Assembly (NCBI GenBank): GCA_951406725.2
Contig: OX597814.1
Span: 49,228,001 to 49,292,000, forward strand
From: Octopus vulgaris
Taxonomy: Eukaryota
Direction of reading: 5' to 3'
DNA: 64,000 nt
The notes below the pieces were generated by a model. The model did no database searches. It worked only from the letters and a program-made list of their open reading frames with translations, and had not been told where the DNA came from. Numbering within the stretch: the first letter of the stretch is position 1; every line of letters begins with the position of its first letter. The translations under genes and the position numbers were made by a program. Positions 1-64,000 of this stretch are shown one piece after another.

Positions 1-67
1 AAATAAATAAATAAATAAAATTACGTTCTTAATGAAAAGAGACATCATTTGCATTAATGATGACTCT

Positions 68-285
68 TGGCAGTGAGCTGACAGAATTGTTAGCACAACT
101 AACAAAATGCTTAGCAGTATTTCGTCCATCTTCCCAATCTGAGTTCAAATTCTGGCAAGGTCAACTTTGCCTTTCATATTTTTGGCGTCGATGAAATAAG
201 TACCAGTTAAGTTCTAAGGTCTATGTAATTGACTTTCCCCTTCCCCTGAAATTTCAGGCCTTATGCCTCTTTGTAGAAAGGATTA
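68..285 (+). mobile_element. tRNA-derived SINE family B (Meta-domain-like core)
   Basis: gagctg.cagaat.gttagc head, gagttcaaattc B box, actttgcctttcat...aagtaccag core resembling the MetaSINE domain. Confidence 0.82.
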
Positions 286-637
286 CTTATGACTATTATC
301 AATAAGAGCAAGGGAGACAACTCCAAATTAAATAAAGCTGTACAGCAGGGAGTCAATTTGATCTTTGGTAGATGTATTGACAACTCCAGGGTTGTTTCAG
401 TAAAATTAGACTGCCTCACAAAGCATAGACTTATCTGTATTTAGACACAAACTCTAGAGAGTGTTGGGTGTTTTATTCTTTTGCCATATTTCGTGTCTCA
501 CCATTGAGTCTCATTTGTTATACAGTTATTATATCATTGAAGTTACTATTGAATACCGTACGTTTATTGATACAGTTCTCAAAAGAATTCTTGATATAGC
601 TTTTTGTTAATAAAATTCTTCAATCTTCTTTCTAATG

Positions 638-1025
638 GGCATGGTTGTGTGGTTAAAAGGTTCATTTCACATCAACTTGGTTTCATGTTCAACCTTACTG
701 TATATCACCTTGAGCAAATGACTTTTTCTATCACCCCTGATCTAGCAAAGCCTTGTGAGTGGATTTGGTAGACAGAAACTGAAAGAAGTCTTGCACACAC
801 ACACACAATTATGTGTGTCTCTGTGTTTGTTCCCCACCACGACCACTTGACAACTGCTGTTTGTTTATGTTCCAATAACTTAGTGGCTCAGCAAAGGAGG
901 CTGATAGAACAAGTATCAGGCTTAAGAAAAAAAAGTACTGATGTTGATTTGTTCAAATAAATCCTTCAAGGCAGTGCTCCAACATGGCTGTAGTCCAAAG
1001 ACTGAAACAAGTAAGAAGTAAAAGG
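638..1025 (+). mobile_element. SINE family A, diverged copy
   Basis: Colinear with 7507-7912. Confidence 0.85.
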
Positions 1026-1444
1026 AAAAAAGTTCTAGATCATATCTTCTGCTCTATTGAAAAATATTTTCCAATATTTACTAGTTCTGGTCGCAATTCT
1101 GATTTCTTTGAGTCTCTTTTGAAGTTGCTTTTCGATTACCATTAATTGAAAAGAGACTTCTGTTGTTCACGACTTTCAACTGAAGGCTCACCAAATAACG
1201 GCAATATTTCTGTCAAGAATTGCAACCAAATGTGAAAAACCAATGGAAACTTAGATTCAAACAGATCAATTGCCATCACCACCACATAAGCGCTACTACC
1301 ACTAACTTTTCTATAATTTTTATATGCTTAGAGCTTTTTCAGTTTCCTATATAGGTCTCAGTTTTCTTCGATCTTTTATCTTTCAGATTTTATTGATATT
1401 ATGAGGAAAGGAAAATTATTTAATTGGGCATATATTCTTTATAT

Positions 1445-1639
1445 GATTAGCTTCAAATTCTGGCACATGACCAGCAATTTTGAGGACCTCAGTTTTCAAC
1501 TGGTACTTACTTTATCAACCCCAAAAGGATGAATAGCAAAGTCAACGTCAGCAGAATTTGAACTCAGAACATAAAGACAGATAAAATGTCACTAAGCATT
1601 TTGCCCAGCATACTAACGATTCTGCCAGCTCACTGCCAT
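1445..1639 (-). mobile_element. SINE family B
   Basis: Reverse complement of family B; flanked by tattctttatat duplication. Confidence 0.82.
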
Positions 1640-4600
1640 TATTCTTTATATAATTATTAATTAGTATGAATTGTAAACTTGCTGATTTGATATTATAATC
1701 TGTCTACATAGAAAACCCAGTCTCATGAGATTTTATTTTGAGCATCCTCTAGTTTTGGTTCTCAGTGGTTTCGCATTTATTTTCATATATATATTTACAT
1801 ACTTCCTAATGAACTTTCCTTCCCACATATCATGTGTTGTGTGTGTGTGTGCGTTTTGTAATTTCTTTGGTTATTAAAAATAGTGACAGTAGAGGTTTAC
1901 ATGGAAGATGCTTAGTTGTGATGTTAAAACCTTTCCAATTTTCACCTCAAGATTCAGATCACCCTTACCTCTGGGTAAATATTCTCTTCCTATCCTATCT
2001 TATAGGAGATGCTGCTATAGATTTAATCTATTTAGCCTCATCATAACTTCTTTTCACTCAAGTAAAACCTCTTGCTTCTCCTCTCCTCCCCCTTTTGATG
2101 GAGAGTAAATGAAACACTACCCATCAGCATTTTCTTTATCCCTTCATACAACTACTTTGCAAATATCAAAGAAAAACTGCTTGATTGTTTTTGCTCATTG
2201 GTTGGGACTGTTTTTTCCAAAGACAGATTTTCTCATGATTTAACTTAGGTCTACAAGTCAAGAACTAGTTGGGTTTATAGAGAAAAGTCTTCATCACCAA
2301 AATCTATTGCATCCAAGAAGTTACATCTAATAGTTGTGTAACCTCAGATCTGTTCTGATTGAGCAGACCTGTTATCAAAAGCCATGATCATAGCATATCT
2401 AAGAATACATTAACCAACATGACTTCTCTTTTTAAAGATGGAACAAGCTATTTGAGGTGGATTTTACTGCTATTTTTAGCATGTTGGGTAAACATGTATA
2501 GGCTCTCTTTTTGGCTTGACATCTGACAAGCTAGAATGCTCTGTGCAGTACTCTTTATCAGCACTACTAGGCCAAAATCTTCAGAATGTGTACATAGTCC
2601 TCAACCCAAAAGTCCTTCAGTAGCGGCTGTGCTGTTCTCTTTTCTATTGTTAGACCAAACCATTTGGAACTTAACTGAGATCATTACTGACACCAACCAA
2701 AATAGACTTAGTCTTCCAAGTGCAAAGTCTCTTGTCTAGTTGTTAGTTTTTAGTCCCTGGTAAACTCTTATTAAACAGATCTTTAACCATAGTCTTTTTT
2801 TTTTTTTTTGGTTTTCATTTTTTTTTTGCATAATATACTCTGGATTTCGTTATCTAATGTGTCCTTCATTTTTGCAGGTGTAATTTCAGGGAGATTTGGT
2901 TGCTATTTCTTGTTGATTGAGTGGCAACATAGAGACTTTTTTGTTGACTTGCAAATCTAGTAATCTGTCTTGGTTCATTTTGTATGAATCAGCACTGATC
3001 CTAAAACCAATAAAATAATGATCTTCTACATACTATGTCCATCATAAAATAACAGTATGTAGAAGTAAGCTAACAAGCTGAGACACCTCCCAAAATAAAT
3101 ATAGAAATGAAAATATTACAGGTCAAAAATATGTGAAAACATGGCTAAGAAATTCACTTTGCAATCACATAGTTCTGGGTTTGATCCTAACACAGCCTTG
3201 GTTGATCAATGCCTTATGGGTAAAATTCAGTTGATAAAATTTGCCAAAGCCTATCATATGCATATCTTTTGTTGATGTATATTGGCACAAGATATACTTT
3301 TCAATGTTTCTAGAGAAGAAACATGAAAGCCAATGATGGCCTTGTATACCAGAATAATGGATGTTAGGTGCATCTGAGCTTAAAATTCTTAAGTTTGTGT
3401 CTTGCCTAAATGCATTCAAATCAAGAAAGACACACAGAGAGGTAGGTAGAAAAAGATTACATGAAATGCTTGGCAATAAGAAAGACACTATATGGAAGTA
3501 GGATTATTTCAGAAGAAAATGGCTGTAAAGCTGGTACAAAAGACTAAGAACTGCATCATATGCAGTACAGTAAGCAACCAAAGTACTACTTACTTTAGTG
3601 CAAAGGAATTTTCTTTGCACTTCGCTATAATCACCATAATAATTTTCAGTATGCTAAGGTTAAGAGTTTATTTTATGGCAATAGTTTTAGGTTTTCATGG
3701 TATTAGGTGTCTTGTAGTATGAAGCAGGAAGCACACACATGTTTAAGTTTATCCTTAATTTGACTCTTTGTAGATAATGTAACGTTGTTAGTGAGTACTT
3801 GTTTAAAAAGACTGGAAGAGCCCTAACAGACTGGGCTGTCTCTAAACCTGTGAAAATGTCAGTCAGTGTTTTGGTGCGTTCTGTTTATGAGAAACCAGTT
3901 TCTAAGGTGGTATACAAGAGATTAGTTACTAGTGTTGCCCTGCTTATCAGATACATTAATAATGTTAAAGTTGAAAGAACCTGCTTTCACTGTGTAGGGT
4001 TGTCTTCAATTGTATAGCCATATTATGAATAAGATAACATTTAATTGTTTTATGTAGTTTTACTTTTTTTACCATTTGAATAGTGAATTTTCTTATGACT
4101 CTCCCCCATCGCACACACGCACAGAGTATATCTGAAGTATTCTCCCAGTCTGTTGTTAATAGTGTATGCCTCCCGGTCATACATAAACCCTGAAATCTCT
4201 CACTGTTACATTTTTACTTCATAATAACATTGCTCTTAAAATCTTCAGACCACCTCCTAAACTTTACCTTTATTTTCCACCAATGCTACTACTATTTTCC
4301 AAGTTAAATGTCAATGCACCTAACCAAACCTAACCAATTAACCTATTTGTACACCCCAGTGCGTATCTTGTTGATTGTATGATGACTTTAGCATGTTTTT
4401 AAATGCTATTTATATGCTTATTAGAAATCCTTCCTAATATATGTTAGAAAATATTTATTTCTATACTTTATTGATCATTTTAGTTGTTTATCAATATAGG
4501 AACTAAAGTGAACTTCTTTTAGACATCTGTTTTGTTTTTAAGAACAGAGGTTTGTTTTTATTTTTACTCTCTTCTTTCTCTGAAGCTTATCACCATCATG

Positions 4601-4701
4601 ACCATTGCCACTATCATCATCATCATCATCATCAACATCAGCAGAAACATTTGCAGCATTACTGTTTTGGTTTAATATACACTTCTCTGTACTGTATTTG
4701 A

Positions 4702-4747
<46 letters not shown>

Positions 4748-4753
4748 TATATA

Positions 4754-5245
4754 CAGAGTGCGGTGAATATATTATCATCTAAATTACACAAAAATGACAT
4801 CTCCTTTTAACAGATATATTTATCAAAATTGGATAAAAAATATCTTCAAATACTAAAGAGTAAATTTATTCAATAAAATCGCCATTGGCTTCAACCACAG
4901 CCTCCAGACGACTTTGGAATATCGTGCAACTCTTCTGGACGGTCTCCTTGTCTAAAGTGGTGAATGCTGCCATAATCCTTGCTTTCAGTTCATCTTCGGT
5001 ATTACAAGGAGTTTTGTAGGTCTCTCGCTTAACTGCCCCACACATAATAATCAAGGAGGTTGCAGTCTGGAGACTTAGGTGGCCAGATGTTAGGGCTGAT
5101 GTGGTCGCAGAAATTGTCAGACAGCCATGACTGGATTTTCCTGCTTGTGTGGCATGGTGCAGAGTCATGTTGCCAGACATAAGATCTTCCAGCAGTCACC
5201 CTCTTGACCTAGGACAGCACTATCTCCTCCAGGCACTTGATGTTG
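4754..5245 (-). mobile_element. Tc1/mariner (DD37D, maT-type) transposon 3' fragment, frameshifted
   Basis: Minus strand WQHDSAPCHT...WPPKSPDCNLLDYYVWG with 37 residues between the last two catalytic Asp, then ...RLEAVVEANGDFIE*; terminus CAGAGTG after TA. Confidence 0.88.
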
Positions 5246-5351
5246 CCTTTCATCCTTTCAGGGTTGATAGAATAATACCAGTTGAGTACAGGGGCTGATG
5301 GAATCGACTTATCCCCTCCCCCAAAATTTCAGGCCTTCTGCCAAAATTTGA

Positions 5352-5409
<58 letters not shown>

Positions 5410-5539
5410 GTTTTCTTTTAGGTAGGGAGCCATAAGATATTTATGGGTCTACAACAACATACTAGTTGAACTCAACTTTTAAGGCCTTGCCTCTATTTAT
5501 ATTGCAGTAGTCATCATATTATTGCCATTACATGTTTGT

Positions 5540-6100
5540 CAAAATCACCAGACATGATAATGCAGTTGTTGTCATTTATTATGGAATAATCAGTATGAAA
5601 GAGGACCTCAGAGAAACATCTTATGCACCTATTAATCCTGAATGTGGTGCATAAGCAGAAATCACAGTTGCTGTTGTGCTACCTAAAGCTAATTCAAGCT
5701 TAATTATTCTGTCACATATCCTGACTATCTCAGTTGCTTTATCCAGTTTTCTGCTAATAATATGCCTGCTCCACCCACTGTTCCTTGTGTATGAAATATC
5801 TGGCAGAAGGTTCACTCCATTCTATGTTTTTGATGCCATACATCAACTAGTAAATAGCATACATCTAGGAGTAGGTGCACAACTAGTAGATGGTGCACAT
5901 CTGCTAGATGACATTTATCTACTCACCTCCATTCTAGTAATTTTATAATCTCTCCAGATAATTTCAATATTGATGATGGTAGCTCTGAATTTTTGCACCT
6001 GACAGGAAGAGGATAGTTCCTGGTGCTGTGTGACTTGTCTATTTTCTGCATCTGAACAGAAAGGAGTTGGTGCAATTCTCTGGTATGATTGACATGAGTT
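5540..6100 (-). mobile_element. Degraded RTE-type LINE, AP-endonuclease region
   Basis: RICDRIIKLELALGSTTATVISAYAPHSGL resembles the APE domain SAYAP motif; boundaries approximate. Confidence 0.7.
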
Positions 6101-6869
6101 CACACATGGCTAGATTTTCACACCTGGATACCCCTCTACCATACACATCACTACCATTTTAAGCACTAGATATACAGCAGTCAGGTATTTTTTTGTATTT
6201 AATTTGTAACTGTCATGATTTCATATGGTTTGTATTTGGCAAGGCACCCTTTCTATGAATGCCTGCTTTACACCATGGTCAGGGTGCCTTTGCTAATGCC
6301 ACTGGTATTAGAGAGGGGCTTTTTCAGAACTAAAGACTTTCCCCTCCCTCCCCTCCACCCACCCCTCTCTCTTTCTCAATCAGTTTTTAATTTAGAGTTT
6401 CAGCTCACCTAGATTTCACAGCAACTTCCTGTGTCCATGTCTACCTCTATGGCTGGCTTTGTCTAAATTCCAAGCTGGGTTAACTTCATTATAACTATAT
6501 AGGCAACACCTCTTCTTTATGTTGGGTATAATACATAGTTTATTAGATAGTCTTCACAGGTGGCAGCTTGCAGATGGGCAAAGCGTTTTCTCAGGCAGAG
6601 ACAGGGATGTTTAGTTGGGAACTGAGATGACCTTCATAACATTTTGTAAGGGGTCAAAAAGAAGGGCATTTACCTACTAACTATTGTACATGCATGTGCA
6701 TATGTACAGACTTATGTATTTATATACACTAGTATTATTAACTGCATTTGTATATATATGTGTAATATATATATGCATGCGCACACAGATGTACATAAAT
6801 ATAGATAGATAGGAGAATAAATAGACAGATATACAGGTATACTTAGGAAGAGGAAGAGTCAAAAGTACA

Positions 6870-7360
6870 AGCCATGCACATATTTTGTAATGTAATGTGA
6901 AATGTTCTGGATTGCAAAGAGAGAATTAAGATGCTGTTGGGAGAGATAGATGGAATAATAGCAGTGCACTTGCCTTAGTTATGCCAAAATGAAAGAATCA
7001 TGGAAATGCTACCTGAAGAGTTGGTTGAATGAAGAGAATGTATGGGAGAATTGTGATTCTGCTCCCAACAGATTTAACAGTGAGCAGCTACTGAGGTTGA
7101 AAAGCTTTGCAGTGAAAATGTGACGAGAGAAATGAAGGCTGAAAAAGCAGCTGGAGCACCTGGGTAGTTGCTGTGATACTGAGAATATTTCGAGAAGTAG
7201 GTCATGCACTAATCATAAATATATGGTCAATGAACGAGTACTGAGAGATGTTATACCCAACAATTTGTTGTGTCTGATCCTGAAGGGCCTGTTAACAAGA
7301 GACAGGTGATAGGATTTGAATTAAAAATGCACAGATCTGAAACATATATTGCAAGGCATC
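6870..7360 (+). mobile_element. Highly degraded LINE fragment upstream of the RT domain
   Basis: Broken frame MKAEKAAGAPG..ILRIFREVG..VIPN resembles the KAPGP.G..EMLK region of RTE ORFs. Confidence 0.45.
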
Positions 7361-7506
7361 TCCTGCAATCCCACAATACTCAATCATTTTGTCCATATCC
7401 TGTCCTGGATAGGCTCTTTATCAACCCCAAAAGGAAGAAAGGCAAATTAATTCAAGTGTGATCTGAACTCAAAGGGTGTAGCTCAATATATATAGATATA
7501 TATATT

Positions 7507-7912
7507 GGAGTGGCTGTGTGGTAAGTAGCTTGTTTACCAACCACATGGTTCCGGGTTCAGTCCCACTGCGTGGCATCTTGGGCAAGTGTCTTCTGCTATA
7601 GCCTCAGGCCGACCAATGCCTTGTGAGTGGATTTGGTAGACAGAAACTGAAAGAAGCCTGTCGTATATATGTATATATATATATATGTATGTGTGTGTGT
7701 TTGTGTCTGTGTTTGTTCCCCTAGCATTGCTTGACAACTGATGCTGGTGTGTTTACGCCCCTGTCACTTAGCGGTTCGGCAAAAAGAGACCGATAGAATG
7801 AGTACTGGGCTTACAAAAAGAATAAGTCCCGGGGTCGAGTTGCTCGACTAAAGGCGGTGCTCCAGCATGGCCGCAGTCAAATGACTGAAACAAGTAAAAG
7901 AGTAAAAGAGAG
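7507..7912 (+). mobile_element. tRNA-derived SINE family A, full-length young copy
   Basis: A box TGGCTGTGTGGT, B box GGTTCAGTCCC, internal (TA/TG)n, (AGTAAAAG)n tail; several copies in window. Confidence 0.9.
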
Positions 7913-8081
7913 TATATGTATGTATATGTGTGTATGTAGGTATATAATTTAATATTTTGCATAGGCATAGCAATACTAATAACTTGGTGTTAGAACACAA
8001 TATACATGTTTCAATATGCCAGTATATATATATTACATCTCTCTCTCCCTTTCTCTCTTTCTTTTTCTCTCTGTCTCCCTC

Positions 8082-8146
<65 letters not shown>

Positions 8147-8181
8147 GTATATATATATGTATGTGTGTGTGTATATATATA

Positions 8182-8572
8182 TAATTGTTATCGCCATATT
8201 AATATGGCATTCTTATAGAAAACAAGTGGATGTATTCCACTGAAACTAGATAAATATAAGCCTTCGAACAGAGACGTCAGTGGCGACACCTGCGGGGTCT
8301 GACTGCGCTACATTGACAAGGGGCAATACCCCGAAACGTGTCTGTAGCTGTCGGACTGGCAGTGTGAAGCGGCTGACCTCCCTTGTTCAAAGGTTATAAT
8401 GGATACAGATCGTGTATCAATAGCTATCTTAAGGCGGTGGCCTCATGGAGCTGACCAGCGGCAGCGTTTATTCTTATATCTATAAGAATGCCATATTAAT
8501 ATGGCGATAACAATTAATTTCCAGTAAACGCTGTCGTAATCTCTTTTATAGAGACTTAGTAATTTTAATATT
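8182..8572 (+). mobile_element. Penelope-like element remnant (pseudo-LTR with inverted 5' segment)
   Basis: 38-bp inverted repeat (8182-8219 / 8479-8516), internal hammerhead, both ends in (TA)n tracts. Confidence 0.7.
8297..8356 (+). ncRNA. Type I minimal hammerhead ribozyme motif (U3:A8 core variant)
   Basis: Stem I GCTACA/TGTAGC extended by GTCTGAC/GTCGGAC; core TTGACAA; stem II GGGG-CAATA-CCCC; GAAA; loop CGTG; TC cleavage site. Confidence 0.8.
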
Positions 8573-8603
<31 letters not shown>

Positions 8604-8855
8604 TTTGGGGACAGTGCAAGCCAACAGTTGTTCTGTGTGTTCACCATCTGTTTGTATTGACGCTTCCAGCACAAATGCCAAGCAGTACAGCATGTTGTTT
8701 CCAAATTTCTGGCAGAGTGAATTGTAGCATGGTTCTGTCTTTTTCACAGACAGTGCCCAACTGATCCTACTATACTGTGTCGATAAAATCAAAAACAAAC
8801 AAGGCACATGCATGAAATTAAATATGTAAAATGGCGGCAATTTACCCGTTGCACA

Positions 8856-8898
<43 letters not shown>

Positions 8899-8901
<3 letters not shown>

Positions 8902-9697
8902 TCAGTAAAAGCAATTAAGATTCAAGCGAGTTCCAATGAATTCACATGAATGCGGTACTTAACTTAGATGCACCAGAAATCTATATGGTATTAACCATAA
9001 AATAATGTGGGGTGATTATAAACAAGAAAAAAGCAACAAGAATGGATTAGTTTTTCAGTACAATTGTTTCATACGAAGAACAGCTTTATTAAAAGCTGCA
9101 AATGTTGCAGCAAATACAAGTGTCCCGTACTCATCAGCCAAAACACATATGAGTTTTCCAAACATCCTAGGGGGTGAGGCTACCCTCATGAAGTATCGAA
9201 GAGAGTTCTATAAAAAGCAAATTTAGATTGTAAGCAGACTTCCAAAGTTCTCTAATGATGCACAGTTTTATAAAAGGTTTTAAAAAAGCTTGTTAGCTTT
9301 ACAGAAAATGTAAATCCATCCATAATAATGTAGGTGTAATTTCCGGAGATATGAGGAGATATTTCATACTCAGAGACGATGAATTTATCCATAATAAAGT
9401 AGGTATAATTTCCTGATATATGAGAAAATGCTGATCACATTTCTGTTCATTTCACATAATTCCAACATAGTAGTTTTGTGAAATGAACAGAAATGTGATC
9501 AGCATCTTCTCATATATCAGGAAATTATACCTACTTTATTATGGATAAATTCATTGTCTCTGAGTATGAAATATCTCCTCATATCTCCGGAAATTACACC
9601 TACATTATTATGGATGGATTTACATTTTCTGTGAAGCTAACAAGCTTTTTTAAAACCTTTTATAAAACTGTGCATCATTAGAGAACTTTGGAAGTCT
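8899..9697 (-). mobile_element. Penelope-like element remnant with 221-bp fold-back
   Basis: Starts at a (TA)n tract, hammerhead at 9050-9146, near-perfect inverted arms 9236-9456 / 9477-9697. Confidence 0.7.
9050..9146 (-). ncRNA. Type I hammerhead ribozyme motif with extended stem II
   Basis: Minus strand: GTGTTTTGG-CTGATGA-GTACG...CGTAT-GAAA-CAATTG (palindrome)-TA-CTGAAAAAC; stem I relies partly on G-U pairs. Confidence 0.72.
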
Positions 9698-10265
9698 CAG
9701 TGAGGCCTAATGTTCGAAGGTCGGGCTTCACCACCTCATCCCAGGTCTTCCTGGGTCTACCTCTTACACAGGTTCCCTCAACCACTAGGGTGTGGCAATT
9801 TTTCACACAGCTATCCTCATCTATTCTTGCCACATGACCATACCAGTGCAGTCTTTCTTGCACATTCCATCTGATGCTTCTTAGGTCCAACTTTTCTCTC
9901 AAGGTACTTACACTCTGTCGAGTATGAACACTGACATTACACATCCATCGGAGCATACTGGCTTCATTTCTTGCGAGCTTACACATATCCTCAGCAGTCA
10001 CAGCCCATTTTTCACTGCCATGTAGCATGGCTGTTTGTACACATGTGTCATACAGTCTACCTTTTATTCTGAGTGAGGGGCCCTTTGTCACCAGCAGAGG
10101 TAAGAGCTCTCTGAACTTTGCCCAGGCTATTCTTATTCTGGCAGCTACACTTTCAGTGCACCCGCCCCCACTACTGACTTGGTCATGTAGGTAACAGAAG
10201 CAATCAATTACTTTTAGTTTTTCTCCCTGGAATGTGGCAGTTGTTCTCTGCACATTTTCAGTGTT
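9698..10265 (-). mobile_element. RTE-clade LINE fragment, RT C-terminal region
   Basis: ORF 9678-10253: ARIRIAWAKFRELLPLL...LHGSEKW...WYGHVAR...RGRPRKTWDEVV; homologous to 48290-48809. Confidence 0.92.
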
Positions 10266-10766
10266 TATATCTTTTCATATCTTCATTTGTATTTTATGCG
10301 TAACATTCACCTGAATTTTTGTCATTCATATTAGTTTCCATTTGTCTCTTAATCATCTTAAGTTGGAATATATAATGATAGATAAAGTTGACCTGAAGAT
10401 TGGGGTTGTATATAAGGGGAGGTTCTGTAAGAGACTGTGTGTCTCAGGAACATAGTATACAACCTCATGAAACACATGTAGTCATAAACTTTGAACACAA
10501 ATAGTAAGTATTAAATATAATATTGTATGACATGGTGGAATTTGTATTCTGATTTGTTAAATTTTATGGGGATTTCTGCCTCTAATTGATACTTTGATAT
10601 ATATATATATTGAGAGAGATAGATAGGTATATAGGTATATAGTTGAGGTTATAAGAGAAGGATATAATTAATAAATATCCTGGAAACAGCTGTAAGACCA
10701 TCTATCTATAAATGTTCTAATATCTACACACCCTTGGTTTCTTTATCTCATTACGCAAAAAATTCT

Positions 10767-10770
<4 letters not shown>
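10266..10770 (+). mobile_element. Penelope-like pseudo-LTR remnants (probably two)
   Basis: Intact hammerhead at 10384-10492 and a degenerate one at about 10647-10699, each segment ending in (TA)n; boundaries approximate. Confidence 0.55.
10384..10492 (+). ncRNA. Type I hammerhead ribozyme motif with extended stem II
   Basis: TGAC-CTGAAGA-T-TGGGGTTGTATA...TATACAACCTCA-T-GAAA-CACATG-TA-GTCA; outer AAAGTT/AACTTT pairing. Confidence 0.78.
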
Positions 10771-10854
<84 letters not shown>

Positions 10855-10865
10855 TAGATAGATAA

Positions 10866-11106
10866 GAAAGTTGGTTTGTGAAAGCACGTGGTTGAATATA
10901 TGAAAATAGTAAAAAGTGAAAAAACTACAGAAGGCTTAAAGGTTAAAAATATATATATATTTGAGTCAATATGTCTGAAGAATATTAAAAATTTTTTTAA
11001 TATTGTAAGAAAAAAAGAAAAAAAAATTTAATATTCTTCAGACATATTGACTCAAAAATATATATTTTTTAACCTTTAAGCCTTCTGTAGTTTTTTCACT
11101 TTTTAC

Positions 11107-11112
<6 letters not shown>
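10866..11112. mobile_element. Fold-back insertion in (TA)n, Penelope-like architecture
   Basis: About 87-bp inverted arms (about 10903-10989 / 11027-11112) between two long (TA)n tracts; no ribozyme seen. Confidence 0.55.
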
Positions 11113-11181
<69 letters not shown>

Positions 11182-11236
11182 CACACACACACACACACAC
11201 ATATATACACACACACACACATACACATATATATAA

Positions 11237-12300
11237 TACTAGCAATGCATCCTAATGTTGCCCAAGTGTTATGACCTACAGCCACATTGTATTATTGATT
11301 CCTTTCTTATGGGCAGAATCAGCACAGCTGATATATAGTGAAGTGGATTACTGGCATAATGGAAGTTATTGTATGTTTAAAAGTGAAGGTGAATGGGGTA
11401 CAGTTTGCATGGATTTGCATCACAAACTATGTATCGTTTCATTGTATAAAAGTAGATTAATACAATCAAATCGTGTTTTCAAAATTTTAATTTTCCCCCG
11501 TCATGTCTAACTTTTTCAGTTTTGATTTTTTATCCATATAGAAAAAATACAGAGATTACGAACCTGGGAAATATATATTTTTTTTTTAAAGTTTAATTTT
11601 TATTAAAGAAACACTCATTGCTCCTTCCTCCACCTCACCCACCCATCACCCACCTGCTTTCAAAGAGCTAAAACCTCCCAATGTTTCACTTTCATCTGAT
11701 GTTTCATGCATGTATAGAATTGTACTGAAATAACAGATGTAAAAATACCAAACCACCACCAGAAAACCCAACATGCTAGAAACAACAGGTAAATGACATT
11801 ATTTCTAAAAAAACTTCCCTGCTTTCCAGAAAGCTAAAAGTGAAACATTGGGAGTTTGTAACTTTTTGAAAGTGGTGAGATGATGGGTGGATGTTTGGGA
11901 AGGAGATTTTAGTGTTTCTTTAAGAAAAAAGGAAGAAGAAAATTCTTAAAAATTCATACTCTCTGTTTTGTTTTTGTTTTTTTTCTGTGGATTACCAAGA
12001 AAGAAATGAAGAAATTGGGGTGAGGAGGAAGAAAATTCAAATATTGAGAATGCATTTTTTGAGCAAAATCCTAATCTCCTGTATTGAAAACATAGGAATC
12101 GGAAGAAATTTAGGGAAAGAATAAGGTGGGTGTGCAAATGTCACCTCGGACATGCTAGAAACAACAGGTAAAGGACAGGATTTCTGGGAAAACTTCCTTT
12201 TAAGTTTGTATCAAAGATCAGGTTTTTGAAATATGCTCATCACAAACACAAATTACAGAATAGAAAAAGGTGATTTCAATTGGATTTCAGCTGTAATTCT
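11237..12300. mobile_element. Degraded composite repeat, possibly Helitron/Helentron-related
   Basis: TACTAGCA terminus next to a TA tract; inverted arms 11603-11692 / 11837-11923; direct repeat acatgctagaaacaacaggtaaa at 11771 and 12150. Confidence 0.4.
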
Positions 12301-12543
12301 GTGTGTGTGTGTGTGTGTGTGTATGTGTGTGCATGCATGCGTGTGTGTGTGCCAAAGGAAATTATTTTATGGCATTCTTTTGCTTGAATAAGCAAAGTTG
12401 TCAACTCAGTCATATGGTCGATTATATGGGATCATATGATTGTTCGTTAATTTTCATAAAAATTTTTTATTTCTTTATGCTTCGAAGAGAAGAGAAAGTA
12501 AAAAGGCAACATTTGCTTTGAAGTGAGAGCAGAAAATGAAAGA

Positions 12544-12578
<35 letters not shown>

Positions 12579-13405
12579 AGAGTGAAGGTGTCATGTATGT
12601 GTAAGTGGTACTCACTCGCTCTCTCTCTCTCTCTCTTTCCCACACACACATTATCTTTCATACACGCATACATAAATGCATATGCATACATCATTTTTTG
12701 TATGTATGTGTGCATGTGAGAGAGAGAGAGTGAGTGACTGTATTTCCTCATAACATACAGAGAAATGGATGTCTTAATGAATTTTTTTTGGTTGTGTCTT
12801 CTATACAATATTTATGCGTGCATTTTCATAAATGTTTGTCTGAGTAGAATTCTATGCATGCATGGAACATCAGATGACAGTGAAACATTAGAAGCAAATT
12901 GAAATATTGACCAAAAAGGACTTCAAAATTGTGCAATCCGACCCATGTTTCTGAGGTTATTTTAGTAGTAGAAAAGAGTTGTTGTGCCAAAAACATAATT
13001 TACTTGGTAGCCTTTATATATATAAATAGATGATAAGCAGCTTTCTTCATTATAGTACAGATGTGACTAATTCAGAGAAACATTACTTTTATTATTTACA
13101 CATCGTTACTCTCGTAATGCAACACTTTGTAATTTTGATTCAGATTGGAAGTGTGAAACCTGGTCATTGAAAGTGTGAAACCTGTTCGTTGTAGAGCAGT
13201 GTCTTTCAAATAACTATAGCTGGTTGCTGTGATAATGCAGGAAATATGTAAATGAAAATAAAGTTTATTTGGTAGCTGAAAGATTATTGAATCTTCTGAC
13301 ACCCCATATGTCAAAATCGGCAACTCAGTTTTCGAATGCATATGGAACATATGTACACAATACACACAAACTCTCTTTTATATTTATATTTATAGTTATA
13401 TATAT

Positions 13406-13725
13406 ATACACAACTATGAGAGAGAATCCACTTTGTGGACGCCCTTACGCTAGATATAGATCCGCAAAGGGACTCAACCACTAAGAATTGTTCTCAAGAA
13501 ATAATTCAGCAAGCCAATAATTATTTCTTGAGAACAATTCTTAGTGGTTGAGTCCCTTTGCGGATCTATATCTAGCGTAAGAGCGTCCACATGGTGGATT
13601 CTCTCTCATAGTTGTGTATTAATAATATTTACTGAATCTCAGTCTTTATACACTGGGCCACTGGTTTTTAAATTGATGTTATTAAATTAATATCCAATTT
13701 TTTCACCCTCTTTTTGACATTATAT
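13406..13725. mobile_element. Fold-back insertion in TA tract, Penelope-like architecture
   Basis: 101-bp inverted arms 13406-13506 / 13519-13619, 12-nt loop, then about 100 bp of unique tail ending in TATATAT. Confidence 0.6.
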
Positions 13726-13727
13726 AT

Positions 13728-13986
13728 CATCATCATCATCATCATCATCATCGTTTAGCATCCGCTTTCCATGCTAGCATGGGTTGGACGGTTCAACTGG
13801 GGTCTGGGAAGCCAGAAGGCTGCACCAGGTCCAGTCTGATCTGGCAATGTTTCTACGGCTGGATGCCCTTCCTAACGCCAACCACTCCATGAGTGTAGAG
13901 GGTGCTTTTTACGTGCCAGACGAGTCTGGCAAACGGCCACGATCGGATGGTGCTTTTTATGTGCCACCTGCACAAGGGCCAGGCAA
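13728..13986 (-). mobile_element. RTE LINE 3' UTR fragment with (GAT)n tail
   Basis: Same sequence as the 3' end of the RT-bearing copy at 47848-48809. Confidence 0.88.
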
Positions 13987-14096
13987 TATATATATATATA
14001 TATTGGACTCTCACATCAAGGATGATGTATGAGTGTTCAGCTTTTGCCAAACGACCTGCACAAATTTCTGTAATTTAAATATAATTTTATTATCCA

Positions 14097-14310
14097 TTCT
14101 TATTTTGGCACAAGGCTAGTAATTTTGCAGGGAGGAGTAAGTCAGTTATATTGACCCCACCCAGTGCTTAACTAGTACTTCCTTTATCAACTCTGAAAGG
14201 ATGAAAGGCAAAGCTGACTTCAATGGAATTTGAACTAAGAACATAAACACAGATAAAATGCTTAGTGGCATTTTGTCCAGCATGCTAATGACTCTGCCGG
14301 CTCACTGGCT
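14097..14310 (-). mobile_element. SINE family B
   Basis: Family similarity. Confidence 0.82.
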
Positions 14311-15659
14311 TAAACAGAGTTATGATAATGAGTTTAATGTATGCAGTGCTTAAATGTACAACTCACCAGGAAAGGGTAAAAGAGGGGACAGAAAGCAGCT
14401 AAGTAAAGAAAGATAACAATGAAAGCTAAAAGTGCATGCACAGTACACAGAATAACACACAAAAAAGATTGAAAAGAGAACAGTAAATGAGCCATAAAGA
14501 GAAAAGGGTACTGGAATAGTGTTGGCAAATTTCAAGAAGCATGGAACTTTTGAAGGAAGTAGTGTCTTGACAGTTACCAGCCAATGTGAATAGTTTATTT
14601 GATGCCTCAACAATCCTAAGCATGAAAGAATATTTCCTAAAGTTTTAGGATTTGCTGTTATTTTGATTTTTCTAAGCCTGTTCATGAGTGGTAAAGATGT
14701 TGAATTCAAAATGTGGGCAAAGTTATTATTGAAAAGATAATAGATAATCTTGTGAGTCTTTACAAAGTCAGCTGCTAGATGTCTAAATGCAAAATTAAAT
14801 AAATATAAAATGGTGTTTCTAAAACTTGTAAATAAATTTAGATCAACAAAATAATATTTTAGAATAATTATTTTTCATTCAAATATTCTACTTCTTTCAC
14901 AGTGCTCTATTTAGTCCTTCAAAAGGCTGCTGGATTTTCACTTCTGGCCTGGGGTATAATTTAACTGCCAATTCAAAAATATGATTTAATTTTGAATTCT
15001 TGTATTACAGAAGCTGACTTAGCTGTCTAGTTGGACCAGTTCATGTTTTGTACCAATTTAGAAAATATGCAAAGCCTCTGTGTGTGTATGTGTGTGTATG
15101 TGTGTGTAGTAGAAAAATGTAAGACCACTGAAATTTGAGAAATTTTTACACCAGTGTAGTTAGTTGTACATAATGTAAGTAAAGTTTACTGTAATATATA
15201 CTAATCCAGTTTACAAATGGATAAACACAAATCAGTGGCAAAATCTGTATTCAGATGAAGATGTTATTCTATACAAGTTGACTAAATATTAAGGGGAACA
15301 GATGCTATAAGCAGTGTTTTGTTGATGTAACTATCAAGTAAAAGTGAAGTTTACCACTTGAAATTTTTGGATGAACTAAAATTGTTAGCAAGGAAATTTT
15401 TATGAAGAATAACATTGGTTATTCTATATACATTTTACTGGAAATGTCTTGTTACTTAATGTTGTTTTAAAATGGTTTTTAGTTGGGTTTCTTATAAGTT
15501 TGCTATAACTATTATTAACTATTGTAGAATAACAAGGGTATAATGAATTATAATAGTTTTAACAAATCTTAATTTGACTTGATTTAAGTTTCAATTTGTG
15601 TGCAAATAATGTTTGAATTAGTATAGAAACAATATTGTAACAGGTCTCCTTAGAAGAGA

Positions 15660-16135
15660 TGTTAGTAAAAAAGGCCATACTCACTATCTCCAATTCAGAT
15701 TTCATGCTTATCTTCACCTATGGTCATGGATGTTGAGTAATGGCCAAAAGATTATGATTGCAAAGACATGCAGCTGAAATAGGGTTCCTCAACAGGGTAC
15801 ATGACTCAGAGATCAAACAGAGCCAGTGCTTCTCTGCATTGAGAGATCATAGCTTCAGTACTATGGACATGTGATTACGATGTCATGGGAAAGAATCACA
15901 AGGCAAATTCTTCAAGCTAAGCCATCCAGCTAGAGACCTAGGTATAGATCGAGAATGAGATGGTTAGATAATATCCATAGTATCAGTTGGTCATGCTTGA
16001 GAATCCTGCCAGAAAATCTAATGATGATTGCTAATGATTATAGGACCCTATGAAGGAGATACCTGTAGTCTCTACCCCACTCCCCATGAGCCTCCCACAA
16101 ATAGATTGTAGAGAAGATGGATGGATGGATGGGTG
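15660..16135 (+). mobile_element. Degraded Expander/Rex3-like RTE 3' end
   Basis: Broken frame FTYGH..W..AAEIGFL..LCIERS.LQYYGHV..MRWLDNI and a (GATG)n tail. Confidence 0.7.
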
Positions 16136-16791
16136 GGTGGGTTATGGCCCTATCAGTCTTTTTGTGAAAGTTTGTGTTTATCACATATTGTAAAATATGT
16201 GGATATATGGGGTTCTTTGGTTAAGATGGCTGGTCTTAGGAAATGATTTGTTGGAAATCTTTATGCAGATAAAAGCATAAATATTAATTTCTAGTAAAAG
16301 ACAATTGACAATACATAGCAAAATCACAATGTGAAACTTAAAAGAAATATTGTTTCCTATCCTTTTTAGCTGCAAAAATATCAATCATCAGCAGGCACAT
16401 TGGCATTCTTTCATTCAATATTTCGTACTTTCTCAATGTTTAGTTGCATTTGACCTTTTGAACTCCTTAAATGTGTTTTCATTTGCTTACATTTGTTCAG
16501 GGAGCCCTCTGTAAAAAACAGTATAGCAGGAACAGTCGCCAAGATACCAGTAATTTTGATCTGAACTGGCTGTTTACTATAAAGATTGTTCTTGTAAATA
16601 ATTTCAACAATACAGTTATTTGTGAATTTGATGGATAAATATTTCATATCCAACCTTGTTGTAGATTGCCTTTTCTACCTTAGATCAAGATCAGTGTCAT
16701 AGCGTAATTAATTGTTCTGAGTCACCTGATGCATCAACATTTTAGATAATATAACCAAATGCTCAAAATTCCTCTTGGATTTAATCATTAA

Positions 16792-16994
16792 CCCTTTAGC
16801 ATATAAACTGGCCATACCTGGCCCAAATATTCTACTCGTTTTGTATTTAAAACAGCTAGATTTGGCCCCTCATACCTACCCTACAATGTCATTCTAAAAA
16901 TAAACATTGAAGCTATGTGATAGTCTATGATTAATTAAAAACAATGAGAATAAATAAGGATTACATTTGACTGAGAAATCTAATTGTTAAAGGG
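16792..16994. mobile_element. piggyBac-type MITE
   Basis: TTAA|CCCTTTAGCA ... TGTTAAAGGG|TTAA. Confidence 0.8.
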
Positions 16995-17982
16995 TTAAAT
17001 CATTTTAGTACTCCATTTCCCAACTAATCTTACCCAAACTGAAATGATAGGTAAATATGCAATAGCAGTCTTTGGCAGTTTTATCAAATGACACTTCTGT
17101 TACTGATTTACCAACCAGAGCCTGTAGTTAATAAAGCATCCTTTTTCTCTGTGGAACTCTTGCTTCCTTGAATGTATTTTGGATGATTTCTTTGATATTT
17201 TCCTCTAACATTTTGGTATGTCTCCACCCACTTATAAAGTTTTCTTCATGTTTGCAGTTAGTAAAAATTTTCTTGATTGGCATGTAACTGTTATAACATC
17301 TATATTCTTTCCCTGAAGGTATTTATTGAAGCTGTTTGTGTTTAAGATTGTTATTTTTAGCACAACCAAACCAATTAAGAAATCAAAATCACATCTGGCA
17401 TTCAATAATACACAACAATCTATATCAGGAGAAGAGGTATTGATCATTTGTCAAGTCACGGCTTTTACTTCTTCATATCTACCAGACCACTTTGTAACAC
17501 CTTGAGATTTGTCACTGTCAACCATGGTATTTTCAAAGTGTACATGTCATTTAGACTGGCCTCCAGAAAGCTGTAGATGCTTTAAGTAGTTCATGTGATA
17601 TTGCAGAGAGGTTCAGTATCAGCCATTGTATCTTATATAGCAAGATTTAGGTGCTCATAAAAATGGACACAAATGGCAAGCAGAGGACAGTCCTTTATTT
17701 TATGAATACCACTCATATTTGTTTTGCCATCAAAACATTTTTCACAATTTTATCATGCATCCAGATTATTCTCCAGCTTTCTGAGTACAATTTTGACTAA
17801 TTCATGGAGTACACTTTCTTCAGTAACAGGAGGTGTATATAGTTCAATGAAAGACACCCTGATTTTTCCTTCAGATGCACTATATCTTAGATTGATTTGA
17901 TATATATATTACAACTTGCTCAATCCTGCTGTTTCATTTAAGATAATGGAATATTCTTCCTGAACACTTTTTGCTACACTAC

Positions 17983-18410
17983 ATCATCATCATCGTTTAA
18001 TGTCCACTTTACATGCTGGCATGGATTGGACAGTTTGACCGAGGACTTGCAAGCCAGGAGGCTGCACCAGGCTCTAATCTGATCTGGCAAGGTTTCTACA
18101 GCTGGATACCCTTCCTAACATCAACCATTCCAAGAGTGTAGTGAGTGCTTTTTGCGTGCCACTGGCATGAGGGCCAGTCAGGCAGCACTGGCATCGACCA
18201 GGCTTGAATGGTGTTTTTTACATTCCACCACCACTGTTATCTGCCACACTCAAATGGTACTTTTTACATACTACCAGCATAGGTGTCAGTCAGGTGGTGC
18301 TGGCATCAACCATGACTATGATTTCACTTGACTCAACAGGTCTTCTCAAGCACAGCATATTGCCCGACAATTGAAGGGTACTTTTAAATGGGCCGGTTAT
18401 GTGACACTAC
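17983..18410 (-). mobile_element. RTE LINE 3' UTR fragment
   Basis: Diverged copy of the catcat...gctgcaccaggctc family. Confidence 0.85.
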
Positions 18411-18923
18411 CTAAAAAATAACATCAGTCATATCAATAATTTCATTTTAGACAACAGTTGAGATCCACTGTAAATGTACATCTAACTGATTTTTCAGTTT
18501 TTCTCCTAGACTAGGAATATTCATTAGAACCATGGGAGATTCATAAGTCACAATCACTTCATCAATATTTTCTTCACTTGAAATGTTTTCAAATTTGGAA
18601 GAAACAGGCTGTGTAGAGACTATAGGTACTTTTGTGCTATCCTAATAATTACTGTCATCAAAGCTGTTCTTTGCAATAGTTTGTTTGGGTTATAGAAATA
18701 ATATTTTTCTCATTATCTCACTCATTGTAAGTTACAATTTTTTTGGCAATAATGTAAAAGGCACAGTTTGACTGGCATGAATAATCTTAACCTGTTTTTC
18801 TTTGTGAGCAGGATCTTATTTTCTTGTCCTTTCTGCATATTTGATGCATTAACAATAAACCCATTTGCATGTTTGTTTTTCCCCCATGATGAAGATTTAG
18901 CATAAATAATTTGTATTTGTTCA

Positions 18924-19131
18924 TAATGCAGTGAGCTGGAAGAAACATTAGCATGCCAGGCAAAATGCTTAGCAGTATTTTGTCTCTCTTTATGTTCTGA
19001 GTTCAAATTCCTCAGAGGTCGACTTTGCCTTTCATCCTTTCAGGGTCGATAAATTAATTACCAGTTGGGGACAATCTAATTGACTGGCCCCCTCCTCCAA
19101 AATTTCAGGCCTTGTGCCTAGAGTAGAAAAG
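18924..19131 (+). mobile_element. SINE family B with TSD
   Basis: aatttgtatttgttca on both sides. Confidence 0.9.
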
Positions 19132-19775
19132 AATTTGTATTTGTTCAACAGGAACAGAACACACACAAGGGAAGCAACCCATATAGTATTAATCAACATT
19201 AATTACTATAAATATATTTTAGAGGGAGCATATTCAGATCTCCATCCACAGAAGTGTTGCAAACATTGTTATATCAAAGAATAACATAGAAAGACTGGAA
19301 AAGTTGAAGATTTTCTATAACAAACAAAAACAATAACAAGGGTGCAAGTGGAGAAAATAAGAGCATTGTGTTAATTCCTAGACTTTTGAAAAAATGAATG
19401 GGAACAAATTTAAGAAAGTTGCTTGTCAAGAATTTTGGCTGATTATTAGCTAGTTATAAATTTGTCATCATTTTATATTTATTAACCTTTTGGCGCTTTC
19501 AATTTAAAATTTTTTCTTTTTGTTTTTCTTGAATTCGGTTCCCCATGACTTGCAGCTTATGTTAAATAGTAATTAGAATTAGCAAAGGTTTGTCTACCAC
19601 TGGGCTAAATAAAAAATCAATCAACACACGACCATTTATAGAGAAAACTGAGTTAACAATATATAGTAGGTATGTCTGTATCATTTTAAACATCTCTTAG
19701 CTAAATACATTCAAACCACATGCCTGTATATATAGCAACAAATGAAAATTGAACACAATAAATAGAACAGCAGTA

Positions 19776-20443
19776 TCATCATCATCATCATCATTGTTTA
19801 ACGTCCGTTTTCCATGCTAGCATGGGTTGGACAGTTCGACCGGGGTCTGGGAGCCAGGAGGCTGCACCAGGCTCCAGTCTGATCTGGCAGTGTTTCTACA
19901 GCTGGATGCCCTTCCTAACACCAACCACTCTGAATTTAGTGGGTGCTTTTTACGTGCCATCAGCACAGGTGCCAGGGGAGGCTGGCAACGGCCACGATCG
20001 GTTGGTGCTTTTTACGTGCCACCGGTACGGAAGCCAGTCAAGGCAGCACTGGCATCGTCCACATTTGGATGGTGTTTTTTACGTGCCACCGGCACAGGTA
20101 TCACAACTACAATTTCCATTTGATTTTTATTTGATGTTGAAATACTTGACTCAATAGGTCTCCTCAAGCACCGCTGGTCGCCCTACAATCCAAGGTAAGC
20201 ACAGCAGGTCGTCCTGTGATCCAAGGTACTTTGGATGGGCTGGGTCTGCTATATGAAGCTGGTGCAGTAAACAGCCTTGAACTCACGTTATTTGCTGGTG
20301 CAGTAAATAGCCACGAACTTATGTTATTTGTTGGGTCTTTGCAATCACAGCATATCTCGGTCTGTCGTCATTGCCTCTGTGAGGCCCAACATTCGAAGGT
20401 CATGCTTAACCACCTCATCCCATGTCTTCCTGGGTCTACCTCT
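19776..20443 (-). mobile_element. RTE LINE 3' end (UTR plus last codons)
   Basis: (CAT)n tail, family 3' UTR, RGRPRKTWDEVV-encoding end. Confidence 0.9.
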
Positions 20444-21122
20444 AATAAAACAGAACTGCTAGTATTGTTCCTCATTTTGACCGAACATCATTTAATCATA
20501 GACATGCATGCACTTTCAAGCTTCAGACAATATTCTTGTTTTCAAATGCAGTGAGCTCAGTGGCAACAATCAAATACTTAACAGTGACCTATAGATCTAG
20601 TCTGCTTGATATTCCATTTTTAAATCAGTGTGTTTGATTGTACAAGAGGCAATGTGATAATCAAACCATATAGCATCTAATTTACTGTACAACTTAATTT
20701 CTATGTCTGGAGACTTTGATAACTGCAGCAAAAGCTGATAAGATATCTACTTCATTCATGTATTGTAGATGTACATTTTCTCATAATTTATTGAAAGTTT
20801 ACAACTTAGCACTGCAGAAGAGCAATTATCATACAGGTGATTTTTACTATATATCTGATAAAAATGTGCTTTTGTGGATTAGATGGTTGAGAATGTGATT
20901 TTAGAAGATCGTTGTGTTAGTGTTAAGATGTATTCTGAATAAATTCTGCTATTTGTAAAGCTTGACATTTTGTAGCAGAGCACTGGTGTTTGGGAGTGGT
21001 ATATTATGGAACTTGCTTTAGCAATCTCAGAATGATAAATAGTAAGGTTGCTCCTTGCAGGGTTTGAATTTAGAAAGCAGAGGGTTGAAATTAAATGAGG
21101 CAGTTAGTCTGAGACTCTATTG

Positions 21123-21269
21123 TTTACATCAATATAAACTTGCTATCCTTAAATTAATAATAAATGGCTTATTTATCTTAAATCTTCATCATCATCAAAT
21201 GATGATGATTATGATTTGAGATAAATTAACCATTTATTATTAAGGATAGCAAATTTATATTGGAGTAAA
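21123..21269. repeat. AT-rich palindrome centred on (CAT)n/(ATG)n
   Basis: About 70-bp imperfect inverted arms with a 3-nt loop. Confidence 0.85.
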
Positions 21270-23568
21270 AAAAAATAAGTGAACATTTTTAAATGCATTT
21301 TATGCCAATGTTGTTATCAGTGAGTAATTAATTCTACTAATAGTAGGAATAACCAGTATTATGTTCGTGTCATTCCCAAGGACATTAAATGATCTAAGAG
21401 AAGGGAAAGTCTTCTAACTAGAGAGGACAACATGGTTATTGACTCCTTTTTATTTCAACAACAAAAGCAATATTAATCATTAACTAATATTTTCTTTCTT
21501 CTGCACCCCCCACACATACTACAAGCACACACACAAACATGCTACATGCACATGCACACACACACACACGCATGCATGCACATACATGCACGTTTATTTT
21601 CAATTAGTTTTTTTAATGCTCTATGCATTAAATAAGTTAACACTAACTCCCCTAATTATTTTAACTAACTTATATAATCAACTTAGCATTAATTGCTTTA
21701 AAGAAATTTAATATTATTATTAAAATTTTAATCTAATTATTTGATGTGTTCTTAATTAATCTTCAGTTTCAAGATGTGGTGCTACATGTAACTGCGCTTC
21801 CTCTCCTCTTCAACCTTTGAACTTTTTTACTTTTCAAAAGAAATAACTGAAAAGTCATTCAAATTTGCTCATTAAAAAGTTGTTAAATTTTGTTTTTCTT
21901 TTAAACCGCTAAATTTTGGGGTTTATTTTTACCATATATCTCTTCATCTATCTATAATTAACTGTTTTATGTCAGCAGTATAGTTAGTGGGTTAGAATAC
22001 CAACCCAAAGGTCATAATTTCAAATTCAGTCACCAGCTGTATTATTCTATTTACTTTCATCTACCAACCTGAATATAGACATCATCGCTCCTCCACATCA
22101 AAGACAAGTGATGGTAATTCCAGAAAATGTCTGAATTGGCAAAATCACTGAACCTTTACCAAAATAGAAATGTTTGATGTAAAAATATTGGAAAAGAAAC
22201 TAAAAGAAAACAGTGTGTGTATGTGTCTAACTATATGCATGATATATGTATGTGTGGGTTAAAAATCAGGCTTTGCTATTAAATGTTTTGACTGACGTTT
22301 TATTTTATGATTTTAGCAAATTTATTTCAAGTACATTTTACATTTTCACAAATTCCAAACTTTTCAGACATTACAAAACTTATATATTATTATTTAAAAA
22401 ATTGACAAAAACTTATTGTTGTTTGTACAATACTTAACCAACTGAAACATTACAACATGACTTTAATATTTAGTTTTAAGTAACAATAGCCATTGCTGGG
22501 TGATTTGTTAGGATTGTCAGCTGGCTTGTAGTAGAATCAGTTACATTGATTCTGCTGTATAAAGCTTTGATAAAATCTTTTGCTGGCCCAGTCAATCTGA
22601 CCATAAGCTGTACAATAAGAGGGTACAGTTCACAGCTGTAACAAGCCAACTATCTAACTAACCAATGTTTCTTATCTAACAGTACTGATCTCAAGTCTTC
22701 CCAAGAGTGAAGATTTTTGCTTGTTGTTTCTTTGCAAGATGAGTGATGTCACTCAAACATTTAACACAGTAAAGTTTTAGATAAGTTTTGGTAAATTTTG
22801 CCTTTGAATGGATTTCAAAAACTGGTGATACACATAGAAATCTTAATTGAAAATCCTTTGGTTGGGAGAATTAAACCAGAGGGACTAGGCTAGATGTTAC
22901 TCCCTGACTGAGTTGGGAAGTTGCTGATAAAAAAAAAATTGCATTTAATAATTTGTGCTTATAATATTAGTACAATACTGTCTTCAGCTTGATGATCAAT
23001 ACTCATTGCTTCAGTGTTGATTTTAAGGTATTTTGAATTTATTTCCTTCAATGAGTAAGTGATGCAATGAACCAATGAATGAGTTTCTATACAGTTGTCC
23101 AACTTGCTGGAAAAAGAAACATCTCCTTTAAATCACATCTTATTGTATTAATTAGAAAAGGATTCATTTGATGATGTAATCTCTGGTATATTAAAAGATG
23201 AGATGGTTAAAGCCTTTGTTCATATGTCTCCTGCATCAGAATAGACAAATGGGTTAAACAACTATAATATAAGTAATACATTTGATTTATCATGAAATAA
23301 ATTAATGACGGAAAATGATAACTAGATGACTATAACTTTCACATTGGTTTGTTCTCTTACCAACAATATGATGACGATGTGGTCTTGTGATTAAGTAGCA
23401 ACTATTACTAATGCTTTCATTCATTGCTGATTGCTACAAGTTCATATCTTTCAAATGGACTTTTAAAAGTGCTATAAAAACATGACAATATTTGTTACAT
23501 TTAAAAAACCCTGAGATTTTGTCACATGTATTTGAATGTGCAGGGTATATTCATGCATGCATACACAT

Positions 23569-23608
<40 letters not shown>

Positions 23609-23751
23609 CACAACACAACACAACACGCACATACTAGCAGTATGGTCATTAGCAAAAGATGTAAATGAGCTGTAAGCCTTTTAATGTTACTTTTATTTTA
23701 GTTTACTTAACTTTTATATTTTATTCTGTGAAAATTTTGTTATAATTTCAG

Positions 23752-23902
23752 ACTGGAAACTTCATTTTTAATGGGAAAAAATATAACATTCAGCATTTAA
23801 ATCAAGGTACTAATGATCTTGACTTAACAACTCCATTCGCACATATAATATTTAAAGATAAAATCAACTGGAAATCTAACCATTCCTACTGTGAGACACA
23901 TG
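23752..23902 (+). CDS. ADAMTS exon, prodomain
   Basis: tttcag|ACT...CATG|gtaagt; [50 protein letters not shown]; phase-1 end matches next exon. Confidence 0.85.
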
Positions 23903-26900
23903 GTAAGTTGTTCCAATTTATTAACTTGCTATGTTTAAAAGGAAATGACATCACTGATCTGCTAGATATGTAACACAAGATGGAGAGAGTTTTGTAGAAT
24001 TAACAGGTCAATTAGGATTTCAAAAAATATTGTGTGTCCTGTAAATACACATCATTTGTACAAGAAGTGAATATTTTAAATCTTATTTAAGGTGAAATAA
24101 TTTAGATATATGATATTTTGTGAGTTGCTCTTAAAGTGTTGAAAAGTTACATTTTTACACCATATATCTTTCCATCAAGGTTGTTAATTTACTTTCTTAA
24201 TAGCTATTCCAGTTAGTCATAGGTTAATTATACTGAATGGGTCAAACAGCTTTAGTTAATTACCAAGTTTTGCATCAACCTTCTGACTCCTCTTCCTTGT
24301 AATATAGCAGTGAGATTAGAGTGAGCCAAGGTTCAAAATACCAACCAGTGAACCAGATATGTGATATCTATGTATAAAACTTAGGATGTATTACATTTGT
24401 AATCTATTTGAGAAGAGCCAAGAGAGATGTTGTGTGGAGTTATGTAAGCACTAATGTAAATAATTTAAATCTCTAAGCTGTACCATATATACCTTTTATT
24501 ATATTTATTTTTTACCTCAGTTTATATTATTTAAAAAAAAAGGTCAGCTATTTGCACTTACTATAGGGGAAATAGTTCAAAAGGGATGAAGGTAATTGGA
24601 CTAAATTTATGATTTTACTTTGAGTACGAGATGTCAATTAACCCTTGCCATATGTTTTTGACAGTTTAGTAGTATTTCCTAATTAGAACATTATTTATTT
24701 TAAATCCAGTTTCTGATTTTATAACTGGCAGTAAGGAATCAAATATTTATATTACTGCTATGGTAAATCTTTTCAACAAAATGACACCTCTATTCAGTTT
24801 TGTATTTGTTCTTCTGCCTTAGGAACATAAATATTCATAATATTTTTACAATGTTAGCAATACTAACACATATTTCAAAGGTTTTGGAATATACTTTCTA
24901 GATATTTTAAGAATTCATTGAAAATGCTTTTTCACCAAGATCATTGGTAAAAGTGAGAATAGAATGTTCAAGAGTGAAGAATACAATCTTATGTTTTACT
25001 TGAATTTCATAACAAACAGGGTTAACATATTATTATTATAATAAGCCCGTGGTGGGTGCTGAGTCACTAACTCAGCATAATGTTTTGTTTTGTTTATAGC
25101 ATTTCCAAGTCCAACAGATTAACAGACAATGAGAAAAATGAAGTCATAGCAGGAAAGAGGGATTAAACTAGCTTCCACTTTCTTACTGTCCTACATTTCA
25201 CCAGTGTTACTGATACATAATGAAAATGAATGGAAGCTAGGAACGTTGATTTTTTTCTTTTGAAGAACTGAAGAACTAATCCTGTAATAAAAGAAGTTTA
25301 ATATCTCATAACAGGAAGATGCTTTTTTTCTAAAAATTTATAGTAAAGTTTGTAGCAGAATCACCTCTGTAAGGAATATTTTTCTAAGGATAATATCATC
25401 TGAAAGAATATTTTCATGAATAATATCACATATATTTGTGATATCCTTTTCCAAATGATTTTTTATTGCTTATCCATTTTCATATTAGAATTAATTATAC
25501 TTAACAGTTGAAGAACAACTACATCAACCATGCTCATTAACATTGATTCATTCAAATACACATAGTAAGTGATTATATATGTAAATTATATTAATGAAAA
25601 GTAAATTCTGTTGTGGTACCTACTCTAAACTACTTAAAGAAAATAGTATAAAAAGGGTTTTTATTGTCTTTATGTAATACATCTAGAGTAAGCAATCTTA
25701 ATAAAATCTTTATGTAATACATCTAGAGTAAGCAATCTTAATAAAATCTCTTTCCTAGTTAACCAACACTAAATTCAGTACTAGAGACTAATGAAAAATT
25801 TAACAATTGTGCAGGGTCCTAGCTAGTCCTGTACCTATTTTCAATAATAGGTATGAATATAGTGCAATTCTGATAATAAAATACAAACTCTCAATTCATC
25901 AGCTTGTAGCCCCGCAAACTATCAACTTAGCCACCTGCACTTTTCTCAAAACGGTTAGCAGTAAAAATAATGAGCAAAACCCTTGACCTTACAAATTACT
26001 GTCTTCTATATGAATTTTTCATTATCTGAAGAGTTTATTCATTATAACAGCATGACGTAGCATACTTCCTGTGACGTTCAAATGACCTGGTTTTATTTAA
26101 TTAAACTAAGGCAGGTTTCTTACTGTTCAACAGAAACTATGTTTCTAATAGCTCAACCATCTTTCTTCTATAAGAGAAAAAAAATCATAATCTCTTTAAA
26201 ATTTCATTGAAGTAGATGAATTGTTGAAAGATATTTCTGCAGCTTTATGCTCTTCCTTATATAAACTCCTGTTTTCTGTTAGCTTACTTGCTACATGATG
26301 CCAAAACAAGAATTTGAAAATATGACTTTTCAATAAAAAGATATCTAACGTCTTATCCAGGCTATGTATCTTGTAGTGATGTATGTGTGTGTGCGTGTGC
26401 ATGCATGTGTGTGTGTGTGTGTGTGTGCATAGGTGCAGATGTAGCTGTATGGTTGAGAAGCTTGCTTCCCAATCATGTAGTCTTGGGTTCAGTCCCACTA
26501 TGCAGCACTGTGAGCCAGCCCTAGGCTGACCAAAGTCTTGTGAGTGGATTCTGTAGACATAACCTATTTCTTTATTACCCACAAGGGGCTAAACACAGAG
26601 GGGACAAACAAGGACAGACATAGGTATTAAGTCGATTACATCGACCCCAGTGCATAACTGGTACTTAATTTATCGACCCCGAAAGGATGAAAGGCAAAGT
26701 CGACCTCAGCGGAATTTGAACTCACAACGTTGCGCCAGACGAAATACCGCTAAGCATTTCGCCTGGCATGCTAACATTTCTGCCAGCTCACCGCCTTCTG
26801 TAGACATAACCGACGTCACATGATGGTTGTAAACAAATGTCGCTGTCATATAAGTGATGTCATTCATTTCAAATCTTCCATGAAAAATATGTCTGACCTT

Positions 26901-29900
26901 GAAGAAATATGTTATTTGGAAACAGGTGAGGATTTCTTACAGGAAGAGTGTCAAGCCATAAAAAATTTGCTCCAGTGAATTCCATCTGACCTATCTAAAC
27001 ATGGTAAAATTAACATTAAAACAATGATAATCTGACACAGTAGGGTCAAGACAATAGAGTGTTTTGCTAATACAAAAAAAAAAGAGAGAGAGAAAAAGAA
27101 AACGATCTCATTCTCAAGTGGCATTTAGTAAGTGGTATGAAAGTCAGAACCACAAAGTGTGGGTGGCAGTAAGTCAAGAAATAGCTGCAGTGTGTTAAAT
27201 TTCAGTCATAGTTTAGCGCAGCTCTTTTACTCTTTACTCTTTTACTCTTTTACTTGTTTCAGTCATTTGACTGTGGCCATGCTGGAGCACCGCCTTTTGT
27301 CGAGCAAATTGACCCCAGGACTTATTCTTTGTAAGCCTAGTACTTATTCTATTGGTCTCTATTGCCAAACTGCTAAGTTATGGGGACGTAAACACACCAC
27401 CATCGGTTGTCAAGCGATGTTGGGGGGGACAAACACAAACACATAAACACACACACATACATATATACATATATATGACGGGCTTCTTTCAGTTTCCATC
27501 TACCAAATCCACTCACAAGGCTTTGGTCCACCTGAGGCTATAGTAGAAGACACTTACTCAAGGTGCCACGCAGTGGGAATGAACCTGGAACCATGTGGTT
27601 GGTAAGCAAGCTACTTACCACACAGCTGAAAAACAGATATCATTATGATAGCCGTGAAAATGACCAAGGTGCTATAACATAACACTAGTAGTAAATTCGG
27701 TAGACGGAAACTGTATGGAATCTTGTAATGTGTGTGTGTGTGTGTGTGTTAAGGTTTGTGTTTGTGCCCCCACACCAAACACTGCTTGACAACTGGTGTT
27801 GGTTTGTTTATGTCCCTTTAACTTAGCAGTTCTACAAAAATGACCAACAAAATAAGCACCAGGCTTTAAAAAAATAAGTACAGAGCTCGATTTGTTTGAC
27901 TAAACCCTTCAAAGCAGTGCCCCACCATGCCCACAGTACTATAACTGAAACAAGTTAAAGAAAAAAGTTTAGTACCTATTTTATCAATATCTGCTGAGTG
28001 AACCAGTTAGTAATTAGTCATAAAACAAAGGACACCAGTTGTTAAGTGGTGTAAATGTAAACACACACCTACACGCACACAAACAAATATGGTGTTGATG
28101 ATGACATGGACAAACAATAAAGCACTCAGTATTACTTATAGTACATAACATATTGGAAAATATTTATACAATTTCAATATTCATGGTGTACTGCCAGTTT
28201 CACAGCTTTATATAATAGCTTTTCTTTAGCATTTCATCTTTTATTTACAACCAAAAGCAAGGTTGATACTGTTCAGAGGACATAATTTTAATTTGAGTTG
28301 AATGGTTTAAAGCAATCTACTATATATACTTTTATGTCAAAGTAAGCAGAATGCCTTGTAAAGTGAATAAATGTTCACTCATTTGATCATTTGAATACAA
28401 TGAGCATGTTCAGCTACAGCTCTACATATATAGGACTAAATAGTGGGTTCAAACATTTGTATAACTAGCATATGTTTTACAGGCAGCAATTATACTCACA
28501 TTCATGCAGAGTGCTTACATACCTATATTTGCACATATGTCCAGTTTCTGTCAACATCTACATATACTCACACACATTTACACATATACATGCTCACATG
28601 CATAGCTGAATGGAAGTAAACAATGTGATATCAGCATAGCTGAAAAGGGCCTTATGTCCTGAAATACAAGAATACCAGATCTGAAATCTTTACAAAATGT
28701 AAACACTTCAATAAACATTTATTTTTATACTGGGATCTTCCAACACCACCATAATCATCAGTAGACCAGAGGCAGCATTACATTACATAAACCACTTCAG
28801 TTAGTGTGTATGTCAAGAGGGTTAATAATTCATCCACAAGGTCACAGCTTTTCTCCAAGAAAGAAGAGTTATTGCAATGCGATATTTTGTATAAAATTGA
28901 GTCAACTCTGTTATGAAAGCAAACTTATAAACCAGCCAAGAAGCTTTATTAGTTAACTGCATTTAAATTAATCACACCATTTTAATGCAATAAATTCTTA
29001 ATACAGGAAAAAGCCTTTATAGACATCCTGTATAGACAAATTAGTGAAATAAAAGTTTCTTTTGATTTGATAAGCATGGTTTTGTATGAAAAGTAGATAT
29101 CACACCAAAGTGTTTCATTCTTTTTTTTTTTTAACCATTTTTATACCAACTTGCTTAAGACCATCCCAGATTTTGTGATACAAAACTGACCATTTTGAAG
29201 TGTTTATTTTTAAGTTTAACCTTTCTGTCATGATTTTATAAGTTTCTTAATTTATATTCCTAACACCAGATTGGTGAAGAAATAGGTTTTGCTAAATCTG
29301 TTATGGGTAGAGAACTTCACTATATGATTGCAAAAAGGTGAAATTGGAAATTCTGTATTGATTTGAATTAGTTCATTGTATATTACTTTTAATTATAAAA
29401 CACACAGTTAAGAATTTTTGTGTTTGTTTGTTTCATACTATTTGTTTTAATTATGTTATTTATTTTTATTCTACCCTTTATCAAATCCTATGATACTTTT
29501 TATATCATGCACTAGTGTCTACTTTGGCATGGTTTATGTAGCTGGTTACCCTTCCTAGTGCCCTTGGTGTCTTGATGTTTTTCATGGCATCAGTACTATT
29601 GATAATTACTTTGTAATTTGCAAGGTCTAAATTGGTCCCTATGACCATGGGAGAACAAAACTGTTGTACTTGCTTCAATTGTTAAAGCTTCAAAAATGAT
29701 TTAATGTTCTCCAGGATGGCAAAAATGAAAATCAAAAATAATAACCATAAATACGTTGAACTAATGAGAAAGCTTCTATGTGGTCATTCAACTTGCTAGA
29801 AGTAGAAGTTAAATTTCCCTCAGATTTCCACTCTACTGTTTTAAAAACAAAGTAAGTATTGAATAATGTTATATCAGATATGCTGTACTGAAAAGACAGA

Positions 29901-32900
29901 ATATTATAGGTCTAATGCTTTTGATCTTAAGTCTACTCAATGAGAGCTGACTTGGAGCTGAACAACACCAATCATTTGCCTACTACATCGTGTCAGGTTC
30001 ACTCCCACTGTATGGTACCTTGGGCAAGTATCCGCTACTACAGCCCCAGGCTGTAGTAAAGAGCCAACAAGGTTCCCTTATATATATAAAAAAGAAATTT
30101 ATTTAAATAAAATAAATTCACTGGCATCCTTGAATTTGCAAGGAGCCCTCTTCCAAGGTAGCAAAATAATCTGGTTCTGCCTTACTAAATTTCTCTCAAT
30201 GGCCCAAAATATAGCTGGAATGAAAATAGTTTGCAAAGAATATTTACAGCTTTTATTAACAAGGCAAAATAAAGTGTTTAATTGTGTCAAATAATGACTA
30301 CCTATCATCTGCAAATCATGTGCTAACCTTACAGCTAAAATGCTATGAAAATCTATTGTTTTCTAAATGAAATTCCACACAACACTACCCTATCATCTAT
30401 TGTTTTTGACTTAGCAATGTTCTCACATAATCTACACATAATGTCATTTCCCTTACAATCATATCATTCTACATATCCCTGACTATGACCATACTATAAT
30501 TATTTGAATTAAAGTCAGGTCTTCCCCTAAACTAGGCAATAAATGAAAGCATTCAGTTCAGTGGCAGCTCGTAGATAAAATTATTTGGGGTGCTGCTTCA
30601 GAAAATTTTTAGCTGTCTTTAGCTGGGTTTTTTTTGCGTAAAATGAAACAAACATATAAAAAGAAAATTTATACATAAATTTTACCACCATGAAATCCCC
30701 CTTGTTTTTCAAAAATCTCCCCTAAATCATAAAATAAGGGTGGGGAGAAATGTGCCCTATTTTTCAAATCCTGGCAGTAACACTGAACCTGGAAGCAGGA
30801 TAATAATCTAATTCTACACTTTATCCCATTCAAGAATATAAACATGTTTTTAAGCACAACACACGCGGAGTCAAAAAAGAAACACTACCTTTCACTGGAA
30901 CACCGAGATCAGCACTGTCGTTCAAGCAGTGCTCTCTCTCCCTAGCATGAAGCTTCCTATCTCAGATACATGAGCATGCACACAACAGCCAAACACCACG
31001 TCACTGGAACTGTGAAGCACACAGTTCTATACAAGGATTTTTGTATTTTTATAAATTAGGGGATGGCTACTGACATTAAGCTTAAGGATTATATATAAAG
31101 AAAGAATTAAAGAAGAAAGGACTCGTTATATTGAATGTCATCAATAATATTGAGTGGAAATAGCAAGTGCTGCAGTTCTGCAGTGCCTATACACGAGCCG
31201 CCACTGATTCTGTTGTATCCTTTACATTACAAATATCTAAACTCATTGGTATAGATTTTGGACAAAATAAGATTTTAAAACTGATAGCCTGCAAATAATA
31301 TTTTGGTTCTCTCTAAACCTGCAATTCTTCTACCACAAATAACAAATCTAAAACACTCCTATCTGTATCTCAGTCAGCTACATCTAACCACATCACATCT
31401 ATAGACCTTCTTCACAGTGAAACACACCAGTAATCAGTACTCCAGTTCACATCATCCTTGCAACTACACATCTAACAGACCATAAACATTTTAATGTATA
31501 TGTAACATTTCTGAATACTTTTCAAAACCAGCCTACAATTGCTCTCTTCCCTTTAAACCAAAAAATAAGTACTAATTCAAACCATGATGTAAAATACAAA
31601 TGCACTTTGTATTCTATCAACATTTTCCATAGTCAAGACACTTGACTGTCAATGTTCCAGAACATTTAATCATAAATTGGTAAGGTGGCTTAATCCAGCT
31701 GTGATTCTTTATATAATGTAGTCATAAAATTAGTCTAAAATTATCAGCAAAAGTATATCTCCACAAGTAACAAAACTCCTCGTTATTCACATCATCTCTG
31801 CTAAAGCTAACAACATTTATTTTCCATGCCACATTCAACACTGCATTTAAAAGAAGAGAAAAAGAAATGATATTCTTTCAAGGTTCAAGGTATTAGTTTG
31901 TAAATGTAACTCTACTGGTAACTCCATATTATTTCAAAAACATTGGATAAAGACTTTGTAAACTGTTATCTGTCTAATCCTAAAAACGTGTTTATATTCA
32001 TGCTGTTTTTCATTATGCTTTTTTTTTTATGTGATTCTCTTATCAGACTATTGGGATATTGGTTACACATTATAACTTGCTATCCCTTCCATAAACTATT
32101 CACACCTGTTAATTATGTCTTGAAAGTATTTTTTTCTTTACGAATTAGATAGGAATGTGACTATTCCATAAAAAAATGATACAATGAAAAATATTTAAAG
32201 ATAATTATGAGTCTATTTTGATACTTGTCTGTTTGTGTTCTTTGCTATAAAGGACTACATACCAAGCATTATAAAGTTTAAGATGAGCCAAATTCACAAT
32301 CTGGTTTTAATACTAGTGTTTAACAACTTTATTCCAATTACATCACTAAAACCCTTGGGAAAAGTCGGAGTATTGCTACTTACTCATTTCCCTTGCACTA
32401 ATAAACATCCATGCCAGAGTAAGAAACAAATAAAGCTATGTGTTAGAAGAAGGTATTTCCTATAATATTCAGATAGACACTAGAATAGCTCTACATTGGA
32501 ATGGTATTCTTGTAAACCATAAGTGAAAGTAGAGACTAATGTTTTAAGGTTGTGTTCTTTGTTGGACAAAGAAGAAAAGCAATTTAATTTTATTTCTCCA
32601 GTACAAGGCCTCAACTAGAAGGTTAATCTCTGCTTTAGCTCAGCACACACCAACTAACGTCTCTTCTATTTTTACATCCAATCATGGAATTGTCTCATGT
32701 ATGGTAATATTCTTTTCTACTCTAGGCACAAAGCCCGAAATTTTGGGGGAAGGGGCCAGTCGATTAGATCAACCTCAGTATGCAACTGGTACTTAATTTA
32801 TTGATCCCGAAAGGATGAAAGGCAAAGTCAACCTCGGTGGAATTTGAACTCAGAACATAAAGACAGATGAAATACTGCTAAGCATTTTGCCCAATGTGCT

Positions 32901-35900
32901 AACGTTTCTGTCAGCTCACTTCTTTATGTATGGTAATATTGTCTCATCTATAATGCCATTATGCTGCCTCATGTAATTATATTCATATTAAGTTTTTGCA
33001 TTAGGTTGTGGCAGTTGGTGCAAATGGTAACAAATTGGACAAGATATTTATGCTATCTAGTCTAGTCCTTCATAGGTACTTGTTCAAATTATGTTGAAAT
33101 TGACTTTACTTTTTGTATGTCAGTATTAATCATAAGTATTCAACTGATTCTTCATATGGAATTGTACCTACACCTGATTGTATTTATAGTTAGGTGGGAT
33201 AAGCATGAAGAGTTAAGTATTTTGATTAGGGCACAATGCAGCATGATGGCCAAATATGAACTGTTGGCCTTTTGAAGAGCCTACAGTTCTTCGTTTAATA
33301 CTCTTTACTCTTTCTCTTTACTCTTTTACTTGTTTCAGTCATTTGACTGTGGCCATGCTGAAGCACCACCTTTAGTCGAGCAAATCGACCCCGAGTCTTA
33401 TTCTTTGTAAGCCCAGTACTTATTCTATCGGTCTCTTTTGCCGAACCGCTAAGTGACGGGGACGTAAACACACCAGCATCGGTTGTCAAGCAATGCTAGG
33501 GGACAAACACAAATACACACACACACATATTTATATTTATATACATATATACGACAGGCTTCTTTCAGTTTCCGTCTACCAAATCCACTCACAAGGCATT
33601 GGTCGGCCCGGGGCTATAGTAGATACTTGCCCAAGATGCCACGCAGTGGGACTGAACCTGGAACCATGTGGTTGGTTAGCAAGCTACTTACCACACAGCC
33701 ACTCCTACGCCTATAATATATAAAAGGTAGAGAAACCAAATATAAATTTCATAATGTGAGAGTGAACCTGCTTTGTTAATAATTATTCCTAATTAGCTTT
33801 TTAATACTAACTACATTAGGTAGTATAGTCCTAGATACACTGTATATAAATAATGATGGGGATAGTCACAACTAGAATTCTTTTGGTCATAGTTGCTTGA
33901 TTACGGCTGAGCTGGAGCTAAACAACACAAAGTGTAAAATAGCCTAATCAAAACTAACCAGTGAAACAAATTGAATTTGGACTTAACTTTAGACATAGAT
34001 AAATGAAAAATTTAACATTTTTTCATGGAGTTCATACATTCTAGTTTGGTGTAACTAATTTGTCGTACTAGCATGAAGGAATTGATTTATTCAGTAGAGT
34101 ACTTGTCTTTAAAACTAAATAACATTCTTAACTCTAACAACTAATCTTAATACTTGTAGTGGAACCTATCTATATCAGTCAGGACAATTAGAACCTGGAG
34201 AGTTGTGGCTCCAATAGTATGGTTAGAATCATTACTGTTTGGTCAGTACCCCAGCCCATTAAGTAAATCAAGCATTCATTGTACTTTTATATTAACCCTG
34301 ATATCATTATTTTAACATCTGGTAAAATACACTACCTTTTTCCTTTTTTGGTTAAATTTGAAAGTAATGAAGAATTTAGCTGAATAACATAGTCATTGTT
34401 AAGCTGGTGTTTAGGACATATTTTAACATGAAATTTCTGATATATTTCAATTTGAAAAGCAAAGTAAAATTTGGCAGGAGAGAACTTAGAACCAAAAATA
34501 ATAAAACTTAATTACTCTATTATTTAAACCAATTATTCTTTCTACAACTTTATGCTTTATTTTCACATCCACTACTGCTGTAATTTATAAAATGATAGCT
34601 GGCTAAATCAACAGGATGTTGACATACAGGCCAAAAGTCTAGAGTTTGTATCCCATCATCAGCACTGTGGTGTGTTCATAATGAAGACACTTAATTGTCA
34701 TTGATCTAGTTATTTATTTGTTGCTACAAACTGAATAGCATTAAACAGGTATACATGGATACACAACCTGGTCCTTAAGGTTATCTTCAATGCTATAAAG
34801 AACCAAATTGATCTCAACTACAGTGAAAAAACACCACTGAAAGTACCAACTAAAGATTTCATTACCTTTGTCACGCTCAGGTCAGTGGATCCATTTCAAG
34901 AAGAAGAAGAACAACAAACTTTTTGTGAGTGATGAAAAGTGGAATGGCTATTGGGAGGTGACTACAGATTTACCAGGGTGCCAGGGACTCTTTCCCATCC
35001 CAGTCACAAAAAAAAAATGGACATTTTAATGTGATGTGAAGGAAAGAAAGTTGTGAATCTAGTCAAGTTAACGGTTCCTCATTAAGATAAAACATGGACA
35101 CCACTCAGGCTCAAAAGATTGACTGTTATGTAAACCTCCTCAAGGAATGTGAAGACGCAGGCTGGAAAGCGGAGCATTTTCCAATCGAAGTTGGATGTAG
35201 AGGGTTTGTTTGACACAGTGTGAGACGACTTTTGTTATCGTTAGGCCTAACTCATCGTAAACATCACCATGACCAAACTACAGTGGAGAAGGCTAGCCAC
35301 TGGATTTGGTTAAAAGGAGACAATAAGCAATGGCTAGAAGAATATTGAGCTTTATTCAATAACCAGTTGATCTAGCAAGCAGGGCCTCATATCAGTGAGG
35401 GGGTGGCACATTGATGCTCTTGAGAGGTAGGCCCTGAAATGGTGCGCATTCTCTCCTGATGACCCCATACACTTGCTGGCTTCCGGTATGCAGAGTTCTT
35501 GACTGGTACCACTTACATGTGCAAGTTGTTTGTAAAACATCTTGTTGCTACAAATTGCTGTATGTTAATTCAATGTCAGCTGTCATTGAGCAGATCCATA
35601 ATCATAGGCTTCCCTGGCATGAACATTTCATAGTTTTTCAGACAGAATATATATCCAGGAATTCATTATGCACTATGCTCTGTCCCTCTTTTTTTTCTTT
35701 TTTTTTTTGTGATGGTTGTTGAGGAAGACAAATTTCCTGCAAAATTAGCAATCTCATACATACCTTCAATTGACTTGTTTATTTATAGATAGGGACCATA
35801 GGTAAATAGTTACAGCTCTCTGTAGTAAGTAGTGGCAGCAATTTATAGTTAATCAGTGTTTCATTCACTTACAATAATGATTGTACTCTGTGCTATAAGC

Positions 35901-38900
35901 CCTTGAAGAGGCATTAGAAGACTTTTTCACTTGAAAACCTTGTAGTTCCTCTTGACTCCATTAATTAAGTCTATTTAAATTTTTTTTTAAACAAATTTTT
36001 GAATACATCAATTCTGTTTATGTTTATTTTTCACTTAACAACTAAAACTAAAGTTGACCTAAAATTTATTAATTGCGTCTTTTGTTTTTACTAAATTACA
36101 GTTTTAATTTCAATTTTGTAATAATAATAATAAAGTTGGAGGAGGATTAACACAAAGTGAGGCATTTTCTTAACGATTTAGTGTTTTGCATTAAACAGAA
36201 AAATCATATTCATGATGTTAATAAAAATAATTATTACAGCATTAAGTGATTTATCACATGTTGATATCTTTTTTGTTTGTATCTTGGGGGTGGAGACTTG
36301 TTTGTTGGTTTAACTTACTAAATTTCGCAGTTTTAATTTTTGCCAAGTTAACAAGATTAATTGCAGTAGGGAATGGTTGATTGTGTGTGTATGTGTGTGT
36401 GTGCAAGCGTGTACATGTACATGTGTGTATGCATGCGTGCATGTGTGAAATATTCATAAATGCTTCCTAAATTCTAAGGGGCCTTTTATGTGCCAGTGCT
36501 TGAGATAAACTGACCTGGATGAAACTCCAGGCTATCAGTGATGTTCCATTTCCTGCAGCAAAATGAACTGAGATATAATATAGAATAAAGTGACTTTCTT
36601 TATCTCTCTCAAAAACACAAGATGTATGTCTATAGCAGATTTGAACTCACAAGCAGTGATGTGTATTCTTTTCAGTTCCAGGGGCTTAAAGGACAAAGTT
36701 GACTTTTAGAATGTAAATGGACATAAATGAATACAATAAGAGATTTCATTTGACATTCCACTCTTATGATACCAACATAATCCTGAGAGTTACAATATTG
36801 AAGGACATTACAATACATATTGACAGGAATATCTTGCTCATTTGATCAGATATTGTCATTAAGATCTAAAAATTTATAACTATTTCTTATCCTGTGAATA
36901 GGAACATACTGTATTTTCCAGCATGCAAGTCTATAGTATATAGTGTAAACATATACCATATGTATATAGTGTAAACATGTAGTGTAAGCATTCGAGAATC
37001 ATCCCTCTCTTTTCAAATCCTGCTGCATTTCACATGGAATTTTTGATCATCCAGTGTTGGAATTCTGCTTTATGCACGGCATATAACCCCTTGCAACTTT
37101 TTTATTTCGAGGAATTTTCAGAAAGCTTTTGGGAATTTGTGTTCTACACACAGGGATTCATACAGCTATGCAAAAACCAAAAGAAACATTTTTTGTGTAA
37201 TTTAAGGGGCATTTAGTTATTATTTTTAGCACCACTTCATACTATCCTTGTTTGTTTGTCACTTTAATGATTTGATGTTTTTCAATATCTTTCTCCCCTT
37301 AAACATATTTAATAGTCTGTTGTTGAGATTTAAGCCAAAATTTTGGCTGTCCATATTTTAAACTGATTTAAAAGAAAAGAAATTTGAAAAATTCTAAAAA
37401 AAGTTTTTTTGTATAGTCATATGAATTCCCTTGTGCAGAACACAAATTCACAAAATTTTTCTGAAAATTCCAAATGATAAAAAAGTTATGAGAGGTTATA
37501 TGCTGTGTGTAAAGCAGAATTCTGCTCCTTCTGTAATCTGATTTGGTTGTAAATTTTGGTTTCAAAAATTCAACTTGTTTGCTAGAAAAATATGGTGTTG
37601 ATGAAAGAAACAGACATGAAATGATAAACATTCAGACTACAGTGATTTACTGATAGAATTAATTGGTCAGAATGTATGGCACTGATACCACTGTGGTATC
37701 CATTGTGGTAGGGACTCTAGGAATAGAAATAAGCAGCTTATCTGGCTATTATTCAACCCAAGAATAGCAGAAAACAGTTTTCCATGAAGGGAATCCATAT
37801 TTTTATGAAAATTCTTTACGTAATAGTTCTTTAACAAATAAATCCATAATTTCCACATTTGAATTTGTATCTTTCCTTCACTGATTTAGGCTTTGATTCT
37901 TCAGATGGTATTGGTGTTAAGTATGTAGCATTCCAAGACAAATGTCAAAACAATTAACCATGTCTTGTGTATTACTTTATTTCAACAGGGCAGATTATGG
38001 CATATGTCTGTGGATAGTAATTTACATGTTTTATGTTGTTAGTTTTCCTTGTCAAAAAAGGTAGGCTCCTAGGGAGACAAGCTGCTTCCTCCTTTCCAGT
38101 TCTCAAATATATGTTTCATTTCAATTATGTTGCTTAACGACCTTAAAAAGACCTGAACCTTTGAACCTTGCATAATCTTATTTCTCTTTGTCTATAAATG
38201 TGTGGACCTAAAGCCTATAGTTAAAAAAATTAATTTTGTGTTCGATAAAATAAAAGTTTGTAATTATTGTAACATTTATCAGAATGTAGTGTCCAAATTT
38301 GTAAACCTGATTAAGAAGTGTGTGTGGAACTTTAGATGATTATCATACAAACTGGTTTCATCTGTCTTGAAAGTTTATGTAACCTTTATTGTAACTCCAA
38401 CTCACAAAAGAAAAGAGAGAAAAAACATTGTGTGCCTGTGGGATATTGATTTCATTTGTATAACAAAATATATATGATTACTAGATTAATCACCTCGGAG
38501 GAATATTTTTTAAAAAGGGCTGTTTAACAATAAGAAGAACGGGATGAATGGAAAGTTAGAAGAATTAGAAGAGCAGTTGTTCATTTTTGATTCAGCTTGT
38601 GCTGAACATGACTGTCCAAAGAAAAATAACACAGTAATGTTGGAAAGTTCTGTTCATAGTAGTAGTATATATATTAAGAGAGAAGTCAGAATATTCTTGT
38701 GAAAGTGATTACCGTATTTGACGGCATATTAGACGCACTGGCATATTAGACGCACCCTCATTTCAGCAGGTCAAATTCAGGAAAAAAAGTTTTAAGTGTA
38801 TTTAAGCATATATTGTTGAAAGCAGTCTAGCAGCACATTACCAAGATATCCAACCTACCTCCGTATATACACGAACTCGCAACGATCATGTGCATTTCGT

Positions 38901-41900
38901 AGTTTTACTCCTCACCGTCAGATGGCATCGAGTTAGGGTTCCGATCAGCTGATATTAGTAAACGTGTGTCATGGATCGCAGCCTAACAATTTATGGTAGA
39001 TTGCTTTGATTTTTACGATAATTCGTATTTTAAAGTAATAATACCGGTAATAATAATAATAATAATACTATCAATAAAATAATGATGCATGAGTACGGAA
39101 AATATCATTAAGGCATTAGCATAGGTAGAAATACTTATCGTAAGCTAGGTTAGTGAGCATCTGGGAGAAGATTAGCCTACGGGAGGGTCTTGACTTCGCA
39201 TATTAGACGCAGGGCGATTTTTTGAGCCAAATTTTTTAGAAAAAAGTGCGTCCTATATGCCATCAAATACGGTACTTCTTTTTACAGTTCAGTATTTGAC
39301 AGATGTGACTGTGGAAACTCTGCCAAATGTAAGAATTTACCTGACACTATGCCTTGCTGCTCATATCACTTAGCTCCTAATTTTCACACCGTCTGTCACT
39401 CTCTTCACATCTTACCTCTTTAAACACTTCAGAATAATGTGATTTGACAGATCTATGGTGACATGTCACTCAAAAATCTGGAAGTTGTTTATTGGTTCAA
39501 TTTTTGCTGATGACATTATTCAATCTGCCAAAATTATGGTTGTTAATTGCAAACAAATCCTGGGTTTGAATCAAAGTGAAGACCTGCTACAATTGCATCT
39601 ACTTCTAATCAATATATCTAGAGAGAAAGCCAGTCAGAACATTCTGTTAAAAAGATGCTGCTCATAAATTTAAAAAGTGAGGAACAGCTGGTGAGAAGGA
39701 GAGATCTTGGTGATCAATAGTTTTTCATTGAAAAGTATAGGTCCAACAGAATCCTATTGTTCATTTAGAAGATAATATTAACAAACCTAAAGATCTCTAT
39801 GGTTCATACTGAATTTAGATTTCTGTACTACTGAGTAAGAATGTGACAAATCTTCCTATTTGACAGTGTGCTATTCTATATTTGATAACTTATTTGGAAT
39901 TGTTGCTGTCTATACTTTGCTGCTATATAAACTTAAGTGCATAGAATACAATAATCTTTCCAAAACAGAAGGAAATGCCTACAGTAGATTTGAACTTATA
40001 ACCAATTAGTTCATAATTCTTAGTCAATCATTTTAATTGTTGCTTAATTTGCTTAATCATTACTTCTTTCTTGTAATTGTTTAAACATAATGTGTCAGGG
40101 TTGTTTCTTTGCTGCAATGTAAGAACTGGTTCCAGCACTTGACTGGTACTTTACTTTATTGAACCCCACCCAGAAGGATAAAAGTCAAAGCTGACTTTGG
40201 CAGGATTTGAACTCAGAATGAATGGGTCATAATTAAATACTATAGGCATGTGTGACATCCTAATGATTCTACCACTATTCTAAAGCATTATTCTACTGAG
40301 GTTGACTTTGCTTTTCATCCCTTTGGGGTTGATAAAATAAGTACCAGTTGAGCACTGGGGTTGATGTAATCGACTTAACCCTTCCGCCGAAATTGCTGGC
40401 CTTGTGCCAAAATTTGAAACCAATATTCTAAAGCATTCATTGTCAAAACATTTTACTCTAGAAGTTGTAATTCTCCTCACAGAAAATAGCAATTCCAACT
40501 GAGAAAGGCACCCAGACTTGCACTGAAACATTTAAATGAATAATCATATAAATATCTATATTTGCAGATCTGCATGACATGGAAAAAACTGAAGTAAAAG
40601 TGTTCTTTATTTATATTTTATTGTTTTTATCATATATTTTCAGGTGATCATGTAAAAGTCCCCAAAAGAAACATCAGTATACCTCATGAGCATTTTAATT
40701 CAAGTACATCTAACCATAATTACCACAGTAGACATAAACGATCTGACTCTTTAGAAAGATATATAGAATTGATGGTTGTAGCAGATCCAGAAATGTGGAG
40801 GTACCATGGAGATGACTTAGAACATTATGTATTCACATTGTTGGCCATGGTAAGAACTTCTATAAATATTATAAAAGTTATATTATAGAATTAGAATGAG
40901 CAGTTGTTATAACATTGAAATACTTGCTAAAGAGTTGACTGTTTATGTCCTTGACAAAGACACTGATCTTAATTGCACAATTTTCTCTTCCTATATTAAT
41001 TTTTATTTGAAATTATTTAACTTCCTCTAAAAAGCCAAGAAGATCACATTTTCCATCTTCCTTTTTCCAGAGTTCAATAGTACTAAGTCCAGTAAACATC
41101 AAATAATGTTTATTCTGATTATAAAAAGCCAAAATAACAGGTTTAGATTTGCTTGGGGTAATTATTTGCATACAGACTGCACGTACAGACACTTACCTAA
41201 ACAGAAATCTTACATGCATGTAACAGTTGTATTGTAATGTTTTATGGGGTAATGTTTAATATTTTTTAAATTTCATTTATTGATTGTTAAAATCTGTTTT
41301 ATTCTTGACTATTTTTCAGGTCACTAACATATATAAACATCCATCTATAAAAAATTATCTTAACTTAGTTGTTGTCAAATTTTTAGTCCTTAAAGGTAAT
41401 GAGGTAAGTCCATTTTATTTATTTGGAAGCTGTTAACATTTTGATATAAATCCTTTAATTTGAAAAGTTCATTTCACCTTCACATTCACATGCAGATTAC
41501 TATATTTTGATTCTTTTAACTATTTTATTTAAACTTTTACTCACAAATATTTATTGAATTAATAAAAAATTTGTATGTAAATTGAGGTTGAAATATAAAA
41601 TGTCAGTGCCTTTCTTTTAGAGATAGAGTAATATGGATTTTTCAGGTTATTATAATGAATAAAACCATATTATTTAAAGAACAAATGGATCTTAGTCAGA
41701 ATCTCCAACCATCAGTTTTCAGTTGTTCAATCAACAGAACTACTCAGATCATTGAATCAGCATGTGGTTGAGTATCCATGCACATGCATATCCTTAATAT
41801 AATTCTATCTTGATCAGCATGACACAATATGAGACAAGGCTGAGTCTTGGAATTACTGATACAATCCATCCAATGAGCTTGCCCAACACATCACACAGTG

Positions 41901-44900
41901 AAATTGAACCTGGGACACCTCTTGATTGGAAAGTGAACTTAACCTTTCAGAAATACTGTGCCTGCAAAGAATAAAAATAAGCATATTAACACAAATTTTG
42001 ATTATCAGTAGATGTGTGGATAGCTGATAAACAGAATGCAGCAGAACATGTTTCTAAAGTTGTAGTTCTTCAATAAAGGGTCATATTAAATACAACTGAA
42101 GGCTATTCCCCAATGAAAAGCTCTATCTGAACTATGAGATAAAATAAACTCTTTCCAGTGCTTAGAAGGTTCCATGATAGAGATCTCCTGTTCCCTAAGT
42201 GATTTAATCAGCAGTGAAGGAGGGTGCTCTGAAAACATAGCAGCTAGAATAATAACAGTTCGGAAAAAGCTCAGGAAGCTATTATCTCTGTTCACAACAG
42301 AGAGATTCTCTCTTAGGGAGTGAAGAGTAGATTGTACAATGCATGTATACAAACTGTGATGCTCCCTAGTAGTGAGATGTGAGCACTGAATACAGAGAAT
42401 CTGTGAAGGTTGGAAAGAAATAAAATAAGCATGCACTACTGGATGATCCAATGTAGTTTGCTAAGCAATCACGCACAGATGGGCTGTGGGAAAGATTGGG
42501 TATAAGATGGTGATGTGCAAGATAGGAGATTATACAGGTAATGATATGTCATGAATATGGATGATGACTGCTGAATAAAAGAAATACTAGGAGATCCCTG
42601 TGGAATTGTGAGATCAAGGAAGATGTGGACAGAGGTGGTGAGAGATGATCTCAGAATGTTGAGCTTTACAAAGCAGATGGAAAAGGAAAGCAATAACTGA
42701 TGGAACAATATGTTGTCAAGGATCTGTCCAATCCATGCAATCTTGGAAAAAAGCAATTATAAATATAAGGAGCACACACACATGCATATACATATATAGT
42801 ATAGCATATAGTTTCAATGAAATACAGTTTGTAAGTTTATATATTAAAATTTGTGGTTTCTATTTTAAAATTTCATTATTGCTATGTGAGCAACATTAAA
42901 TCTCATCTTCTAGTTGATATTGAAATTACTTTCTTTCCTCTCAAATCTAAACATAATAATATACTAAAAACCTTATATTAAAAGTATTTTGTTCCAAACA
43001 ACTTACTACACACTTCAATCACTTGATTTGTTAGTGATTTTCTTGTTATACAATATTCTTTCAACAAGGAGCCTATGCCTTAACTGCATCCCATTACTAA
43101 ATAAAGAATCAATGTTATTATATAGTTTTCTGTTTGATTGTAAATTTCTTATAACTTAAGTAGAATTTCTTTACATTTCTATCAGAACAGTAGCTTCTTT
43201 TATACTCAGGTAAGCTGAGAACATACCTCATTCAAAAGAAACTGCTGTCTACAGCAGCTTCTACCTCTATATAAGGTTTTTGTTTTTTTTCAGTGAGAAT
43301 TGACTTTTCAGTCACTTACATTGAATCCAGAAAACAATTCTAAATTTTTATTATTTTTTTTATTTTAGGAAAATCTAGAAATTACATCAAATGCAGTAAA
43401 AACATTACAACAATTTTGTAAATGGCAATACAAGCTAAATATTGAAGATGATGCCAATGAACATCATGATGCTGCAATACTTCTGACAAGGTATGTTTGT
43501 ACAACGTATTTATCACTGCAATCTCTGATGTTTTGTGCAGCACTTGAAACTTGAGGTATTTTGTAGAACTGATTTCATGTAGTCTGGAAATCGTTTCACC
43601 TCTTCAAAATGTAGGTGGAGTATATCTGAGACATGAGATGGTTATCTGTTAAACTGTTTCTATCATTATAGAAGTAATGATGCCAATGTTCTAGAAATCC
43701 TCCAAGGTTAAAATAGAACAAAGATTTGAACTCTTGGAATTATGAGTCAAAAGCTGTTAAAAATAAAGCTTTATTTTTTTCTTCTTTTAAATGGTAGATA
43801 GTAACTTTTGTTCAGTTTCCTAAATTTTGTTTTCCACTACTTGCCTTCTAAAATATAAAATATTCAGGCAACAACATAGGATGAGAAGAAAAGTTTGGTT
43901 TATATTACACAGATGAAATTTCTTGTTTGAGATTTCTATATTTAAAGATTTTTGTTTTTGATTCTCACCATGAAGCTTTATAATATATATAATTGTTTCT
44001 GTAATATTCTGCCCATATCAAATATTTAAAAATATTTTTCCATTCACTAATGTAAGAACATGTAGAATAAAGTTTTTCTTATGCGCATAACTATACCCCT
44101 ATTGTATCAGATGTCAGAGTACAAAATTCTTGATTATACAGTTCTTTATCATTTCTCTGGATCAGAACTGTATCCGGTAGTATTATATTCTGAAATACAA
44201 TATTTCTTAACAAATTCTTCATCCCTTCTTTGTCCAAACTTTTTCAAATAGTAAGAAACTTAACAAACAAGAATTTTTTGACGAAATATTTTAAATCTAG
44301 CCATCAACTACCCTTTTGCTTTGTTACATATAATGAAAATATAATTTTCACACACCCACTCATGTTTTTGCCCAGAACTTCATATCAATTTATTACATTT
44401 TGTAAAGTGAAGACAATGTAAAGTCAAGAGGACCCTTTACAGTTGCCAAGAACATGAGAACCTCTCCAGAGTTGATGCAATAAAATGCACTCAGTACTTC
44501 ATTGTGTTGAGTGGTTTGTGTTAGGAAGGGCATTCAGTCCAGGACAGAACAGACTCTAGATTCAAATGTGATGATTGACAATAAGCCAGTCAAATGGGTC
44601 AGGTCATTTAAATATCTTGGAAGTGCAGTAAACTTTAAGAGTACTCTTGATGATGAAATCAATGTCAGAATATGTAAGGCATTTGAAAACTTCTCCAACA
44701 TTTGTGGGATGAACATGGTGTCAGTTTGAAAACTAAAATAAATGTATACAAATCTTGTTTTTTGAGCACCCTTTTGTATGGGGCAGAAGTATGGACTCCC
44801 TACTACAGACATATAAAGAAACTTGAAACCTTTCACATGTACTGTCTGCACAATATCTGCAACATGAAATGGCAAGATAAGATGTCAAATATCAAAATCT

Positions 44901-47900
44901 TAGAAAAATGTGTTATCTCCAGTATCAAAAGCATACTGCTGAGAATTCAGTGCAGGTGGGTAGGGAGTGTTGTTTGAATGAAAGATGATCACATTCCAAA
45001 AATTCTTTTGTATGGCCAACAAGTAGAGGGATATTGTGGTAAAGAAAGACCTGTCCTTAAGTATAAGGATAAGTGGAAGCAATCACTAAAATTTCTACAG
45101 CTTAACTTGACATCTTGGGAAAGTCCTTGTCCAGATCGATCTGCATGGCATGAAATGTGTCATGATGCATCAAAACAATTTGAGTTAAAGAAACAGAACA
45201 ATAAAAGAATTATATCTTGCAATCAGCAAATAAATTTGTCCAATCTCAGGCAAAATCAGAATCATCAGTGTTCCCATTGTGACTTCATAGCAAAATCCAT
45301 ACCTGGACTCAAATTACATTCATGCATCCATTGCAAATAGATGCAGCTTCTTTTATTTTTAAAACCTTTATTTTTCTTTCTTAAATCCTCTCCTTCAATT
45401 ATTCATACATCAAAATTGCCAGGAGTGACCATCATTATTATGATCATAGTTGAGGGAGAGAAAAAAATAGAATTCAATGGATATAGTCTGAAGATTTAGT
45501 ATAAGGAGAGTATTTATCAGTTTTTATGATTGCTACCAAATATAGGACCAGTATTCTTTGTGGTGTTTATTTCTCTTTCTTTTACATGTTTCCTCTTTAT
45601 AGGAGTAAAGTATATTATAGAACATTTTATTTATTTTTAAGTATTGTTGTAGTAAGCAAGGATAAAAGTTATCAAGCATTTTTTCTAGATACTACAGCCA
45701 CTAAACAATATGTATATGAATGAGATAGCTTGTAGTAAAATTTTCACATACTATTCATATTATTTAACATCTGCTCATAATAATAAAGCAATGTCAAAAA
45801 GTGCAAGCATGCCTGTTTCATTGTAAATAGAATTTTGCTCTGTTGACCTCACTAGTGAAATTAACTTGAATTATGCATTTTTTTTTAATATAATAAAGGC
45901 AAGGCTGCTTAATGACTAACTCCATCCTGCTGACAATGAAACACACATTATCATGTTAGAACATTAAATCTAAAGGGGAACTAAAAGTATTCAATTATTT
46001 TTGCATGAGTCCCTTAGAAAATTCAGTTACTATATTTCATAAGTGTCTATTTTACCAGTTGCTAACTTCCTATAGCTGCTCCTCATTTTCAAAGATGAAT
46101 GATGAATAAGCTCATACTTGTTTTGTAGAAGTTAACTATATTTTGTCTTCTTTTCCTTTCTTCTGCCTCTCTCTCTCTCTCTCTCTTTTGGTGTGTCTTC
46201 CACTTGATAAAAGTGACTACTTTTCATCATCAGTATTGTTGATATCATCATCACCCACCTGTTTAATATCCGGTGTTTTTTTTTTTTTGGCGGGGGGAGG
46301 TCAAATCTGAAAAAATTTGGTAAACCACAACAGATTTTGAGAGCAGTTAAGCTAATTCAAACTTATGGAAGAAAGTTTCTTGTACCACTGGCTGGACAAC
46401 TGAACCAAAAAGCTGTACTTTTTAATGTTTCACAAACATTGCTTTATACTCCTGAGAAAAAAAAAGATCATTTATTAAATGATTAGGTATCATTATGGAT
46501 GTTACTTCCAATGTGTATTAAAGCAAATGTTGGAAATTTCATAATCATCAACAGGCATTGCTGTGTGGTTGAAATTTTTACTTCTGGACCACATAGCTTT
46601 GAGCTCAGTCACACTGTGTGACACCTCTTGGGTCACATGGTGGGACTTCTCTTGCAGCCCCTGGTTAACTTAAAGCCTTATGAGTGAATATAGCTGATAG
46701 AAACTAAAAGAAGCTTGTGGTGTGTGTGTGTCCTTACCATTACAAGCAGTGTCATTTGTTTCCAGTCTTCAGTGGAAAGCATGTCGCACCATAAGGAAAT
46801 ATTACTTTGCTTGAAAACAAGTGAGGTGCTGACAACAGGAAGGGCATCCAGGTGTAGATAATCTGCTTCAATGAATTTTGCTTAATCTGTGCAAGACGGA
46901 AAAGTGGACATTAAAACTATGACGATGATGACAATGACAGGTGATGATGGCAACAATGATGATGATGATGATGAAAGCAATGATGGCAACAATCTATATT
47001 ACAATGGATAGAAGAAATAAACACATAAAAACTGTTAAATAATTTGTATGTCATTTGGGTTGTTATATTTCAAATAATGCGAATATATTACAATTCTTGA
47101 TTTTAGGAAAAACATGTGCAGGTCAGAGAACAATTGTGAAACGTTAGGTAAGTTCTATCTCTTATTAAGCTTAACCCTTTCTTTTAGTATGCCAAGTTTA
47201 CTTATTTAAAAAATGTTAAAAGCTTATTATCTTATTTTCCATATTACTTAAATATAGCGATGTACTTGCATAGCAAGTGACCTGATCTGAGATCGTGTGC
47301 TGAAATGAAAACAATTGCAGCGGGGAAGGTGTTTATAAGCCATTTAAGAAACACACAAAAACCGTTAGCTTCACTTCAACATTTAAATTTAATTTGTCAA
47401 AATATTTTCGTCACTTTGAGACCGCAACCAGTTCACTGACAAAATTCCATGCTGTTTACTTAAATATAATTAACATGAAATTACTAGTGTTACTCTTTGA
47501 ATTATTTTCCGGGTCTCCCATTGCTTACAGTTCTTATCTGCAGTGGATAATGGTAGCACCACCATTGTTTATACTGGATAGTTATAAACTACTATTTCTT
47601 GCTAACCAAGTGATGCCATTATCTATCAAAGTATATATTTTTTTGTTTTATGTAACTTCAGTCTTACTTATAGAAAATGAAGAAAGTGAGAGTTAAAAAG
47701 ATATATCTGAAATAATGCTGACATTTCACTAACTCTATGTCAAGTATTATGAATTGCTTATATACTTAACGAGAGAGATGAGCACACAATATTAAAAGAA
47801 ACATGACACAAGCAAATCCAAAGACACAGTGTCTGGTTATACTTCAATCATCATCATCAAAGTTTAACGTCCGTTTTCCATGCTAGCATGGGTTGGACGG

Positions 47901-50900
47901 TTCTACTGGGGTCTGGGAAGCCAGGAGGCTGCACCAGGCTCCAGTCTGATCTGGCAGTGTTTCTACAGATGGATGCCCTTCCTAACGTCAACCACTCCAT
48001 GAGTGTAGCGGGTGCTTTTTACATGCCACTGGCATGGACGCCAGTCAAGGTGATGCTGGCATCAGCCACGTTCGGATGGCGATTTTTATGTGCCACTGGC
48101 ATGGGTATCACGACTACAATTTCCATTTGATTATTATTTTGACGTTGATGTATTTGACTCAATAGGTTTCCTCAATCACAGCAGGTTGCCCTACGATCCA
48201 AGGAAAGCACAGCAGGCCGTCATGCAAGCCATGAACTCACTTCATTTGTCGGGTCTTCACAGTCACAGCATATCTCTAGAGGTCTCGGTCTTTCATCATT
48301 GCCTCTGTGAGGCCCAACATTTGAAGGTCATGCTTGACCACCTCATCCCATGCCTTTCTGGGTCTACCTCTACCCCAGATTCCTCCAATTGTTTGGGAGT
48401 AGCACTTCTTCACACATTTCTCCTCATCCATCCATAGTACATGACCATACCAATGCAAACGTCTCTCTTGCACACCACATCCGATGCTTCTTATGTCCAA
48501 CATTTCTCTCAGGACACTTACACTCTGTCATGTGTGCACACTGACGTTACACATCCAGTGGATCATGCTAGCTTCGTTTCTTTCGAGCCTATGCATGTCC
48601 TCTGCAGTCACGGCCCATGTTTCACTGCCGTGAAGCATGGCAGTTCACACACATGCATCGTACAATCTACCTTTCACTCTGAGTGAGAGAACCTTTGTCA
48701 CCAGTAGGTGTAGAAGCTTTCTAAACTTTACCCAGGCTATTCTTATTCTGGTGGTAACACTCTCTGAGCATCCATCCCACTACTAACTTGGTCACCTAGG
48801 TAGCGGAAGCACATAAAAGTTACCTTCTTGGTTAATTTTCCTTTGATGTTGCTGCACCTCTTATGTGTCCATAGCTTACACTAGGTACATCTTATGGAGT
48901 TTCTACCTACACTTTTTCTACAGATCAGGCAGGGCCACCTACCTGAGTGGGTGTGTGATGAGTTCACCTTCCTACTTATTAGAACTTTGGTCTTTGCTAC
49001 ATTGACTCTTTTGATTCTAAACCTAGGTTCCACACCCGAAATTTCTTTTCTAATTCTGGTAGTGATTCTAAATGTTAATAATAATCCTTACTACTATAGG
49101 CATAGGTACAAGGCCTGAAAAAATGTGGAGGGTTGGGGTGGGAGTTATAAGGTAGGTGGGGCTAATCAATTACATCAACCTCAGTGCTCAACTGGTACTT
49201 TTTTTTATTGGCCCTGAAAGGATGAAAGGCAAAATTGACCTTGGCAGAATGTGAATTCTAACATGAAGCTGGAAGAAATGTTATGAAACATTTTGTCTGG
49301 CATGCTAATAACTTGCCATCATAGTGTTAATGATATATACATACATATATGTATATACATATGTTACAGAGGCCTATTGAAAGAAAAGTTGAGCATAAGA
49401 GGAAATAGCTGCAGCTTGCAAGAGAGAAGACTGCACTGGTTTGGTCATGTGATGCATATGGATGTAGACAATTGCATACAGAAGTGCCAATCACTTAAAG
49501 TGGATAGAACTTGTGGAAGAGGGAGACCCAGGAAGACATGAGATGAAGTATTGAAGGCCGATCTCAAAACACTGAGTCTTCTGAAGGAGATGACAAAGGA
49601 CAAGATATCTGGTGTTTTGTTGTACTCAAGAAGACTTGCCTGCCACTGTGGAATTGATAATGATGCTGGTGCCACATAAAAAGCACTGGTACTGGTGCCA
49701 TTTTAAAAGCATTGGTGCTGGTGTCACATAAAAAGCACCCATTACACTTTGTGGAATGGTTGGTATTAGGAAGAGCATCCAGCCATAGAAACCATGCCAG
49801 AATAGATAATGGAGCCTTGTGTGATCTCTGGCCTCACCATCTTTGGTCAAGCCATCCAACCCATGCCAGCAATGAAAAAGGAGGTTAAATGATGATGATG
49901 ATGACGACGACGATAGGCATAGGTATGACTATGTGGTTAAGAAGCTTGCTTCCCAACCACATGTTCCAGCATCAGTCCCACTGCATGACACCTTGGACAA
50001 GTCTTATCTACAGCAGTCCCAAGCTGTAGAGAGTTTGTTGGACATAGTGTGAGATGACTGTTATTATCATTAGGCCTAACTCTTTGTAAAGTAAATACCA
50101 CCATGACTGATATCCATACTAGAGTGGAAAAGGCTAGCCACTGGATTTGGTTAAAAAGAGACGAGGAGCGATGGCTAGAAGAATATTGAGCTTTATTTTG
50201 ATAACCAGTTGATCTAGCAAGTGGGACCTATCAGTGAGAGGAGCTGGTGTGCATTGATGCTGTCGAGGTAGGCCCCAAAGCAGCACACATTCTTTCCTGA
50301 TGACCCCATACACTTGCTGGCTTTCAGTATTCAGAGCCCTCGACTGGTAGCGCTTGCATGTGAAAGTTGTTTGCAAAACATCTACTCATCTCCATGTGAC
50401 AATGTAAACAACTTGAAGGTAATAGGACCCAAAGTTTAGCTAAGCAGGTTTTATGTGTGATACAAGCTGTGTAACAAACATTGTTTTAGCTATGAAACTT
50501 TTGTAGTCATTATTTACCTTTTCTATTCTTTACATTCTTAGATTTTTACTCACGTATTAAGCAACTTTAGTTGCTAAACTGGTAATTGTACGGTGACTGT
50601 CAGCTTATCAAAATTTCCTTTGATTTCAATATGTGATGAAGCATATAACAATGATAAATATACTCTCTTCATCCTATGTTGTCCACTTTTTGTAATCTAT
50701 ACTTACTGTATACAACATTATACATTGGTAGCAATTAAGCCACAGAAACAGTAGACTGAATGCCTTTAGTATTTAGAATTTTCTGTTTATACTTTGGGAT
50801 TGTAATATGGTGACTTTTACCTTTCATAATCCCAGGACCCAGGATCAATAAAATAAGCATTAGTTAATTTTATCAATAGACCTTCATTTAAAATTTTGTG

Positions 50901-51549
50901 TTTCTTTGTCAAATAAATAAATAAATGCTGTTAAAAAGCAAAATTACTGCTTAGTAAAGAAAAGTACTGAACTTTGAAGATTCCACTGTCTGTACCATTT
51001 TCCTCCAACCCACAATTATTTTACGAATCACACTTTTAATAATCTTTTATGTAGGTTTGGCTGAACTTGGGACTATGTGTGATATGAAAAGAAACTGTGC
51101 TATTATTCAGGATAATGGTCTTGGTTCAGCTTATACTATTGCCCATGAGTTGGGGCACTTGTAAGTATTGGCTTTCAATTCAGCTTACATTATTAAAAAT
51201 CATGAACAGGTAACTATTCTTTTAAAGTAAGGAAATATATGTTGTTATTATTATTATTATTATTGATTTTTGTCTGTTAGATACATGTGATTAAGTTTAT
51301 AAAACAATTTAAAATTTCCATGTAACTAATCTTATTTCTTATTTGTGTGTGGGTGGGGAGGGTGACTTAAGCAGAAAAACAGAATTCAAAAATATGAATA
51401 TATATATATTTTTAGTTAATCAGCAGAAGTTACAAATTGACTGAAAGGTTGAGAGTTTCATGCATTGGCACTTATCACAAAACCTTCAGTATGGAACTCT
51501 CAGCCCTTGAGTTACTTTGTAACTTCTGCCAATTAAAGTGTATATGTGT

Positions 51550-51625
<76 letters not shown>

Positions 51626-51649
51626 GTGTGTGTATATATATATATGTGT

Positions 51650-51708
<59 letters not shown>

Positions 51709-52033
51709 TATATATATACATATACACACACATGCACACACACAGACACAAAAGTTGGCTTCTCCAATACCGGTACCATGACAATGGGTTGGTGAATAGA
51801 GACAATGTAATATGTCTCTGTTGAGAACATGCTAATCTCTTTAGTGTTGGTAACACGATAAAATGTGCAGTGAAACTTGGTCCCCTGACCCAATTAGGAG
51901 GGCAGTAATTCTGAATAAGAACTGATTCAGATAGTGATGACCCCTCAAACTTGTGCTGGTATGGAAAGTGGATATAAAATGATGATGATGGTTGACGATG
52001 ACATGCAAGCATGAAAAAGTAGATGTTAAAACA

Positions 52034-52065
<32 letters not shown>

Positions 52066-55000
52066 ATATATATATATATATAATGTACTTTTCTTGTGAG
52101 ATTATTGAAATTTTGCATCAAAAATAAAGGTTTTTCTGTTTAAACCTCATCTCAAAAATTTGCATATGTGATCATAATTATTCTGATTGTCTTCATTATC
52201 ACCATTATAGATGATTATATTGCTTGTGATGGTGTTGAATAATGATACAAATTCTAATGAAGGTGAAGGCTACTGTTGCTCTTAAGGATAATAATAATGA
52301 TGAGGATGTTGGTTGTAATAGTGTTTGATGTCTTGGTTTTTGAAGGGTTTTCATTTTTTATTCACCTCTTATGTTCCCCAGATTTAACTTACCTCATGAT
52401 GACAGTGACAAATGCCAACAGATTACTTCTGTCAGTGACCAAAGTAGCCATGGTACATACCATATCATGTCCCCAACATTAGATTACGATTCCAGTGGAT
52501 GGCTTTGGTCAGATTGCAGTGCAGTTCTTCTCACCAAATTTATTGAGTATGTAAAAAATTATTTGATTTTGAAGTATGTGTGATTTCATGTATGTGTGTT
52601 CGTTTTCGTATGTGTACGTCAGTATTTGTGTGCCTTATAATGTACATGCATGCATCAGAGTATGGGAAAGTGTTTTAAAATGGAGTTGTTTCAATTTGTC
52701 TTTTATCGTTAAAATTTTTAATACTCTTAATAAATTCTTTCTTCGATAATATTTTCAAAATTGAAAGATTTAAATTTGATAATTTATTGAAAAAAAAATT
52801 TATATCCTCGAATTTGTGAAAATCTTGTGTACTCCAAGGAAACCATGGACCTCTTTATTTGTAATGGTTTCTCCATGGATTATCTCCCTTACAACGGAAT
52901 CCATCAGGGATGAAAATCAGCTTTCAGAAAGACATTTAAGCTTGATATAAAACAGGAATTATGTTTAGTATATGTTGTTGTATAGCCTATATTGATCCTG
53001 ACCGAGTAGATCTCTTTTGTCCTTTTTTTTTTGCGTATTATGTGGTCTTGTAGTTTTATATTTTGAAGGCAATTAGACCACCTTATTAGTTTCTATTTAG
53101 CTATCCATTTTTAATGATCTCCATTGAAATATCACTATCTTTGTCATCATAGGGTCCTAATTTTAATAAATTTTTCTAAATCTGTAATTAGTCCTGAAAT
53201 TCCTAAATGGAATCATTACATCATTAATACTCTTACCTGACTATCTCTCCATATCTCTGCTATAATAATCCTAAAATATTATTTTAGCATTACAAATTAT
53301 TATTCCTTAACTCTGAGAATATTTTATGAGTATTGAGCTCATTTCTGATTAAGAGGTAATTATTCTTTAAATTAAATATGTCAGATTTACTACTTTATAT
53401 GTTTGCATTGCTCACTGAAAATATAAAATATCATTCCAGTTATGTGGAAACTTTCTTTATATTTATTTATCAATCCTTATTTACTTTCAGTTTAGACTAT
53501 GCAGAATGTCTCCTAAATAAACCATTTACCAAAAAGTATCAAAGATTTCGTTCAAGAGAAAAGTATCTTCCACCTGGACTAAAATATGATGTAGACACTC
53601 AATGCCGTCTGGCATTTGGGCGAAATTCATACAGTTGTCCAACAAGAACAAGTGTGAGTTCATCTACAGTTGGCTTTTATAATTGTTTTATTTTTTATTG
53701 ATGCATTCATAATTGTCGGAGCTCTGAAATATTGTCATAATTGTTTGTAATTATACTGAGATGAAGTTGTTTGGCATACGCTTGCATTAAAGTATAACAT
53801 TTTAAAACATCTCAAGTTTCTTAAATGAAAGGAAACTATTTAAGCAATCATCTAAGTTCAATGTTTGATTGCAAAAAGTTTGAAAGAAATGAGTATGAGA
53901 TCCATTTCTTCATTGAGTGATGTCAAATATATGTAGACTCTGCTACAACATAATTAAACTTACTTTAATGACTTATTACTGTTAATATAAAAAAAAAAGT
54001 TACGTTTCTGATATTTGAAATAAATGACTTTTTAACTTAATTTGCTAAAAATTTTAAGAATTCTTGATCTTTTCTGATATCAATTCTTTTCAAACTGTAT
54101 TTCATTAGTTTGCATGTTCCCGTTTATGGTGTATTGGAGACACAGAGGAAACTTGTCACTCTGAGAATTTTCCATGGGCTGATGGAACACCTTGTGGTGC
54201 AGTAAAGGTAATTTTTTTTCCTTGTTTCCCTTTTATATTCAGGATTATTTTCTCACAATGAAAATACATATATTTTATATATAACTTGGAAAGACTTTCA
54301 CTTTTAATTTTGGAAATTGTCAAAAAAGAAAAAAAATTTTTCATATATTTACTAACTATAATTTTAAAGCAACAAATGGTCTAACAGATTTTTTTTTTTT
54401 TGCTACAGTGGTGTCAAAATGGTGCTTGTGTTATAAAAAGACACTTTGAAAAAGTTGATGGTAACTGGGGCAAGTGGAGTGAATATGATGAATGTACCTT
54501 TTCCTGTGGTGGTGGCATAAAGAAATCAAAGCGTGAATGTAATAACCCCATGTAAGTAATGTGCTGGAATATTTTACTTCAAATGTTCTGAAAAGTGTAA
54601 CAATTATTTTACCAATTTTCTACAGCTGATTTTCTGAGATAATTTACTCATTTTTAAAGATTGTTTATTATAAACATTCCAAGAACATCTTTCCTTTTTA
54701 GTTTCTAAATACTACATATGTGAGATATTGGCTGAACAGTGTAGCATATTTGACTTTCAACTGTGAATTTATATTGCCTGTAGATATTTTATTCTGTTTT
54801 TAACACAAAAATATTTAACCTATACTTTATAACTGGATAAGCACCAGGTCTTCTGTGAGGCTAGTTCAAGAAATTATTAGTATTCTGTTCAAAATATTTA
54901 TCACATCAATTTATGCTGTAGGAAATGTTATTATGTATTTGTATTAAGGATATCAATGATCATAAAATGGTTAACATCATACAAGTCTGTCCTATGCAAA

Positions 55001-58000
55001 CATGGGGAAAAAATCACAGGCATAAAATGATAATAAGTTGAAAAATAAGACAGAGTACAATCAGTAAATTATATGAGATTCGCTTCAGTTATTACTGTAT
55101 ACACAACCTTATTAATAAGCCATTATATGGATAGTAATTATGAATATCTCAAAATAATACATCTTTACAATATTTTTTGTGGTATTGTCTCATAAAATAC
55201 TAATTTATACTTTAATGAAAAACTAGTTAAAAGAAAAGATATAGAATTATCATATGCCTAGAATTTAGTAAATGAGCTGCAGCAGATAATATCAAGGATA
55301 ATTTATTGAATCTTAAATTATTTTTAACTGTGGTACTCTAAGTTCTAGATAAAGCTATAAATAATAGCAGTACAATATTGTGTTAAAAAAACCCATTAGG
55401 TTGAAAAAAATTGGAGGCTGCCCTTCAACGTTTTTAGCTCAATATTCTACACACCATTTTTATAGCTTTATCTACTCACCAATTAAACAATTTATTTCCT
55501 ATCTCTTCAAGTTTCTAAATTCTTATGATGTAAACAACATACAATCCTTATTAAATCTTGTTTAACTGAAATAGTAATTTTTTTTTACATTGCAAATACA
55601 TTGTTTTAAACAAATAAAATTACTATAATCCTGCATTGTTTTTGTAAACAATTTTAATGAGAACTTAATTATTTTTGCAGACCAAAACATGGTGGTGCTT
55701 ATTGTATTGGGAAAAGAATAAAATATAAATCTTGCAATACTAAGGTGAAAATTTTATTTCCTTCTATTTTCTTAACTTTAACTGGGGAAAACAATTTGCA
55801 GTATTTACTTACAAGTTGGAAGCTGGCAGAACCATTAACACGCCAGGCAAAACGATTATTACTCTGAGTTCAAATTCTGCTGAGGTCAACTTTGCCTACA
55901 TGTGTTTCCATATCTGAACACTACTCTTTGTGAGACCAACACCTCAGTTTGTCCTGACCTGAGCAGCATGTTGTTCCAGAAGATTGTCTTAACTAGTGAG
56001 ATTTGTTCCCTCTTGGCCATGGCCTTGATTGTGCAATGGTGTTTTTCCAGAATCCTGTTTCCACTCGGCCTATATGCTGCTCTGAAGAAGCATCTGATGT
56101 ACCATCTGCTAAGTGTTTCCTTCTGCAGCCCTGAACAAAATACTGTACTGTTGTCCATCAACAGCTCATCCCCCAGGCCCCCTGCAGTTTCATTCTCAGT
56201 CTCTATCCTAATTTCTCTCTATATTGCCATCCACCCTGGTCCACAGTCGATCATTGAGAGGTACAATCTTTCCTGGAAATGTATCATATCAATTGCCAGC
56301 TTCTTCCAACCTTATTTTACTTTGAATCAATTTGGCAATTATTTGTACTTAAAATTACATTTATTCTAGACTTCTATAGCATACAGAGAGATTATTTTAT
56401 TTAATATTTTTAAATATATCATTTTCTCAATTAGAAATGTCCAGAAAATACCAAAGATTTCAGAGCTGCACAGTGTTCAGAATTTGATGGCAAAATTCCA
56501 CTTATGGGACTTTCATCAACTGTGATGTGGGTTCCAAAATATTCTGGAAGTAAGTGTAGTTTTACATATTGATCGTTCTTTCCAATCTTAAAACCTCTAT
56601 AACTAGGAATTGCATCAATTGTTCAAAGAAACCTTCGTGCTGGTGGCACGTAAAATACGCCAATCCGACCGTACGACAGGCACCCATGCCAACCCCCTTT
56701 GCTTGCGAAGACATGTTGGGGCAAGCGAAATCAAAATCGAATTGAACCAGCCAGGATCCCTGGTCTGGTGGTACGTAAAAAGCACTATCCGACTCGTGGC
56801 CGATGCCAGCACCGCCTCGACTGGCTTCCGTGCCGGTGGCACATAAAATATACCAATCCGACCGTGGCCGTTGCCAGCTTCACCTGGCACCTGTGCAGGT
56901 GGCACGTAAAAAGCACCCACTACACTCACGGAGTGGTTGGCGTTAGGAAGGGCATCCAGCTGTAGAAACACTGCCAGATAAGACTGGAGCCTGGTGCAGC
57001 CTTCTGGCTTCCCAGATCCCCGGTCGAACCGTCCAACCCATGCTAGCATGGAGAACGGACGTTAAACGATGATGATGATATGACACTATATGGTCTGAAA
57101 GCTAAAGAGTGTTTAAATGAACTACTGATACATTGCTCTTAGTGTAAATATTTATTTGCATTATAACTGTACTTACTTTTCAGATTCTCAATGATTTAAA
57201 ACTTATGACATGCTCAGACCAAGACAGTTGGTCAAAGCTGTTACAAAATGAAAATAAGGCAAATAATTATGTTAGCTTGCAAAAGATATTAAGATGAAAT
57301 CTATGATGTATTTTTGCATATGGGAGAAGCAACTTCTTTTAAAAATAAAGAATTCTATTTTATTGCAGTAGTATTCTCATCCATATTTGATTGGAGGTTT
57401 AAATATTGTACGTGCTTTTGGATGCATGTTTCTAGAACAATACCCTCTGAAAAGTCTTTTGTTAATTTTAATGCAGAAGTTTAGTATATTTCCCTAATTA
57501 ATTTTGTATCTAATTTTTCAAAATTTGAAATGATAGCTAATTCGTTCATTATGTTACGTGTTTAGCAGTAATAAAAATGTCTTAACAAACCAAGCCCTTA
57601 CTTTTATAATACTTGCTTCAATGTGTTTCTGTAAAGGAAAACTAGTTTTTATTGTCTTGTCTGATGCTATTTTCCAAAATAAGCTGCTGTATTTTACCTC
57701 TGACTTCATTTTTCTTTTTTTTTTCTTTTTTTTTTTTTTGCAAATCTTTTATTTTCACATTTTGCAGTCCATTTGAAAAACACCTGTAAACTTTACTGCC
57801 GTGCATCACATGGAAATGACTATTATTTACTAAGAGAACAAGTTACTGATGGAACTAAGTGTTCTGAAGATACTTTTGATGTTTGTGTGAATGGAAAATG
57901 TCAGGTAAACTTACTTATAAAACAGTCATTTAGAACTATTTTTATATGAATTGTTTCATAAACATAAAATTTTTTCCATACTTTCATTCTCTTTCACAAT

Positions 58001-58864
58001 GCAAGATTACAATTTTTCCAGTATGTTTTTGAAACAAATAACTTCTTTTAATCTTTCAAGATTTGAAATGATAGCTTATTAGTTCATTATGTTATGTGCT
58101 TAGCAATAATAAAAATATCTTAACAAATCAAACGCTTACTTTTATAATACTTTGCTTCAATGTGTTTCCATAAAGGAAAACTAGTTTTTATTGTCTTGTC
58201 TGATGCTGTTTTCCAAAATAAGCTTCTATATTTTACCTCTCACTTCATTTGTTGATCTTCAATCGAATTCTGTTCAACTTTAGATGTCCAAAGTTTACAT
58301 ATGTATTTAAATATCCTTTGGCTGATGCAAACTCTAAATGTTTTAATTTTTAGATGCAAACATAGAAAAGCTGTACTATTTTATAGAATTGTTCTACTGA
58401 ATAGGAGCTATCACTATTACTCTGCAAATAATTGGAACAACTTCTGTTGCAAAGCAAATAGACTTTTACTATTCACAAAATAATCATCATCATCATCATT
58501 GTTCTCTTTACATCTGCTTTCTCTATACCAGCATTGGTTAGGTGAGAATTACTGAAGTAGTTTTCTAGTCTCTCTTCTACCAATTAATTAAAAAAATATA
58601 TATTATAATTACTAAATATATTGGGTTTTGATAATCTAAAGGAACAGATCCATACCTATTTGTCCCTTGCATTGAAAATGAGATAGAAGGAAACTACATT
58701 TTATTACACTTCATCACAAACTGCTTTTATACATTATCATATAGGTAGGCCATTTCATGTAATTATGTTGGAAAATATTCCAGAAAGTTTGCAGTGGATG
58801 TAGGTTTATTGTAAGATTGACTTTCCTTGCTAAATGTGTTATTTGATTGGAGCCTCTGATTGGT

Positions 58865-58912
<48 letters not shown>

Positions 58913-61900
58913 GTTTAACATCTGTTTTCCATGCTAGCATGGGTTGGATGGTTCGACAGGGGTCTGGGAAGCCAGGAGGCTGCACCAGGCTCCAGTCTGA
59001 TCTGGCAGTGTTTCTACAGCTGGATGCCCTTCCTAATGCCAACCACTCTGTGAGCGTAGTGGGTGCTTTTTACGTGCCACTGGCACAGGGGCCAGAGGAG
59101 GCTGGCAAACGGCCACGATCAGTTAGTGCTTTTACGTGTCACCGACACAAACACCAGTCAGGCGGTGCTGGCATCTGCCACGTTCGGACAGTGCTTTTAA
59201 CGTGTCACCAGCACGGGTATCTTAACTACAATTTCCATTTGATATTCATTTTGATGTTGGTGTTGACGTACTTGACACAATAGGTCTCCTCGAGAACAGT
59301 GGGTCACTCTACAATCCAAGGTTAGCACAGCAGGCTGTCCTGCGAGCCATGAACTCACTTCATTTGTTGGGTCTTCACAGTCACAGCATATCTCAGGGTC
59401 TCAGTCTTCGTCATTTCCTCTGTGAGGCCCTACGTGCCACCAGCACGGGTGTCACAACTACAATATCCATATGATTTTTATTTTGATGTTGATGAACTTG
59501 ACACAGTAGGTCTCCTCAGAAATTTATTAGAGTATTGTTATATTTGAGGATGCTCATATAATGTGTGTGGTTAATTGGCAAAAGAATATGACCATCCCCA
59601 AATATAACAATATTTGTTTCAACACATGATTTCACGTCAGGAATCTTGCAGAACAAATACATAAACATTAGAGTAGTTATTTACTATTTCTCTACAGTAA
59701 TTTTTTTTTTTTTTTCAGAGAGCTGGATGTGATTACCAACTTGGCTCTACCATGAAACGAGACCGTTGTGGTGTTTGTGGTGGTGATAATTCTTCTTGCA
59801 GAACAGAAACTGGCACATTAACTTACACAAAATATGGTAAGTAAAATTTATTAGTTTTGCATACCTTTTAACTGGTAAAAGATAATGTTAGAATAATATT
59901 TTCTTTTATCACTTATTTATTTTGGTTAATCTATTTTTGGTAATTTATTTATGACTCTGCTAAACATCAATTAATAAACTAAGTGTTTGTGGATGAAAAC
60001 ATTTTCTAATGTTAACTTCAACAATAATGCAGATCTATACTAATTCAAGAGTTGCAGTCAATCAAGTTGTTTGATAGCTGATCTACTGTCCAAAATTTTT
60101 ATCATACCATATGTGCTGTTTTATGTCTCAATAAAACAATGGCCTGCCCATAGATAGGCACTGGTCACTGCTTTAGGTATAGTTGGTAATTTCAAATTAA
60201 TAAATTATCTTGTTAGCTTACAATGCTAAGAGAAAAACCTTTCAAAATAACAAATATGATAAAGCCTTTCAAATTATATGATAAAGCCACCTTAACTGAT
60301 ATAGTGTGAATGAACTGTGTAACACATCTTGTGGCATATCTGTTGCTAATTAACATATCATAAATTATATCTGTTGCTAATTAACATATCATAAATACAT
60401 TATCTAAATCAATGGTTCTTAACCTGAGTAATAGTGATTCCTTGAGGCCATTGTGAGTTCACATGGGACAGCAAATATTATGCTGTGAGTGCTGCATGTT
60501 TAGAGGGGTTGCGATTTTTATCTTAGAAATAAAATATTTAAATCGAGTACTCTTTATTATATTTTAAACATATTTTCAAAAACAAATCTATGTTGGGACT
60601 TGAATATGACTTAAGCATTGTATTATCAATGAGTAGAAACATGATTGATGATGTACTCAGGTCCAATGTAATTTCATTTTATAATTCTTTGCCTTTTTTT
60701 AGTAATTTGCATGAAAAATTTTATGTAGGGGTACTAATCCACTCAAATATATACAAAGATGAGAGGGTATAATAAAATATGGATACACTAGCACAAAATC
60801 AGCTTCTAGTTGATTTAAAGGGGTTTTTTAACTTGTTAGTTTCATTATTACTATGATTAAATGTTGTTACATTGAAATTACTGCTTCATATTCAAATTGA
60901 ACATTTACACACATTTTTTAGCTTAAAGTAGAATCCAAACTGCTCTAAAGAACTAATGTCTGAAACATCTTTAATTGTTCCTAATATCTATTATATAAAA
61001 TCCGTTCTGTCTGTCTGTGTGTGTGTCTTCTAAGATCTTGAGCATCCTCCATCCAATTGCATTCAAATTTGATATGTAGATACCAACAGTATCAGGGCGT
61101 GTATAAGTCTTGAAAAAATTACAAAAATCGATTCCAGGTGAGGATGTGATCAATAAAGCCATTGGAACATGCATTTGTACGTGCAAGTACATCAGCTGTT
61201 GTGATCAATACTACACGTGTGTGAGAAAAATGCACATGCAGTTTGCGCAAAAAAAGCCAGCTGGCTTGAAATAATGCCACAAAATGCAGTATATTTAAGA
61301 GACCAAAAAAGTAAGATGCAAAAGAGATATTTTCTTCAAACTTGGCACGAAGGAAGGAAAGACTATTTGGTTTCTCAAGAAGTTTTTTTACTTTAATTTC
61401 GTTTAACAAAACCGAAAATTTTATTGAAATAAAGGCATGCTTAATTATTTTTTAATGAAAAGGAAACACTGATTGCTTTTTATTCAACAGGTATGATTTA
61501 GCACCGTCCATTGGAGCATTTTGCTCATATTTATATATTTTTAAACTTCACACACTACTTTCACATACTCAACACGCACTTGAAATGATGAAAATAACTA
61601 ATATCAAATTGTTTACATATTTAATAAACATTATAATTTTATGACATTGAAATTATTTTTTAAAGTGTCTTGCTGTTGATATCATTTCATTGTTTGTTTT
61701 AAGCCATTTTTCATTACAATGTACTTTTATTTATATAGGCTACAACAAAGTTGTTGATATTCCTGCTGGTGCCAGCAGTATCCATGTATCCCAACATGGC
61801 AATGGTAACAGAGCTGATGAAAATTACCTTGGTATGTAGACTGGGGATTATTAAAAACTTACAAAAAATGCAATTCGTTTCTTGCTGTTGAGTCTTATGT

Positions 61901-63331
61901 ATCTGTTGTTTCAACTGGATGTAGTAACTGTTGTAGGACAGGATGTGATTTAAGAGACATTTATCTGCTATTTCTAGTTAGCTATGTGATAGCTTAGTGG
62001 CACTCTCATTTAGTAGTTGTTTTTGCTAGCCCTTATCAGGTCTCCTTGAGTATGTAAATGGATTCAGTGCTGGCTAACAAACCAAGACATTCAAACTGAG
62101 CTGAAGTAATAAATGTCTAACCATGACCATCTTTATTATAATCATTCTATTTGAAAATTTAAGTCTTAAAACATGTGGTCCGAGTTTTAATGATGATAGA
62201 ACATTTGTTAGAGATATTTAACTGTTACATTGAGTTAATAGAGAAAGTTGCTCTACTCATTTGCAAACATTTGGAGCCATCTACTTCAAAGATTAGGTGA
62301 AATTTTCATATGAATAAAGTTGTGGATACATATCTTCCTCCTTTAAGTATATTCATTTTATAATGTATTATCACATTACTAGTAACTGAAATTTGTGTTA
62401 GGTAGTTAAGTTCTTTGGGATTAGATACAGAGAAATTGGCTTTTTATGTAATGCTACATAAATTCTAAACATCAATTTTATTCCAGATTTCTATGCTCAA
62501 TAATTATTTATGCTTATATAATTTTTTTACACAATAATTATTGCATTAGAAATAACTAATTTGATTCTCTTAAACTTCCAGCACTTCAGGATTCAAAAGG
62601 TAATTTTATTCTAAATGGAGATTATACTATAAAAGAATATCATCACCGGTTTCGAGTAAAAGGTGGAAGTGTAGAATACAGTGGATCTATTAGTCCTGTT
62701 GAACAAATTAACTCTTCAAGTATCATTGAAGAACAGCTGACTGTGTTGGTAAGTGTTATTGTAATCTGATTTTTTTTTTCTTTTACCTTAATTTTAGCTG
62801 AACATTATATTTCAACAAACTGTTGCTATTTCATTTTGGAGTTAAAATAATACTAACATTTATTTGGGAAGTACATTTTTGTTCTTTTTACTATGTCCCA
62901 TATCCATGGAATTGAAACAATGTGAAACTGTGAGTTTTGACTTTACTAAGAACGTTAATAGTGTAGGTGAAATGTGCTGGCTTACTTCTTGCTCTATTTG
63001 TATTCTAATACCTGATGTACTTAGACATTTACTGTTAAGATATGTAATCTCTTATCCCTTGTTTAATAACAAATTGCATCTATGGACTTTGACTTTACCT
63101 TCAGAACCAAAATATACTTGTGCCTAAAAAATCGCTAATTAACATATATTTATTTAGTCAATTACCTATATTTACACTTATTTTGCTTGCTTTTCTACTT
63201 CTAGGTTTTATCTGTGGGGTCAGTCGAGCCTCCTAATATTTTTTACTCCTATAGTATATCAACTGGTGAAAATGTAAGGTACTCTTGGAATGCTGATGGA
63301 CCTTGGACTGACTGTGATAAAATATGCCAGG
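23752..63331 (+). CDS. ADAMTS-family secreted metalloprotease (ADAMTS9/20/GON-1-like), partial spliced gene, 17 exons in window
   Basis: Manually spliced exons join in frame with GT-AG boundaries. They give prodomain, RHKR furin site, reprolysin domain with HELGHLFNLPHD and Met-turn HIMSPTL, disintegrin-like, TSR1, Cys-rich, spacer and TSR2 start. Subfamily call rests on recalled motif similarity (HELGHVFNMPHD type); exact ortholog not established. Confidence 0.96.
24642..25021. mobile_element. Possible old piggyBac-type MITE
   Basis: TTAA|CCCT ... AGGG|TTAA; inner TIR decayed. Confidence 0.4.
25667..25749. repeat. Perfect 40-bp tandem duplication
   Basis: tctttatgtaatacatctagagtaagcaatcttaataaaa x2. 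Confidence 0.95.
26430..27030 (+). mobile_element. SINE with family A head and RTE-like tail, interrupted by a family B SINE
   Basis: Head 26430-26564; tail 26812-27030 similar to 46740-46925. Confidence 0.75.
26565..26795 (-). mobile_element. SINE family B, young copy nested in another SINE
   Basis: 16-bp TSD TTCTGTAGACATAACC at 26549-26564 and 26796-26811. Confidence 0.92.
27225..27626 (-). mobile_element. SINE family A
   Basis: Reverse complement of 7507-7912. Confidence 0.9.
27693..27962 (+). mobile_element. SINE family A, 5'-truncated
   Basis: Matches the 3' two-thirds of 7507-7912. Confidence 0.82.
29765..29970 (+). repeat. Old interspersed repeat family C
   Basis: caacttgctagaa...ttgatc.taggtct...ggagct.aacaac shared with about 23090-23262 (+), 33820-33930 (+), 2330-2520 (-) and 2740-2950 (-). 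Confidence 0.6.
30559..31206. mobile_element. Non-autonomous hAT-type DNA transposon
   Basis: TIRs CAGTGGCAGCTCGT / ACGAGCCGCCACTG; 8-bp TSD ATTCAGTT / ATTCTGTT (7 of 8). Confidence 0.85.
32712..32925 (-). mobile_element. SINE family B with TSD
   Basis: atgtatggtaatatt on both sides. Confidence 0.9.
33300..33711 (-). mobile_element. SINE family A, young copy
   Basis: Near-identical reverse complement of 7507-7912. Confidence 0.92.
34925..35545 (+). mobile_element. HERO-like (RLE-encoding) non-LTR retrotransposon 3' end
   Basis: Broken frame [60 protein letters not shown], typical of restriction-like endonuclease C-termini, plus 3' UTR. Confidence 0.85.
37061..37521. mobile_element. MITE-like element with ~120-bp diverged inverted arms
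   Basis: aattctgctttatgcacggcatataac... is the reverse complement of ...gttatatgctgtgtgtaaagcagaatt; superfamily not determined. Confidence 0.65.
38712..39272. mobile_element. Tc2/pogo-type MITE
   Basis: TA|CCGTATTTGACGGCATATTAGACGCAC ... GTGCGTCCTATATGCCATCAAATACGG|TA; subterminal GCATATTAGACGCA repeats; CpG-rich interior. Confidence 0.9.
40290..40423 (+). mobile_element. SINE family B, 5'-truncated, with TSD
   Basis: tattctaaagcatt on both sides; abuts an older minus-strand copy at about 40130-40275. Confidence 0.85.
40644..40849 (+). CDS. ADAMTS exon, furin site and start of catalytic domain
   Basis: tttcag|GT...ATG|gtaaga; ...[42 protein letters not shown]. Confidence 0.95.
41320..41403 (+). 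CDS. ADAMTS exon, catalytic domain
   Basis: tttcag|GTC...GAG|gtaagt; [28 protein letters not shown]. Confidence 0.95.
42085..42755 (+). mobile_element. Old degraded RTE LINE 3' fragment
   Basis: Similar to the reverse complement of 9698-10265, with many stops. Confidence 0.7.
43369..43490 (+). CDS. ADAMTS exon, catalytic domain
   Basis: ttttag|GAA...AG|gtatgt; [41 protein letters not shown]. Confidence 0.95.
44535..45340 (+). mobile_element. RTE (BovB-like) LINE 3' fragment
   Basis: [34 protein letters not shown], terminal CSHC..H...H zinc finger; frameshifts and stops. Confidence 0.88.
46552..46930 (+). mobile_element. SINE with family A head and RTE-like (GAT)n tail
   Basis: tRNA-like head; aggaagggcatccag...gtggacattaaaac(tat)gacgatg tail shared with the RTE 3' end. 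Confidence 0.75.
47107..47147 (+). CDS. ADAMTS 41-nt exon, catalytic domain
   Basis: ttttag|G...G|gtaagt; [14 protein letters not shown]; phases 2 and 1 fit both neighbours. Confidence 0.93.
47257..47455 (-). mobile_element. About 200-bp hammerhead-bearing retro-insertion with 13-bp TSD
   Basis: TTACTTAAATATA at 47244-47256 and 47456-47468; hammerhead-like motif inside. Confidence 0.7.
47393..47443 (-). ncRNA. Minimal hammerhead-like motif (G3:C8 core variant, position 9 is T)
   Basis: Minus strand: TTTGTCA-GTGAACT-G-GTTGC-ggtctcaaa-GTGAC-GAAA-ATAT-TT-TGACAAA. Confidence 0.62.
47848..48809 (-). mobile_element. RTE LINE, 5'-truncated (RT C-terminus plus 3' UTR)
   Basis: [11 protein letters not shown]...[13 protein letters not shown] followed by the family UTR and (GAT)n tail. 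Confidence 0.93.
49085..49320 (-). mobile_element. SINE family B
   Basis: Family similarity. Confidence 0.8.
49373..49912 (+). mobile_element. RTE LINE 3' end, older subfamily
   Basis: [30 protein letters not shown], (GAT)n tail. Confidence 0.88.
50022..50385 (+). mobile_element. Second HERO-like 3' end
   Basis: [31 protein letters not shown] and the same 3' UTR as 35350-35545. Confidence 0.85.
51055..51160 (+). CDS. ADAMTS exon, zinc-binding HELGH
   Basis: atgtag|GT...TT|gtaagt; [35 protein letters not shown]. Confidence 0.97.
51538..51750. repeat. Compound (TA)n/(TG)n/(CA)n microsatellite
   Basis: Read directly; similar tracts at about 4706-4753, 8086-8182, 8858-8898, 10767-10865 and 11112-11235. 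Confidence 0.95.
52382..52546 (+). CDS. ADAMTS exon, third zinc His and Met-turn
   Basis: ccccag|A...GA|gtatgt; [54 protein letters not shown]. Confidence 0.96.
53491..53653 (+). CDS. ADAMTS exon, end of catalytic / start of disintegrin-like domain
   Basis: tttcag|T...AGT|gtgagt; [12 protein letters not shown]...[28 protein letters not shown]; donor at 53654 chosen by phase. Confidence 0.93.
54109..54207 (+). CDS. ADAMTS exon, disintegrin-like domain
   Basis: cattag|TTT...AAG|gtaatt; [33 protein letters not shown]. Confidence 0.95.
54409..54551 (+). CDS. ADAMTS exon, thrombospondin type-1 repeat 1
   Basis: ctacag|TGG...AT|gtaagt; WCQNGACV...[32 protein letters not shown]. Confidence 0.96.
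55681..55744 (+). CDS. ADAMTS exon, end of TSR1
   Basis: ttgcag|A...AAG|gtgaaa; [21 protein letters not shown]. Confidence 0.95.
55900..56310 (-). mobile_element. Gypsy-type LTR retrotransposon integrase core fragment
   Basis: Minus strand [53 protein letters not shown] matches the D,D(35)E rve pattern; stop codon and frameshift. Confidence 0.82.
56435..56549 (+). CDS. ADAMTS exon, cysteine-rich domain
   Basis: aattag|AAA...A|gtaagt; [38 protein letters not shown]. Confidence 0.95.
56586..57078 (+). mobile_element. RTE LINE 3' UTR, young copy
   Basis: CpG-rich reverse complement of the 19776 and 58870 copies; ends gttaaacgatgatgat. Confidence 0.9.
57516..58250. repeat. About 195-bp direct repeats flanking an exon
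   Basis: 57516-57711 and 58054-58250, roughly 90% identical by eye. Confidence 0.92.
57768..57904 (+). CDS. ADAMTS exon, cysteine-rich domain
   Basis: ttgcag|TC...CAG|gtaaac; [45 protein letters not shown]. Confidence 0.96.
58870..59518 (-). mobile_element. RTE LINE 3' end with internal partial duplication
   Basis: (CAT)n tail and family UTR; 59431-59518 repeats the 59200-59290 segment. Confidence 0.9.
59719..59836 (+). CDS. ADAMTS exon, end of Cys-rich / start of spacer
   Basis: tttcag|AGA...G|gtaagt; [40 protein letters not shown]. Confidence 0.96.
60336..60396. repeat. 30-bp tandem duplication
   Basis: atatctgttgctaattaacatatcataaat x2. Confidence 0.9.
60987..61620 (+). mobile_element. 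Helitron-like non-autonomous element, 5' part
   Basis: A|TCTATTATATAAAA followed by (TCTG)n/(TG)n, a typical animal Helitron 5' end; 3' CTAG and hairpin not found, end uncertain. Confidence 0.5.
61739..61831 (+). CDS. ADAMTS exon, spacer domain
   Basis: atatag|GC...G|gtatgt; [30 protein letters not shown]. Confidence 0.95.
62582..62748 (+). CDS. ADAMTS exon, spacer domain
   Basis: ttccag|CA...TTG|gtaagt; [56 protein letters not shown]. Confidence 0.95.
63205..63331 (+). CDS. ADAMTS exon, end of spacer / start of TSR2
   Basis: ttctag|GTT...G|gtgaga; [43 protein letters not shown]. Confidence 0.95.
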
Positions 63332-63471
63332 GTGAGATATATGTTTATTAGTTCATTCTATTGTGCTGATAATTAAAGTCTAATTCAACAACTTCTATAT
63401 TATTTATTAATTGTATACTACATATGTTGATATTGTAATGTTAGGATCTGCACATTTTGAAAAGGGAACAG

Positions 63472-63505
<34 letters not shown>

Positions 63506-63870
63506 TTAACGTCCGTTTTCCATACTGGATGAGGTTGGACAGCTTGACAAGCTGGCAAGCCAAAGGACTGTGCCAAGCTCCACTGTCTATTTTGGCATGG
63601 TTTTTATGTCCAAATGCCCTTCCTAATGCCAACCACTTTACAGTTAAACTGGGTGCTTTTTGCATGACACCAGCACCAGCAAGGTCTGTATTGGCATGGT
63701 TCTTACAGCTGGAGGCCCTTCCTAATGCCAACCACTTTACAAAGTAGACTGGATGCTTTTCACGTAGCACAAGCACTGGCAAGGTTTGTCTGGGTATAGT
63801 TTTTACGGCTGGATGTCCTTCCTAATGTGAACCACTTCTCAGAGTGGGCTGGGTGCGTTTTGCATGGCTG
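63472..63870 (-). mobile_element. RTE-related 3' UTR with three tandem ~85-bp subunits
   Basis: (CAT)n tail, then three copies of ...ccttcctaatgccaaccactt... Confidence 0.8.
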
Positions 63871-64000
63871 TTAGTTCCTGTAAAATGATATTCAGGATGT
63901 TGACTGATTAGTAGGATGTATATTGCCTTGTTCTTTCATCAGCAGACTTCGGTTTGTCTACAACTTTGATTGAACTGCATTCATCATGATATTTTTGTTT

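Follow-up and report, generated by a model that had tools for sequence, protein, structure and literature searches.

Penelope-like elements (PLEs) can show an inverted 5'-truncated copy and, optionally, a 30-40-bp tail at one end (PMC8557442). In the Hydra clade hammerheads are universal and nearly all families reside in (TA)n; one member is from Octopus, and no pLTR is listed for Hydra-1_Obim (PMC8557442). The Octopus Naiad PLEs (Naiad_Obim, Naiad_Ovul, Naiad_Omin) also prefer (TA)n and exhibit inverted copies and tails, and have no canonical hammerhead (PMC8557442). Minimal hammerheads have been described in the pseudo-LTRs of metazoan PLEs, including a U3-A8 variant in Schistosoma Cercyon (Cervera and de la Pena 2014, PMC4209133). 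The Poseidon element PAc of Anolis carolinensis nicks AT-rich DNA and extends both strands; two RT start sites produce the tail, and mainly uncut RNA serves as substrate (Frangieh et al. 2024, PMC11167929). Animal non-LTR retrozymes, proposed to be PLE derivatives, are non-coding, carry a type I hammerhead and are defined by tandem ribozyme units of 150-450 bp (PMC7229834; 10.64898/2026.07.22.740005). In O. vulgaris PLEs account for 6.83% (PMC13282606), and a 2026 repeat library of this species holds 190 PLE families.

The window analysed here is a 64-kb stretch of O. vulgaris DNA in which six short elements (E1, E2, E3, E3b, E4 and E5) crowd a TA-rich stretch at 8182-13722. The region 8000-13800 contains 10 of the 19 (TA)≥6 tracts of the window (binomial 1.6e-6, the region being picked post hoc). 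Along the locus the order is TA-E1-TA-insert-TA-E2...E3-TA-E3b-TA-E4-TA, starting at 8086-8183, where a (TA)n/(TG)n tract precedes E1 (TRF). As originally predicted the elements are mutually unlike, since none of the 15 pairs exceeds shuffled controls. Their description as fold-back and hammerhead-bearing applies to E1 and E2 only: an inverted arm is absent from E3 and E3b, a complete hammerhead from E4 and E5. We consider the six pieces most probably to be 5'-truncated 3' ends of several unrelated PLE families, successively inserted into one (TA)n region.

Two further repeats are found between the elements. An insertion at 8604-8858 (minus strand) lies between two TA tracts and is unrelated to the elements. 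Its TA|CAGTGTG end is visible in the sequence, and it is likely one terminus of a DNA transposon of the Tc1/mariner type; a search with its peptide gave no significant match. At 9696-10284 (minus strand) a very abundant repeat, presumably an RTE-type LINE, has left a fragment that contains a frame of 198 aa and is broken at 9696. Additional old hairpins are present elsewhere in the window.

E1 (8182-8571, plus strand) consists of an inverted copy (8182-8219), a body with HHR1, the direct copy of the arm (8479-8516) and a one-sided extension of ~55 nt reaching (TA)n. The arms are complementary at 38/38 positions and separated by 259 nt. HHR1 (8307-8348, plus strand, predicted cut after 8342) represents a minimal type I hammerhead whose core has U3-A8, the same covariation as in PMC4209133. 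The 3' end of PAc contains an ORF start, whereas a candidate ORF start at the 3' end of E1 (one stop read as X) matched no real relative; it was rejected, giving only repetitive lectin/WD40 summed matches (n=3).

The main arm of E2 (8899-9459, minus strand), a member of a multi-copy family, adjoins (TA)20 at 8859-8898 with its 3' end. The inverted arm of 224 bp (9474-9697, plus strand) has its loose end at 9696 and overlaps the abundant repeat by 2 nt at the junction. Between 9236-9459 and 9474-9697 220/224 positions are complementary, with a spacer of 14 nt. HHR2 (9053-9143, minus strand, predicted cut after 9059) is a type I hammerhead motif with a helix II region of 60 nt. Other E2 copies replace its G.U pair in helix I at 9139 by A-U (79-88% of depth). 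Upstream of its ribozyme E2 continues for 320 nt that hold no recognisable endonuclease end, and E2 relatives on contigs of public runs reach at least as far. The exact HHR2 pattern had no match in metagenome contigs or in viral contigs.

E3 (10390-10596, plus strand) is a low-copy element extending from HHR3 to (TA)7 as seen in contigs of public runs; the sequence upstream of it (10285-10389) is weakly repeated. HHR3 (10389-10484, plus strand, predicted cut after 10480) is a type I motif whose branched helix II of 69 nt has U.U at its base. Reading this U.U as decay was dropped, because the Hydra table in PMC8557442 shows U.U as a family trait. In other E3 copies (100% of depth, 4/4 runs) the letter at 10476 perfects the helix III palindrome. 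The high-copy element E3b (10612-10766, plus strand) is located between two TA tracts and holds the decayed HHR4 (~10645-10700), in which helix II, GAAAC, the palindromic loop and the cleavage triplet are intact and the 5' core is eroded. HHR4 was spotted by eye and fails both hammerhead descriptors. Other E3b copies improve the pairing at 10700 (93-97% of depth), and the exact HHR4 pattern had no match in metagenome contigs.

E4 (10865-11111) and E5 (13406-13722) are near-palindromes. TA tracts flank E4 on both sides; its arms (~10903-10998 and 11018-11111) span ~96 bp, differ by 3 substitutions and one indel and are separated by 19 nt. The shorter arm ends 38 nt short of the end of the longer one and meets the TA tract directly, leaving 38 nt of extension on the left side alone. 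CTGAAGA occurs in both arms; it was rejected as a ribozyme, having no second core half and facing the palindrome centre. In E5 the arms (13406-13506 and 13519-13619) are complementary at 98/101 positions with a spacer of 12 nt, TA is found on the left only and ~100 nt of further sequence follow on the right. All four predicted pairs of arms are thereby recovered, with lengths of 38, 224, ~96 and 101 bp instead of 38, 221, ~87 and 101 bp.

Three complete hammerheads and a degenerate one had been predicted as well. A relaxed descriptor indeed returned three exact-core motifs (HHR1-HHR3) in the whole 64 kb, all within 2.2 kb of this locus, compared to a mean of 0.17 per window (maximum 1) and none within 8182-13725 in 30 block shuffles. 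Under a stricter scan only HHR1 and HHR2 remained, compared to 0.075 per window for 40 shuffles. Perfect palindromes in helix III are confined to HHR2 and HHR4; HHR1 and HHR3, as they occur in the window, are each one pair off. All four motifs aim at a TA tract with cut sites 73-231 nt upstream of it. The covariance-model check turned out negative: Rfam hammerhead models matched none of HHR1-HHR4, and Rfam gave no hammerhead, twister or HDV-like match, only miRNA-type hairpins below the gathering score.

Copy number was surveyed on contigs of four public runs for the region 8899-10760, covering E2, E3 and E3b, i.e. three of the six elements. All three are multi-copy in 4/4 runs according to the related contigs, contrary to the single-copy state that would have spoken against transposable families. 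Per run, 13-35 contigs carry a differing letter inside HHR2, 5-11 inside HHR3 and at least 111-126 beside HHR4; the variant letters derive from 40 of 189 variant rows. The summed depth of E2 (run X1) drops from 3' to 5', from 188,000-361,000 over 8962-9150 to 30,000-45,000 over 9151-9276 and ~1,000-11,000 per bin 5' of 9276. For E3 it drops from 6,200 to 970 in the same direction. Summed contig depth is noisy (67,000 at 9104 versus 415,000 at 9139) and does not equal copy number.

The anatomy of the elements resembles that of PLEs in several respects. A minimal type I hammerhead in sense orientation near the 3' end is found in E1, E2 and E3 and, decayed, in E3b. E1 and E2 have an inverted 5'-truncated copy at the 5' end with the ribozyme setting the polarity; E4 and E5 fit this trait by geometry only. 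E2, E3 and E3b are dispersed, multi-copy and 5'-truncated. Together with the better-pairing copies at three ribozyme sites this supports the prediction that a TA hotspot has gathered several PLE-type families that are distinct from one another. The one-sided extensions measure 38 nt in E4, ~55 nt in E1 and ~100 nt in E5 and would be candidates for the PLE tail. Direct copies, as in the partial tandem (pseudo-LTR) arrangement that is optional in truncated copies, are not seen for any element in the window. As in PMC4209133 the hammerheads are type I, have a short palindromic helix III and are mostly single motifs, which in that study come from truncated PLEs. Unlike those, two of them exhibit a long branched helix II, and four different families lie inside 2.4 kb.

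The closest resemblance of E2, E3 and E3b is to the TA-targeting Hydra clade (e.g. Hydra-1_Obim, Hydra-1_Crog, Penelope-13_HM), which is known from Octopus. The Hydra table shows the CTGANGA-T...T-GAA pattern of HHR3. The clade also has (TA)n insertion and a hammerhead near the 3' end in common with E1-E3, a trait not exclusive to Hydra. The 3' end and ribozyme of Hydra-1_Obim, however, show no sequence match to these elements, nor do the ends of Naiad_Obim and Naiad_Ovul. Naiad PLEs resemble E4 and E5 in being devoid of a canonical hammerhead; the Naiad 3' ends compared are unlike E4 or E5 by eye. Six sequence motifs taken from the window gave no match in the Craig 2021 supplement, a weak test (exact, one strand each).

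Based on published PLE biochemistry, such a locus could arise as follows. A GIY-YIG endonuclease would nick AT-rich DNA and the RT would extend both target strands, beginning at one of two adjacent sites near the RNA 3' end. Joining of the two short cDNAs via their truncated ends would then generate an inverted 5' copy plus a one-sided tail, such as the 38 nt of E4 and the ~55 nt of E1. Lying 70-230 nt from the 3' end, the hammerhead would be carried along as well, and since whole motifs were copied the templates would have been uncut. With each insertion a TA tract would be divided in two, and its halves would regrow by slippage into new targets, which may account for the observed chain of elements and tracts. 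The single hammerhead copies are probably inert here because minimal hammerheads need a partner or protein to cut.

Several observations count against the PLE reading. The elements contain no coding frame, neither RT nor GIY-YIG, when all frames are read by eye; the assignment is therefore architectural, as already stated in the original prediction. No Rfam hammerhead match is found, and E4 and E5 have no complete hammerhead. Three of the four inversions are near-symmetric, which is unexpected if two cDNAs truncate independently, and a literature search on symmetric fold-back PLE insertions found no relevant paper among those listed. The extensions of E1 and E5 exceed the published 30-40 bp, and the helix II regions of HHR2 and HHR3 are longer than those in the Hydra rows (10-24 nt).

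Some or all of the families may instead be non-autonomous, SINE-like hammerhead elements (solo retrozyme-like) that use PLE enzymes and have no coding parent, which we regard as unlikely. It would agree with the missing coding sequence and with the proposed descent of retrozymes from PLEs. Moreover, E2 depth is 3- to 8-fold lower just 5' of HHR2 in 4/4 runs, and among the matches listed three E3 contigs have alignments that begin at 10390, where HHR3 has its 5' edge. The depth drop may, however, stem from window-private letters, and one contig of 379 nt runs 163 nt past its E3-aligned part, which together with the upstream reach of the E2 relatives is expected of a longer truncated element. 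With retrozymes the elements share the non-coding state, type I hammerheads and a scale of 150-450 bp. Tandem ribozyme-bearing units are absent from the window, all elements being single, so that "retrozyme-like" in the defined sense is not supported. Quite improbable is a related scenario in which single-unit, non-autonomous hammerhead elements with a long branched helix II ride on Hydra-type enzymes and the symmetric palindromes arise because two RTs halt at one fixed 5' end of the RNA, which for E4 and E5 would be the ribozyme cut. If true, both of these elements would be a genomic record of PLE hammerhead cleavage in vivo and of cut-RNA retrotransposition, which would matter all the more because the in vivo role of PLE hammerheads is open (PMC8557442, PMC11167929).

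It seems highly doubtful that E4 and E5, and the palindrome of E2, are PLE-unrelated, either as fold-backs from host repair or replication in unstable TA or as MITE-like elements. The spacers of merely 12-19 nt, the lack of a ribozyme in E4 and E5 and the old hairpins mentioned above would suit this origin. The E2 arms also share letters absent from the E2 family (9493/9440 and 9624/9309), as if one arm had been copied from the other, but two cDNAs from a single source copy would have the same effect. The shorter arm of E4 stops early at the TA tract like a PLE tail, and none of the four fold-backs has the inverted repeats at both true termini that, with a target duplication, define a MITE or TIR DNA transposon: E1, E2 and E4 overrun the arm one-sidedly, while E5, with TA on one side only, is a less clear case. 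That the palindromes result from misassembly and the motifs from chance is hardly credible, for even though no contig spans the locus and TA tracts are hard to assemble, in E2, E4 and E5 the two arms differ from each other by 2-4% (not one folded-back read), motif counts exceed the shuffles and other copies pair the ribozymes better.

Returning to the favoured interpretation as PLE 3' ends, each feature has already been published for PLEs, so that we most likely deal with an ordinary case and not with a new system. The elements likely represent additional PLE families, set apart from the ends of Naiad_Obim, Naiad_Ovul and Hydra-1_Obim only. If so, the locus is a compact example of TA-targeting PLEs piling up and renewing their own targets, and it contributes candidate families and hammerhead variants with a long helix for annotation. 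The unusual details are the helix II inserts of 60-69 nt and the near-symmetric palindromes.

The cluster at 8182-13725 is best read as ordinary debris of Penelope-like elements (PLEs) in a TA hotspot; the observation is real and partly multi-copy. The window is rich in AT and dense in repeats, and 10 of its 19 (TA)≥6 tracts fall in the cluster. Its common SINE and LINE repeats look like those of octopus, on which the comparison with work on Octopus PLEs depends. Six short elements (E1-E5, including E3b) occupy 38% of this region and are unrelated in sequence, since none of the 15 pairwise similarities exceeds the shuffled range. From left to right, (TA)n is followed by E1 (8182-8571, +), (TA)/(TG)n, a 255-bp insert, (TA)20 and E2 (8899-9459, -) with its inverted arm (9474-9697). 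Thereafter come a broken LINE-like fragment (9696-10284, -), E3 (10390-10596, +), (TA)7, E3b (10612-10766, +), (TA)n, E4 (10865-11111) and (TA)35. E5 (13406-13722) follows after 2.2 kb of other sequence.

The insert at 8604-8858, lying between TA tracts, is presumably a Tc1/mariner end with a short transposase-like N-terminal frame; Pfam and peptide searches gave no confirmation of this identity. Its end resembles that of 4754-5240 (TA followed by CAGAGTG) beside (TA)24, a likely Tc1/mariner remnant (transposase-like C-terminal frame 4866-5195, no transposase match by Pfam). Pfam searches of the window frames gave two domain matches right of the cluster, ADAMTS_CR_2 (E 2.9e-6, passing the cut-off) and Reprolysin (E 0.021, failing it). 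The frames concerned, 40598-40888 and 53360-53701 on the + strand, are probably exons of a metalloprotease gene of ADAMTS type.

Scanning both strands of the 64 kb with a relaxed type I descriptor yields three hammerhead motifs whose core is exact, HHR1 (in E1), HHR2 (E2) and HHR3 (E3), all inside 8307-10484. Shuffled controls gave 0.17 motifs per window and none in the cluster region (30 shuffles). A stricter descriptor recovers two of the three, HHR3 being missed because of a U.U pair. With one core mismatch permitted, two further weak matches appear at 11982 and 33734, which were treated as chance. A fourth, decayed motif (HHR4, about 10645-10700, in E3b) was identified by eye. The motif counts of the original prediction thus stand, while its pairing of ribozyme with fold-back narrows to E1 and E2. 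Rfam hammerhead models match none of HHR1-4, which we infer to reflect their minimal form. Folding to minimum energy reproduces helices I and II for HHR1 and HHR3 but fails to reproduce helix I of HHR2; folding z-scores are -2.9, -2.6, -0.9 and -2.2 for HHR1-4.

Contigs from four of 24 public runs were aligned to 8899-10760, a stretch with three of the six elements (E2, E3 and E3b); no contig spans the whole locus. All three elements are multi-copy in all four runs. The number of contigs per run with a letter unlike that of the window is 13-35 within HHR2, 5-11 within HHR3 and 111-126 next to HHR4. Three differences improve ribozyme pairing: at 9139 other copies convert a G.U of HHR2 helix I to A-U (79-88% of depth), at 10476 they turn helix III of HHR3 into a perfect palindrome, ACACGTGT (100% of depth in 4/4 runs), and at 10700 they add a possible HHR4 helix I pair (93-97%). 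Differences at 10484-10486 alter the 3' strand of HHR3 helix I. Of the 189 variants, 40 were listed, and none of these 40 lies at a core position. With polarity taken from the ribozyme, summed contig depth is lower on the 5' side in E2, E3 and E3b, but as it is no copy number and swings sixfold within HHR2, this gradient is suggestive only. Other copies of the LINE-like family have a different continuation before 9696, hence the fragment has lost its 3' part where it joins E2. The interval between this fragment and HHR3 (10285-10389) is AT-rich and weakly repeated, and the alignments of related E3 contigs do not cross it. With the majority letter at 9139, the sense strand of 9138-9143 reads TTTTAG right before the HHR2 core and resembles a splice acceptor. 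In Penelope of D. virilis, helix I is where an intron ends (PMC4209133). Contig depth has no exact drop at 9138-9143, so this reading is only a lead.

The elements behave like PLE remnants, and PLE membership, judged from architecture, is likely. PMC8557442 describes PLEs with inverted 5'-truncated copies, 30-40-bp tails and a microsatellite bias, and a hammerhead-bearing clade, Hydra, which sits almost always in (TA)n and has an O. bimaculoides member. HHR3 has the Hydra core pattern, whereas helix II measures 60 nt in HHR2 and 69 nt in HHR3 versus 10-24 nt in the Hydra rows. Minimal PLE hammerheads include a U3-A8 variant, and single motifs are derived from truncated PLEs; for a single minimal motif that source gives no cleavage (PMC4209133). 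Retrozymes, the other origin originally proposed, are tandem by definition (PMC7229834; 10.64898/2026.07.22.740005), and tandem retrozyme-type units are absent from the window, so the retrozyme part of that proposal lacks support in the strict sense. O. vulgaris has a PLE content of 6.83% in 190 families, 31 of them recently active (PMC13282606), and the present families may already be in that library (Zenodo). No published description of them, or of octopus hammerheads with long helix II, was found in a search outside which lay subscription papers and bioRxiv supplements.

The inverted arms predicted for E1, E2, E4 and E5 proved real on recheck. They are complementary at 38/38 positions in E1 and match at 220/224 in E2 and 98/101 in E5; those of E4 (about 96 bp) differ by 3 substitutions and one indel. 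Two letters common to both E2 arms (9493/9440, 9624/9309) are absent from 86-99% of family depth, hence the two arms share a source molecule or have been homogenised. Assuming initially identical arms and a rate of 0.0036 per million years (quoted in PMC13282606), arm divergence dates E2 to ~2.5 and E5 to ~4 million years.

The PLE protein of the anole, assayed in vitro, nicks AT-rich DNA and extends both strands, with uncut RNA as its main substrate; RT begins at two adjacent internal positions, and the distance between them equals the genomic tail (PMC11167929). By extension, joining two short cDNAs by their truncated ends would leave 3' ends facing outward, one tailed and one tailless, with which E1 (unequal arms) and E4 (38-nt tail) are consistent. 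TA tracts split by insertion may then have regrown, giving a chain of elements and TA tracts. Such joining leaves the near-symmetry of three of the four inversions unexplained. The cause would be either a shared RNA end or structure at which both RTs halt, or snap-back of a single cDNA; the latter by itself, however, would not halt at the tail boundary, whereas E4 does.

Upstream of the ribozyme, the E2 family sequence holds an internal duplication (69-bp period, ~80% identical, 9302-9429, mirrored at 9504-9631). Five older inverted repeats of 71-81% identity, free of hammerhead motifs, lie in the window at 21120-21272, 51416-51536, 37060-37522, 11597-11929 and 59533-59612. That at 51416-51536 is flanked by TA tracts, as E4 is.
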